DNA of 64,000 bases. Origin: Enoplolaimus lenunculus. Lineage: Eukaryota. The notes below the pieces were generated by a model. It ran no database searches. It had not been told where the DNA came from and saw nothing but the letters and a program-made list of their open reading frames with translations. This document shows positions 1 to 64,000 of this stretch, piece by piece. The stretch covers positions 620,001 through 684,000 of the forward strand of contig JASANG010003752.1 of the NCBI GenBank assembly GCA_030248215.1, written 5' to 3'. The position numbers were made by a program, and so were the translations under genes. How positions within the stretch are numbered: the stretch's first letter is position 1; every line of letters starts with the position of its first letter.

Positions 1-125
1 TTTTACTGACCGTCAAATTTTCGAGTATTATATTTTAGTAAACACAGTTTTTATACCGTAAAAATCAAGCTTAGTAACAATAAATGCAGCTGATCTAACG
101 ATATGTAGCCTTAAAACGCCGAACT

Positions 126-3100
126 ATGTGGCTAAGCGTAGCATCAGCTACTCTGATAATACTTTCAATTCCACCCTCGTCCGCAAACATCTTACTGACC
201 CTCAAATTTTCGGATTGGAGTTTAGTGAACACGTTTCGTCAAATGTGCAATTCAACTTGTCTCGAATGTCAAACATGTGCCGCGACCAAAACTGCAGAAC
301 TCATCTTAGCGACAGTGATTGACGAACGCCGGGTGACGTCTCATAATGTCAACGATGCTATTGTTGTTCAACCAGAGCATCGAAACGTTCAAAATGCAGC
401 CGTAAACAGCCGTGAGTATTATTGGAAATGGACCGATTTACCGCCGTCGAACGAACAACTGTTACTGGGCGAACCGTCGTTTGTTAATCCTGTTGTTACT
501 AATGTTGAAAGTAGGTCTACACTGTAAAAAAATGGGGAGTCAAATTGACTCTCTCGGAAACAGGTTTTTCCTGACTACACAAATTGAGTCAAATTGACTC
601 TCTCTCGGAAACAGTTTTTCCTGACTCACAAACTGAGTCAAATTTGACTCCGCAAGAATTCACTGTTGACTCTGGCGGAGTCAAATTTGACTCAGTTAGT
701 GTAGTCAGGAAAAGCCTGTTTCCGAGAGAGTCACAATTTGACTCCCCATTTTTTACAGTGTACAAGCAATAATAACATCTATTCGTGACTATACAAAACA
801 TTCATTGCCTTGCTATCTCAACAGTAAACGTGTCAAAAATAAAACGATATTTTAAATGCTTTTCGCGTTTCAAGTAACATTATTTTACATGTTCTTTAGT
901 AGAATGGAAAAGCTGGAAAACGAACAGCTATTCTAGCAAATTTGTGTTAAGTAGTACACACTTTGTAATGTTTATCAAAACGATATTTGAGTATTAATGC
1001 GCCGTACCCAATAATTTGGTCAACGGTGCCACAAAATCTCTTATAGACCAGTCCTATCACCAACTCGTTTTCAAAATGACCTCGCGATAGGCCAGGACTA
1101 TTAGAGATTTTGAACCAACGTTGACAAAACTATTACTGTCTACACAGCAAAAAATGGTGAGTCAAATTGACTCTCTCCGAAATAGGCTCTACGGGTTCTA
1201 CACAAATTGAGTCAAAATTCGACTCCGGCAGAGTCAAATTCGATTCACTGGGTGGCATGTTTGACTCTGGCGGAGTCGAATTTGACTCATTTTGTGTAGT
1301 CCCGTAGAGCCTATTTCGGAGAGAGTCAATTTGACTCGCCATTTTTTGCAGTGTAGGCTACTGTAGAAAATTGTACACACATGCGAGTCCCTAAGTTCCT
1401 AATTGAGTGTTTGTAAATTATATATCCAAAGGTCACCCACACTATGTGTACACCCGGCTGACAATAGAGAGTCCCTCTGAACGGCGTATGCTTTGCCTCA
1501 CTATCGCACATACAGATGCCACTTTGTCAATACGTTATAGAAAGTACAGCGTTTTGTCCTGAGTCTGTCAGAAGGACATTCGCTTATTTCATAACACAAA
1601 GTCTGTTCGAAGGGGCTCTGTTAAGCGATTATACAGAGTCTGTGCGATGGAACTCCTATTGTCAGACACTTTGTCCGAACTGTGTCCACATTGCTTCCAC
1701 ACCCTTCGAAGAGACTACCGCCATAACAGAGTAACTATGTATGCCCTCTGCAAAGTCCAAATATCCCAAAAAACAGTATTGTTTTGTACCGCCCTTGCAA
1801 ACAAGTGGGTGGTCAATTTTTACAGTAGCGTAGACAGTATAACGTGGATGACCCATAATAACGTTTATTTCAAAACGCAAAACACAATTGCTATTTTTAA
1901 CAAGATTGGTTAAATATGCTTTATTAAGTGAGAAAGTAATTTCATGTCGTGTGCACCGTCCCCACATTAATTTCTGATGCTTAGGCTCAGGCAAATGCTT
2001 GCGTACATGTAAGCCTTTTTCTAAACCCAAATTTAAACCTTAGCAGTGCAACTGGAAATAGTTAGTTAAAGCAAGAGTGCATGATCACTCTTTAACAAGA
2101 GTGGACAACTATCGAAATTTGTGCGGTAAAAAAGTACCACCAGGTGTTGCGGTTTGGCCGACGCTCCCACGTTATGTACAGGGGAATCGCTATCACACGC
2201 TATACCAGGGGCACGCCAAATATGCAACGCGTGCCGGGTACATTCTGTCCAACACAGCATGTACCCTGCTGAATATTTTTGTTGGACTCAGCATCATCAA
2301 CTCTTGGTAAAAACGGACAAGATTTATAGAAGGCGAAAGAATTCTTGTAACACGCAATTTTTCGGCGATATTGAATTAATTCTTAAGCTTTTGGGGTGTA
2401 CGTCTTCGTTCGCCTCGCTCAATAATTGTGTTCTTGCCGGAAGCTTAAAGCCGCAGCGTATTACGTGTTCAGGAAAGGGTACAAGAACGTTTACTTTTTT
2501 GATATTTTCAGCGGCCGACAGTCGCGTTGTGATATGGCTTGAAATGTCCGGCGGTTCACGTTTTTCAAGTTGTAAATTCACTACCTCGCATACAGTAGCC
2601 GTCAAAGAACATTTAGGTCAACCAATCAAATCGCATACGCTTGTAGGTGATTGCTTCACCCTTAACGTCGAAATTACCGCAGTTTGTGCGCCGTTCTATT
2701 ACGGCGCGCGTTGTACTCAGTCAGTATCGCCTAGTTTCGCCGCGATGGGAGGCGGTCACAGCGGAAATCCGGGTTTTGTACCGGCAAGCGAAGCGCGAAA
2801 TTACTTTAGTCTATTTGTGATTACAGGTACGTACCTTTACGTTCAACGTGACTGCGGCTAAGGTACCCAAGGCCCCGTCGGACTTGTAAGATGGAGCCCT
2901 TGTGGGGTATCAGTTACGGGCACACCAGCTGATTGAAGAATGGGTACAAATACGTGTGGGCGCAATTGAGAAGCCAAATAGGCGTGAAATATGCGGTACT
3001 TAATTGTATTTGCGTCGAATGCGTAAAACTTATCTGTTTTGCCGGGCGGCTGGTGTTCTAGAGCATAAGGTGGGTGTAGTATCCGCTGTACAGGTCCGCA

Positions 3101-4091
3101 CTCAGCTTAACATGCTTGTGGGGACACTAAAAAATTTTCAGGAACGGCATACAAGGATTTCGAATGACTTAAGGATTTGTTTTGATTGGACAATAGAGGC
3201 TTTTCAACTTGTCATGGAGATGATTAAAACCCAGGTGCCTATTGTCAAATTAGTGTAGTAGCTGCTTTAGCGAGTTTGTGAAAGGTATTGCACTTTTGGA
3301 ACCAGGGAATGACGAGGTTCGAAATTTAGCACAGTTTTCGCGTTTAATTTGTCCTACTACTGTGCCAATTTGGAGCGCTGCCGATAGGAGAGTTTACCCG
3401 TTTGAAAACCTATCGCAAACTGATGATAGTACACAATATAGCGTATAGTTAAAAACCTCAAATTCGTAATTTGAAAGTTTATTCTTATTTTTCAGGAATT
3501 GTTTTATGCTTAACGCTAACATCACTATTGTTTGCCGCGTTCGGTTACTCGTGTATGAAACTTCGTCAAAAATACGTCAACTACAAACGGCGCAGTTTGA
3601 AATCGCCGCAATCTCCCCCCAAAATTGCGGGTGTAGATTCAAAGATGACGAAAAAAGGCTCGTCTACAGCGGGCACTGCCACACTACTGATTCAAAATCC
3701 GCATGAATCAGGCTCCGGAGCTACGGAAACAGTGATTGCAAGCACTGGAGTTGAAACAAACGGTCACAACGGCATTAGATCAGTAAAATCTGGAGGATGC
3801 GGCGGTGAAAAAATGTACGCAGGGACTACTGGAGCTCCAAAGGGTCAGCTACCGTTCGCAAGTGTACCCCCGCATATGGCCACAGTCGAAGATTGGGATG
3901 ATAAAGCGAGTACTTTGGGAAATCGTTCGTTGAAAGATATTTTGATTGAACAAGAAGAAGCTGAACAGCAACAGCAAACACAACATCAACCAATTACTAA
4001 TAACTCAGGACAAATTGGCGTCGAATCTGATACAGTGGGTCCCAGTGGAGGGTCAAAGCTAACAAACTATACGTATACAGGGTACTATTGA
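126..4091 (+). CDS. Single-pass type-I membrane protein (~431 aa, 3 exons), possibly with a Notch-ligand-like C2/MNNL N-terminus and truncated DSL/EGF-like motif
   Basis: Exons 126-510, 2512-2826 and 3496-4091 join in frame (both introns phase 1, GT-AG, TTTTCAG acceptors; 1296 nt). Signal peptide MWLSVASATLIILSIPPSSA; Cys motif VCAPFYYGARC; TM FSLFVITGIVLCLTLTSLLFAAFGY spanning the exon 2/3 junction, followed by basic KLRQK..KRR; low-complexity tail ending YTGYY. The gene structure is better supported than the family assignment. Confidence 0.75.
520..760. mobile_element. MITE family A (CACTG...CAGTG termini, TA flanks; CACTA/CMC-like)
   Basis: Near-perfect fold-back: CACTGTAAAAAAATGGGGAGTCAAATTGACTC ... 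GACTCCCCATTTTTTACAGTG, TA on both sides, internal GAGTCAAAT(T)TGACTC palindromes. Confidence 0.85.
1143..1353. mobile_element. MITE family A copy
   Basis: TA|CACAGCAAAAAATGGTGAGTCAAATTGACTC ... GACTCGCCATTTTTTGCAGTG|TA. Confidence 0.85.
1560..2260 (-). pseudogene. Possible highly decayed Ty3/gypsy pol remnant (RNase H-integrase) in intron 1
   Basis: Minus-strand fragments in gypsy order: IACDSDSPVHNVGA (cf. LACDASxYGVGA), PLLLKSDHALL (cf. FxLxTDHKPL), MGHP..VCK (HHCC-like), YLDFAEGIH..VVSSKGVEA (cf. HIDFAGP..VVDAYSKWVE), FG../VSDN. Very degenerate, with frameshifts and deletions. Confidence 0.35.
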
Positions 4092-4200
4092 GTCTCAGCG
4101 GAACCTCAAAGTAAAATCACGCAGCGCAACGGTGCTTTTTGATCGTTTTTTTTTACGAAACTTTGCCCGCGATCGTTGAGCAAATTTAAAAACAAAAATT

Positions 4201-4731
4201 CAGTGGCTGATCCAGAAATTTCTAAAAAACGGCCGCGCGAGATACAATAGAAATTAAACTCACGAGCAAAACCAGCGAGAATTCGACCGCCCTTTTAGTG
4301 CTAAACACTAATACAAATTAATACAAAAACCTTGTTTCCGATCTATATTGCAGGGATCTATGTCGGGAGGGTCTTCCTTGGATTCATCACAGACCGAAAC
4401 TGAAAATTTGTCCATTCCTACATGAATAACACTTTTAGTTTCGCTTGAAAGTTAACTGGCGTGATTTGTAGTCGTCATCTCGAGCCTGTTGAACAACGGG
4501 TCCCAGGAGAGTCGGCTTGAAAACGTTTTGTGCTGCCACAGAAATAGGTTAGCCTCGTTTTTAAGCCAGGTGGAATCCACGAATGCCCATCCTGAAATGT
4601 TTTGGGCCTCCCATCTGTTGGGTCAGCTGCTAACTCTGGCAGATCTAAAGGGAAAAGGGTCCACGACAGCAAAGCCTGGAGGGCAAGGCTAACTTGAGCC
4701 TTCTCCTCGACAAATTCTGGATCTGCCACTG
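4201..4731. mobile_element. Non-autonomous TIR element (hAT-like termini)
   Basis: CAGTGGCTGATCCAGAAATT at 4201 is inverted to AATTCTGGATCTGCCACTG ending at 4731. No clear TSD. Confidence 0.5.
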
Positions 4732-6105
4732 TGGTGGTAATAAGAACCCGAGCAGTCTATCATGCTTTGAGGAGATTTTGTACTGCGAGTATGGTTTAAA
4801 CGTTAAAAACTGTGCACTGGGAAGGATTATATACAACCGTAGGTGTACTTTTCAAAAACAAACCTTTCAAGACGAGCAACGGCGGTTATACGCTTTCCTT
4901 AAATTTACGCTTAGACTTAAACTTAACAGGAAAGGCTTCCGTTTTGTATAATTCTTGCCAATGTCAACAGTGTTCCTAATCCTAAACGTCTTCTTATGCT
5001 CAACACAATGAACGGAAACATTCTGAAGTCTATTATCAAGATATCCATTTTTGAGTAATTTTGTACAGGACCGCAACCAGGAATTGTTAGTAAAAGGGGT
5101 AGAAAGGTATACAGTTTGCAAGAAAATCTTTAAAAGCGTATAGAATTATTTTAATTGCTGCCGAAAAATTTTTCTGCCAGGGCCGGGATAAACACGTTCG
5201 TAGGGTCCAAACCCTCCTTGTGTCCTTCCCTCGGTAAGTAAATGATGTCTGATTTTGTACTTCTTTATATCTAATGATTTGTGCTTGTTAATAAATTTTC
5301 AGTTGTTCATCAGGAATAACAGATTAAAACTGTTTTATTGCTCGCATTTCAAACATATTTCAAAAGTCAATCTACACTGTAAACATGGCAGTTTTGTTAA
5401 TTTTATATCCGTAAATGTGGAATCCACGTTTAAACTAGAGGAGCTTGGGACACGTTTTGTCTTTATTACACTATTGGTTAACGTTTTGTCTGCTTATTAA
5501 TCCAATAAAAATGTCTGTGGTTTGGTTATTTGCTGCCAGATTAAATTTTCATTTTCGCAAAACAGAATTTTGAGGTTTTTAAAAAATAGTTCGTTGATCT
5601 CAAATATTTTCTGATAACGCTAATTTTATAATAAAATGTAATAAAAAAACCTAAAAAATTATATATCTTAATATTAAAATAGCAATGGTACAAAGATGGT
5701 CTTGGTATTTGAAATAAAATTTCATAATTTTCGTTTCTTGGTGTGTTTAATAGCATCGTTTAGTGTTTATGCAGCATAGAGTTTTAATTTATGTTCAAAT
5801 TTGCCTACTTGACGGTCAATTAGCTGCGACTAAAATCATTCAAGAACTATTTGGCTTTATCGTAAACAGGTTCATGATATATCAAGTTTATTTTAATCCC
5901 TCTTTTATTCCTAAACGATGGTTGCATTCGGAAATGTAATCTTTAGTTTATTGGATCGTGTTGGAAATGCATTGTTTGAGTTTATATTCAAGATTTTAGC
6001 ACAACTGTTCGGGTTACGTTTGAATATAAGGTCTACGCTTGAAACATGCCTAAAACATATTGTTCATAAATTGTCAAATTTTCGGAGAACCTATCACCAG
6101 CTATA

Positions 6106-6212
6106 TACTGCCAGAAATGGGCGTAAATTGACCCGCTTCGAAATAGGCTCTGCGGGTCTACACAAACTAAGTCAAATTCGGCTCCGCCAATGAAAAATTT
6201 GACTCGCTGAGT
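6106..6212. mobile_element. Truncated, diverged MITE family A copy
   Basis: Left arm only: ..AAATTGACCCGCTTCGAAATAGGCTCT..CTACACAAACTAAGTCAAATTCG. Confidence 0.6.
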
Positions 6213-6464
6213 TGCACAACTCTAGAGGGATTTAATACTAAATTCTGAATCGAACAAGAATTAAAAAATCATACTTGTGCTTTTATTTCAATCGAGAAAA
6301 CAGGAAAAGTTTTACCGAACAAAAACTAGAGTAGAAGTAGTATTATAAATTAAATGTACCAATTAAATGCAGACACATCCAAATAAAAAAATTTTCCGGA
6401 CCCAGTTTAAGCATATTCATACGCCTAAAGCCTAAGGATAAAGCCTAAGCCTCAGCGTAAGGAT

Positions 6465-6647
6465 TATCAGTCTATGTAGATACGATTGAGAAGTTCAGAC
6501 CTTGTTTTATGCAGCTGGAAACGCAGGGTATAGAGGTTTGCTCAAACTAGGAACTAATGATCTTAAGCGAACACTGTACTTCTGCGCTACGTAGCCTGTC
6601 TTTTATCTACCAACCCTGTTGATAAGCATCCAAACAATATGCTTACT
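6465..6647 (-). mobile_element. Old, diverged solo LTR related to the TRIM at 6767-7383
   Basis: Shares, in order, TCAGTC, CAGACCTT, GCAGCTGGAAA, CTTAAGCGAACACT, CTGCGC.ACGTAGCC and terminal ATGCTTAC with the young LTR. Confidence 0.65.
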
Positions 6648-6824
6648 TTTGTGAGGTCCGCAAGGGCTCAAAAAGTGCAGGAATATATTATACTTCTGAA
6701 AACGGTTTTTGTTTATTACTCTCAAGAGTATTTTCTTAGCTAGTGGTATAATACATGTGTGCTATGTGTCAGTCAAGGTAGGAACCGGGACATCAGACCT
6801 TTTTTACTAAGCAGCTGGAAAAGC

Positions 6825-6897
6825 GGGCACGAGCGGGGATCGAACTCTCAGCCTATGGATCCTTAAGCGAACACTCTACCACTGCGCCACGTAGCCC
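6825..6897 (-). ncRNA. tRNA-derived sequence / Pol III type-2 promoter in LTR (not a functional tRNA)
   Basis: 73 nt GGGCTACGTGGCGCAGTGGTAGAG...GAGTTCGATCCCCGCTCGTGCCC. A box TGGCGCAGTGG, B box GAGTTCGATCC, ends pair like an acceptor stem, TTTT 2 nt downstream. The anticodon stem does not pair. Confidence 0.7.
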
Positions 6898-7187
6898 GCC
6901 TGTGCAACTGCATTTTTCGTCGACTATATTTGTCGACCGTATGCTGCCAGCTACCATACATACAGTGCACTGCACTATATTGCATGTGCACATAACGGAC
7001 AAGCATGTCTCACATGCTTACATGCCCTTATTTTCAACAAGGTCGTCCCTTGACCGTCCAACCTATTTTCGACTGGATACCGTGTTCATAGCGCGGCAGT
7101 TTACCATTGCGCTCACGGCGTAGCCCCCATGTCAGTCAAGGTAGGAACCGGGACATCAGACCTTTTTTACTAAGCAGCTGGAAAAGC

Positions 7188-7260
7188 GGGCACGAGCGGG
7201 GATCGAACTCTCAGCCTATGGATCCTTAAGCGAACACTCTACCACTGCGCCACGTAGCCC
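7188..7260 (-). ncRNA. tRNA-derived sequence / Pol III promoter, second LTR copy
   Basis: Same sequence as 6825-6897. Confidence 0.7.
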
Positions 7261-8719
7261 GCCTGTGCAACTGCATTTTTCGTCGACTATATTTGTCGAC
7301 CGTATGCTGCCAGCTACCATACATACAGTGCACTGCACTATATTGCATGTGCACATAACGGACAAGCATGTCTCACATGCTTAAGGGCTCAAAAAGTGCA
7401 GGAATATATTATACTTCTGAAAACGGTTTTTGTTTATTACTCTCAAGAGTATTTTCTTAGCTAGTGGTATATTACATGTGTGCTATGCAATACTTTTAAC
7501 TCATTCCTTTCTAGTGAATAACGCTAGTTCGATCGCACCCGCTACTCGGTTTTACAGCTACTTAGCAAAAAAGTCTGAATTATCGGATTTGGGTGGGTCT
7601 CTGCAACGGCTTTTGTGTGTTTCAGATCAATGATGTTAGCGTAGTCGCCCTTCACCAACGGCACGGCCTGTTTTATGAGCACTTACTATGAAACGTTTTT
7701 ACAGAAAGGCACAGATATACACAGAAATGTTATACAATGTTGTGCAGTTAACAATTTCCACCATACGGTTATTACCAGTAGTTTCAGTTATATCTGGTCT
7801 AAGCCTAGAGGTCTGTACAAGCCTAAGGCATATGTTATGGTGATTATACTGTGTTGTTATAATTATGATGCGCGTAATCGAAGAATGGTTATATATGAAC
7901 CTATAGTACTAGTGTAGCAGCTTCGTAATAAATCGCTCTAATATAGAGGAAACCAATGTACGATATATACATAACACATTAGAGATGTCACGGGGTCGGG
8001 TCCCAACGACTCGTTAACATGGACGGTACATGAAAAACGTTTACGTATCCGCTTTTGCTCGTTTACAACGTTTTAAATTTTTGATCGGAATCAGAACTAA
8101 TTGTGAATCTAATTTTAACCGAAATCGCAACTCTGTGTACCCTGATTTGTAAACAAAAAAATTGCCCACTCGTACTTTACTACAAACGCCCCCGCTTCGC
8201 GCAGTACCTGAATAAGGTCAACGGAATATACATAAGCGCTTAATCGAAAAACGACCCCAAACAATAAAATATCCTGCCGATGTACACTTTCACATAGCAA
8301 AACAGCTGCTGTGTGAACTTGTTTCGTAAACAATACAACAGCACTGCCGTAGATTGTACATATCTCTATTGTCTAGGCAAAATGCCCCGTGGCACAATTT
8401 AGCCAAAATCTGAACGCAGCACAGTAAGTTCATTACATTATCGTAGTCAAAATGTTGCGTGACGCGATATGGCAAATAACAGACGCATTAACACTAAGTT
8501 CACAACGTTGGGAGTATATATATCAACAAAATCTCTCGTGACGCGATATGATAAAAACTGTACCGTACTCCCAAGTACATGCTTACACAAAAGGTAAGTA
8601 TATACATGAAATTTCCAGTTCATGTATTTTGCTGGCCTCGGATCATTTTTCATTCACTGTACTATCTTACGTTATACAGATTTGTAATAGTTGATATTCA
8701 GTCGTTGTACATATATAAT

Positions 8720-10522
8720 ATGACTTTTCCGCTTATTTCGAAATTTATGTTAAGAACTCCACACAGCTCTGCTCTTGCAATTCGGGCAGTGTCCCATGAG
8801 ATAGAAAATTATCGTCTTCCAGAGATTAAGGTAAAGTGATTTCAGTAAAATTATTCTTATAACCTGTTTTGTTGAATTGTATTCGTTCGTAAACTACTTA
8901 CGCATACATAAACGCAATTTTTTGGTCAAAAACTATGCAGCATAGTTGTAAGTAGTAGTAGTCTGAATTTTTGCAGCTACACTATCCCACTATAATTTCT
9001 GATGTGTGTTGGTAGTAAGACTTAAAAAGAATGAACTAAATATGTATGGAATGCAGGTGCAAATTTATACGCATCTATAAACAAAAATTATGAAATTCAA
9101 ATAGTCGTAATCAACTTTTGCTACTCTTGATTTTGAATCGCCGCTCTGCATTTTTTGTGCTCTTGCATAGATTTTGTTTTACTCGTAAAATTATTCTATA
9201 TACGGTAACTGCATTGAATAGTCTAGATCTAAATTTACACGTTTATTGGTCTGCCTTATGTCATAACAAAATTTTGAGAAAATACCATACTTAGATTGAT
9301 AGTTGTGTTAATGAAGAATTTTCAAACTATCTGTATCGTATGTTTCTTGTATTGTCAGGAGGACGACTTACATGAACAGTTTGTACGAGGAAGTGGGCCA
9401 GGCGGTCAAAAAGTAAATAAAACAACAAATTCCGTTGTTCTGAAGCACAAGCCAACAGGTGTGTAACGTGTGTTTGTCGTTATCTTTGCTGTTTGATTAT
9501 GCTTTCGATTCACTGCATTACCAAATCTGTTAGTTTAAGATTTTTTGTTTGTTTGTTGTTTCACAGGTCTATTTTTGTTAATACTCTTCCATATTACTGA
9601 ATTTGTTTTTAGGCATTGTTGTTAATTGTCACGAGTCGCGTATGCTGCATCGAAATCGAAAAATTGCTAGAGAACGATTGATCATGAAACTAGATCGCCA
9701 TGTAAATGGCGACCAGTGTTTGGAAGCTCTTCGAGCGAAAGAAGCCGCAGAACGAAGAAGGTATATTATATAATTATAGCCAGGGTGCGAATGGACGTCA
9801 GAAAATACCGACGCCGGATACTACAATATCCGATTTTAGCCGGATACTACAATATCTGATCTTAGTCGGGTATCACAATATCCGGTCTGATCAATGCCAA
9901 ATACTGCAATGTATATATATTTCTTATTGAGCAGTAGTATACTAAAATAGTCGACCGGAGCAGGTTATTAATTGAGTGTTTCAATAGAAGTAAAAGCATA
10001 ATTACGATAATTTAATTTTAGTCGCTATCCTACAGTGGTTTTAGTGTTGAGAGTGTTCAGTAGTGTACTCGTTTCTGTCATTTTGGACTGCTTAACTTAG
10101 AAGTGTATATCAATGACACTTTTGCTGTAGTCAAATTTTCATTTTTGACGAATCAGGGAACGGATAGTTTCCTATTTGTTTTAGCTCGTTGTGCTAGGAT
10201 ACGAATATCTAGCTGGAAGCTTTAGATTTTATCCAATGGTTTTTTGAGTACGTCCGTTTGTATGAAGCGGGTTCTGATGTTTGCCACAAACCTCAACACA
10301 TTGTGTTTGAGGCAACTGCAAATTAGGCGATTACAAATTTGCATTCTCGTTTTCTGTATGCGTCGTTTTGGTGTACTTGTTAAAATTGATTTGTTTTTAA
10401 GGAAGCAACAAGTTAAGGATGCAAAATTGCGAGCTGACCGAGCAGTGTACAAGAAAATGTATGAAGATTTGTTAAGAACGGAGAAACATAAAAATGGTGC
10501 AAACAACGAAAAACAGGTATGA
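8720..10522 (+). CDS. MTRFR: Mitochondrial translation release factor in rescue (C12orf65-like, GGQ peptidyl-tRNA hydrolase), ~159 aa, 4 exons
   Basis: Exons 8720-8830, 9359-9458, 9613-9760 and 10402-10522 are phase-consistent (480 nt). [56 protein letters not shown]; basic helical C-terminus; Arg/Ser-containing N-terminus suggestive of a presequence. The start could alternatively be ATG 8748. Confidence 0.88.
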
Positions 10523-10717
10523 ATACAGGGCATGTGTAGTAGTTAAAAATCTCGGTGTTGCTAATTTGTTGCCTGAGGGATTTCCTTAGCGGCAGCGTCT
10601 AAGGTGCTACAACATTATCGTTATGCTGCCTAAGCAGTGTAAATGTTACAGTAGAAACAAATTCCGAATGATACTTCGTAATTTAACAGCTTTAGGATTT
10701 ACTGTAAAAATCCATTA

Positions 10718-13286
10718 TAGTCAACAGGGTAACGATGATCATAGCACAGCAATTTGCTTGTCTATTGATTAAACTGAATGAAACCAACACTGCAGCCTCT
10801 ACTATGTTTATATTATGTTTGTGTAAAACATCAAATCGTAAGCGCAGCCTGGGCGTATTTGGCAGGCATAAAACCACTGGTGTTCAATATTAGCTTTTAC
10901 AGCACACAAAAAAACTTCTTTCGGCGCCAAACAAATTATGCATGCGTAAGTTTTTTGAAAGCAAAATATAACTGGCGTCATAGTAGTTCGTGTTGTTTTA
11001 CTACAGCAAGTTTTATGATCGCCGCTGCTAGCTCATTTCTGCTTGAGGTCAGAAAACAGTTCAAATTGTAGCCGGTGCGGGTCGTGAAAACACCACAGTC
11101 ATAGTCACTGTCTCGGCAGCAGGTCAGCAGGCCGCTACATGCCGCCTTGCATAATTTTCCGAGGCAAACGTGTGGAGAGTACATGGCGTCCAAATCTTCT
11201 ACCGGACCAACCTCATCCCTGGGTTGCTGCCAACGAGTCGGGTTGGATAGACGGTGAAATGTTTCTGAAACGGTGTAACTGGGAGCAAAATACAAGAACC
11301 TATGCTGACGGAGTTTTAGAAAAGCGGCTTCTCTTGTTTGACGGACATTTATCACATCTTTATGTGGAAACAGTTCGTCTGTCTCGTGCTCAAAGCGTGT
11401 CACTTCTCAAGTTCCCTGCGTATACCGCAGAGTTACTGCAACCGGCTGACGTATCGGTGATGAAACCTCTTAAAGATAACTGGTCAAATCTACTAAATCA
11501 GCGCTTAAAAACCGACCGACGGCCACTATCAAAAAAAGAATTCAATGAAAACATTGCGAGAATCTGGCCTACTGGGTGCACAGAGCCGAACATAACCGCA
11601 GGATTCCAAAAATCTGGGATTTACCCTTCTGATCGGTCGAAATATCATTTGCATCGGTTTGACCAGGCATTGCTTGACGGCTATCGTCAGTGGGAGATAG
11701 ACGAAAATACAGATCCCCAAACGTTACATTGGCTCGCATCAATGGGACCGAAGTCGAACCGCTTGATCTGTGCCACAGCAGCCTCACGAACCACAGGTTG
11801 ATAAGGCGTCGCCAGCTCGACCCGAATCACCGCTTGCTGGCCCATCTATTGCACCCACGCCATCTACCAGCTCCACTGGCGGAAACGCTTCAACTCAACA
11901 TTCCGCAGACATGCCGCGCTCCACGTTTCATGCAACATCATCAGCAATGGGTGCACGTCAGTCCGGATCGTTTCAGACGTTCTGGATTCCTGATGGTGTG
12001 GAATTTCAGTTACCTGCTGGAATCGTTCGGCAAGTTGTGCCCTCTGATGTTCGAACACCATCTCCGGCGTCTTCATTTCGCGATGTGATTGCGAAAACAA
12101 TCGCGAGCAATAAAAGCAGCTTGGCGAAAGGACCACGTTATCGAACGGCGCCGAGTGGTTAATCCACGAGGAGAACTGGAGAAGCAGAAGATCTTGCAAA
12201 AAAGAAACGCAAGGGCAAGCAGCCCGGTTCCAAGTTTATGCCTGAGGTCGCTGATGTTGATAACTGAGAAGAGTTTGCAGATGATTATGATGATAATAAT
12301 AATGCATCAGTGGACATAGAAAAAGACATGGAGGCTTTAAGGCGCACAATGGAAGCTCATCACAACTTTTTGGCGTTGATGACGCCGATGTCATAGGACA
12401 ATGGTTTGCTGTCTTATATGGTCGAAAACTCTATTATGGAAAAATTGTGAGCCACGCTTTTCAGAGGGCCAACTTTCTGCTGTCGAACTAAACTGCCTAA
12501 CATACAAGTTCGCTGCGGCCAAAGGAGACGATTACGCTTAGCCCGAAAGTCTCGATCAGGATTCTTTAGCACCCTACAACATTATCGCCGGTCCGCTGGA
12601 TGTTGATCTTCTTAGAGGCCGAGGAACTCGCTATCGCATAATGCAGAACGCTACCATTCGGCAGAACTTAGCAGAAATCATAAAGTTGGATAGAAATGCG
12701 GAATATGACTACCGCCGCAGCATTCAGCAATAAACCAACATCCGACATAACAATCACACATGTAAATAACTGTAAATAATTTTCCGTAGTGCATATATTA
12801 ATCTCTAAATATCATTTTTCGTCGTTTGGTTCCGCTATTCACATCGCTCGAAGCAAAGCTGCTATAACATCAGCCGGTCATCGAGCTCAGCTGCGAGGCA
12901 TGTGCTGGAGAAGTGTGCCCAATCAACAAAAGTGAGTTGGTGTTTAATATTTATACATTGTACATACGCGGTATATATTATTCAGACGGTTATACCCTGA
13001 CAACTGACGCGTTTGGCGTATGCTCTTGGCATGATAAGTTTCTATCAATCATGATCATCGTTACCCCGGGCTATGATCACCGTTACCCAAAAGTGGGGTA
13101 ACACTGATCAGAATAAAGAATTAACCTTATTTTCACAATCGTAATAGTTACGCCAATTTCTTTTTTATCTGTTGCACGTTGAACCTTGCTTGGCCTATGG
13201 CTCTATAAGCGGTAAGTACCTAGCCACTAACTCCCTGACTAGAACACTATTTCCAAAATCTGTATCGCGGTTACCCCTTCTGACTA
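10718..13286 (+). mobile_element. Decayed pogo/Tigger-type (Tc1/mariner superfamily) DNA transposon
   Basis: TA|TAGTCAACAGGGTAAC at left is inverted to GTTACCCCTTCTGACTA|TA at right. Subterminal GGTAAC..TGATCA motifs at 10727 and 13050-13110. Encloses a transposase pseudogene. Confidence 0.75.
11040..12733 (+). pseudogene. DDE_1 (pogo/CENP-B family) transposase, frameshifted and lacking the N-terminal HTH
   Basis: GRENTTVIVTVSAAG / MPPCIIFRGK / NESGWID / LLLFDGHLSH / KFPAYTAELLQPADVSVMKPLK / AGFQKSGIYP; several frameshifts downstream. Confidence 0.9.
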
Positions 13287-14150
13287 TACTCAATGTTTCG
13301 AGTTCACCCTGTATGTAAGCTTTACTTTAATATTATATTAGTTAGCTGCAAGTTTCACTCGCGGTTTTGAAATAAAATTTACGCCTTCAGTTATAATAAT
13401 TGTCTTGATTTATCGTGTTTTTCAAGATTGGTATTATACAGATTACTTCGGTGATGTCCATCCATACATTTTGTTATCAAACTTCAAAAATAGCATTTCT
13501 AATTTAGCGTTTTTTACAGAATGTTTTACCGAAAGTAAAAAATAATCAATTGTATGCTTTTGCTGAGATGGTTGTCTTTGACACGGTTTTACCTGTCGTC
13601 AAGAAATAAAAGTGTTGATTTAATATTTTGGGTTGAAAAATAACCTCACACATATTTTATATGTTTTCAGTAAAAATTAATTAACTACGGTTAATTATAT
13701 GTTTTTGCTTCTCTCCGCGATTCCGAAATTATAGTGTTTATAATTATTTGTTTGAGAAAAACCGGTTAGTCGGCTTTGTGCAAAAGGCGTTGTTTATGAT
13801 TAGCATAGGAACCGTATTTTCTTAACGATCGGTTAATTGCTTTCGATTATTATGGTGTTATATATATTACGTTACAATTTGAAAATCCATCCAGTGCTAT
13901 AGCTACCAATGGTTTGTAGGTTTACAAAAACCATTTACTCTCAGATACACTTTTAAGGGTGTTATTGCAGTGTCTTACAACTGTTTTGCTGTAGTTCGAT
14001 TTTTGCAACTACGTTCTGAAATTGATATCAGCTTTTGTTTTAGCGTCAATTTGTAACGAAATAAAATGTTGAACATTCAGCATTCTTTCGCCGACCTTAT
14101 TTCTTAAATTCGTCAATTTCTATTTGTTTAAGGGCTTCTTTTTGTGGTTT

Positions 14151-15461
14151 ATTGAGCAGAGCAAAACTCCGATCGAAGCTCGGAGTTGCGCGAAGCGTTT
14201 TATATTTTGTACTGAGGGGTCGTAAGGTGGAAGTCCGTCCGTCAGTCTCTTTGTCCGAAAAGAATCTCAGGAACCGCTGATCCGATTTTGATAAACTGTT
14301 TTTGTCTGAAAGCCAATTATCCTGGGGTGTTAACCACGCACTGGAGTTTTAAATTTTTAAGCCGTTTAAATTTTTAAGCCGTTTATTAGCTACAGGCTAA
14401 TTTGCATACTTAGTTACGCATAATTTAGGACTTTTTACATCATTTCACTAAGCATTAGGGTTACAAGCAATTAATTTTAGCAGTAAAAGACTTTTGGGTG
14501 CGAGGAATCTGTGTTATTAGCAAGCCTCCAAAATCGACAATTGAATAGTTATTGTGCGAAGCAAAACTCCGAGCGAAACTTGTAATTTCGCGAAGCCTCG
14601 GGGGTCGAAAGGTGGATGTCCGTCTATCCGTCCGTCCGAAAAGAATCTCAGAAACCGTTGAACCGATTTTGATAAACTTTTTTTGTTTGAAAGTCTGTCA
14701 TTCTGGGGTGTTAATCTCGCACAGGTATTTTAAAATTTTAAGCCGTTTATAAGCTACAGGCTAATTTGCATAATTGTTTAAACCTAAATTGTGACTTTTT
14801 AACATATTTCACTAATTATTCCGGTTACAAGCAATGTAATTTCAGTGTCAAAGAGTTTTTGGACGCGAGGAATCGGAATAAATTGTCTACAAATCTTCAA
14901 AACCGATAATTGAATAGTTAGCTAATAGCTAATTTGCATATTGCATAATTGATAAGCCTAAATTAAGACTTTTTGCAATATTTCGCTAATAAATTATTAG
15001 GGTAACAAGCAACCTAATTTCAGCAATAAATGGTTTTTGATGTGAGAGGAATCTGAACAAATTGTCTATAAACCTTCAGAACCAAAATTGAATAGTTAGC
15101 TAGTAGTTAATTTGCATATTAGCATAACTGATAAGCCGAAATGTAAGACTTTTTACAATACTTCACTAATTATTGGGGTTACAAGCAATCTAATTAAAGC
15201 AGTAAACGGTTTTGGGATGCAAGGAATCTGAATAAGCTGCCTAACAGCGTTCAAAACCGATAATTTAATAGTTAACTAATAGCTAATTTGCATATTACCA
15301 CATTTGTTAAGCCTAAATTAGAACTATTTGAAATATTATACTATATTATTAGGGTTACTGAAAGGTTTTTGGTGCGATGGATCTAAATATATTGAAAACT
15401 TCAATTCCAATAAATGAATAGTTAGCTTATAACACATTTGCATAATATTAGCTTAATTGCT
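14151..15461 (+). mobile_element. Two tandem Helentron/HINE (DINE-1-like) non-autonomous elements with internal ~180-bp tandem units
   Basis: Heads at 14151 and 14551 (GCAAAACTCCGA..GGAGTT hairpin, GTCCGTC microsatellite, ATCTCAGGAACCGCTGA.CCGATTTTGATAAAC), followed by repeated GCTAATTTGCATA...GAGGAATC...AATTGAATAGTTA units. Homologous to 38566-39483. Confidence 0.7.
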
Positions 15462-15471
15462 TAAGTACATG

Positions 15472-15860
15472 TACAGTCACGGACAGAATTTAGTGGCAAC
15501 GCGATCGCGACCCAAAAGCGGTTCGACTCGTGATTGTCCGCCCCGCATACGCGATGTCGATCGCTCTCAACTGCAATTTTGCAATTTACGTGCCCGCAAA
15601 AACCGTGGTTGCGGTCGCAGTTGTGCTTGCGGTTTATAGACGCAGCTATAATTGCAGCTACGGAGCCCTTGAAATTGCGGCTACAGGCGCGGTTCAAACC
15701 GCGATTGCGACTGTGGTTCAAATCGCGACTGCGAGCGCAATTCAAATTGCGACTACGTTTGCGTCTGTGCGTTTGAGACGCGATCACTCAAAAACTCTGA
15801 GTCGGCTACAAAACTGCAACCGCAAACCACATTGGACGCAATCGCGGTTTCTGCGCACGG
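15472..15860. repeat. GC-rich MITE-like island of GCGGTTGCG/CGCAACCGC motifs
   Basis: Abrupt GC-rich segment with many short inverted motifs. The overlapping ORFs look like repeat artefacts. Confidence 0.4.
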
Positions 15861-16318
15861 AATTCTGTTTGAAATTTTCGAACTCTAATTGGTTTTACGT
15901 ATACGATCCAGTTTTGTTATGTTAGTTTAACTGATCACGCGAACAGTATAATATGGTACATAATTTAGCATTTATTATTTAATATCTGGATCTCACTAGA
16001 GAATGTTATAGAGTAATGGATTATTATTTTGATAATATTTCACTCTTTGTTTCCAAAAAAATTGAATTCAAGTGCTAAACAAGAATGGAAATAACGTAAT
16101 TTAAGCGAAGTACAATTTGTAGCGCGTTCAAATTTAATTAAAAGCCTTTTGTTTGCAATTTTGATGTGTAATTTTTGTTTTGCTTCTTTTTGTTCAGGAC
16201 TAGCTGATGTACCACTGTATAGCTACGCGTTGTTCTTCATCACCGATTATTTTATCAAAAAGATCAAATTTAATTGAAACAACCGGAAGCGATTTTGCGT
16301 GGTAATTTGAGTGGATCA

Positions 16319-19300
16319 ATGGCTCGCACAGGTTCTGCGACCAAGCGTGGGAAAAAAGAAATTGCATATGCATGGAGTCAAACAACGAGCAGTCATGGTA
16401 TACCGCATATTGGTAGTGCAGAATCATGGAGCGTCCGAATGTTTTGGATTATTGTTTTTGTAATCGCAACTGCTTTGTTGATTTGGCAAATTAGCTTGCT
16501 AGTCCAAAAGTATTTGGCGTATGATAAAGTAACACAAATGGAGGTAAGTGTTCCAATGCGAAAAAGATTGTAATATGCTGTGTGAGTCCAGCGTTTAGGC
16601 AACTTGCTTGCGGACACTTTTCAAATTGTTTAAAAAATATCGTGCCACCCAGGCATCGACCGGATATTCATTTTACCGGAACCGAAGCCGAATAGTGAAT
16701 TTTGTGCCGGAACCGGAGCCGGATGTTATCCCGATCTAGTATCTAAATTTGTACACTATTGGAAGTATTTGAGTCGTGCAAATATGTTTATGGATTTTAG
16801 ATTCATTTTTGTTTGGATTTTGCAGCCAATGTCAGTGTCCAGTCATGAATTGCTCCGAATTGCAGTCGCTTCAAAATATCTAGTATTTCGACGTGCAAAA
16901 ACGGTTTTATGATTTTTAGAACCACAACCACAAATATCCGGTATCCGGTAGGTTTATACCGGAAACAGATGTCGGATTTTGCCGGATATTAAACGGGAAC
17001 CAGATATCCGGTCGATCCCTAGCGCCACCCTTAGTAATGCAGTGTTTTGTGTTTGCGGCATCGTGCCTAAAAAGCGACTACACGTAAACATTGTATCAAA
17101 TAAACCACAGAACACTGAAACAAATTTCAACGATTATATAACGTGTAATTTCAGCTAATTGTGTTTTAGATTAAAGGCTTCTTGTCATACAACTTTACTG
17201 TAGACAGTTGTGCAATATTTGTTTTAGCTCAAGTTTACTCAACGACCTTTTCCTGCGGTCACCGTATGTAATTTAAATCCGTATCCAAAGAGTCGAGCGC
17301 TGGCGCATGTAGATATAGCATTTTTGGTAAGGGTCTTGTGTTGTTTTATTTTCCTAAATGGTGCCAGGCTGCCAGGTGTGGTTTTTTGTGTGTTTTTGTG
17401 TTTATAATCATAATACCAACCCAAACCAATACTGTCTGTTTTACTTCAACAAATCAAATGTATATAAATGAAGTAAACTAAACATACAAAACCAACTAAA
17501 TTCACAAAAGGGAAATGGAGAGAAAATTCATCTACTTGTTAAGTTGATTATAACGATAACCCCGTGCAGTAACAGCAGTAAATTTTTTTATGTGTGTTGT
17601 CACTGACTGGTTACCATGGTTCAACCGATACAAAAATACCGGAGCCAGATATTTGTATTGCGTAGTTCGATAAAAAGTTAAACTTAGTTACCCTAATTTA
17701 GTACTACTTAGACTTGCGATAGCATGACGTTCGCTAGAAGCGGCTAACTTTGAACACTTCTCAAGTTCAAAAGCTGGCCATTCAACGAATTCGAAAGGAT
17801 TTCTTCTATTTTTTGCAACAGGTGGAACTAGATTTCGGCTATTTTGCTTCTTTTAACTGGGTTTCTTGATGTACATAATTACTAATTTTTATCGTTTCAA
17901 AATTCACAGCGAAATATTGTGATTTTGGTTATAAACAATATACTTATATTGTTAAACTTTTCAGCAACAAATATCTGGTATTGTAGAATACCAAAGCCGA
18001 GTGTCGATATTTTGCTGGTGCTGGGTATCCAATATTGTACCTTACTGGTTACTGTAAGGTTATTAGTGCTGCTCTGCTATTATGCCTTGGATTACCTCAC
18101 ATAATGAGTTTGTCATGTTTTTACAGATGGAACAGTACAACATATCCTTAACACAGTTGAAACAGAATGGAGTGGTTGAACAAAGTGATTTGGGAGAGTT
18201 GTATCAATTTTCGGTAGGGCTATTAACATTGTGTACTATGTTTGCGTTATTCTGATATTAATGGTTAAACATTATTCGCTAGGCACACCGCGAGTTTTGT
18301 GCGTATGTGTGAAGAACCGTATAATCTGTGTAGTTTGTATAAATTCTGTTGACTTAAGAAAATAAAGGATGCGGTTTAGTCGACACCGGAATGCTCTGAA
18401 TTTTTTATTCTGAGTAGATTTCAGTAGTCCTTGAAATGTGGGTTATGGCTAAGACACAACGCGTGCTGGGTACCTTTTCTCACGCAGATGTATTCACTGG
18501 CATATTTTCTGTAAGCTGGAAGCTATTTACTCTAGTTCACGCGTATAATCTAACCACGGACAATTTACTCTAATTCACACGTATTATCCAGCCACAAAAC
18601 GCATGTTTTTGGGCATCTTTTAAATTTTGTCTGTGATGTTTTAGGGTATGACTGATGCAATTGCACTTGAAGCCCAGGCCAAAGAGAACCTTTTATTTAC
18701 TGCGTATTTCAAACCTGAAAGCGAACGTAAAGCGCTTGGATACACTATTGATCAACTGATAACGTCGTGCTCATATAACACGGACGATTGTGTTATGGAC
18801 GAGTAATTAGTTTGCTTTATTATTTTGTTTGTTTGTTTGTTACGTTTTTGAATCAACTTAAATATTGAGTCGGAAAAAACTTGATATGGCAGTTTCAGAT
18901 CAAGTATATCCGCGCTAGGCAACTAGGATCCGACTTTTGTGTCTCAAAATTTGAAGTGGGTTTTTAAACATTGTTGGTTTTCAAAATACGGTTAAAAGTT
19001 TAATACTAGAACATTCAGGGTCTGCGGTTTGGAAATTGCTGGAAAATGACGTTCACAGGAGAGTAAATAGCAACGTGCTTTCATTATATTATTCTATGAT
19101 ATTTCAGTAAATGTCATTAAAAACATTTTAAAAGGGCATGACAGCTAACGCAATCAGAAAGGCTACGTCGTCATCTTGGTTTTAGCGGGGAATCCAGGTT
19201 TGTTCATAGGAGATGCGCATGCGCAATGAGAACAATGAACTTAATTTCGTGAGCGAAGCAGGCGGCAAGCCAAGCGCAATTGTAACACACTATTTTGTTT

Positions 19301-22300
19301 TTGGTTCGTCGACGGATGTAATTCTTGATAGGCATCATCTAAAATCAAAGCAGTACCAGAACAGTAAAAAATTCTCGAACGCGAAGACAGGAGCGTTTTT
19401 GTACGCATTCCTAATTGAGGTTTTACTGGAGAAGGTTTGAGATGCTGCGTTATGTTACAGTTTCGGGCTTGTCACTGCTGCATGAAGTAAGCATAATTAT
19501 TGTATGTTGATACGCGTTTTATGCCAAATTTTATTACCTCATCGTACTATTACGTTGCAGGGATTTTATTCAGATAGAAGATTCCAAATTTGGAGCTTGT
19601 TTTACGTTCAATCATGAGGGCAGGCCAGGCGGACTAATGTTCAGTAATCGTGCCGGGCCGCTATATGGTAAGTTTAATCTGTTTTACTGTAACACTTTTG
19701 TTGCAATGTTCTGTCAATCTCTTGTTTATATTTTAAATTTAAATAATGAAAACTGTGGTAAAGTGTTTATTATTGCATATTTTGTAAAATTTCATCAAAT
19801 AATTATGTTTATTATGTTTGTTTGGTTTATACTTTACAGTGAAATTTTGAATACTGGTAGCAGATGTGTTTGTTTTGCGTATTTTGTAAACTTTAATGCC
19901 ATTAATATCTGTGGTGGAATTGATTACATTGCTTTCTTTAAATGTGTTTCAACGGCAATATTAAGCAGAATAAGTGTAACTTATGTCACAAGAATAGTAT
20001 ATTTAACCTTACTTTAGTGAAGTAGTGAAAAATAAATATCATTATGATTTGAACACCTACCACAATGATACAATATGACATATTGGCTGTGTTTCTGACA
20101 TCTTACTTAAGTATTAACTTAAGTTATGCTAAAGTAATTACTTAAGTTGCCGACTTAAGTAAGTACTTAAATTTTCGAGCACAACCAAAGAAACACCAAA
20201 TATCGGCCATTGTCCGGACAAGGAACTAATAGTTTTGCTTTGTGTTAAGGAGACATCATTAGTCTACAATTTCAATTACACCAAAGTTAGTATGCCAGAG
20301 CGGTTAATTTGTAGTATATCAAATTTAGTCAGCGAAACTTAAGTACGCTTTTAAAAACGACAAAATAGTTGGGAGCTCGTACTAAGTAGGGTTTCGGAAA
20401 CCCAGCCAGTGTATGTGAGTGCTGCCTAAGCTAATTCTCCAATTTACAGACTACAATAAGTATGCAGGCTTGAAATATAACATGCAACCAAGATTCCATG
20501 ATGACTCTATGGACAAGAGTAAGCAACTTCTGCGCTATCGTGTGCTTCAAAATGTACCAGCAGGCATAGCATTTTCGCCCACCCCCACTTAATTTTGGGG
20601 ACCCTTTAAAATAAGTGGAACAAGCCAAAAACGCCACGTGCGCTGGATACGTGCTTTTGCACACAGAATAAACGCAGTTGCACACTCTTGTAAAATAAGG
20701 TCATCATACACTAATGGTACAACTGATTAAATTATATGTAGAGCTAATAACAGGTATGACACAATCTAGCATGCTGAACTGCTGAATATTGGCAATATAG
20801 GCCGATTCGCAAAGAATCAGTGTTGCGACAATTTTGATCATTTACCAATAAAACCGATCAGAAATAGATCAAATCGCCAAGTAAAAAACTAACCATTATA
20901 TGCACAAACTGTAGCATTGTATTTGGTGTTATTGGCATTTCAGGACTTCGGCTTCTTTTGAATACATCGATTGATGAGTATCTGGTAACAACAGAATCCA
21001 GCGGCGCCCGTGTGGTTGTGCACAATCAGTCCATTTACCCGTTTCCTGATACCTACGGCTATAATGCGGCATCTGGATACTCTACGTCGTTTGGAATTAG
21101 CTATGTAAGCTGCGGTTTGCACGTAGCAGGGGCTGTGAAATGGAGTTTAAAAGTTAGGAAATATATTGCCTGTGTGTTAAGTAGGTTTTTGTTTCTTGTA
21201 AGACATTGTATACCTGTTAGTTGTATATAAAATGGAACGCAATAAAAGGTCATCGGAGTAATGTGTTTTTTATTTCAACAGCATGATATCAATCGCCTCG
21301 GATCACCATATGGCCTGTGTAAACGTGAACAAGACGCTCCACTTTACGACAGCTTATATCCTGGTGATTATACTATGGAAGTATGTTTACCCGTTATGCA
21401 ATTTGGTCAGTTTAACTAAATTTTACAATATATTTTACTAATATATTTAACAACAATAATTTCAAACACGAAAACGGTGTGTTCGACGTCTGATCAGTTG
21501 TCTACTTGTAAATATTTTTTGGAACGTGATACAACTTAAGCTAGTACGGTATAACAAGCGGGATTTGACTCCCTCCTCCATGTAACTGAAATATCTGAAG
21601 TATAAGATTTTATTTTATCGGTGAAACTTACTAAACTGTTTATGTTTTCAGTGGATGAGGCTACTTCTCACCCCTGAACATTTCGCAGTTTAAAAGACAC
21701 TAAAGTAAATGGCAGGACGCACCGCCCCTAAAACTCCGTACAATATAAAACTTTTGTGGTGTAGGTAAACAGTGCGGCATAAAGACTGAAGCACTACAAA
21801 CCGCATGTGAAAATTAGTACCAACAGATACGTAGAAAAGTACACGTAAATGTGGAACATAGTAATGCTAGAATTCAAACCTGTGTTTGAATACTTTCAAC
21901 CTAATATTTTGCAATGAATTGATTAATTCCCGCATGATATGATTTTTTTATTATTTCAGGGCTGTTACCGAGCTTGTGTTCAAAAACATATGATGGAGGC
22001 TTGCTTATGCGCTGATCCGCGATATTTAATGCCGAATAGTACGAAGAAATTATTTTTCTGCACCATTATTATGGTGGACCATAGTAAGTCATTTTATGGT
22101 AAATTTTGGATGAAATCCGTTACTAATTAACCATTCTTTCATTGAATATTTTCTGTTTCATTTGAGAGTCTATTCGAAGATACGGGTCTGACACAACGCT
22201 TCGCTTTCGGATGGGAGGCGTCTACGGTTATAGCTTGGTCTGTTCACTCGTAAAGTATTGGTACATTGAGCTTGAGTTGAGACTTGTTTGCTTTTAATAG

Positions 22301-25277
22301 AAACATTTTGTTTACGGTTTTACAGCCCAGCACGGGTCTCCGGTGTATTGTTTTAGTGAACTGCTACTATGAAACGTTAGCAAATCATAGCGATGCTGGA
22401 TGGACTCAATGTTCGTGTAGCCAGCCTTGCAAGTGAGTTATCAGTAAACTGAATTTACTCATTAATGTTATTTCAAGTTTGCAAAACGCCGATACAGCAA
22501 TGTTTATGGTGTTTCGAATACGATTTCTTGTCATTTAAAAATTATTATTTTGTGCGTTTTTAAATATTAAAACTGCGTGTCTTTTTTTGTCAATTTCGTA
22601 GAAACAAGTTTTCATAACGGTTAATGTCAAAACAAAAACAATCGTGAAACAGAATTGCATTCGGAAAGGTTATCTCAAGTTCTTGTTTCTGTTCATCCAA
22701 GATTTTCATGTTTCTGCTTCAATCCTGTATCCTTCGTGACAACGAATCTGGTATATTCGCTTGTATTCGTTGCAATTTTTTCAGTTTTTCATTGTCAATA
22801 ATTTATTTGGTTTGATTTTAAAAAATTTAGTGTACATACATGTTTTCGAAAAAAGTAGAAGGCCTGTTTTTCATGAAATCGCAGTCCCGTTGCTCCATCG
22901 AATTATAGCGGACAAATAATAAATTTTCGAAATAAAGTAATGCTTTCATTTTTGTATCGTTTTGAAGGCAAGGCACCTTCGGTGTTACTGTATCAACTGC
23001 TCGGTGGCCATCTGGTGTATTTGTTGTAAGCTGAAATATAGTTTTATTTTTACGTACTAAAATAGTTATAATCTGGAAATTGTTGTTGTAGACATTAACT
23101 GGGTTTCTGAACACTTACTTAAGTATTTACTAGAGTTATGCTTATGTAATAACTGAAGTCAGCAGTTTAAGTAAATATATACTCAACTTTTTGCGCAAAA
23201 ACAAACAATTTCAACATTTGGCCTATGTTGTAGCAAGAAGCGATATTTTTGGTTATATTAAGAAGGTGCCAACAAGTAATGAAATCGTATTATCTACGTA
23301 GTGTTTCACATAGCGAAAGTTTACTGCTTGTATCAAACCGAAATAGTGGCAGACATTAATTGTTAAAATCAATTACGATTTTATTTTGGGACATTTTCAG
23401 TGAGTTTAAATCCATTTTGTACTAAAACGTACAGCTCAAACAACTGTGTTTTATTTTCAGGTTCCTGGATGCACGGAAGATGTGCTAACTTGTACAAACA
23501 AATATAGGTATTTTTAGTATAACTAATTATATACATTTTCGTGTCTATGTTAAGAAAGCATAACCTTTGTTTATTATGGCAGTTAAGAAACTTGAGTCAG
23601 TTAATGTTGATTATCAAATAAAACGTTTACACCACTGTACAATGGATGGTGGAGCACAAAAGTTGAACATTACTCTTTTTGAATGTTTCACTCGCCAGAA
23701 CTTGCAACTTGTTTAGTTTATACTCAATCATACTTTTCACATCCGACTATGTATATACCTCAGGGTGCAACCGGAATTTCGATTCCGATTAGAATGCCGA
23801 TTCAAAACGAGTTCCTATTCCGATTGCAAGATCAATCGGAATCGAAGTTTTGACGTTTTGATTGTAGGCCTGCTTGTTGTGTGATTCCGGTATAATCCAG
23901 TTCCGCTTTGCACCCTAATATACATATACATTGACTTTATATTCTAGGCAAAATGCACTTATGTTGGAAGTGTTTTACGAACAGCTAAACTTCAAACAAT
24001 TAAAAGAAGCTCCTGCGTATACTGTAAGTGTAATATTTGATTGCAATACTAAGAAATATTAATGTTAAATGTTGTAGTTTGTAATAACACCTTGTCTTAG
24101 AAGTATGTAGCTTTGTCTAGTGTCTTAACTACTGCTATCTATCTAGCGTGATAACTAACTAGGTGATTGCCGCTCGTCAATTCAATTAGTTAACGCTGTG
24201 AGAAAATCTAGATTATTAAGTGTAAAACTGAAAGCATAATTTTATTTATTCTATGTTTATTATCGGTTTACAAAATCTGTTATTGTATTATTAATGGATA
24301 TTTTTCAGCTGGTAAATTTGGTGTCAGATTTTGGTGGGCAAGGCGGTCTTTGGATTGGAGTTAGCGTTATCACTGTGATCGAAGTTGTTGTGCTTATATT
24401 ACAACTAGCGTGCGGATGTTGTGTGTCAAACAATGAGAGTCAAGTGTCCGAATCTATTCCTGGACAGACAGGGTATGTTGAGAAAGGTTTAACTACCAGG
24501 GGAGCAGGTTTCAGTTTTTTTCGTTTGTAATAAGACTGTAATAAGTGCAACGTGTATTCCTGTTCCTGCACGCGAATTCAGTATTTTTCATCGGATTGTA
24601 ATGTATTTTTGGTAAGTTGAAGGTTTTGTGTTTGAAAAGTTTGATACAAATTAATTATTGTTATTTTTTACTATCTGGCCCTGTAAAAAATTCGGTTCTG
24701 TATTATTGTAATTTTTGTCTCCGTTGACACTATTTTCTGAGTCTGTTTCCGCTCTGGTTCATGTAAAATGGTGTCAATCATTTTCGATGGGTCCTTTGTC
24801 AGTTTTCAATGTTGGCAGGGTGTAACCGGATATCCGTTTCCGGTAAAAATCGGTATCCGTTGTTTCTTTTATAGAAATAACGAGAATTCTGACATTTTCA
24901 CGTATAAAATTAGTTCTAAATCACGATTATATTTGGCAATTTTTCTATTGTTTCTTTAAAATTTTAGAAAGCCCGGTGAACTTGCACGTCTCTAATGCGT
25001 TGGCAGAAAAATAAAACATCTTTGAAATTTTTTACCTCGATTTTTTTGTTTGCGTATCCGTTTACACCCTGATTGTGGGGATAATATTATTAGCCAGAAA
25101 CGAAGGCTAGTCTAATTGTAGTGTTTTTCTGTGTTTTGTTCTAAGACACATACACATTAGTTTTACTATTTCAGATATAGTGGACAGTTACCTGGACCTA
25201 ATTCAAGAGAAATCTACTCAACACCAACTTCGCATCGCTTTCCTATTCTTTATCTTAGTAAAAACGTTGATTTTTGA
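16319..25277 (+). CDS. DEG/ENaC (degenerin / amiloride-sensitive sodium channel) subunit, ~527 aa, 14 exons
   Basis: Exons 16319-16543, 17228-17326, 18127-18213, 18645-18802, 19561-19667, 20944-21104, 21282-21380, 21960-22083, 22357-22432, 22968-23025, 23461-23507, 23948-24023, 24309-24472 and 25175-25277, all phase-consistent (1584 nt). Motifs TTSSHGIP, TM1, FPAVTVCNLNPY, FGACFTFN, RAGPLYGLRL, PFPDTYG, GCYRAC..CLCADPRY, CSCSQPC, EVFYEQLN, SDFGGQGGLWIGVSVITVIE. Confidence 0.93.
16650..17021. mobile_element. hAT-type MITE in DEG/ENaC intron 1
   Basis: CAGGCATCGACCGGATAT ... ATATCCGGTCGATCCCTA; 8-bp TSD GTGCCACC/GCGCCACC. Confidence 0.8.
20082..20410. mobile_element. MITE with TGGCTG.GTTTC termini and ACTTAAGT palindromes
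   Basis: TGGCTGTGTTTCTGA is inverted to TCGGAAACCCAGCCA. Partial relatives at ~23098-23190 and ~48560-48670. Confidence 0.6.
23761..23917. mobile_element. hAT MITE family C (CAGGGTGCAACCGG)
   Basis: TIRs CAGGGTGCAA / TTGCACCCTA; TSD ATATACCT/ATATACAT. Confidence 0.8.
24816..25071. mobile_element. hAT MITE family C variant (CAGGGTGTAA)
   Basis: CAGGGTGTAACCGGATA ... TATCCGTTTACACCCTG; degenerate 8-bp TSD. Related sequence at ~48677-49010. Confidence 0.7.
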
Positions 25278-26372
25278 TTCAATTTGCGTTGATTTTTGAT
25301 TCCATTTGAATTAACGTATTACAGCTTTGGGCCATTTTTTTATTTATACTTCAGCTGCGATCTTAATTTTTTGCAATGATTTTTGTATAGCTTCTAGTTA
25401 TTGAGGGAATTAAGAGTAAGCCGGGCTTCTCTCGTCAGTTTCATGAACAAGGGTAGAAATAGAGTGTGTATACTACCTAGGCCCAGTTCATAAGCTAAAT
25501 ATTGTTAATAAATCATTTGGGGGCCTCAACGAATTTATTGGGGACTCGTTGATCCGCACGCAGTAGAACTCCCGAGGCGTAACCTCACCCCTGCTCTCTA
25601 TTGAGTTTTGTTGGGCCGTTATGCAGTGAACTGTTATAGAATTGAAACTTTTAAGCATTATCGGAATGGTTTATCAAAGAGGTTAATAATACAAACTAAG
25701 GATAAGGGTTTTCTGAAGTTCGTTCGTCCCGTGTTACGTTGAGTGGCGTACCGTTTATCAGTGGGACTCCCAAAGATTAAACTTTATACTAAATTTTTCG
25801 CTTGTGCGCAGTTATAGACTTCTCCCCTTGCGCTGAGGCTTAGGCCTTGAAAGACGTTTGCACTACTGTGACACCTCTCAAAGTAACACTGGTATTTTAT
25901 TCAATGTACTCGAACTCGTGATTACAAATATTGCTAAGCGCAGCAACAAATAATCACTAAAATTTTCAATTTACCATTCAAAGCTATGTGCAAATGAAGA
26001 TCTGAACTCAGTCTGGATAGGCTTGGTCATATGCATACTAAATAAATTTGTGGAAAGTCCAAAAAAATTTTAGAGACAATTTTACGGTATTCAACACTGA
26101 AAAACGCTCGAGATAGACGCGAATGAGAAGCCAAACGCAACTGTAGAGCTACATGTTATTAAATGCTAAATTTTTATTTGTGTTCGAACGGTTAATATTT
26201 AATCCACGAATAAACTTTAGCTTCTTGAGTGTAATTTGCATGATAGCAGTTGACGTGATTGAGCGATAGTGTTCGAGTTGCTCTGGTACTGATATAGCTT
26301 TAGAGAGTTGTTACTTCACGAGATTATTTTGCAAAATTATTATTCTTTGCAGTCCATAGGGCTGGTATTAAG

Positions 26373-26825
26373 CAGGGTGTAAACGGATAGTAAAAATAGT
26401 ATTTTTCTTCCACTACAGTTGAGGCGTGCAAAGATTCACAGGGCTTTGTGAAATTACAAAAATAGATGGATGCACCGAAGTTTTCCAAGGTTTTGGAGGA
26501 ATTTCGTAGGTTTTACTTCATATCGATCAGTTGCAGTATAATAAAAAATTGCGTGATATATAGAATAAAAATAAAAGAATTCTGGTGTTTCTATAACGAA
26601 ACGGGCCACGGTTACTTTTAGGGGCGTAACAGTAGATTAAGCGTATTCCTAAAATTAAGCGTTGCAAAAATGTGTTCCTTACGTCTCAGCCTAAGTAAAA
26701 AATGTAATCTAGAATCTAAACCTACTCTTATAGACCCGCCAGAAACTTGGACGCCCCTAAAAGTTACTTGGGCCACGAAGCGGATATTGATTTTAACGGA
26801 AACTGATATACGGTTACACCCCCTA
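26373..26825. mobile_element. hAT MITE family C variant with nested TTAGGC-like module
   Basis: CAGGGTGTAAACGGATA ... TACGGTTACACCCCCTA; TSD GTATTAAG/ATATTAAC. Confidence 0.65.
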
Positions 26826-29273
26826 ATATTAACTAAATTTAAAACGAGGCTACATCAGAATTGAATCGCAATCATTTTTGGCGGCTCAAGGCGTTTGCTT
26901 GTTTCGCTATATTCATCGGCCGATGAGACAATGCCTAAACAAAAAATGTGGTCTAGAATCTTATCATACGTTTTTATAGACCCCTGTACGGCCCAGAAAG
27001 CCACATGAACCGGCCAATGTATAAATCAGGACGGCAGCGGTGACGCGAAAATATGTGGTTTAAACAATGTCTAATTGGTTAATTTTAATAACAAATATCT
27101 AAAGCGTTGTCAAAAATTTTGATTTCAGGTTTATTGTCCTCAAACTTGTACCAAAACATACCCAAACGCGCTGAACGATACTTTTTTGGAAAACCATAAA
27201 AAATTTCTACCGCAATTCAACCTCCGGCAAAAATTGTTGCCGGAGCCAGAGGTCGATTTTCTGCCGGAGCCGGACGCAGACCTCCGGTTTTACCTGGGTT
27301 TGGTATAAGCATATTCCTAAGCCTAAGCGTAACAATAAGTCTATACCTAACCTAAAGTAAGCCTTTGCAAAAAAGTAATCTAAAGCTTAAGCTTACTCCA
27401 TAGTAATCTATCAGCCGGAAAAACGGTCAGCCACTGATCTATACATGCGCCTCTTCCGTAGTCTTTCTATTAATTGGGTTAATGATGTTACGTAGGGAGC
27501 TACAGAATACAAGAGTTTGAAAGTGAAATTAATACGAATTTTTTACCTTGACCACAACCGTATGGTGAAAAATAATTGTTACCGAAAATTAATACTATCG
27601 GAAAAATTCGGTGAAATAATATCAAAATTCACACCAGAACCGAATTGTGAACAATACCGCATTCCACTACTGCTACCGGAATTCCGGTTGCACCCTGGCC
27701 ATAGCTTATATTTAGAATTTTGATATTTCATAAACAGCACTAAAAGAGAAACCGGAAAAAACACACATACTGGACTCTTTTTCTATGCTAAAAATATATA
27801 CTTATCTATTAATAATGGCGTTGCCAGGTGGTTTATGTACCAATGCAGAGATGGAAATAGAAGCGGCACACTTGTAGAAATCCATAATTGATGCATTTTT
27901 AGACAGTCCGTGTGCTTAAACATTTTCGAGTTTACATTTGAGATCGGTAGCCAATTGCGCTTCTCCCCATGGAGCTCTTGCTTTGAGTTAAACCGACTGT
28001 ATGATTTTGGTGTTGGCTTCAGGACGTAACCCTCGTTTTCCAACATTCCAGCTATGTCCCTGATGACTGTTTCTGTGAATGTAACTCTACCGATTTAATG
28101 GATTTTTGTTTACATCGGCCGAAATGGATTTTTGTTTTGTGCAAAAATAACTGAATTTGATTAGCATTTGAAGTTAGGCATAAAAAATGCATTTATACGG
28201 TATTATTTTAGCTTTTTAAAGATAAATTGTACAAATGTAGCAGTTTTATATTATCGCCGGCGTTTACGTAATCATTTTACACACTGGTGCTATTTGTTTA
28301 TTATGCAAGCTGGTGCTACTGATCTCATTACGTTGTTTCGGTTTGATCAACAAAAACTATTATCCGGATTGTGATGGGTGTATTTTTTACATCTTGGAAC
28401 ATTTATTTTTGTATAATTTTGCGATATCGTCCAATGAAGCGAAGGAAATGTCAAAATTATATTCACTGATGTGTTCGTAATAAAGTAAGTAAATGGCTCG
28501 GTTTAGTTCAATAATCTGAGATGCATTTTTGTTGTATGATGTGTGTAAAATTAGTTAGTTATCAGTAGTTTATTCTCAGTTAGTTTTTTAAGTTATAAAT
28601 TGGTAGGTTTAATGCTATATCTTGTAGAGGAATTTTCGGAAAGTTTTGTTGTAGTTGCGGTTAGGATAGTATATACCTGGTACCAACTGGATATCAGGTT
28701 CCGGGTTGATATCAGGCAAAAAAGTGACTTGTGCAGCCGGTGTCTTGCAAAAAACTACCGGATACCGCGTATTTGCGGTTATTGACCCGGATATTATAAA
28801 ATTGCTTGTTACGCGTAACAACTAGGCATTTTGCTGCTACTGCATTTCCAGGCAAGTCAAGAAGCGAAGTTTTGATGCGGAAGTGAAATATAAATTCCAA
28901 GGAAACATTTTCAGTTCAATTTATATGCAACTGATATACTAGCAACAGTACACAAATTTAAATGTTATGTACATTTAACATCCAATTCTGGTAAAAACAT
29001 TAACGCTTGTAACTTTTCCCACATTTAAGGGTAAGGCTTAGGCTTAGACATGTGTTTAGGCAAAGGTTTAGTCTAGGCTTCGATTTAGAAATGCTTTTTC
29101 CAAAGAATAAGCTTAAACCAGAGTCAAAGCCAAGTGTACAGGAGTAAAAACATTGATTATCCGGTTCGGTTCTGGTATCCGGAAAATCAATATCGCGTCG
29201 GTCGCTATCCGACATATACTTTGGCATCCATGCTAAATTTTAGCTGCAATGGATCTGTAAACACTATACGTAC

Positions 29274-29650
29274 CAGGGTGCAACCGGAATTCCGGTTCCG
29301 GTTCCGGCATTTTTCACCTTCCGGTTCCGGTTCCGGTCAATTTTTACCGGATTTAAAAATTCCGGTGTTAAAATTTGGCCGTTCTCTTAACTTTGCTAAT
29401 TTTTAAGAATCTCTTTTGAAAGCCACTTATACTCCGAATATAAGCCATTAATGGTAGATTTCACTTCAGTCGACGACGAAAATCTAAAATACAACAAATA
29501 AAATAAATACCTATGTTCGACTAAGGTTATTTCACAAATAATAGAGCAAAAAATAAGATTAAAATGAAATTTTTGGTGAAATGCATTTTTCACTTTCCGG
29601 TTCCGTTTCCGGTTCCGGTTCCGGTAAATTGTAATTCCGGTTGCACCCTG
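29274..29650. mobile_element. Young hAT MITE family C, upstream of the DUF229 start codon
   Basis: Perfect TIR CAGGGTGCAACCGGAATT / AATTCCGGTTGCACCCTG; perfect 8-bp TSD ATACGTAC; subterminal TTCCGG repeats. Confidence 0.92.
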
Positions 29651-29817
29651 ATACGTACGTACTTGGTACTCGTTGAACTGCATGTTTGGATTGTTTCCAA
29701 CACAAAAAAACGCAGTAATTCCTATTTGATTGAGATTGCGGGGGAAACGTGTACAAGAACTAATCTGCGTTGTTTATAGGTACATCGCATTTAATTTGGT
29801 TAGTAGGAACTAAGAAT

Positions 29818-32800
29818 ATGACAATGGATTTGCAAAGCTTGATTGAACATCACGGCAGAAGAAATGAGACAAGAAACGGATTTTTACAACGTTTATTAAC
29901 TGTTCCGCGTCGACTTGGCATGCTTCGATCATTTGTCATTTTCGCTGTTGTATGTGCAGCGGTAACTTTGATGAGTATGGAAATTGTGCCTTCGTTTTAC
30001 GCAAATTTGTTTTTTCCGGCGTTAATATTTCGCAAGGCTCCGCCATTGTTTTCGTCGGCGACTGACAAACTTTGGCAGTCAACAGCAGGATACACAACTG
30101 TTGCAAGTCGAAATGAGTAAGTATGTGTTTCCAGATGTTTTGCCCAAAAATGGTCGGTTATTGCAAATGTTTGCAAATATCTTGATTTCATCACTGGCCG
30201 TTAGCAAATACAAGGGGGTGGGAACTATTTCCGGGTTGCATTCGGCTGAAATAAAAAGCTTATAAGCGGGGCAAAAGCTTCTGAGGGGCGTGAAAGAAGG
30301 CCCCCTTGGAACCGATATAATTGGTTAAAGATTACGCAAATTACATGCCATTCAACGCAACCGTAGGACGCTTAATGGAATAGTGTTATATTTTTTATCA
30401 CGAGGCCACTGATTTACGAGTTATAGTCTTATAACTGGTTTCGAGCAGCTACGTATAATCTGGCTGAATTTTGTGTTTGGTTTAGGACGTTAACAATTGT
30501 TGCTAATAGAACAGAAAAAACCGCTAATGAAGCCGTTAGCAGCGATGAAAATCGGAACAGATCTTTAGACGAACTGGATGATGATATTACTGGTACAATT
30601 TTGCCATTACGCGATATTACAAAATTACCGTCCAATACTGGTACAGTGTCACCAAACTATACAGTGTCTAATGCAACTGTAATGCCAGTGGTTGGCTGTA
30701 AATTCCCACAACAACTAGTCGACGATCCATCAATTAAAGCTTACCTCAAGGATTACAAACCACTAAAGTGTTCGAGTGAAACGAATTGGGTATGTTTTAA
30801 GCAGTAGCGTATATAGCGGCAAATGTTTTATGATTGATTTGTATTTTTTCATGAATGTTATATATATTTCCGAAAATCTTAGATTTGTGGTAACGTCCAG
30901 TAATGGATCCTGGGGTATTGGGGAATGTTCCCCATCTTCACTGTCATGCTGGAAGTTTAGCGATGGAAATGGTTTATCTGAAGCTGGCGGTGCGTTATCT
31001 AGTCAAACGAATTAAAAATTTTTGCACATTCGGTGCAGTAGTCAATCTTAAAGTTTAAAAAATTGCTAAAAACACGCTTTGAAAACAGTACACAATGGAT
31101 ACCTGTTGTTTAACAGTTCCTTATGACACTTATCTGAGAGATAAAATGTTAAATTTTGGCCATATGTTTCATGTTGGGCGAGAATCCGCGGTTCAAATCC
31201 AAACTTGAAATTAGATTTCAACTGGAACAAAAATATTCGTGTAGGAAATGGTTAAATTTAAACGTTTAGTGTTTGCTTGAAAAGTATAAAAGTGCTATTT
31301 TCAAGGAGGTGGTAAGACTTGTTCATATTTATTGCTGCTTACAGGCCATTTTGCGCTAGCATATTCCTCTTTTGTTTTCGCTTATACTTTTTATTAAAAA
31401 ATCGTTTAGGTTTACACCGCAAACGGAAAGTTTTATATCGATAATGCAGCTGTTCTCAAGCACGGTGCTATTAACTGCACATATTACGACATTTACCGAA
31501 AAGGTGATAAAACGTGGGACGAAACTGCGCATCGCTCGTTTGCGAATGGATCTGATTTACTTGGCGAAGTCTTTCGTGTTATGTGCACTTCTAAAAATGG
31601 GGCAGAACATCGCAATTTACATGCCGGTGTGCCTAAGGTATTGCATTGCTCTTTTTGCAGTTATGTAAAGTGTAGAGTGAACGATGTTTAAGTACCGGCT
31701 ACTTTGGTGGGGAAGTGAACACAATGTTACGATGCTGCTTGAACAACTATTTGCGCCTGAGGTGCACAGACTCGTATGAATGAAGAGTGTCAAGTTGAAC
31801 TGAATTAGATCGCAATCGTAATGGGAGTGGAATTAATCGCAACTGGAAACTTTTTAGACCCCATTATATTTTTGACGTCGGAATTTTTACAGGAATCTGA
31901 CTTTTGTTGGCACTCTGTACTCAGATTGTATAGTTTTAAAAAAGGGATTGCGTTCTACAAAAATTGTACAGGGGTTTCTTGCGTGATCAACTGAAAAAGT
32001 TTCTAAACCTTTAGGTAAAGAGCGCTAAGGGGGTTGACTAATAAACCCCTCGTACTGTTTTTTAGCTCGAAACATTTTGCTCCGGTTCAACCTCCTTTAC
32101 TTTTGTAGATATCCGCAGTTATGGCGGTTTTTACGTTTCACTCGCTATATACCGTACGTCGATGCAAATCACACCATTGTATAACGTATGCCAATGACAT
32201 TAAGCATAATTTAGTCTTTGTTGTGGACGTTGCGCTAATTTGTTTTAGATTCCTAGTCTATTGTCTCGTAAACTTAACACATCTACGCCGAAACTGAATA
32301 TGGATGTTTATATTTATTTGATTGACTCAATATCTCGCATTAATTTTATCCGCAAACTGCCGAAATTTTACGATCTGATTACAAAGACAATGAACGGTAT
32401 TATCATGAAAGGTATAGTCGTAGTCGTAGTCACGCGAATGAAAGCCATCTTAATGATTTCACAGTAAGCGCACTAAACCGCAATGCTTGTTGCGATTCTG
32501 TAGGTTTTCAGCCGAAGACTAAAGCTCGCAATCAAATAGACTAATTAAATTTGCATAATCTTTTGTGTGTATATGTTAAAGTTTTTGCTATTTAAAACAA
32601 TAAAAGCAAATAGCAATTTAGCAAGGCTTTAATTTGAACTAAAGTTGTAAAGCTTGTTACAGCCCAGCAAAACATTTCCCGTTTACTGGACCGAGAGAAA
32701 ATTCACTGAAATATATAAACTTGGTAAAATCCTATTTTAAAAATCTAAAAATAGTACTCAATATAATGGCTTGCAACAAAAATGTAATCGAAAGAATTTA

Positions 32801-35800
32801 GGTTAAAGTCTCCGTTGCTAACCGGGACCGCTGATTCATGCGCTGAGTACGAATGCTAAATCCAATGAATGCGCAAATTCTTTCAAGCGTATTATGATAA
32901 CATTTTTACTATTATTGTTTTTGCCGTGGCAGAAAAAAATAATTATTTAGTTTTGGAAAACAAAATGTAGGGTTGTTTCTGGTCGTTGTTATTACTTGTA
33001 TGCTTCCCCCACATAACGTTCCCCGGTCCCCCCGCACATACATAAGCCTACGCCTAAACCTGAGAACGAACTTATGTTTAAGTTTAAGCCGAAGCCTTAG
33101 CATATTGTATGTCCTAGTCTGAGTCTAAACCTAAGCATGTGATAATGTAACAATAAACACTGTGGGAGGAATGTTCGTCTGCTATTCAATTAACACTAGT
33201 GCAGGGGAAAGTAAACAAGTACCGGCGAAAGAGGTACCATTTGTTACAGGTTTCAATATTGTCGGTGACGGTACGCCTTGGTCCCTCATTCCAATTACAA
33301 CGGGTCATTTTCAAACTGAACTTTATGAAGGTCGCAAGCGGTTCGATAATGCTAGCTTTCTCGATGGTTGGCCATTGATTTTTAAAGTACGCTAAAATTT
33401 GACTAATTTAAGGAGGATATTTAATTTAGTCTTGCGTTCACAAAAACTTTTCACTAACCCTTTTCGCTAAAATATTTTTGTTTCGTTAACCACATGTTTT
33501 CGCGGTAAAATTCAAGCCTTAGTCTCTCTGGTGGGAGACATTTACCTTCATCATTCAGCTACAACAGTTTGATGCTCGAGCACGAGTCGGCTTTCACGTC
33601 TTGTGCAGATTTTGTACTACACATACGTGCATTGATTTTGAAACATTGTGCATTGTGTATTCATTGCACATGCAGTGTTTGTAATTAGTTGCTTATATTA
33701 GCCGTGCAGCTGTAATTCCGAGTCTGACTAGGAATATATACGGATGCCAAATAAATGGATTTATTTCAGGAATACATTAAAGCCGGTTATGTTACGAGCT
33801 ATGCGGAAGAACAGCCTCAGTTTAGTTTTTTCTCTTATAAACTCAAAGGATTTCAAAACCCACCTGTGGACCACTATTTGCGTCGTTACGAGCAAGCTGT
33901 GAACTGGGTAAGAAGCGTACATTTTTATGCATCACTTTTCTGTACAAATAGTATAAGTTACGTGTACCTTGCATTTTTGTTCGAAACACAGTCGCAACAT
34001 TAATTAATTCTAGTCCGTGATAATCAGTTTAGTAGGGTGAGGTTGTTGCTGCGTTCAATGTACGTTATAGTCATGTTGTTCTATTTAAGGTAAGCAGCTA
34101 CCACAACTCGTACTGTCTGGGTGATACTCCGCGTTCTATAACGCTATGTAAATATTGGCAGGAGCAACAGGTACTACGTTTTGCGGAAACTCATCGTTAA
34201 TTAAGTGGCTATTTGAGCGAACCCATCATTCGTTAAGTTTCCCTGTTATGTTTTACGCAAAAAGAACCATTTTTAGATATTTTACTTTTAATACACAGAA
34301 ATAATGGTACTGACTTACTACTTGACAGTAAGACATTGTAGTGTATGACGTTCAATAAAACTATTTTTGAATATACCAGATGGGACACGATGTATAACGT
34401 TTTAAAATTTTCAGTTGATTTTTAAAAGAGTTGTTTTAATTAAAACATTCATTTGTAGGACATGTACCGTGCAGCAAATGTTCGTACATTCTCAATGTTA
34501 TTTTCATCAGAAACGTCACATGATGATTATAATTACGTTCAAGTTCTGGATGAACATTGGACAAAAGTTTTTTATGACCAATTTGTTAAAGGTAAGCCGT
34601 GTAGTGATGATCATGGTGATAATGTGAATAGTTGGCTAATATGAAGGAATTTGGCTCTCCGAATGTGCGCCGCAGTCAATAGTGGTGTCTGTGTCTCGCT
34701 TTTATGCTCATCTTGGGTTCTCTTGGAATCTTCGTAGCTTTTAATCCGTAACCAAGTAAGCTTTGTTGTTTTAATTTTGAAGCTTTATCCAATTTGGCTG
34801 AAACTAATCAATTTGTTAACTATTTTGTAGCCGAAGTCGAGATAATCTTGCTAACACCTGAGTGAAAAGTTACCGCTATCGCGTATACTATAAGAAATGT
34901 CTAAGAGAAGTGTCTTTAGACTATCAACTTAGCCCTCTGAGCTTAAAAAATGATCAATCCAATTTGGTTAAAACCATTCCAACACTGAGAGCAAGACTAC
35001 AAAACCAAACACCTAGAAAAATTTGCTAGTTGTGTTTCGTTCATTAATACTTCTTTTCAACTGAAAAGCATCGATAACTTGTTTCTTAGGCCGAACCCAA
35101 TAAAAATTTTGTTCGAAGAACTTGATATTCTGTAAAGTAAAACTGTTAACTTGAATTTATTTTGTTTTTAAGCTGTAAAATTGGTTTTCGATACGTTGGG
35201 AAATAACCGTCAAAAGATTACAGTGTAAACCGTTTGAGAAATGTCGATAACTTTTATTACTATGTGATTCCCTCCGTAAAATTTTGTTTCAGGCTATTAC
35301 AATAATACAATCGTGCTCATTTTGGGTGATCACGGTCGTAGATTCGGAGAAATACGTCAAACACAGTCGGGTAAAACGGAAGAAAAACTGCCGTTTCTTG
35401 CTTTTATTGTACCGCCTTCATTTCAATATACGCATCCTAACTCCTACCGAAATCTCAAGGTTAGACCAAATATTAATTCCAATTTTTCTTAACTGGTACA
35501 TGCTGTTTGTGTTCTGCGCAGGCTTTTTGTTTTGATTTCACCGCAAACCTGTGAAGATAGGCTATGCAAATAATATACGTTTGATTCGCAGTAAACCGTG
35601 AAATCGCACTAAAATATCGCTACATTACGGCTATACTTTGGCTTATTTCAACTGCTATGTCTTTTTTCACCAATTTGATTTGCGTCGTGATACTTTAATG
35701 TATGTATGCTAGTCGACAGCAAGTACACGAAATCTGGCATTATATTTTGTACAGGAACAAAATTTGATTATCCGCGGTTGAGGAAAGATCGAAATTGGGG

Positions 35801-37086
35801 ACTGGAACATATTATTATAGAATCCAGTAGTCTTACGCACAATGCTTTGTATCCTATATGATTGAAGCACTTAGCAGTTGGGAAACATGGATTTTATAAT
35901 TTAGGCGACTTCAACGCTGAGTATTCGTGGCATATTAGTAATTTTGTTTTTATCATTGAGTTGGTTACTTTTATTTCGGCAATGTATGCGAAAGACGATG
36001 GCTGCACAAAGCTTGCTCCGTTGGTGTTTGTGCAACTAATTTTTGCACCAATCGACAGCACTCAGAATGCGTATTCTGTTGATACAAATTTACCTTTACA
36101 GAAAATTTATTTGAGATATATAGTTCGAACTCGAAGTATTTGCTATTTTAGGTCAATGGAGATGAGCAGCGATTGGTTACGCCATTTGATCTGCACGAGT
36201 TACTTGTCGATGTGATTCGATGGCCCGGTGATAAATCATATGCATTTCCCCTCAAGCATCCGTTACCACGTGGCATTAGCCTATTTAACGTAAGTTGACA
36301 CAAGAGTTGCCTTAGGCGCAGGTGTTGATAAAATTTTGAGCTTATCGAGTTAAATTAACCTTTCACACACTTCTTATAATGTTTGAACTAATTATTGGAA
36401 ACCTAACGTTTGCGAAATCTAAGAATTTGACAAGATTGTTGTAATATAGTGGTTTAATTCTTTGATGTTAATAGGGAAACGTTGCATGTTAAAGTGTCTG
36501 ATAACAAATGCTGAAAAAAGACGTATGATGCTACATTGTGCGTTAGGTATATAGTAACGTAATGCAAATCGGTTGATGTTCACAGGAAATTCCGTCAGAT
36601 CGCACTTGTAGCGACGCATCCGTCAAACCACATTTTTGCTCGTGTCTTGAATGGGACGATTTATCAGTGAACGATAGTGTCGTTATAGACGCAACAGCAT
36701 ACATCATCAATCGATTTAACAACTATCTAAAACCAGCTGGCAGCCATTGTGTACCTCTATCGCTTAAGTATATTGCAACGGCACGTTTACTGCAACCTAA
36801 TCATGCGCTGCTTGCATTCAAAGAAAGCAAAGACTATGACAATATATTTCCTGATTTAACCGCAGACACTCAAGTGCAATCGGTATTGTATCAGATTCGC
36901 ATTATAACGTCGCCAAACGATGGCGATTATGAAGTGTCAGTATCACACTTTATAAATCTGAAACAATTTTATCTCGATATCGATGCAGTTAGCCGAATTA
37001 ATATGTACGGCAATCAGCCGCATTGTATTATGGATAGCCAAGCGCAGTTGAGGCAGTTTTGTTATTGCAGAGATTTATTGGCCTGA
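29818..37086 (+). CDS. DUF229-family protein (alkaline phosphatase/sulfatase superfamily, type-II membrane), ~762 aa, 11 exons
   Basis: Exons 29818-30116, 30486-30789, 31410-31637, 32249-32411, 33250-33386, 33770-33907, 34090-34170, 34459-34591, 35293-35459, 36152-36289 and 36586-37086 are phase-consistent (2289 nt). Motifs IDSISRINFIRKLPK, GFNIVGDGT, GYVTSYAEE, GFQNPPVDHYLR, SHDD, GDHGRRFG, EEKLPF, LVTPFDLH, RTCSDASVKPHFCSC, VSRINMYG, FCYC. Confidence 0.92.
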
Positions 37087-38565
37087 TGCCAATGTTTAAA
37101 ATTTTACGCTGTTGCGTAATTTTGGACTTATGTGCAAAAAAGCTGTTTTAGCTTTATTCTGTTTGTTCTTTACGTGCAAGGATTTTGGGAACTCTGATGA
37201 TTAATGGTAAGTTATGCTTAAGATTTTTGTTGCCAGTCGCATTGTATTATCCTTCGATGAGCCTTGTTGTGTTAAAGTTGTTTGAGCCGTTGATTGCTGG
37301 AGAGTAAGGTTAAAATTTGTGCTTGTACTATTTTCGTAAACACTTACTTCGCTACTATGTATATAGTTGGCGGTCATAGAAAGCGGCTGAGAAAATTCTC
37401 AGACGGTGAATTTTTTAGTGGGGGTATATGGTCCACGGCTATTGCGTACGCATACGTCTTGTTTGACACAGTATAGCCAAACAGTTTTAGTCTTCGGTGC
37501 TGCTGGTCTTGGCCTATTTCGAGGCGAAGTTGTAGAAATTGTGTGCTACCCTCTGAAGTATATTTAGTTTAAGGCATCGAAATGTTTTTGTATTACACAT
37601 TACTCTGAATTTATTGTGAATTGTGTGGATTAACGGTGCTTCGTTTACGTTATTTTTTTAAATGTACGGACTGATATTTAAAACATAATTATTTATAGTT
37701 AAAGTATAATTATTTTATTATTCTTTGTTTATGCATGTATTAAGTGTGTTGTGTTCTATCAAAATATCTAGTATCGGGAATGGTTACAAAGGAGTTTGAG
37801 TAGCGAGCCAAAAACATATTGTTAATATTATAGTTTGCATTTCGTCAAAGAACGAAGATAATGTAACTAATACATTAAGGATTTCAAAACTGTGTAATCG
37901 TTCTTTTCTTTAAAGTAAAAGACCGTTTCCAAGTTTTAAGGATCTTCAACTGTAAGCTGTGAACAATTCAAGCTTACCTTTATTAGCATTTACAGTTTTG
38001 TCTGATATTATATAAATTTGTTTTCACGTTTCAGTAAGAATCAGTTTTTTACGTTAACTGTAAACAAGTTGTCGAAAAGTTTAGCGTTTTATGACGATGA
38101 TTGAAAATCAACCGGATATTTTTTAATGGTAAAATATGTATTTGTAAGTAGGACTTTATTTATTTATTATTGAATTTATTGTGGAAGGTGCTTATTTGTT
38201 TATTTTAAAATATACACAGTGTCAGTATTTTAAGTTGAATATTTTGAAATTTAATGTTTGTTTATGCAAATAAATATGTTGTTTTATATCGTTCATTAAT
38301 TTTCAAATCATGTCAAAACTGTTTTTGTCTGCTACTGAATAGTAATTATATTACAAGTATATACATAGGGAACTAAACATCATGCATTTGCCGAAGTATC
38401 GCTTTTTTAGTGATGTAGCATTCACGCAACTCTATACAGTATTTCTTCTCTACCACGCATTAATCGTTTACAGTAAAATCGGCGTTTCCGCGCTCTAGGA
38501 TTAACAACATGTCAAAACCTTTTTTATCCAATGCCACTAAAAAGAAATGATCAGAGCAGTTGATA

Positions 38566-39483
38566 ATTAAGCGAGGCAAAACTCCGAGCGAAGCTCGGAG
38601 TTTCGCGAAGCGTTTTATGTTTTGTGCTTGGGGGTCGAAAGGTGGATGTCCGTCTGTCCGTCCGAAAAGAATCTCAGGAACGGCTGAACCGATTTTGATA
38701 AACTTTTTTGTTTGAAAGCCAATTATCCTGGGGTGTTAACCTCGCATTGGGGTTTTGAAATTTTAAGCTGTTTATTGGCTACAGGCTAATTTACATAATT
38801 AATTAAGCCTAAATTAGGACTTTCCACAATATTTCACTAATTATTACAGTTAGAAGCAATCTAATTTTAGCATTAAAGGGTTTTTGGGTGCGAGGAATCC
38901 GCGTACACTGTTTACAAACCTCCAAAGCCGATAATTGAGCAGTTAGCTAATAGATAATTTGCATTTTAGCATAGTTTATAAGCCTAAATTAGGACTTTTT
39001 ACAATATTTCACTAATTATTAAGGATAAAAGCAATATAATTTCAGCATTTAAGGGTTTTTAGGTGAGAGGAATTTGAATGAATAGTTTACAAACATCCAA
39101 AACCGATAATTGAATAGTTAGCTAATAGCTAATTTGCATATTAGCTTAATTGACAAGACAAAACTAGGTCTTTTTAAATTATTTCAATAATTATTTTGGT
39201 TTACTGAGATTTTTTGGTGCGAGGAATCTGTATCAATTGTTTACAAACCTCCAAAACCGATAATTGAATAGTTAGCTAGTAGCTAATTTGCATATTAGCT
39301 TAATTGACAAGACAAAATTAGGACTTTAAATTCCAAAAATTATTAGGGTGGCTGAAGGGTTTTTGGGTGCGAGGAATCTGAGGAAATTGCTTACAAACCT
39401 CCAAAACCGACAAATGAATAGTTAGCTAACAACTAATTTGCATATTACCTTAATTGCTTTCGTGTGCTCCAGCTTCGCTCAAT
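38566..39483 (+). mobile_element. Apparently full-length Helentron/HINE-like element with ~4 internal tandem units
   Basis: Terminal inverted ATTAAGCGAGGC / GCTTCGCTCAAT, 5' hairpin CTCCGAGCGAAGCTCGGAG, GTCCGTCTGTCCGTCCG, ATCTCAGGAACGGCTGAACCGATTTTG, then tandem ~140-180-bp units. Confidence 0.72.
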
Positions 39484-40324
39484 AAATGTCCCACTACGAC
39501 TGGTAACTAACTACATTGGCCGAAAGTTTTCTACTTCACTAAGTATTTTTTGTTTCCGGTGCAGCATAAAAAATGACCTCCGGGTATATTTTCATGGGGG
39601 TCCGATTTTCACAGTACTGTCGTGTGAAAAACTGACCTACACTAAAAAGAGACCCCCTGATCATTTTGCACAGCGTCGCATGAAAAAATGATCCCGTTAT
39701 AAAAGACTCCCGGTTTACACAGAACTGTACTAAAATTATCCTCTGAAAATAAATAGTTTCCCGCTGGCGAATACTCTTAAGCGCAGTGAAAGTCTAATTT
39801 AGATAACAAAACTGAGCAAACGACTCTTACCGCTCATAAGTTGAGGAAGTGACGATGAAGCTAATTTAAGTTCAAGCAAAATTTACTTGAAAATTCAAAA
39901 CATAGACATAAGCATACGGAATGCGTTGCCAAAACGAAATCTGCCTCAAATAGTCTGAAAATGCTACAAATTTCAACATCATCTCACGGTAAAACAGTGG
40001 TTTGCCTTGGGTTGCCCGCCTTCCCCCTTCGAATCCAACTTCTGGTCCTTTTGCAATGGAAATTCAAGAATTTTTCGGTGGGCATTCGAATTTGGTGCAG
40101 TCTTCTCCCCCGAGGTGGTGTCGAGCCAATATTAATGGTTTCGAAACAATTTCTTATTTATTAGTATGGAACGTGCGAAGTATTAGCCTTTTTTCACGGG
40201 GATATGTGGGCTGTGCTAGTGTACAATGTGTAGAACTCAACTAGAAAATAGTGATGCCGACTCCAAAGTTTTGTTTCTTCCAATAGCGATTTCTTGTTTC
40301 AAATTTTGCCAATGCCAAACATAC

Positions 40325-40683
40325 CAGGGTGCAACCGGAGGTGAAAAATACCGGAGCCGGAGCCGGAGGTCAACGAAACTTGCCGGAGTCGGACGTGAGG
40401 CGAAATTATGTAGTAAAAATGATATTTAGTTAATTTTAGCCAATATCTGCAATATGTTGTTAAGTTGTTTGGTTTTGCGTTAATTTTCTGGAAAATTTCG
40501 GAAACTCTTCTGAAAATTGTGACAAAAGTAAATCGAAACACACTAAACAGATAAATTTTGCTAAATTCTGCAAAAATTTTACTACCGAAATTGCCGGAAC
40601 CTCTCCGGCAAACATTTTACCGGAGCCGGAGTCGGAGGCCAATTTTCTGCCGGAGCCGCAGGCATACCTCCGGTTGTACCCTG
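40325..40683. mobile_element. hAT MITE family C
   Basis: CAGGGTGCAACCGGAG ... CTCCGGTTGTACCCTG; perfect TSD AAACATAC. Fragments also at ~27205-27297, ~27590-27697 and ~41485-41590. Confidence 0.9.
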
Positions 40684-41694
40684 AAACATACATATGCCGA
40701 TTCCGATGTCGATACCAAATTTAACGCATTCATGATTTAAGGAAAGTTTTTAAAGCGCATCGTGAGAAACGCAAAGGCCTAAAACTTAACAAACAAAAAC
40801 AACTATGACAACTTTTGTACCACGGCTCATATAGTTAATAGCCGTGCTTCATGCACCGTGCCTTTACGGCAAAACTGTTCGGCACACTTCACACGGTTAA
40901 CGCACGCCCAAGCGTGCTTTAACCGTTTGGTGCAGCTCGGTACGCAAGAGTGTGGCACTTATAAAGCCATAAAGCCATTTTAGAAGTGGCGTGCCGGGAG
41001 TTCTCTTATCATGTAGGTGGGTGATAAATTTTTCCAGGTGTGATGAAAATTTTCTAGGAGAGTGGAGCAACCCCGTCCCCTCTGTTGCGGGGCAATTCTA
41101 GTTTAGTCAGTTTATTCTAGAAACCAAAGATTGGTCGTTCTGGGGCCATGGTACAAGTCAGTTGTAGCACGACTTACCTCTTGTCCTTCCGATATACATA
41201 CGCACGACAGCTGTGCACGTGACTCAAAAACTTGTGCGCGCACTCGTGCTATAAGTGGAGCGAGCTAATTAAGTCACACTTGTTTTTGTAAGTTTATATT
41301 AAATCCCAAGACTCTTTTCGGTTTTTTCTGACATGAAAGCCTCTCAATTGCTGCAAGCTCGCGCGCAAAGCGAGGTTGATGCTAGACGTCCTGGTGGATA
41401 TATACACACGGTCACTGTTAATGTGTTGCATGAAAATTAGTTACATGTCATCTAAAAACGCGCCAAAAAGTTTACTTGTGTAAATCTGTGCAAAATTTCA
41501 CTACCGAAATTGCCGGAACCTCTGGTGAAAATCCGGAGCCGGAGGTCGATTTTCTGCCGAAGCCGGATGCAAACCTCCGGTTGTATCTTGGTACTTTGTA
41601 TGAGCTAAATTAGCTAGAACTATTGTTGTGTTGACGCGGCAGACATTAATAAAACTGCTAACTTTACTTCGAAGCAATATATACAACTCAGGCA

Positions 41695-41789
41695 GCCCAT
41701 GTATAGAACAGTAGGCATAGGCTTAGGCTTAGGCTTAGGCTTAGGAATATGCTTATACTACTGTTCCGGCCCTGATCTATACATGGGCC
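41695..41789. mobile_element. Small MITE carrying TTAGGC telomere-like repeats
   Basis: GCCCATGTATAGAACAG is inverted to CTGATCTATACATGGGC, enclosing TAGGCATAGGC(TTAGGC)3TTAGGAATATGCTTA. Confidence 0.7.
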
Positions 41790-42804
41790 ACTCAGGCAAT
41801 AGAAATGTGAACCGTGCTCGCTTTATTCGCTATACAAATATATCGGCTATTTTACAAAGTCTGGTACTGAAACGCATCGTAAATCTGAATAATCTTGCGT
41901 CTGCTGGCTGTTGCTACAATTGTCGAATGATGACAGTTTCGTTTGGTTTCTCGCTCGTTTGTACGTTTCTTGCTCTATTACACTATGCATTCCATAGTTG
42001 CACTCCATTGCTTGATAAACTGTTGCGCCTCTGAAAGAGCGTAAATCACTCAGAAAACTGACCTGCTCTCAGCAGCATGAGGTCGAATTCACGTCCAAAC
42101 CGCCCTATAATCGTATCCACGCATCGCGCGCAGACTGTTCTATCTGACGTTTAACCCTTTCACTCTGAACTGCATATAGTACAAATATACGAGCAATGCA
42201 GACACTGTGAGCCGTGTTTAACAATTCTAACTTACATGCGCAGTGACAAATGTCCACAATACGTAAGAGCCGTCGCGGGTTTGAGCGTCAAGCTCCTATA
42301 GCTCAGTGGTCATCATAAAACGCCTCCTACCCATGATACTGGTGATCGAATCTTACCTTGAAACAACATATTTTATATGAAATTGAGAATAGTGATGTGA
42401 GGTTTGATATTTGATTAAAAAGAACCCATCAATACCGGACGCCGAGTATAGTTGTCAATACTCAAATTATACAGCACCCTTTGCTCACTTTTAATTGCGA
42501 CACGCAAAGATATTATTCTTTCGTTCAGAACCACATACCTCTGCACATTGGTATAAACCGTTTATTGAATAGTTGCCCAATCTTTAGTAAAGTTAAGTTC
42601 TTAAAGTTACCCTCCGACACATATTACCATGACAACAGGCATGCCAAACTGAAAATTATACGACATTCTTTGCTTTTAAATTTAGACGCAGCAAGCAAAT
42701 ATAAACTTTTTTCGTTCATAAACAGAAAACGCGTTGCTGGTATCGGTTTCACTGTCGCTGATTTAGAAAACTGGTCGCCCTAACTTCGGTAGTATTTTAG
42801 ACTG

Positions 42805-45800
42805 TTAAGATTGAGCTTCAATGTGTCCATGACAACAGCATTCGCACGAATCAAAACATTGACACGTAACGCCAGTGATAAACACTTGTTTGGCCAAAAT
42901 CCAAAACGCATTTTTCATTCGAGGTCCAAAAAACGTATACAGGTAAAAGTTCATTGAATGATGACCGTAGTAAAGTAACAGTGAAAGTAGCACAAACCTA
43001 AAAGTATCAGGATGTAACCGGATGTGAAAAATAGCGTAGCCGGAGGCAGACCTCCAGTTGTACAGCGCAAAATATCGTATGGTTTTCGATTTGTTAAAAA
43101 TCAAGTGCACATAGAGAGGGTTTAAGCTCAATCTCTGTTTGAGAAATTTATTTCAAATTTGGACAGCTATTAAGTTAATTTAAACTGCGAAATAGACGAC
43201 AATGATAAAAAATCATTGTCCAGAGTTAAGTTTGTTGTTATCTTTTGATCGTTATCTTGACCATCGGCAACTGTTAGCCAAACACAGTTTATCTCTCTCA
43301 TCGTTAAAATTTACAAAACCACTTCGGTAAATTGAAATTGCTTTGGTTTTAAATTTACATATACAACTTGTACTTCAGGGTACCACCTGAGGTGAAAAAT
43401 AACGGAGCTGCAGTTATCGCCCAAGTGTTTTATACAAGACAAACAAACGTTTAATTCAACGGATAGTTGCAATACCGGATATGTATCAGCAACGAAGGGC
43501 GGCGGAGGGCGGGTAAAAAAGAAATAACAGTCCGTAACCGAATAACAGAGGGACCTTCTCGAGAGGTCAAATAAATATCAGTCCCCCTTGTTACTGTAGT
43601 GGCCCGAATAAGAGGGGGGACTGATATTTGTTTGGCCTCTCCAGAAGGTACCCCCTTGTTATTCGATTACGGACTGTTATTTATTTTTAACCCACGCTCC
43701 GCATCCCTTCGTTACTGATATATCCGGTACTGCAATTATCCGTGGAACTAAACGTTTATTTGTCTCGTATCAATAGCTTGAGCGATAACACAAGGTTATA
43801 CTTAGGAATGTACCTTCACAATTTAAGTACGCTTTAAAGTTTCGAACTCAAATTATATGATCCTGGAGTCATTTAAGCACTACAATTAGGGTTAATTGAC
43901 ATTTATGGACTCTAATTAGGGTTTAGGGACTCTATCCGCTTACGGAATCTTATTCTGGATACAGACTCCAATTGATTGGGACTCAAAATGGGAACCCCCC
44001 TCTTATTACCCACCTCTTCTTCCGGTCACTACAGTACAGTAACTAGGGAAACTACCACAGTTTTTGCATTTTATAACGGAAACGGAAATGGACACCGATT
44101 TTTGCCGAAAACGGACACGGAAATCCGGATATATCCTGCCGTCTGTCCGTCCAAAAACAATCTCAAGATCCGCTGAACCGATGTTGAGAAACTTTTTTGT
44201 TTGAAAGCTTATTATTATCCTGGTGTGTTAACCTCGCATTGGGGTTTCAAAACCAGGCCGTTTATTATCTAGAGGCTATACATAACTGTTTAACCCAAAA
44301 TTAAGGATTTTTACTGTATTTTACTAATTATTAGAGTTACAAGAAATCTAATTTCAGTACTAAAACGTTTTTGCTTACAAGAAATTTGAATAAATTATTT
44401 ATAAAAACCTCTAAAACCTATAATTGATCAGTTAGCTAACAGCTAACTTGCATATTAGCTAAATTAGTGAAACCTAAATTAGGACGTTTGAAATTTCTGA
44501 CTGATTATAAGGGTTACAAAAAATAAATTCAACATTAAAGTGTTTTGGGTGGGAGCATTAGGAATAAATTGTTTATAAACCTTCAAGACCGCTAATTAAA
44601 AAGTAGTTAATAGCTAATTTGCATAATAGCTTAACTAATAACCCAGAATTGGGATTTTTTAATTATTTCACTGATTATTATGCAAATAATCGATTTCAGT
44701 GCTAATGGTTTTTACGCGCAAAAATCTTAACAAAATGTTTATAAACCTCCAAAACCGATCAATGAAGAGTTAGCTACTAACTAAGTTGCACATTAGATTA
44801 AACGGAAAGTAGTGGGTCAAATTATCTGTTTGTGCTGTATAAGTTTGGAATGCTTAACTAGAATGATTAAAAAGAGAGTATGTCGGAGCTTAGCTCAATA
44901 CATGTAGGTCTACTACGGCTTGTTTTGCCTGTTGAAAACAATTACAGCCCGTGTTCAGTAAAATTTAGCAAATTTACGCTAACAGAACGAAACATCTGCA
45001 AAAAACCGGTTCATAGTTTGATAATTCATTTCCGTACCGATTGTGCTTCTAAAATCAAGAGCTTTTTTAGTCAAAATTCTAACCGAAATCAAAATTCTGT
45101 GCGCACCCTAATCAGTGGAGATTTATAATGGTATAAAAATTCAAGTATAGCATTGATCCGCATTAATCTGCGCATCGGTTATAATGCCGCAAAACTGCAA
45201 AGCTATAGGACGCGGCCCATGCAATCAACATGGGCCATTCGTTGTACCGGAGCGGGAGCATTTTCCCTAATTATTAGCACCACAATTCAAACGTACCACT
45301 GATCAACATTAAACTGAGTATCGTTAATCATGTTGTAAAACCGCAAAATATAATGCGGCGAATTCATCACGACAAACGTTGTTGTAACAATAATTAAACA
45401 TTTTGTGAGTTGTTTGTCTGAGTTTCGAATTATAACCTAAAATAATACAAACAAACCGAGATTCGAAATGCTAAAAACTTTCGCTGCATTCTGCAAATGT
45501 TCGTTGAATGGAGTTTACGTCAAAGAATTCTGGATTTTCTCCAAGAAAAACGTTTAGAAGCGATGACGAATTCTAGACATTGCACTTTAAAGTTCTATAA
45601 CAGACTTTGTAAAGTTAATCTTAAACGCTGTATATATCTATATATTTAAAGCTGGAATGCGCCACATACGTATTTTGGGCAACTTTCCAGCATTACTTTG
45701 TGGTATACAATATTTTCTTCGAACTGAAACGTAATTGTTCTGCGAAGACAAAATCGGCATACACACTGTCGTTCAATATTGTGCATTGGCTAAACTTTTC

Positions 45801-48155
45801 TGCATTGAGGAAAACCGGCTGACTAGTTTTAACTATTTGTAAAACTTAAAATTGCATTTTTCGATGTGTTTCTCATTTTCAAACTAATAACAGTTTCACG
45901 GGAATTCCTTCATTTTCGTAGCACCCTTACCTCGCTTACAGCTTGCTCTGAAATCGGCAACAACTCATGATTGGTTTGATTGACACACTCGAGTGTTGTT
46001 GTGAGTCCTTCTTGAACTGCTTTAAATTTAAAATATGTCCAAAGTTTAATTGTAATATAAAAATTTAACGCCACAATAATACTTGTCGGTATAAAACACG
46101 ACAAAAACATATCAGCAACGGTAAAAATATGATATAACATTCGAATCAATTGTGACTGTTCTACAGCACATCCGTAGCCAGGGATTGGTTTTGCCAAAAT
46201 CAAAATCCACGTACAAACCAAGCATGCACCAGCAATAACTGCAATTGTTAATATACGAGCGTTGCGAACGTTACAATGGGATCGACGCACTGTTGGTAGA
46301 CGTAGAACAACAAAACGTTCAGCGGTAACGCATAAAATCAGCCAAACTGATGCACAATCGGTGAAATGGGTAATGAATTGAAACGATTTGCACGCGACTA
46401 CGTTGCCTTGATGTACAGACCACCCTAAAATTTGGAACATGAAATATTATTTGTTGCTGCCGTATGATTCGCCAATATGGAACATCGATAATCGAATTAT
46501 TTGTTCGGTCCATGTAAAAGCTATGGGTACCTGCCCAAGTGCCCACTAAGCCTAAGTCTAATCTTAAAGCCAAAAAAGCGTAAACGGAAGCTTAAAACAT
46601 GAACGCATTGCAGTGGCCCGAATAAAAGGGAAACGTACATTTGTTTGTCTATCCACAAGAGGGTTCTCCCTGGTATTCCGTTACGGACTGATATATTTTC
46701 ATTCAGCCCATGTTTAGTTGAATTCGACACCCTTCATTTTTATACTCTTTCTTTTGTTCAGAACAGACTTGCTCCGAAATTGGTCTGTTTAATGCCAGGC
46801 CCCTTTAAATAAAACTGCTGCGAATTGCCTGAGCATCTGTCGCATATTTCGCAGTTTAGGCCATTCTTCTGCTTTTGTCTTTAATGGACTCTAATTAGAA
46901 CTTATGGACTCTATCCACTAACGAATTCTAATTAGAGATACAGACTTCTGTTGATTGGGACTCAAAATGAAGACCTCCTCATATTAACCACTCGTATCCG
47001 AGTCGCTACAGAAATATTAATATTTAGTCTATGCCTCACAGTCTTTTGATCCCTTTCGTCTCCATGTCCCCCAGTCCCATTTGGCAAAGGCCATAATTAT
47101 CATGCTCCGGCTCTTTGACAATATCCTACTTTGGATTATGCTGAATTTCGGATTGCATTGTTGACTTTCATATGTTTCCGTTCTGCTGAAAAGGTTCATT
47201 GAGGTTATTTTGAAAGCAGTTGGCCTAAACTGTTTCAATTAATTTAGAACACAGTTACGTAGACGAAATTTATTCTAAATGAAATTGGAATCGTAGATCT
47301 GGGTGTATTATACCCGTTTTTTAAGTTTATGCTTATACAAGGCGCTTCACTGCAAAAAAGCAAAAATTGGTGAATCAAATAGAGTCTATCCGAAATAGGC
47401 TTTTAGGCATTACACTAACTACGTCAAATTCGACTCCGCCAGAGTCAAATTCGACTCACTGAGCGACTCGGGTGAGTTAAATTTGACTCTGGTGTAGTTG
47501 AATTTGACTCAGTTTGTGCAGTCCGGAATAGCATATTTCGAAGAGAGTCAATTTGACTCACAATTTTTTCTGTGTGCTTCAACGGTGGTGTGCGCCTTTA
47601 ATAGGCTTGTTTTGTGCTACCTGATGCAAGTATCTACGTATAACAATGGAAAAATCCCACGAGCGAAGTGAGGCAAAAGCCAGACGCATGTTTGTGAGTT
47701 CAAACTTTTCAAAAAACTCCGTTTTAAATCCAGTTTTAAAATTCATTTTGTCTTCCAACAGTGGACAATTATAAGACTGTGCTTACTTCAGCTATGTGAG
47801 ATTTGGAGACGACAATGAGGTTTTGGAAGCATATCTATTAGAGACACATTTCGAAATAAATACCTGAGATTCCTGTCAACCATTCAACAAGTAGCACCCC
47901 TAGGAACGCGACATCAACCACTGCTAAAGCAATCAAAAACGTATGCGAAGGATAACGTTTAGAACATCCGCTTCCATTCAGACGAGACAACAAAAACATC
48001 GCCAAGATGTTACCAGCCAGACCAAATGCAATAATTATCGGCATACTTATTCCAGCAATCATTCTTGACAGTGAAGCTCTGCTGTCATCATTCCCACTCG
48101 GCTCAGCTGCTTCCAGTGAACCAGAAACGCCAGTTGTTGTAAAATTTGATAGCAT
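42805..48155 (-). CDS. Class A (rhodopsin-like) peptide-type GPCR, ~372 aa, 4 exons
   Basis: Exons 48155-47864, 46424-45931, 45436-45297 and 42997-42805 are phase-consistent (1119 nt). TM1 GLAGN, TM2 LIALAVVD, TM3 CK..SVWLILCVTAERF, TM5 FIP..LN, TM6 FVVMNSP, TM7 HSMNFYLY, Cys-rich tail. Resembles invertebrate FMRFamide/sex-peptide-receptor-like GPCRs. Confidence 0.9.
43594..44034. mobile_element. MITE family E (CTGTAGTG.CCCGAATAAGAGG termini, TA flanks)
   Basis: TA|CTGTAGTGGCCCGAATAAGAGG ... CCGGTCACTACAG|TA; other copies at ~46609-47011 and 52420-52837. Confidence 0.75.
44141..44800 (+). mobile_element. 5'-truncated, diverged Helentron/HINE-like copy
   Basis: GTCTGTCCGTCC..ATCTCAAGATCCGCTGAACCGAT followed by the same tandem units as 38566-39483. 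Confidence 0.65.
47348..47576. mobile_element. MITE family A copy
   Basis: CACTGCAAAAAA..GGTGAATCAAAT ... GAGAGTCAATTTGACTCACAATTTTTTCTGTGTG. Confidence 0.8.
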
Positions 48156-49481
48156 AACTAAATTATTTAGCTACCATCAAATTAGAAGTTAGTAAGAAAT
48201 CGCAAACAATTGAAATGATTTGCTTATGAAAGAAACTGATTAGTGTTTTTGAAAATCATGGTTAACAGGCGGTTAGAATCTTATTTTTGCCGACCATGGG
48301 GGCCTGCGCCCCCGTTACAAATTTTTTTGATAAAATGGTAGGTCACCACCTTACAATTTTTCTTCATCAGAAAATTGGTACATAATATGTATAGCATACA
48401 GGAGAACTTTGTTTTATAACTTTTACCAGTCCATCCTACCATCATAAATTTCTGGATCCTTCACTGTTCATCACCAAACTTTTGCTTTAAGGACATAAGA
48501 TGAGTCTCCAATTTTACTTTGACTGAAGTTAATATGCCTGCACTGTTAATCTGTAATATGTTAAAATTTGTCAGCGACTTTAGTATTTACTTAACTAATT
48601 AAGTAAGGTTTTAAAAGCGACAAAATGGTTAAGTAATTACTTAGCGCGTACTGAAATACTAAGTTGTATTTTTAGTAGGGTTTCGGATATCCATTTCCGT
48701 TTCCGTTAAAAATCGGTGTCCGTTACCGTTATATAAATACCGGAAATTCTGTTATTTTTATGCTCAAAACTTAGTTGTAAATCACGTATATAGCTCGCAA
48801 TTTTTCATTGTAGGTACGATTCGACTGTTTGAAATGAAATATAAATTACCAAATTCATTCGAAATCTTAAACTCTTCGGTAAACTCACTATTTCTTAAAT
48901 TTTACAAAATCCGATGAATATTTGCATACCTCAATTATGTTGCCAGAAAAATTAAACATCTTTGAAACTTTTATATTCAATACTCGTTTTTCGTTTCCAT
49001 TTCCGATATTCTGATCACTATCTCTACAATTTTACTTTAGACCAATGTTGATATGCCTGAACTGTAAATTTGTAATATATCAAATAGTCACATAACACGC
49101 ATCACAGTGACAGCGTGACACACCTCTGCTTAGCTTGTTTTGAGACAAGCACAATTTATAGTTCGTTAAAAGGAAACGGGAGTTTCACCTGGCTTATAAG
49201 CCTGTTGTGTGCTCAATTGTGGAACGCTAACTTCAAAATAAAAACGCTACAACATCATCTTTAGTCTTGAACGCAGACAGAATGATTTGGTCAACGTTTC
49301 TAGAAGTTTTAGATAAAACAAGAAAAACATACACATACACTGAAGATAAAGAATACGTTGGTGGACTTAGAAGTCAAAAAAGATTTTCTAACTTTAACGC
49401 AATGTTACACAGCGTGTTTTATAATAAGCTTCGCCCATACTTCTGATATTTAGTATTCGGGTACGACTGTCTCTACTGGTA

Positions 49482-49702
49482 CACTGCAAAAAATGCAGAG
49501 TCAAATTGACTCTCACAGAAACAGGCTTTTCCGGACTACACAAACTGAGTCAAATTCGACTTGCCAGAGTCAAACGCTCGACTATCCGAGCGACTCAGTT
49601 AGTCGAATTTGACTCTGGCGGAGTCGAATTTTGACTCAGTTTGCGTAGTCAGGAAAAGCCTATTTCGGAGAGAGTCAATTTGACTCACCATTTTTTGTAG
49701 TG
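49482..49702. mobile_element. MITE family A copy
   Basis: TA|CACTGCAAAAAATG ... CATTTTTTGTAGTG|TA. Confidence 0.85.
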
Positions 49703-50512
49703 TACGACGGTGCGCGCTTACACCCCCGTCAATATAAATCCAGGATGCAAGTTAAAAAATTGCTCCATCGGCGCTATTTACGTTACAAATGACGTTTATT
49801 CTTGCTGTTAGGTTCAGTGGGCTCGGCACTTATACATATATAAATTTATATCTATATATAAATATATATTTATATATCTATATATCTATAAACATGAGCC
49901 TTTACCTAAAATATGCAGCGTCTCTATGTTCATAATGGTTTTCTTAGGTTTACAGGTTTATATGGCAGGTAATCTTTAGGTTATACCTATGTGTGTAACA
50001 AACTATACTTTATAGATCTATTCAGCACAGTTGTCTTTAGGCTTTAATTTATTTGCGAACTACTTAACTGAACCTATACATATCTTTTATATTGGCCAAA
50101 GTAATAACAAAGGCTGTCATGCGTCTTTTGGGCAAACCTGAACGCTATAAAGTATCAAAAATAATACAGCGAAAATTAAAAGAATAACTATACTTGATGA
50201 ACGTATATATTAAGCTACCTATGGTTATTGTGCAGAATACGACCGCGCTGATAAAACAAAATAAAATATTTAATTACTTTCACGGGCTACTAAGATTTGC
50301 ATATATTTTCTGTGAAAAATTGCACAAAATAAGTTAATACACTTCGTTTGAGTTTTAATCAGTTACGCAACCATTTTAGGTAAGATATGCGTGTAGCGCC
50401 GTGAGCAAACATACATCGTCTGCTCAATAGTGTCGCTGAACTGAAACATGTCGTGGTCAAAATTGTCCAATTTCTGTAGTCTGTGACTCTCGATTCCTTT
50501 AATCCTACAAAT

Positions 50513-50772
50513 CAATGCAAAAAAATAGTAAGTCAAATTGACTCGCTCCGAAATAGGCTCTACGGTACTACACAGACTGAGTCAAATTTGACTCCGCCAG
50601 AGTCAAACGTTCGACTTAGTGAGTCGAACATGACTCTTGAAATTCGACTCCGCCAGATTCAAACCTTCGAGTGAGTCGAATTTGACTGGTGGAATCGAAT
50701 TTTACTCAGTTTGTGTTAGTTCCGCAGAGTCTGTTTCGGAGAGAGCAATTTGACTCATCATTATTTGCAGTG
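50513..50772. mobile_element. MITE family A copy
   Basis: CAATGCAAAAAAATAGTAAGTCAAATTGACTC ... TGACTCATCATTATTTGCAGTG|TA. Confidence 0.8.
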
Positions 50773-52419
50773 TAGTTGTTTCAAATTTCCTAAACAACGC
50801 GAAACATCGCGTTTTGGACGTCGAAGTTAACAACGCGGCTATTGCCCAAAGTCATAAACATCCATGACCGTAGAAAGCTCACGTTGCAAGGGGGCATTTT
50901 TCAGGAGGGACATACAATGGTTTTCGTTGCTTACAAGCAAAGTTAAAAATTTCGTGGGGGGCTAACACTTTTGACACGTGGACTGAGCCCCCTTGCTCCA
51001 CTTGCCTACGGGCTCGATATCAGTCGCCCAACACAAACTGATAAACCTGCTTCAGTGACCAGGTTGGGTGATGGAAATTTACGCATCCGTCAATTATTCG
51101 AACGGGTGTTGTTTTCTTTAGCTCTACTTTTCTACGAAGTTATCAACAACCTATTAAAAGGTAATTTAAAGTATAAACATTTGTCTTTCTAAAACCATAA
51201 AAAGTTGAAGTTTACGATAGGGTAGAAACACCTCCCCGCAATTTTGTTATAATCAAACTCATAGCAATGTTCATGGAATATTCATCATCTCTATTCCAGG
51301 AAATGCTTTGATTTTAAAAAATATTAACCACTCATGATTGTGTTAATACGCGGATCGTACAATCGCTGTAAAGGGTAAACTTGCCTATTATAAACACTTG
51401 CATTGTACCTATTTTCACATCTAAGAAACTAACATCATTTTCTATGCAAGAACATGTTTAGTTGTATATATGGACGCATTGTCCCCTCCCCCCGGGCAGA
51501 GTTAGTTTCAGACTAATACAAGAGGATAACACTAGCTAGACGAATATGATTTCACTTGAACGTTTGGCGAATTGTCGCTAGGCAACTATCGCGTTTGGGC
51601 AGTTGTCGTTTGGATTAATTTTTGCAATTCGATTTTACAATTTACAATTGTGTTTACTTTTAAATTTTAACCGTAATCCTAAATCCGAACAATAAAACTT
51701 TAGAAAATTTGAGATTAATTCATTTTGAACTTTTCTGTTAACTCAACTCTAAACTTTCTAACGATAAAGACATAATAAAGGTAAATGAAAAGATTTTTTG
51801 AAGAATTTCAAAGAAATAACAGCGATTAGAAATGTGAAACTGTAGATGCTTAATGCTTTGTAAATAGTTTCTTTTTCTTTTTTCCCTACCCCCCCTCTAA
51901 ATTCTTAACCTCCTTTTCAAAAACTTTTTAACATTTTAAAATATCCCCCTTCCCCCCCAATAAAAAAAACAACAAATTTTTCAATCTCCCTCCTTTTTTT
52001 TTTTAACTTTTAATTTTCCTATCCTAAATCCAAAAAAAAAAAAAAAAAAAAAAAAAAAACGATTAGAAATGTGAAACTGTAGATGCTTAATGCTTTGTGT
52101 GAAATTATGTTTATCAATTTCATACTTTATTCGCCTAAGCGACACCTTCGTATAATGCAAATGCGTGTTTATGTTGAACATTTTTCAGTTGAATAGTCAT
52201 TACATTCACGGTACAAACGCCTACATGTGGTTAACAAAAACAAAATATTTTCTCATATACAATCTTGCCCACCGATGAGTATAACGCAAAGTTAAACCAA
52301 CTGTTGGGGTGAAAACAATCGCTGGGGTCAAACTAATCGTTGAGGTGAAACCAACCGTACGGTTATATATCGAGAGAGATTGATACCAGGGTCGTATATA
52401 CATCTATAAAAAGCAATTA

Positions 52420-52837
52420 CTGTAGTGACCCAAATAAGAGGGAGGTCTCACTTTGAGTTGTAATCAACAGGAGTGCGTATCCCTAATAAGAGTAAGTAAA
52501 AGCGGATAGAGTCCCTAAACCATGATTAGGGTCCATAAATTGTCATTTATCCCAAATTGTAATGCATAAAGGAGTCCTGCACGAAATGCAGTTGAGTTCA
52601 AAACTTTGAAGCATACTTAGTTTTGAAAGTACATTCTTATACGTAGCCTTGCATTATCGCTCAAAGTTTTTATACAAGACAAATAAACGTTGAATTTAAC
52701 GGATACTTGCAATACCGAATATATGTCAGTAACGAAGGGTGCGTTAAAAATAAATAACAGTCCGGAACCGAATAACAGGGGGGTACCCTCCGGAGAGGTC
52801 AAATAAATATCAGTCTCCGTCCTCTATTCGGGTCACT
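52420..52837. mobile_element. MITE family E copy (opposite orientation to 43594-44034)
   Basis: CTGTAGTGACCCAAATAAGAGG ... TATTCGGGTCAC; interior matches 43594-44034 reversed. Confidence 0.75.
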
Positions 52838-53997
52838 TACGTGAATTCATAATAACAGAAAATCTGTAAACGTAATTGGTTTCTGGCACAAACAACTGTC
52901 GCTAAGAGAAAATACGAATAAGAGTTTTAGCAACTCTGATTAGCATAGAAATTAAACCAAAAATCTTTATAAACATATTTTTGGCTATGGACAAAATTCT
53001 TTGTCAAATAAATAGGTTTCGAGGAAAATATTCGATAATTGATGTGCAGATGTAAATGATTGCGCAACTTTTACGTCTTTAGCACATGTGCCGGTATTCC
53101 GGCTATTGCTCTAAAATGGTTTAATGTTTTAGAACTTTTGCATGCTTGAGCTTCTTATGACATCATTATATCATTCAGCATTGAATTTTGTGTGTTTGTA
53201 CTTATAAAAAGTCAAATTTTTGTAAAAAGTATTCTTTTTAAAACTGAGTAAAATTATTTGTCAAAAAGTTCAACGAAATATTCCATTATATACGCTGCTT
53301 GCGGAACTGAAATGAATGATGTTGAATTTCTTACCATTGGACTAACGATTCTTCTGTTATGGTTTTTAAAAACCGGTACTGACATAAAATTTGTTACTTC
53401 CCATTTAATTAATACTATATGGTATTTTTACTTACCCATAGTAAATGTAATGGTATTTTTACTTACCCATAAATGTAATGGTATTTTTACTTACCCATAG
53501 TAAATGTAATGGTATTTTTACTTACCCATAGTAAATGGAATGGTATTTTTACTTACCCATAGTCAATGTAATGGTATTTTTACTTACCCATAAATGTAAT
53601 GGTATTTTTACTTACCCATAGTAAATGTAATGGTATTTTTACTTACCCATAAATGTAATGGTATTTTTACTTACCCATAGTAAATGTAATGGTATTTTTA
53701 CTTACCCATTGTAAATGTAATGGTATTTTTACTTACCCATAAATGTAATGGTATTTTTACTTACCCATAAATGTAATCGGATTTTTACTTACCCATAGTA
53801 AATGTAATGATATTTTTACTTACCCATAGTAAATGTAATGGTATTTTTACTTACCCATAGGAAATGTAATGGTATTTTTAGTTAGATAGATAGATAGATA
53901 AAGTAGAAAGAGGATATGACGCCACTGTGGGCGTTCGCGTAGACAAATTAAAAGCATTGTCCATTGCGACATCCTACGACCATATATACTCTGTGTG

Positions 53998-55830
53998 TCA
54001 CTCTACATTAACCTTTAGACGTTCTGTTTCAACAATAGACTTATAAATTTTCCTTATATCAAGAGATCTAATTTCTCTAACAGATAATGTCTTCCTACCA
54101 AGAAATTGCTCGCGTTTGTCTTCCCACCGTTTGCATACGCATAAAAAGTGCTCAGCGGTCTCACTTACATTGCATTCTGAAGAATTTTTATCTTGAGCTA
54201 CTCTCATTCTAAATAAGTGATAACTTAACCAACAATGTCCCGATAAAATCTGAATACATTGTCTAAGTTTGTCTTTATTAAGCTTTAATAAAAATCTACT
54301 TCTTCATATGTTTGGTTCTTGAATTATTGATCTTGTAAATCTACAGATTTTCTGATTTATCCATCTATATATAAATTTTTTTGTGCATCCATGATGTAAT
54401 TAGTACCGGTTCTGGTCCTATAAATCGTCTACCTGATCCACGCCTTGCTAATTCATCCGCTAAGTCATTACCGATTACATTTGAGTGACCCGGTACCCAC
54501 ACTAGTAAAACTTCATTTAATTGTGAGAGTTCTTTAATTGCTATTCGACACTCGTTAGCTATTTTAGATCTAATTTTGAGACAATGTACAGCTTTCAGTG
54601 CTGCCTGACTGTCTGAAATAATGAGTATTCTTTTTTCAGCAGTATTCCTTCCTGTTAACTCTTCAGCGCATATTTTGATCGCAAGGATTTCTGTCTGGAA
54701 AACTGAAACACTCTCCTAGTGATCGGCTAACCATGAAGTGCTCTGAGAAAATTCCAGCACCTGCTAATTTCCTTGCTGCACCTTGACCGACAGAGCCATC
54801 CGTGTAGCATACTATATCGTCATTCCTTTGAAAATCTCTTATAAAATTATTCCAAAATGCTCTAGATGTAAACAACACATTGCATGTCGGTTCATCTATT
54901 ATTTCACCTGACATGTTATCTGAAGGAAAACTGAGCACATCTAGTTGATTGATCTCAGCCGAGTAATCTCGATGTCTTTTGATACTAAAGACGTTATCGC
55001 CCTCTGATAATTTATTAATTCTGTTTAGTTCTGCAATCCCTTCTTTCATTATCTCAAGATCTATTGAAAGCAGATTTAAAATCGTTTCCATACTTATAGT
55101 CGGAGTCGAGCTAACAGCTCCTGTTATCATCAAACAGGCCATTCTAGATATCTTAATAGCTTTCTTTGCGTAGGTTTTTAATTTAAGTCTGTGCCACCAT
55201 ACCAGTGCTCCATAACAGACTAGTGGTAAAACTACTGTTCTATATATAAACAGAATAGATTTAAGAGTTAACCCCCAAGTCTTCCCTATGGCTGATCGAC
55301 TTATCATAAGCGCTTTAATACTTTTATTAATAACAAACATCCTCTCCTCGCTTATTGCAATTCGTGCTGTCCCAAATTACATGATGGGCATTTGCATCGC
55401 ATCCTATAATTAGTCTAATATTTCTTGTTTTGCAGAAACTTACAGTTTTCTTGAAGGTGTCACTAGGTGGTGCGTCTTTGGAGTCATATGTTAAGTAACT
55501 TGACATGATCCATGTTTCCTTCCCACCATTACCAAAGTCTATTCTTAGTTTAACTGTAGTATTATCTTGATCACTAAAATTTGTCATTTGTACACCTCTT
55601 AACTCCTTCTTCACCAATATTGCTGTCCTGGGTCTTACTCCGCTGTATGTAAACATATCAAAGTCTTTATTTACAAAGCAAGGTCTGTTACTTACGAGGT
55701 ACGGTTCCTGGCAGAGCACAATGTCGACGCGCTGACCCCCGATCTCCCTCGTTGAGCCTGATCTTAGTTTACCTAATTCAACTATAGCCCCTTTGCAGTG
55801 CTGTAGGTTCACCTGTCTAATTTTGATCAT
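53998..55830 (-). pseudogene. ORF2 remnant: AP endonuclease fused by deletion to post-RT region, RNase H and Zn knuckle
   Basis: QVNLQHCK, DIVLCQEPY, IIGCDANAHHVIWDSTNCNKRGE, then a break near 55340 to GKTWGL..YRTVVLPLVCYGALVWW..RMACLMITGAVSSTPT, CYTDGS, SDSQAALKA, WVPGHSNVIGNDLADELARRG, SGHC..ETAEHFLCVC. No RT (YxDD) core; frameshifts present. Confidence 0.9.
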
Positions 55831-55977
55831 GGTGATATCTTATTTAAACTGTAACTAATCTAAGACTTGACTCATCTGAGTTATTAAGAGTCATTGTCTT
55901 AAGAGTCTGTAATTTACTTATCCCTAGTGGGCTCACCCATTCTCCAAAAGGAGACCCGGGTCAGCTCGTAACAGGGT

Positions 55978-56695
55978 CTAAATTGAAGTCATGCTCTTCA
56001 GGTGTGAATTTCCTTGTAGAATTTTCACTGTCATATCTGCTAAAAGCTTCTGACTCCCTTGAGCTGCTTGCTTATAGCTGATTTTGACTCTTTTTCTGTC
56101 CTCTGGAGTTTCCCCTGTCGGACTTCTATTGCGCTTGCTCTGACCTTCCCCCGAAGTAGATGGAATATCTGCCCCCGGAGGTAAGGGTGGGAAATTTCCC
56201 TCTGCAGCTAACTTCTTGTTCTTCTTTTTCTGAGCACCGCTAAGGGCATGGCCTTTCTGTAGAGGCGTTTTCGAGCGACTCTTGGAAGGAAATTTCTTCC
56301 AAAAGTAACTGGATTTCTGCCTAAGCTCAGAAATTTGTTTAGACTGATCAGACTCGCCCTGGCAAGCAGATACAGCAAGCTTTGGAGCTCCCCCTCTGCT
56401 GAACAGGACGAGTCTTGTTCGACTGATAAAGCTACTGCCTGCCCAGGTAGTACAGCAGACGGTACGCCCCCCTACCTGAACAGACATCGTCACTTGTAGT
56501 GACGTCTAAATTCAAAACTAAGGGACTAAGCCCTGATTCTTCGACACCGACCCTCTGAGGTGGACCGGGCGGGACTGCGGCCAACGATTGCCGCCGATTG
56601 TTGTTGTTGTTGTTGTTGACGGCGCCACCGCCTGTCCCGCTGGCATCAGGCACCGCTTCCGAAAATTCATCATCATCATCTTCGTTTTGTTCCAT
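55978..56695 (-). pseudogene. ORF1 (gag-like) N-terminal remnant of the LOA element
   Basis: MEQNEDDDDEF... frameshifts into a basic low-complexity segment LSGAQKKKNKK..SKRNRSPTGETP..SYKQAA, located directly upstream of the APE ORF. Confidence 0.6.
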
Positions 56696-57087
56696 AATAT
56701 GTATTATGTAACTAATAGCTACATGAAGAAAATATATAAAATATAAGATATATATAATATATAGTAAATATATGATATATAGATTTATACATAATGTATA
56801 ATTATGTATGTATATAATTGTATATATAGGAGGGAAGGTGGGAGGGGTGGATTGTATATAATGTGTGGTAAAATTATATAATATAAGATGTGATATATAG
56901 ATATTGATATAATGTGAAATAATATATTATGTGTAGTTGTGTGTTAGTGTTGGAGATATGTGTGATATATATGTATATATAAATATAAATATATTATGTA
57001 TGAGTTATATGATATATAAAGAGAAAAACATCACTAACCCCAGAAAGAAAAATTTTAAGGGGGAAAGGTAATGGTCAGTGATGACCC

Positions 57088-57208
57088 CGGCCATTAGTTC
57101 CCTGAAAATTGGGATGTCCACCAGCGAAAACCGGCTTTTGGACAACCCAATTCGCAGGGATTAAGCCCCCACGCCGCGAGCATTGGCTGGCCGTAGGATT
57201 TGTGGGGG
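57088..57208 (-). ncRNA. HDV-like self-cleaving ribozyme fold at the 5' end of the retroelement
   Basis: Minus strand: P1 CCCCCAC/GUGGGGG, P2 CGGCCA/UGGCCG, P3 GCC/GGC around loop AAUGCUCGC, long P4 UCCCUG..AAUUGGG..UGUCCA / UGGACA.CCCAAUU..CAGGGA, J4/2 CUAA. The nested double-pseudoknot order matches HDV ribozymes. Confidence 0.75.
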
Positions 57209-57310
57209 GTATTGTTACTTACCCATATTAAATGTAATGGTATTTTTACTTACCCATAGTAAATGTAATGGTATTTTTACTTACCCATAGGAAATGTAAT
57301 GGTATTTTTA

Positions 57311-57491
57311 GTTAGATAGATAGATAAAGTAGAAAGAGGATATGACGCCACTGTGGGCGTTCGCGTAGACAAATTAAAAACATTGTCCATTGCGACATCC
57401 TACGACCATATATACTCTGTGTGTCACTCTACATTAACCTTTAGACGTTCTGTTTCAACAATAAACTTATAAATTTTCCTTATATCAAGAG
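57311..57491 (-). mobile_element. 5'-truncated 181-bp 3'-end copy of the same LOA element
   Basis: Matches 53881-54065 with two substitutions and one fewer GATA unit; flanked by TTTTTA on both sides. Confidence 0.92.
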
Positions 57492-58470
57492 TTTTTACTT
57501 ACCCATAAATGTAATGGTATTTTTACTTACCCATAGTAAATGTAATGGTATTTTTACTTACCCATTGTAAATGTAATGGTATTTTTACTTACCCATAAAT
57601 GTAATGGTATTTTTACTTACCCATAAATGTAATCGTATTTTTACTTACCCATAGTAAATGTAATGATATTTTTACTTACCCATAGTAAATGTAATGGTAT
57701 TTTTACTTACCCATAGTAAATGTAATGGTATTTTTACTTACCCATAGTAAATGTAATGGTATTTTTACTTACCCATAGTAAATGTAATGGTATTTTTACT
57801 TACCCATAGTAAATGTAATGGTATTTTTACTTACCCATAAATGTAATGGTATTTTTACTTACCCATAAATGTAATCGTATTTTTACTTACCCATAGTAAA
57901 TGTAATGGTATTTTTACTTACCCATAGTAAATGTAATGGTATTTTTACTTACCCATAGTAAATGTAATGGTTTTTTACTCCCCTTATATCTAGAATTTTT
58001 ACTCTCCTTAGTAACGGTTGCGGTATACTTTACAAAACCGGACGCCGCCGGGTGGTGGTGTGCGGTAATTTTTAATGAAAAGTTTTGCAGCGCCACGTGC
58101 CGGTGCGTTGCGGCGTGCGGCAAAATTTTTACCGCGCCGCGCGCCAACGTGTGTCGGCGTGCGGTTCGCACGGTGGTGTACGGCGGCGCGCAGCGAGTAT
58201 AGCGCAACCCTAATTTCAAACTTAGCCTTTGTTACAATAATTTATACATCAGGTGCGTCTTGTTTCTGCTTGATTGCTTCCCAAGCATTCTTTCCATGGT
58301 CAACATCAACTGTCAGTTGTTTAGTTTAATCAGGTCCACTGCAAAGTTTGTGCTGTTTCATTTCTATTTTGGTAGAGGTCAATAGCTTTTCTTCCATACC
58401 ACTGTTTATTATTTTATATGCCTAAAGCGGAGGCTAAAGCTTAGGTTAAAAGTTCGGCAAAAGTTTTCTA

Positions 58471-59316
58471 TCTGTAGGTCCGGCGTTTGCCTCAAAATGG
58501 TCAGGTTTTGAAATTTTTCAGACATTGGTGTTGCTCATTGGCCTCTTCTTATCATCCAAATTTTAAATTTGAATTTTCGAGGTCCTAAGGTCCCCGTTGG
58601 CCCTGAAAAAACCTTTGACAAATAGTGTAAGAATCTATAGTATTCGATGCAGGTTGACGCGCTCCAACCATTGATGCAAATTCTATTGGTATCTGATTAA
58701 ATAGTTCCAGAGTTATTGTGAAATGACTATTTTGACGCTGGGTCAACGGTCCGGGTACTTAGGCGTCAAAATAATTATTTGACCATAACTCTTGAATTGC
58801 TAAATCAGATACCATCGAAATGATATGATTATTAATTGATTTTAGCTTAGCAAACTGCGTCAAGTGGTATATGAAATGCTAAAATTTCTGGCAAATTTTT
58901 TATCCCGCCCTTATATCAGATGATACTCGATGTAACTTTGGAATATAATGCTATTCGCATAAAATGACATGCAGACTGGTGTAGCAGATAAAGATAGTTG
59001 TATTTGTAAATCAATGGCATATGACATTTGCTCTTTGTCCGTTCATGCGATGTTAAAGTCCAAATTTTAACGTTGACATCGAATCAGCATGACATAAAAC
59101 GTGACCCTACTATCCCGGTTACAACGTGAATCGCTCATTAGGATCACAAAAATCTTATTTTTCCAAAATTTAAATTTGGGTGCGGGATGATCAGCAAAGG
59201 TATTAAGATGAAGCCCAAATGTGTAAAAAATTTTAAAATTGAACCATTTTGGGCAAACGCCGTTCCGGGGTGAGAGAAAATACACATCATTTGGTATTAA
59301 ACGCCAGACCTACAGA
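58471..59316. mobile_element. ~850-bp non-autonomous TIR element with TA flanks
   Basis: TA|TCTGTAGGTCCGGCGTTT is inverted to AAACGCCAGACCTACAGA|TA; internal inverted repeat at 58688-58813. Confidence 0.7.
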
Positions 59317-61932
59317 TAGCAACTGTTTGTCCTGTGGTGACCTTACCCGGTCCACGAGTGAATTTTCCCAAGCGACGCCATCGGACTATTAATGGGGCAC
59401 CAACCAGTCTGCCTCTGTGGTTTTAATTACAACGCTTGCTTTACTGTCGTAAGTAGTTTTCGTGACACTTTTTAAAAAAATTTATTCAGGTACTGTCGTT
59501 GAGTAGCTAACATATTGCAACTTTAAACAAAAGTTTCAATTTTAACAGCCAAGAAACATTGTCGAAACGTGAGGGCGGTAAAACATTTTCAATTTGTCTA
59601 ACTGTCAATATCAGCTGGTACAAGATATATATTTCAGAGTCGTACGTGCTCAATTCAACATTTGATTATGATATTCTGTAATTATAGTTATAAATTTTGC
59701 TGATCACTCAAGCGACATTATACTTTATTTGAAAGACTCGTTCGACTCTATTAAAATGTTCAAAACACGCTACAGAAACGTGTCCACGTGAAATAAATTA
59801 TTTGACTGGCACGTGTTACTTTGAGGGGCGTACCGTGTTTCCGGCGAAACTTCTATTGAGTATGCATCAGCTTTAGACTGAATTTTTTGCCCAGGCTTAG
59901 GCGTAAGCTTACGTCTAGCACACTGAGGCCTAGGCTTAGAAATATGCTAATACACACCTCAAAGTGAGATTGGTTGTTTGAGCGATTGCATTACAAACTG
60001 AAATTACCTAAAATCTAATGATACATTTTCTAATTTACCGCTCCGATAAAATAAGGAAGATTTTAAAATTTACAATTATTCATAAAACTGTCAATAAATA
60101 TAAGAAAGCTTATTCTTGCCGTCACGGTATTTTTTAACTATTGAAACCTGAACATAATAAAGGTTTGCTAAAAACCAAAATACTCAAATAAATACCTTTG
60201 CCGCTATATATTATTCTATGTTCTCTGATATAATCTCATCTACGAAACAGCCTCAAATGCCAATAGAATACAAAAATATGCACGACAGTATTAAATTAGA
60301 CAGCGCGTTTGTGCTGTTATAGTTGCAGGAAATACAGGCAAATGATTTGCGGAAGCCGTATTTTGCCAACTGTTTTACTAGTTATCAAAAATGTGATTTG
60401 TACAAGCTCTCAAACGGAAAACGTCATAGTTTTATCATTTTTCGAATTCAGTTTAAATTTTACTTCCCGAGAGTTTAATTGGTTTATAAGATTCGTTGAT
60501 TTTCTGATTTATAAATATTTGTCTGTTCAAAAACTTGAAACCTCAACACTACAGTACGCCAAATTTTCAAGTATACAGCGCATGCAAACGCTTAATACTA
60601 AATTCTAAAACCGAAAGGAAAGCGAATCACTGAGAGAGATAAACTGATTGTCAAAGCGTAAATTAATTTGACGTAAGCCTTATATCTGTAAATTATTTAT
60701 CGATCATGCTTTTAAACCGAAGACAAAGCTTTAAGTTTTGAAAATAAATACTTCCTGGTGCGGTATTAATTCTCCTGTCAGTTCAATAAAATTTTGAAAT
60801 TGTATTTTCAACTGTGTGCAGCACATATCACTGGCTAATATAGTAGGTTCTCAAACAAACTTTGGTCAAGGAAAATACCCTATATGAAGTGAAAACATCA
60901 CGAAATTTTACTGTATTCGCTCGCATGGTTGTTAGCTTATAATATATTTTACCAGCTGGCAATAGAGGTTGCACACATTTGCAAATAATGACAACAGTGC
61001 GATGTTTTTCTTAATCAGCCCGTTTTTGTTTGGCATGCAGCGGTTGAAATAGTTGGTCGTAATCATGTATCACGTAACCAACCATGAAAATAACGGTTAC
61101 AGCTGTTTAAGCAGTAAAATTTTCAGCGAAATATAACTATTACGGATGTCAGTCTAAAATATGATGGCCAATAGAATGAACTGTAGAACTCTTGAAAATT
61201 TTAAAAGCCACAAAATTTTACACCAAAGCAATTGTCTTAAGTTACGATTTTTACAATGTAATACACGTTGTTGAATCTTCAAAATAAAAAATCAATTGCC
61301 AATTAGAGACAAAAGTTACCAAGGCCGGCGTTAGGGTAGTCGCCCCCCAAACAGGTCTGATGGCCCTCCAATAAAATGTTTCACAGCTCGACTTTGCGGC
61401 CGGAAAAAAAGTTTACTTTGCCGAGATGGGCCCTAATTGGACGGGGCTCCTCCAATTGAAAAGTTTGTGGGACACTTCCGCCAGAACTGCTGGTAACGCA
61501 CTGCCAACTACTGAGGATAACGTAAACGAAGACTCGGGACCACGAAATTGCTCGTTGCCTTACGGCTTTTGTGCAAACTGTAAAAACCACGTATCGTGAT
61601 TTTCAGTGTAGAAATACTATTTTTATTTTACGTTAATATATGCATAAAAATGCAGTTTACATGCATTAGGACAAAATATCAATTTTAACAAGACAGCCGT
61701 GCTTGTAAGAGCCTGTTAGAAATATCCTGCGGCGCTTTTATTAACAAATATACTCAATGATTTGTTTATTTTTAGTTCAATATTATGTCTTTTAAATTAA
61801 ACGTGCTATATCAATTGCATTCACCGATTCAACGCAACAAAAATAGTTGCCAAAACAGTGAGCGTGTAGCCAAGGGGGGCTAGGGGAGCCAACCCCCCCT
61901 TGCAAAAATTTTGGCACACATAGAAAATTATT

Positions 61933-62121
61933 GCCCATGTATAAAGATCATGGGCGGAACGTTTTTCTGTGGGACTGCAGAAGAATAAGCTTAAGCTTTA
62001 ATAGACTAATTTGTTTGCTTGGCTTAGGCTTAGGAATATGCTCATTCTTACGCTTAGGCATTTAGGCTTAGAATTAGAAATATGCTTATAATACTGGTCC
62101 GCCCCTGTTCTTTACTTGGCC
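61933..62121. mobile_element. TTAGGC-bearing MITE, longer copy
   Basis: GCCCATGTATAAAGATCATGGGCGGA ... TCCGCCCCTGTTCTTTACTTGGCC enclosing GGCTTAGGCTTAGGAATATGC modules. Confidence 0.6.
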
Positions 62122-64000
62122 AAAAATTTCAACCTTGCTTGTAAACTAATTGAATATTGTTTAATGCCCCTTACCTCCTCCTAGCAAGGTGAGCTGGCTG
62201 CAGACCCGCAAAACAGTAACCAGTTCAGGTGTTTGGACAGTTTGCAATCAGAGGTAAAATAAATCTCAGCCAACTTGGCAGACCTTAATACTGTACCATG
62301 ATGTTCAAATAGTCACCGTGAAACTATTACTTCGCGACAAACCAGCTTTGAAGTTCTTGCAGCGTGGACACAGTTACAAGTCGCTTGACTTTCTTGCACT
62401 TGCATTTTGATAGGTCGAACAAAAAAACCGGTGTTCCGGTATCAAATAACGGTAGGTAAATTCAGAACCCAAATTTCACAAGAATTTCAGAAATAACCAG
62501 AAGTCCGTTTAAATCCTGGTTACAATGCTATTTTATATTTAAAAATGCTCGCGTGAAGAGAACGCAATAAATATTGATTTGCAAGCAGCAGGTTTGGATA
62601 TATCTTAACATTTCGATTATCAAATAATAGGCCGCCGTTTCTTTAAGGAGCGCAACAGCAGTATAAGCATATTCCTAAACCTAAGGTTCAGCATAAGAAT
62701 ACGCATATTCCTAAACCTAAGCCTCAGCATAAGAATAACTCTATAACGAAACCGAAGTACGCAAAAAATAGTGTAAAGATTAAACTTACTCTAGTATTGT
62801 CCATCGAAAAAAATGTTCGCCCATCAAAGAACATGGGCCAAATAATAATTTCAAACAACCTTAAATGCGTTCCGAAAAATGGAAGTACTACGCATAGCAA
62901 TCCTATTAATATCTCACAACAGTTCACCGGAATTAGATGGTTGGACGAACCTTGATTCATTAACGTAAATTATAGAATTGGAATTAATAACTTTGTTGTC
63001 AAGAAGTTTCTATTAAAACAAATTGTTCATTGCTATAGACTACGGCTACAGAACAGTTTCAGACACAAACTCGGCAACTTTATACAATTTTTCTGTTATA
63101 AGATGAAAGTCAGAAAGTACAGAAACAAAAAAATTTCACCGCAGTAATATAATAATTGTTCCTTGCCAGATACCACATGACATAATATTCAAATGTCACA
63201 AGAAGATTAGAAAGTTCGTTAAGAAAAAGTATTAAAGCCGACTGTAAGAAGAAACATAAATGACAAACTCCAAAACAACCTAAAATTATTATGCCGAGGT
63301 GCAATTCGCATCCGAGTTGCGTTAATATTTCTACTCATATATTGATCAAAAAAGCTACCAATAGAAAAAAATCGATATTCACTGCATGAACATGTGCATG
63401 CAGTATATGACAATTATCAATAACTGCAATTTTTTATACAAAAATTTTTACATTCCCACTTTTAAAAAGCTATTATAATATTCGGAAACACGGCAGAAAA
63501 CATCCGATATCCCAATAGTTCATAATGAATCCTGATACCGGTTTCTCTGGTATCACACCGGATCAGTACATCCGGTATCTGCCTAAGCATAAAGTCAAAT
63601 TCAACATTGCATATTTACACCACTAATCTTAATCTACTTGTAGCAATCGTCCTTCACAGCTTCAAGTTTCAAATTTGCAGGCTAAATTCTCCCACTGGAA
63701 AAATCCATACACGTTTAGCTCTCCACTCGAAAAATGCCCTTGGATTGAAATAAAATTTTTAAAAGCGAAAAGACAAAAAGGTGTTGTAAGCATAGCACCA
63801 CCTATAAGCTGCGAAGCAGCAAAATTAACCAAAAATTTACAAAACAGACAAAATTTGCGAAAAATTTAAAATTTTCACCTCCTAATTTTTATCTCAGAGA
63901 GTTTGTCAAAAGCCACCCCAAGCTTATAAAATCCCGGAGTGGAACCTAGGGGCACCTCAAATAAAACCCCCACTGATGATTGGGCTATTGAAATGCCAAA

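What the first reader, a model, noticed from the sequence alone, without database searches (positions are those of the whole stretch)
6767..7383. Miniature LTR retroelement whose LTRs carry a tRNA-derived Pol III cassette related to its own primer
Seen: 256-bp TG..CA LTRs, a 107-bp interior, PBS TGGGGGCTACGCCG and a PPT-like tract. Each LTR holds a 73-nt tRNA-like unit with A/B boxes and a downstream TTTT. The PBS implies a primer tRNA ending ..CGTAGCCC-CCA, whose acceptor 5' strand would be GGCTACG, and that is how the LTR-embedded unit begins. Established: the PBS resembles the tRNA-Pro PBS (TGGGGGCTCGTCCG); plant Cassandra TRIMs carry 5S RNA/Pol III promoters in their LTRs. Inference: an animal, tRNA-based analogue of Cassandra that captured its primer tRNA and may be Pol III-transcribed. 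The apparently identical LTRs imply recent activity.
Basis: partly seen in the sequence, partly recalled or inferred. Interest (0 to 1): 0.8.

Follow-up and report, generated by a model that had tools for sequence, protein, structure and literature searches.

The report
Helenus-type mini-retrotransposon, probably nematode
This is a real, abundant, non-coding jumping element whose end repeats carry a worn tRNA copy, a design already published as "Helenus"; the new points are that its host is likely a nematode and that the worn tRNA likely descends from the same tRNA that would prime its copying.

Summary
The anatomy is real: minus-strand LTR–107-bp interior–LTR, 14-nt PBS, PPT, and a 72-nt tRNA-like unit (A box, B box, TTTT) in each LTR. 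Public-run contigs show a large family: 91–168 contigs per run with mixed flanks stop exactly at an LTR end, diverged LTR–interior–LTR copies exist, and two samples carry an empty allele here. Corrections: the 5' LTR lacks its TG (254 bp), and this copy has no TSD but a 104-bp flanking duplication.

The concept is published: Helenus/TRIMp3 (Kojima 2024), in six animal phyla. Differences: the host is probably a nematode (not listed there); flank consensus hints at a 5-bp target (animal Helenus: 4 bp); and the PBS shares GGGCTACG with the start of the unit, whereas Kojima found no PBS–unit link. The PBS has the frame of tRNA-Pro PBSs (C. elegans Cer1 10/14, Aplysia 11/14), so a host tRNA-Pro variant is likely both primer and source of the unit. 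Self-priming is disfavoured: the PBS is conserved while the unit's 3' strand drifts. The host tRNA, the transcripts and the partner element were not seen.

The parts
6465..6662 (-). Old, decayed solo LTR of the same family (about 74% identical over the unit and U5); keeps GGCTACG at its unit start. Its outer end is missing in the window but present as 24 extra letters in the empty allele
   Evidence: tables 5c and 8
6663..6766 (.). Left copy of the 104-bp flanking duplication (differs from the right copy at 6751)
6767..7022 (-). 3' LTR, 256 bp, TG...CA
   Evidence: loose ends with mixed flanks at 7022 in 149/168/91 contigs
6825..6896 (-). tRNA-like unit in the 3' LTR (A box 6889-6879, B box 6846-6836), followed by TTTT at 6822-6819, the predicted end of a read-through transcript
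7023..7129 (-). 107-bp non-coding interior
   Evidence: covered by high summed depth in all 3 runs
7025..7035 (-). Polypurine tract GAAAATAAGGG, 2 nt before the 3' LTR
   Evidence: sequence
7097..7112 (-). A-box/D-arm-like stretch in the interior, 13 of 16 identical to the unit's D arm; unexplained
   Evidence: 84 of 2000 shuffles with the PBS excluded; 4 of 2000 in a post-hoc narrowed test
7116..7129 (-). 14-nt primer-binding site TGGGGGCTACGCCG, abutting the 5' LTR, tRNA-Pro frame
   Evidence: compared with PBSs
7130..7383 (-). 5' LTR, 254 bp, lacks the terminal TG; identical to the 3' LTR over its length
   Evidence: loose ends with mixed flanks at 7130
7188..7259 (-). tRNA-like unit in the 5' LTR (A box 7252-7242, B box 7209-7199), predicted Pol III start near 7259; TTTT at 7185-7182
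7384..7487 (.). Right copy of the 104-bp duplication; matches the empty allele of the runs without a difference
   Evidence: table 8
7526..7578 (+). Inverted, decayed fragment of the same LTR (B box to U5, about 77%)

Best explanation
This is a non-coding, high-copy miniature LTR retrotransposon (TRIM) of the Helenus/TRIMp3 kind, likely in a nematode, whose LTR-borne tRNA-like unit likely serves as an internal Pol III promoter and likely descends from the same host tRNA-Pro variant that would prime its reverse transcription. SHOWN: LTR-PBS-interior-PPT-LTR anatomy; many insertion junctions at the LTR ends; other LTR-interior-LTR copies; an empty allele at this locus; a conserved PBS. INFERRED: Pol III starts at about 7259, usually stops at the first TTTT (78-nt RNA) and sometimes reads through to the TTTT in the 3' LTR (441-nt RNA with a 78-nt R). 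A host tRNA-Pro with a GGCTACG/CGTAGCC acceptor stem anneals to the 14-nt PBS. RT, RNase H and integrase come in trans from an unseen partner, most likely a Cer1-like Gypsy. The PBS resembles the start of the unit because a tRNA's 5' acceptor strand is the complement of its 3' end, which is what a PBS copies. This particular copy's 104-bp duplication and clipped 5' LTR likely arose when the young LTR's outer end was joined, at a 2-nt overlap, to the similar end of the old solo LTR on another haplotype (aberrant one-ended integration or unequal recombination).
For: Anatomy. Family: 10313/6340/4211 contigs laid in 3 of 3 runs (2 samples, 1 study); summed depth 5e4-3.7e5 over the element against 14-69 in the unique flank bins (not a copy number); heterogeneous flanks at 7022 (149/168/91 contigs) and 7130 (36/34; 122/97); diverged contigs that span LTR-interior junctions (table 8 records 6, 12, 13, 20; records 1, 2, 10). 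Empty allele: X1 record 1 and an X3 row join 6662 to 7382 through 24 other letters, with no element and one copy of the duplicated stretch. PBS frame: same 14-nt length, direct adjacency and TGGGGGC....CCG as C. elegans Cer1's tRNA-Pro PBS (10 of 14 identical; PMC3315495) and 11 of 14 to the complement of Aplysia tRNA-Pro (Kojima Fig. S2); all differences fall in PBS positions 8-11, where these two tRNA-Pro also differ from each other. PBS conserved: only 7122 A>G (11.5%/10.1% of summed depth) and 7119 C>A (4.2%/1.8%) are listed at the 4% threshold. Layout U3-tRNA-like-T run-short U5 matches the Helenus consensus LTRs seen. No other T4 lies between the two terminators on the minus strand (weak). 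Host: TTAGGC 48 vs 28.3+/-5.1, 0 of 100 shuffles, a (TAGGCT)5.7 array at 41712, TTTCAG 87 vs 48.2, DEG/ENaC exon with top Atlas cluster 'commonest Nematoda', on 1 record only. Reading these two motifs as nematode telomere and splice signals is recalled knowledge.
Against: The host tRNA was not seen (no genome), so the primer identity rests on frame matching. The unit fails ARAGORN, Rfam and folding tests, and its B box has one mismatch to Helenus's GGTTC. The TTTT right after the unit in the 5' LTR would stop Pol III before the PBS, so read-through must be assumed. An AGTAAA in U5 and TATA-like words in U3 allow a Pol II reading. The interior continues to resemble the unit's D arm beyond the PBS, which primer copying does not explain. 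No listed contig shows the filled junctions of this locus (tables are cut), so a chimeric assembly of this copy's flanks is not excluded. The Atlas taxon call is weak: ranks 2 and 3 are Arthropoda and Mollusca at 0.96.
Confidence: 0.6

Rival explanations
1. Element-supplied primer: the short Pol III RNA of the unit (from this family, a rarer subfamily or the autonomous partner) is trimmed, CCA-tailed and used as the RT primer, so the family does not need a host tRNA.
For: The PBS shares 8 nt with the unit start. With the family-majority letters at 7192/7193 the unit closes with an 8-bp stem and, if CCA were added, would pair 9 contiguous nt with the PBS, against 8 for Aplysia tRNA-Pro (hand comparison). 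The TTTT after the unit would release such an RNA. A nematode BEL element (Cer7) is recalled to encode its own tRNA-like primer; that paper could not be opened.
Against: A PBS is recopied from its primer in each cycle (established LTR replication mechanism), yet PBS positions 10-12 do not match the unit's 3' strand in the window copy or in the family majority, while positions 12-14 fit tRNA-Pro. The unit's 3' strand is variable: 94-99% of depth differs from the window at 7192/7193, and 82/49 contigs carry another version before 7194, while the PBS is conserved. The unit does not fold as a cloverleaf. Kojima found no such complementarity in his families.
Confidence: 0.12
2. Ordinary tRNA-Pro priming over only the first 8 nt; the longer match arises because the interior's 5' part is an old duplicate of the unit's 5' half, which works as a Pro PBS since acceptor stems are self-complementary.
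For: The interior aligns to the unit beyond the PBS (whole: 5 of 2000 dinucleotide shuffles; 13 of 16 over the D arm). Many Helenus PBSs pair over only about 10-13 nt (Fig. S2).
Against: Without the PBS the similarity is marginal (84 of 2000). The CCG at PBS 12-14, absent from the unit start, restores exactly the 14-nt tRNA-Pro frame of Cer1.
Confidence: 0.18
3. A Pol II-driven TRIM in which the tRNA-like unit is a passive SINE-derived passenger and Pol III plays no part in replication.
For: TATA-like words in U3 and an AGTAAA about 40 nt before the LTR end; a T4 would block Pol III before the PBS; imperfect B box.
Against: No substitution at 4% or more is listed inside the A or B box in the family, though the A box lies near the stretch end; the same U3-unit-T run-U5 layout recurs in Helenus of fungi, wasps and bivalves; Cassandra is reported to use Pol III.
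Confidence: 0.2
4. The family is real, but this copy's 104-bp duplication and clipped LTR are an amplification or assembly chimera between two haplotypes.
For: The listed contigs of both samples show only the empty allele; the two duplicated copies differ by one base and only the right one is matched by the runs; the join lies at similar LTR ends; an X3 loose end at 7093 reads like a template-switch adaptor (recalled), which suggests an amplified library in that study.
Against: In X2 the flank contigs break exactly at 6662 and 7383, as expected if the window's left junction (26-bp deletion) exists as a second allele in that sample (table 8; inference). Biological inter-haplotype repair gives the same structure.
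Confidence: 0.25

Closest known systems
Helenus (TRIMp3), Kojima 2024, PMC10886601 (read: main text parts 1-5 of 6; supplement parts 1, 9, 10, 11 of 11 plus one term search of the whole file)
   Same: TRIM under 1 kb (617-619 bp; Helenus 311-1263), tRNA-like unit with A and B boxes followed by a T run near the LTR 3' end, PBS and PPT at the ends of a short interior, unit not a functional tRNA, hundreds to thousands of copies. A tRNA-Pro PBS is known (Helenus-1_TeGr).
   Different: No nematode in Table S1 (six animal phyla listed). The PBS shares 8 nt with the unit start, whereas the paper found no PBS-unit complementarity. 'ggctacg' has 0 hits in the supplement, so it is not one of the listed families. 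Flank consensus hints at a 5-bp target against 4 bp for animal Helenus. This copy has a 104-bp duplication instead of a TSD.
Cassandra and Ajax (5S-rRNA TRIMp3); PMC7215508 (passages), PMC10886601
   Same: Small-RNA-derived Pol III promoter inside the LTRs of a TRIM.
   Different: 5S-derived (type 1) promoter rather than tRNA-derived (type 2); Cassandra is in plants, Ajax in nemerteans.
Cer1 Gypsy of C. elegans; PMC3315495 (passages)
   Same: 14-nt tRNA-Pro PBS directly adjacent to the 5' LTR, same TGGGGGC....CCG frame (10 of 14).
   Different: Autonomous 8.8-kb gag-pol element with no reported tRNA-like unit in its LTR; only a model for the unseen partner.
Cer7 (BEL/Pao) self-encoded tRNA-like primer (recalled; Bowen & McDonald 1999 and Ganko 2001 not held, nothing read)
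   Same: Would be a nematode precedent for an element-supplied primer.
   Different: Autonomous and, as recalled, the tRNA-like sequence lies inside the element rather than in both LTRs; not verified here.

Membership tests
TRIM | Two direct terminal repeats with TG..CA ends, under 1 kb, no coding capacity | tested here: met
   617 bp, 256/254-bp LTRs, 107-bp interior; the family's LTR ends at 7022 and 7130 shown by loose ends. The window's 5' LTR is clipped by 2 nt.
TRIM | PBS after the 5' LTR and PPT before the 3' LTR | tested here: met
   TGG-initiated 14-nt PBS in the tRNA-Pro frame; GAAAATAAGGG 2 nt before the 3' LTR.
TRIM | Dispersed multi-copy family with interior | tested here: met
   91-168 contigs per run with mixed flanks at one LTR end; diverged LTR-interior-LTR contigs; empty allele at this locus.
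TRIM | 4-6-bp target-site duplication | tested here: inconclusive
   Not met for this copy (104-bp duplication; no 4/5/6-bp match). For the family the two flanks of one copy could not be paired; flank consensus only hints at a 5-bp site.
Helenus (TRIMp3) | tRNA-derived sequence in the LTR with box A (TRGCY..YGG) and box B (GGTTC) | tested here: met
   TGGCGCAGTGG (TRGC, then G where TRGCY has Y) and AGTTCGATCCC at tRNA spacing in a 72-nt unit: one mismatch in each box. Not detected by ARAGORN or Rfam; the paper says most Helenus units are non-functional.
Helenus (TRIMp3) | Animal Helenus: 4-bp TSD | tested here: inconclusive
   Right-flank consensus begins AT-N-AT in 3 of 3 runs; left-flank consensus ends in AT in 3 of 4 readings and in AT-N-AT in 1 of 4; agreement only 0.35-0.41. 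This favours 5 bp, weakly.
Helenus (TRIMp3) | Animal Helenus: PBS shared with a Gypsy partner | not testable with these tools
   No host genome; LTR-end plus PBS pattern 0 hits in metagenome contigs. The PBS frame matches Cer1 and Gypsy-13_CGi.
Helenus (TRIMp3) | Transcription by RNA polymerase III (untested also in the published families) | not testable with these tools
   No RNA holder listed.
SINE2 (tRNA-derived SINE) | Unit begins at the tRNA head and ends in an A-rich or repeat tail, with no LTR structure | tested here: not met
   Family junctions lie at the TG/CA LTR ends, 126 nt upstream and about 58 nt downstream of the unit, and the interior is as deeply covered as the LTR.
Self-primed LTR element (element-encoded primer) | Element-encoded RNA 3' end fully complementary to the PBS | tested here: not met
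   Assuming CCA addition: window copy 9 of 14, family majority 11 of 14 (9 contiguous), by hand comparison. Rare subfamilies and the partner were not tested.

The most novel reading that the evidence does not exclude
A nematode TRIM family that supplies its own reverse-transcription primer: the LTR cassette, in a master subfamily or in the autonomous partner, makes a CCA-tailed tRNA-like RNA with a GGCTACG acceptor that the host's tRNA set lacks, so one cassette is both Pol III promoter and primer gene.
Probability: 0.12. Interest if true: 0.8.

Novelty: new variant of a known kind. Interest (0 to 1): 0.4.

Why it matters
The headline idea is already published, so the surprise is modest. If confirmed, this would extend Helenus/TRIMp3 to nematodes and give a case where the promoter cassette traces to the primer tRNA. 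That suggests an origin other than the SINE insertion proposed by Kojima: capture of the primer tRNA during reverse transcription. The family is abundant, polymorphic and gives two sharp predicted RNAs (78 and 441 nt), so it is a tractable test of Pol III-driven LTR retrotransposition, which the Helenus paper says is unvalidated.

Tried and rejected
No host genome is held, so genome-wide TSD and tRNA checks were impossible. ARAGORN 0 genes; Rfam 4 matches at E<=10, none a tRNA and all below gathering score. No RNA holder listed: no evidence either way. Metagenome scan for LTR end + PBS: 0 hits. Scan for a tRNA with this acceptor stem: 0 in viral contigs; 2 in metagenome contigs, neither a tRNA; no positive control was run and this host's lineage may be absent, so the blank is uninformative. 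Protein searches did not name the host: DUF229 exon 3 unnamed hits at 36-53%, ASC and GPCR exons none, first Atlas search uninformative, PDB hits generic. My first reading of the '7192 put in behind T' row as a perfect acceptor strand was withdrawn as ambiguous (note). Cis masking of the PBS by the unit's 3' strand is not predicted: in the 441-nt RNA the PBS forms a local hairpin. SINE-only reading rejected (membership table). Depth differences between X3 and X1/X2 were not used as expression evidence. Bowen & McDonald 1999 and Ganko 2001 are not held; Cer7 searches gave nothing on its primer. No paper on a nematode Helenus/TRIM or on this PBS turned up in the listings; the library lacks most subscription journals and Repbase, and parts 2-8 of Kojima's supplement were only term-searched.

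Full report
OBSERVATION. The element reads on the minus strand: 5' LTR 7383-7130, interior 7129-7023 (107 bp), 3' LTR 7022-6767 (256 bp, TG..CA). The LTRs are identical over 254 bp, but the 5' LTR lacks its first two bases. The interior starts TGGGGGCTACGCCG directly after the LTR's CA and ends GAAAATAAGGG-CA. Each LTR holds a 72-nt unit starting GGCTACG (7259/6896), with A box TGGCGCAGTGG, B box AGTTCGATCCC and a TTTT three bases after it. GGGCTACG occurs three times in 64 kb, in the PBS and at both unit starts. The unit is not a recognisable tRNA.

SURROUNDINGS. There is no short TSD. The element lies between two copies of a 104-bp stretch that differ at one base. Upstream is an old solo LTR of the same family (6465-6662, about 74%), and downstream an inverted fragment (7526-7578).

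FAMILY. No genome is held. Three public runs (2 samples, 1 study; possibly including the source of the window, so not independent) hold the stretch. Laying their contigs gave 10313/6340/4211 contigs. Summed depth is 5e4-3.7e5 over LTRs and interior against 14-69 in the unique flank bins; the tool states this is not a copy number. Loose ends with heterogeneous flanks sit exactly at 7022 (149/168/91 contigs) and 7130 (36/34; 122/97), so the family normally has full TG..CA ends and at least some hundreds of junctions. Diverged contigs span LTR-interior-LTR junctions. Both LTRs of the window copy share letters that 92-99% of the family depth lacks (6829/7192, 6830/7193, 6904/7267, 6954/7317), as expected when both LTRs are copied from one template.

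THIS LOCUS. X1 record 1 and an X3 row join 6662 to 7382 through 24 other letters, with no element and one copy of the 104-bp stretch. Those letters share ATAACGG and ATGTCT with the young LTR's outer end, so they are the missing end of the old solo LTR (by eye). The window's right junction joins the young LTR to this allele at a shared TA; its left junction lacks 26 bases of that allele, and the left duplicate carries a base that the runs' flank contigs do not show. The simplest reading is a join between two haplotypes at similar LTR ends, by aberrant integration, unequal recombination or a library/assembly chimera. The insertion is absent from the listed contigs of both samples, which fits a polymorphic, recent insertion but does not prove one.

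HOST. An animal with DEG/ENaC, DUF229 and GPCR exons. TTAGGC (48 vs 28.3) and TTTCAG (87 vs 48.2) are enriched, 0 of 100 shuffles each, and a (TAGGCT)5.7 array is present. From recalled knowledge these are nematode telomere and splice signals. The Atlas top cluster is 'commonest Nematoda' on one record. I put a nematode host at about 80%.

PRIMER. The PBS has the length, position and TGGGGGC....CCG frame of C. elegans Cer1's tRNA-Pro PBS (10 of 14; PMC3315495 passages) and of the complement of Aplysia tRNA-Pro (11 of 14; Kojima Fig. S2). The differences are confined to PBS positions 8-11, where those two tRNA-Pro also differ from each other. A lineage-specific tRNA-Pro with a GGCTACG/CGTAGCC acceptor would explain both the PBS and the unit start, and the old solo LTR also keeps GGCTACG. 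Across the family the PBS is conserved (7122 A>G about 10-11%, 7119 C>A 2-4% of summed depth), while the unit's 3' acceptor strand varies (7192, 7193 differ in 94-99%; 82/49 contigs carry another version before 7194; 22 X3 contigs another behind 7190). Because a PBS is recopied from its primer in each cycle (established mechanism), the bulk of these units cannot be the primer: with CCA added they would match 9 (window) or 11 (majority) of 14. A rarer subfamily or the partner element remains possible. Unexplained: the interior continues to resemble the unit's D arm just after the PBS (13 of 16; 84 of 2000 shuffles without the PBS, 4 of 2000 in a post-hoc narrowed test). Scans for a tRNA with this acceptor found no real tRNA, without a positive control.

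MECHANISM (inferred). Pol III starts at the unit in the 5' LTR and gives a 78-nt RNA or, by reading through one T4, a 441-nt RNA ending at the T4 of the 3' LTR, with a 78-nt R; these are the only two T4 runs in that span. tRNA-Pro primes at the PBS, the PPT primes the second strand, and enzymes come from an unseen partner, most likely a Cer1-like Gypsy. Flank consensus begins AT-N-AT on the right in 3 of 3 runs but is less clear on the left, a weak hint of a 5-bp target. A Pol II reading (TATA-like words, AGTAAA) is not excluded.

KNOWN KIND. Kojima 2024 (PMC10886601; main text parts 1-5 of 6; supplement parts 1, 9-11 and a term search) defines Helenus as TRIMs with tRNA-derived LTR sequence, in fungi, Selaginella and six animal phyla. 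It reports 4-bp TSDs in animals, no nematode family, and no complementarity between unit and PBS. This element meets the defining features that could be tested, and the TSD test is inconclusive. A 2026 meeting report only restates Helenus (passages). Earlier AI notes of this scan describe diatom TRIMs with a PBS-matching tRNA-like piece; they are unchecked leads which suggest the link may recur. None was found for this genome or sequence.

VERDICT. Real, abundant and probably still mobile. It is a Helenus-type TRIM, so the headline novelty falls. What remains is a probable new host phylum, a non-random link between promoter cassette and primer tRNA, a possible 5-bp target, and an atypical insertion. 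Interest 0.4; element-supplied primer 12%, worth 0.8 if true.

Noticed in passing
runs X1-X3 laid on window 7165-7194: Several subfamilies share the U5 side of the LTR but have different tRNA-like 3' ends; 22 X3 contigs behind 7190 carry a different tRNA 3' half. Whether their PBSs differ could not be seen.
   Followed up: partly
window 7097-7112 (-): A second A-box/D-arm-like stretch follows the PBS in the interior, 13 of 16 identical to the unit.
   Followed up: partly
window 7263-7383 (-): U3 folds into several hairpins more stably than shuffles (z -3.4, 1 of 200).
   Followed up: no
runs X2, X3, joint 7022 -> 6767: One contig in each of two runs goes back 256 bases, which may be head-to-tail LTRs or tandem arrays as in Cassandra and LTR-11_DR.
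   Followed up: no
run X3, loose end before 7093: 4 contigs carry letters that read like a template-switch adaptor (recalled), so this run may be amplified or contain cDNA; its interior-to-U3 depth ratio is about 5 against 1.6 in X1/X2. Not used as evidence.
   Followed up: no
window 6460-6464 and the empty allele's right flank: The old solo LTR's flanks match at 3 of 5 bases in a 5-bp register, a very weak hint of a decayed 5-bp TSD.
   Followed up: partly
window 6404-6461 and 7596-7703: Two further repeats beside the element: a TTAGGC-containing repeat (summed depth 2e3-1.1e4; relatives at 41713-41759 and 62659-62736) and an unnamed one (depth 570-2800).
   Followed up: no
window 515-766, 1138-1356, 47360-47575, 49476-49705, 50513-50775: A family of about 220-260-bp palindromic MITE-like repeats, 70-86% alike.
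   Followed up: no
window 14149-15462, 38571-39459, 44139-44801: Dispersed repeat with internal 154-176-bp tandem units.
   Followed up: no
window 53419-58003: A broken LINE on the minus strand (endonuclease piece PF14529 at 55330-55839) lies between 31-bp minisatellite arrays, with a 285-bp duplication 53781-54065 / 57211-57491 at 96.8%.
   Followed up: no
window 11088-11801 (+): DDE_1 (PF03184) transposase piece.
   Followed up: no
window 19560-22085 (+), 36577-37086 (+), 45910-46446 (-): Exons of host genes: a DEG/ENaC channel, a DUF229 protein and a rhodopsin-family GPCR.
   Followed up: partly

Follow-up and report, generated by a model that had tools for sequence, protein, structure and literature searches.

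The locus raises the question of how the RNA of a non-LTR retrotransposon lying between arrays of a 31-bp satellite could be set free from transcripts that enter from the repeats, and whether the first nucleotides of the element form a self-cleaving ribozyme of the HDV type. An earlier note on this DNA had proposed such a ribozyme on the minus strand, with its P1 helix starting at the junction of element and target. We consider it likely that the candidate is an HDV-like ribozyme that processes the 5' end of a non-LTR retrotransposon, and a further instance of an established strategy. In the version that we favour, and regard as probable, positions 57207-57088 (-) adopt an HDV-like fold that would cleave itself just 5' of C57207 and so release the element RNA from satellite read-through transcripts. 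That the region is a ribozyme in one or the other of two P1 registers, of 6 or 7 bp, we hold with distinctly greater confidence. Coordinates refer to the window, i.e., the whole 64-kb stretch of DNA that was analysed.

The fold and its host element

The 120 nt from 57207 to 57088 (-) contain the full set of HDV-type elements in the correct order (P1, P2, P3, P1.1, P4 and J4/2), and all those reported previously, including J4/2 with its putative catalytic C, could be located (Table 1). Strands, loops and joining segments follow one another as in a nested double pseudoknot (P1, J1/2, P2, P3, L3, P3', P1', P1.1, P4, J4/2, P2'), and the helices P1, P2 and P3 of the candidate are free of mismatches. 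The CUAA at 57097-57094 directly adjoins the 3' strand of P2 (57093-57088), which is the CNRA form of J4/2. The U and the G of the L3 motif, which we take to be the reverse wobble of L3 as in the HDV structure, are present at the correct spacing, as is the C of J4/2.

Three departures from the usual pattern had also been pointed out, namely an AA insertion in L3, a P1.1 of GC/GC and the lack of a G-U pair at +1, and all three are indeed in the sequence. The UGCUCGC of L3 fits the published motif TNCNCGY, but two additional A residues precede it. In HDV, positions 3 and 2 of the L3 motif are the P1.1 positions. The stricter motif TYYHCG is not matched by UGCUCGC, in which position 2 is a G (G57181) with C57165 as its P1.1 partner; one of the two P1.1 pairs is therefore G/C-swapped relative to the strict motif, while the second is as the published descriptors expect. 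Taken together, the P1.1 pairs G57166-C57180 and C57165-G57181 fit the 'GN/RN' element of these descriptors. The +1 nucleotide, C57207, is paired with G57167 in place of a purine-pyrimidine G-U wobble.

Table 1. Coordinates of the candidate ribozyme, its host element and the surrounding satellite in the window
Feature	Position	Strand	Remarks
P1, 5' strand CCCCAC	57202..57207	(-)	pairs with 57172-57167; five G-C and one A-U
Predicted cleavage bond	57208/57207	(-)	+1 is 57207, where the element begins
-1 C, end of satellite unit	57208	(-)	may pair with G57166, giving a 7-bp P1 in competition with P1.1
J1/2 AAAUCCUA	57194..57201	(-)	
P2, 5' strand CGGCCA	57188..57193	(-)	six Watson-Crick pairs with 57093-57088
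P3, 5' strand GCC	57185..57187	(-)	pairs with 57175-57173
L3 AAUGCUCGC	57176..57184	(-)	AA, then UGCUCGC; G57181 and C57180 take part in P1.1
P3, 3' strand GGC	57173..57175	(-)	
P1, 3' strand GUGGGG	57167..57172	(-)	
P1.1, 3' side, G57166 and C57165	57165..57166	(-)	partners C57180 and G57181
J1/4 UUAAU	57160..57164	(-)	
P4, long imperfect hairpin of 60 nt	57100..57159	(-)	-36.6 kcal/mol on its own
J4/2 AACUAA	57094..57099	(-)	C57097 is the candidate catalytic cytosine of the CNRA motif
P2, 3' strand UGGCCG	57088..57093	(-)	
Internally deleted non-LTR retrotransposon	53885..57207	(-)	3.3 kb; APE and RNase H homology, tail, satellite flanks
ORF1-like frame, ATG at 56695		(-)	
APE, N-terminal part	55830-55336	(-)	Pfam Exo_endo_phos_2 (PF14529), E 1.8e-6
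RT, C-terminal part, and RNase H	55337-54371	(-)	Pfam RNase_H (PF00075), E 6.1e-8
Tail (TATC)4		(-)	at the 3' end of the element
Satellite, about 16 units of 31 bp	57492..58003	(-)	upstream of the truncated copy
5'-truncated copy, last 177 nt of the element, (TATC)3 tail	57315..57491	(-)	107 nt upstream of the ribozyme
Satellite, 3.5 units of 31 bp	57208..57314	(-)	upstream RNA that the predicted cleavage would remove
Satellite, about 15.5 units of 31 bp	53419..53884	(-)	3' of the element

The element that carries the candidate is degenerate. A Pfam scan of six ORF pieces left four without any match, and in tblastn searches with five full-length relatives residues 4-162 of one protein (P0003, 1208 aa) were followed directly by residues 762-948. 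Because residue 162 adjoins residue 762, approximately 600 residues comprising the rest of the APE and the RT core are missing, with the junction at about 55336/55337, and further frame changes lie near 54750 and 54381. The protein relatives are only 27-49% identical; those with names are insect proteins (Diaphorina, Cyamophila, Episyrphus and Pieris). The position of the ORF1-like ATG implies a 5' UTR of about 510 nt, in which the candidate ribozyme (120 nt) is accompanied by a small hairpin and a low-complexity stretch rich in A+T. The contrast drawn earlier between an intact fold and ruined ORFs holds good: the core pairs are unbroken in an element that is both deleted and frameshifted. As this copy is without RT, its movement, if any, would take place solely in trans.

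Chance matches, stability and published descriptors

Two descriptors were employed for the searches. The generic one called for P1 of 6-7 bp, J1/2 of at most 20 nt, P2 of 5-6 bp, P3 of 3 bp, L3 of 7-9 nt, P1.1 of 2 bp and CNRA before P2', and the motif descriptor used the published L3 motif TNCNCGY with 0-2 nt permitted ahead of it. Both were written after the candidate had been seen, so the statistics derived from them are somewhat generous. On both strands of the window the generic descriptor matched three loci, the candidate with 49 of 51 hydrogen bonds and the others with 41 and 35; the latter two, at 586-730 (+) and 18349-18405 (+), score within the shuffle range and were discarded as chance matches. 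Sixty windows shuffled in 200-nt blocks yielded 82 loci with this descriptor (mean 1.37 per window; maximum score 41). When 20000 dinucleotide shuffles were made of the element's first 130 nt (57% G+C), the generic descriptor found any match in 5 of them and a match starting at bases 1-3 in 1, the best shuffle score being 46 against 49 for the native sequence. The motif descriptor matched the candidate alone in the window (three overlapping matches at one locus), and at least one match anywhere in 128 kb was obtained in 154 of 2706 block-shuffled windows.

These figures bear on the reading in which the resemblance is accidental, a GC-rich 5' UTR and a long hairpin happening to suit an HDV-type drawing. 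Loose HDV descriptors are prone to false positives, as the roughly 1.4 generic loci per shuffled 64-kb window illustrate; ours are post hoc, and the candidate is without an Rfam match. Against this, composition-matched shuffles gave any match at all in just the 5 of 20000 cases and never reached the native score, and both the L3 motif and CNRA stand in their published positions. The strongest point lies outside the shuffle figures: the match begins exactly at the first base of the retrotransposon and on its sense strand. A chance origin of the fold is unlikely, and an accident of the kind just described strikes us as very improbable. The fold, the descriptor statistics and the boundary thus sustain the proposal that a non-LTR element begins, on its sense strand, with an HDV-like double pseudoknot.

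The region is also unusually stable (z = -4.18; none of 200 shuffles as low). Among the HDV helices, P4 contributes -36.6 kcal/mol and P3 with P4 -39.8 kcal/mol, to which P1 adds -9.0 and P2 -9.8 kcal/mol; together they come close to the best nested fold in energy. That nested fold (MFE -61.6 kcal/mol) is a competing structure, as is an alternative P1-like helix of 57198-57193 with 57172-57167.

The outcome of the descriptor search that the earlier note had called for was divided, for our own generic and motif descriptors match the candidate while the Rfam models and the strict published descriptors reject it. Rfam gave no matches in the whole window at gathering thresholds, and at E<=10 an HDV-type family was absent among the 9 matches for 501 nt and the 5 matches for 129 nt. 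Covariance models are unable to score pseudoknots, and the 60-nt P4 of the candidate is long. The one Rfam match worthy of mention is a weak one of the P4 hairpin to mir-219 (23.7 bits vs a gathering score of 54.5), which was taken as chance. The descriptors in the supplement of the Luptak laboratory specify a +1 purine with a pyrimidine partner, an L3 motif (TYYHCG(N)Y or TNCNCGY) immediately after a 3-bp P3, and a CNRA J4/2 (PMC4870747); the candidate is rejected by the C at +1 and by the two A residues between P3 and the L3 motif. Its core is outside the current descriptors.

For both deviations there are precedents among active ribozymes. Active L1TcRz, from the L1Tc/NARTc elements of Trypanosoma cruzi, makes its cut in front of C1, and the base of its P1 is formed by G-C pairs (PMC3185411), so a purine at +1 is not universal; a survey of trypanosomatids states that the Webb descriptor set too narrow limits on the orientation of P1 and on P1.1 (PMC4035085). 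R2 ribozymes have a P1 of 6 or 7 bp and a highly variable P4, and the active ribozyme of Nasonia R2 deviates substantially in its L3 spacing; the L3 G is highly conserved, and its change to A abolished cleavage in Nasonia R2 (PMC3774820).

One may nevertheless ask whether the fold is HDV-like by descent and weak or dead in catalysis, in this copy or in the whole family, on account of the C at +1 and the AA in L3. The RNA would then be kept as a structured 5' region that, e.g., binds protein or supports cap-independent translation, roles of the kind proposed for the 5' UTR of R2. Such a view draws on the two items of the published descriptors that are unmet, on the degeneration of the element (one deletion and at least two frameshifts), on the dead R2 copies with inactive ribozymes that are on record, e.g., in the sow bug (PMC3774820), and on the additional roles of the R2 ribozyme region that have been reviewed (PMC6765202). 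However, all pairs of P1, P2, P3 and P1.1 are intact, the U and G of the L3 reverse wobble and the J4/2 C are correctly spaced, and a C at +1 is active in L1TcRz (PMC3185411). We regard a loss of catalysis as doubtful, and an active ribozyme remains the preferred reading.

P1 register, satellite junction and proposed mechanism

Two registers of P1 have to be weighed. In the one drawn originally, P1 has 7 bp (57208-57202, CCCCCAC, with 57172-57166, GUGGGGG); in the one that we prefer it has 6 bp (57207-57202 with 57172-57167), which leaves G57166 and C57165 for a 2-bp P1.1. The boundary of the element bears on this choice. The satellite unit ends in ...AAUACC and the TRF array boundary falls at 57208, while a contig from the X3 run matches the window from 57185 to 57207 and continues as unrelated sequence past 57207, and the match of a contig from the X1 run likewise ends at 57207. 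Since the satellite unit ends at 57208 and the contig matches stop at 57207, the element starts at 57207 with CCCCAC, and P1 begins at the very junction of satellite and element, on the sense strand of the latter. The best register is the 6-bp P1 with the GC/GC P1.1, whose predicted cut falls exactly at the satellite/element junction.

With a 7-bp P1 the ribozyme would be the same, its first C being supplied by the satellite target, but the cut would fall between 57209 and 57208, one target-derived C would be kept on the RNA, and P1.1 would be reduced to the single pair C57165-G57181. The additional C-G pair can be formed, and with it the nested energy falls from -48.8 to -51.3 kcal/mol. Many R2 ribozymes, moreover, make the 5' strand of P1 from the 28S target (PMC3774820), and L1TcRz is functional with a single-pair P1.1 (PMC3185411). 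Yet the generic descriptor matched the 6-bp register alone, because a 2-bp P1.1 is available only there, and both the satellite/element boundary and that of the other contig lie at 57207. In L1Tc and, by citation, in R2, lengthening of P1 by upstream bases disrupts P1.1, and cleavage is reduced (PMC3185411). The longer P1 appears unlikely to us.

The idea that the target repeat supplies one or two C residues of P1, coupling activity to correct insertion, fares poorly in the same light, given that C57208 can extend P1 only at the expense of P1.1: G57166 is its sole possible partner. We read the target C57208 as a competitor of P1.1 at most, and not as a required part of the ribozyme.

The satellite flanks were previously described as a minisatellite target-site duplication. 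That P1 starts at the satellite junction stands, but a TSD is too simple a description of the repeats, as 74 nt with private variants travel with the element. The long and the truncated copy both end in (TATC)n (n=4 and n=3, respectively) and join the satellite at an identical phase of the unit, and 57211-57491 is 96.8% identical to 53781-54065 over 285 bp. The first 74 nt of the satellite 3' of both copies are identical and include two private variants, TAAC for TAAG (2 occurrences vs 27 of TAAG) and a TTTCC unit variant with two matches in the window, both 3' of the two copies. From the identity of these 74 nt and their private variants it follows that the first two satellite units or more travel with the 3' end of the element. 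It is possible that the shared 74 nt are part of the element, that a read-through template was copied, or that a block was duplicated by unequal exchange, and the 31-bp array may serve the element as a sequence-specific target, as its own tail or in both capacities.

A more far-reaching scheme would make the satellite at once part of the 3' end of the element and its landing pad. Copies inserting in the same phase into each other's tails would build head-to-tail arrays, read-through RNA of which would be cut by the atypical ribozyme into unit-length RNAs; a promoter of its own would be needless to the element, and the satellite would be spread along with it. Within this scheme, which we put forward as a speculation of low probability, the -1 C could switch G57166 between P1 and P1.1 and so tune cleavage to the context of insertion.

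For the favoured 6-bp register, the steps of release can be sketched by analogy with HDV-like ribozymes and with R2, R4, Dong, Baggins and L1Tc. An RNA polymerase would enter either through the satellite array or from the truncated copy that lies 107 nt upstream, and the transcript would fold co-transcriptionally, with P1 and P3 formed before P4 and P2. C57097 and a bound Mg2+ would take part in general acid-base catalysis, in which the 2'-OH of C57208 would attack the bond to C57207, leaving as the 3' product an element RNA with a 5'-OH at C57207. As cleavage would free the element RNA at its first base, the 5' boundaries of copies would be identical. The freed RNA would be copied by target-primed reverse transcription and would also act as the message; being uncapped, it would need cap-independent initiation.

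Known systems, significance and related copies

Ribozymes at the 5' end are known in R2, R4, Dong, Baggins and L1Tc (PMC3774820). Among the systems closest to the candidate is L1TcRz, which forms the first 77 nt of L1Tc/NARTc and, like the candidate, sits at +1 of a non-LTR element of the APE-RT-RNase H type (PMC3185411, PMC4035085). In both, the cut (predicted in the candidate) lies before a C, G-C pairs stand at the base of P1, P1.1 differs from that of HDV, and upstream bases that extend P1 compete with P1.1 (PMC3185411). L1TcRz differs from the candidate in its short P4 and single-pair P1.1, as opposed to a P4 of 60 nt and a P1.1 of 2 bp, and its sequence doubles as an internal promoter (PMC3185411; PMC4035085). 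The host of the candidate is insect-like by its protein relatives, in contrast to Trypanosoma cruzi for L1TcRz.

In R2, a 5' terminal HDV-like ribozyme likewise belongs to a site-specific element that is co-transcribed with a tandemly repeated target, and the ranges of P1 (6 or 7 bp), P2 (at least 5 bp) and the variable P4 accommodate the candidate (PMC3774820). Target sequence is part of P1 in some R2 elements, and L3 spacing is unusual in the active Nasonia ribozyme (PMC3774820). Unlike the element described here, R2 has a restriction-like endonuclease, is without APE or RNase H and targets 28S rDNA, and its J1/4 measures 0-2 nt, vs 5 nt after P1.1 in the candidate (PMC3774820). The R2 SIDEs, non-autonomous derivatives of R2, resemble the present copy in having an internal deletion while keeping the 5' ribozyme and the 3' end, but they are short and multi-copy in comparison with our deleted copy of 3.3 kb (PMC3414825).

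With respect to the insertion site, the candidate can be compared with Dong (Bombyx mori, TAA repeats) and R4, in which the ribozyme, as in our prediction, cuts at the 5' junction within a simple tandem repeat; in Dong, cleavage frees an upstream fragment of repeats (PMC3774820). Dong and R4 are members of the R4 clade and have a restriction-like endonuclease; there the target is a microsatellite of 3 bp, here a satellite of 31 bp. Baggins1 (LOA) and RTE share with the candidate an HDV-like ribozyme at the 5' end of an APE-type non-LTR element (PMC6765202, PMC3774820), and a review describes Baggins1/RTE elements as promoter-less and dependent on read-through transcription (PMC6765202). The comparison with Baggins1/LOA is one of secondary citations and not of structure, and the RT core is deleted in the element here. 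Among the papers listed in a search of the literature (12 of 1,057), none described an element specific to a satellite or minisatellite that carries an HDV-like ribozyme, which in itself is no proof of absence.

If the candidate is active, it would add a satellite-specific, RNase H-bearing element to the retrotransposons that combine read-through transcription with self-cleavage, a list so far best documented for the rDNA-specific R2; the known principle is left unchanged by it. HDV-like ribozymes have almost no conserved sequence, and well-placed natural examples therefore show the range over which the core can vary. Activity here would mean that, outside trypanosomes too, the G-U wobble at the cleavage site can be replaced by a C-G pair, that L3 tolerates two additional bases and that a G/C swap is allowed in one of the two P1.1 pairs. 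As the current descriptors and Rfam models exclude a C-G at +1, an enlarged L3 and a swapped P1.1, censuses of ribozymes in insect genomes may undercount.

Homologues were sought in several collections. Exact-pattern scans with two core stretches gave no matches in metagenome_contigs, genome_contigs or viral_contigs. Metagenome relatives of the element amounted to 80 loci (348,237 bases), mostly with bacterial-type RTs; the generic descriptor gave 11 matching sites over all 80 loci, none of them lying upstream of the ORFs of non-LTR relatives, and the motif descriptor had no matches upstream of seven loci (L001, L002, L003, L008, L009, L012 and L013). The result for the seven loci says little, since short contigs may miss the true 5' ends and the proteins are relatives of 30-35% identity.

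Among sequencing runs, three DNA runs of one study and no RNA run were listed as containing the stretch. Contig pieces from the three DNA runs over 56990-57245 are 90-95% alike, with none at 99% or above and none spanning the stretch. In one piece a single nucleotide of P3, at 57185, is deleted, the 3' strand of P1 bears an insertion and the 5' strand of P1 is absent; another has lost most of the 3' strand of P2. With P3, P1' and P2' broken in this way, decayed or rearranged copies exist. Several diverged subfamilies have 57062-57099 in common, that is, J4/2, P2' and the downstream hairpin, and other contigs carry diverged or shortened versions of P4. In one contig, 57185-57207 and 57062-57085 are kept around a middle that has diverged at equal length, as a freely variable P4 would lead one to expect.

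The 3' end of the candidate ribozyme and the 5' UTR

The HDV-like ribozyme candidate lies at the 5' end of an internally deleted non-LTR retrotransposon, and the hairpin that follows its P2 helix (see table) falls within a block, 57062-57099 on the minus strand, that is common to several contigs assembled from three DNA sequencing runs of one study. Because these contigs keep the block but diverge from one another downstream of it, it seems as if the ribozyme end and the hairpin are held in common by several subfamilies of the element. In one contig, AT-rich sequence similar to that of the 5' UTR abuts 57092 directly, and this junction therefore implies an element copy in which the P2 3' strand has been deleted.

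Features of the element's 5' region and of the wider window
Feature	Position	Strand	Description
Alternative P1-like helix	57193-57198 with 57167-57172	minus	UCCUAC/GUGGGG, two G-U pairs; in the nested MFE fold
Hairpin	57073-57086	minus	GGUCA/UGACC, 5 bp, 4-nt loop; directly 3' of the P2 3' strand
AT-rich, partly microsatellite-like stretch	56729-57040		Between ribozyme and ORF1-like ATG at 56695; fills the 5' UTR
Open frame, 237 aa	11088-11801	plus	Pfam DDE_1, E 7.5e-16

A possible competing helix and the P4 hairpin

The predicted alternative P1-like helix takes up J1/2 and the first P2 base, and could be a competitor of the active fold. The P4 hairpin (57103-57156, minus strand) weakly matched the mir-219 precursor in a 129-nt Rfam search (23.7 bits against a gathering score of 54.5, E 0.0017); this is probably a chance similarity of a long hairpin.

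Satellite sequence 3' of the element copies

Immediately 3' of the two element copies, 74 nt of the 31-bp satellite are identical (53811-53884 and 57241-57314), and both stretches carry two variants, TAAC for TAAG and a TTTCC unit. Since both variants are confined to these stretches among the 34 satellite units, the adjacent units are inherited together with the element 3' end.

Other loci in the window

Repeated palindromic GAGTCAAATTTGACTC-like units at 586-730 (plus strand) matched the generic HDV descriptor with a low score of 41, which is inside the range of the shuffled windows; the locus was rejected as a ribozyme and has the look of a repeat of foldback or MITE-like type. The open frame with the DDE_1 match is what is left of a DNA transposase of the pogo/Tigger type.
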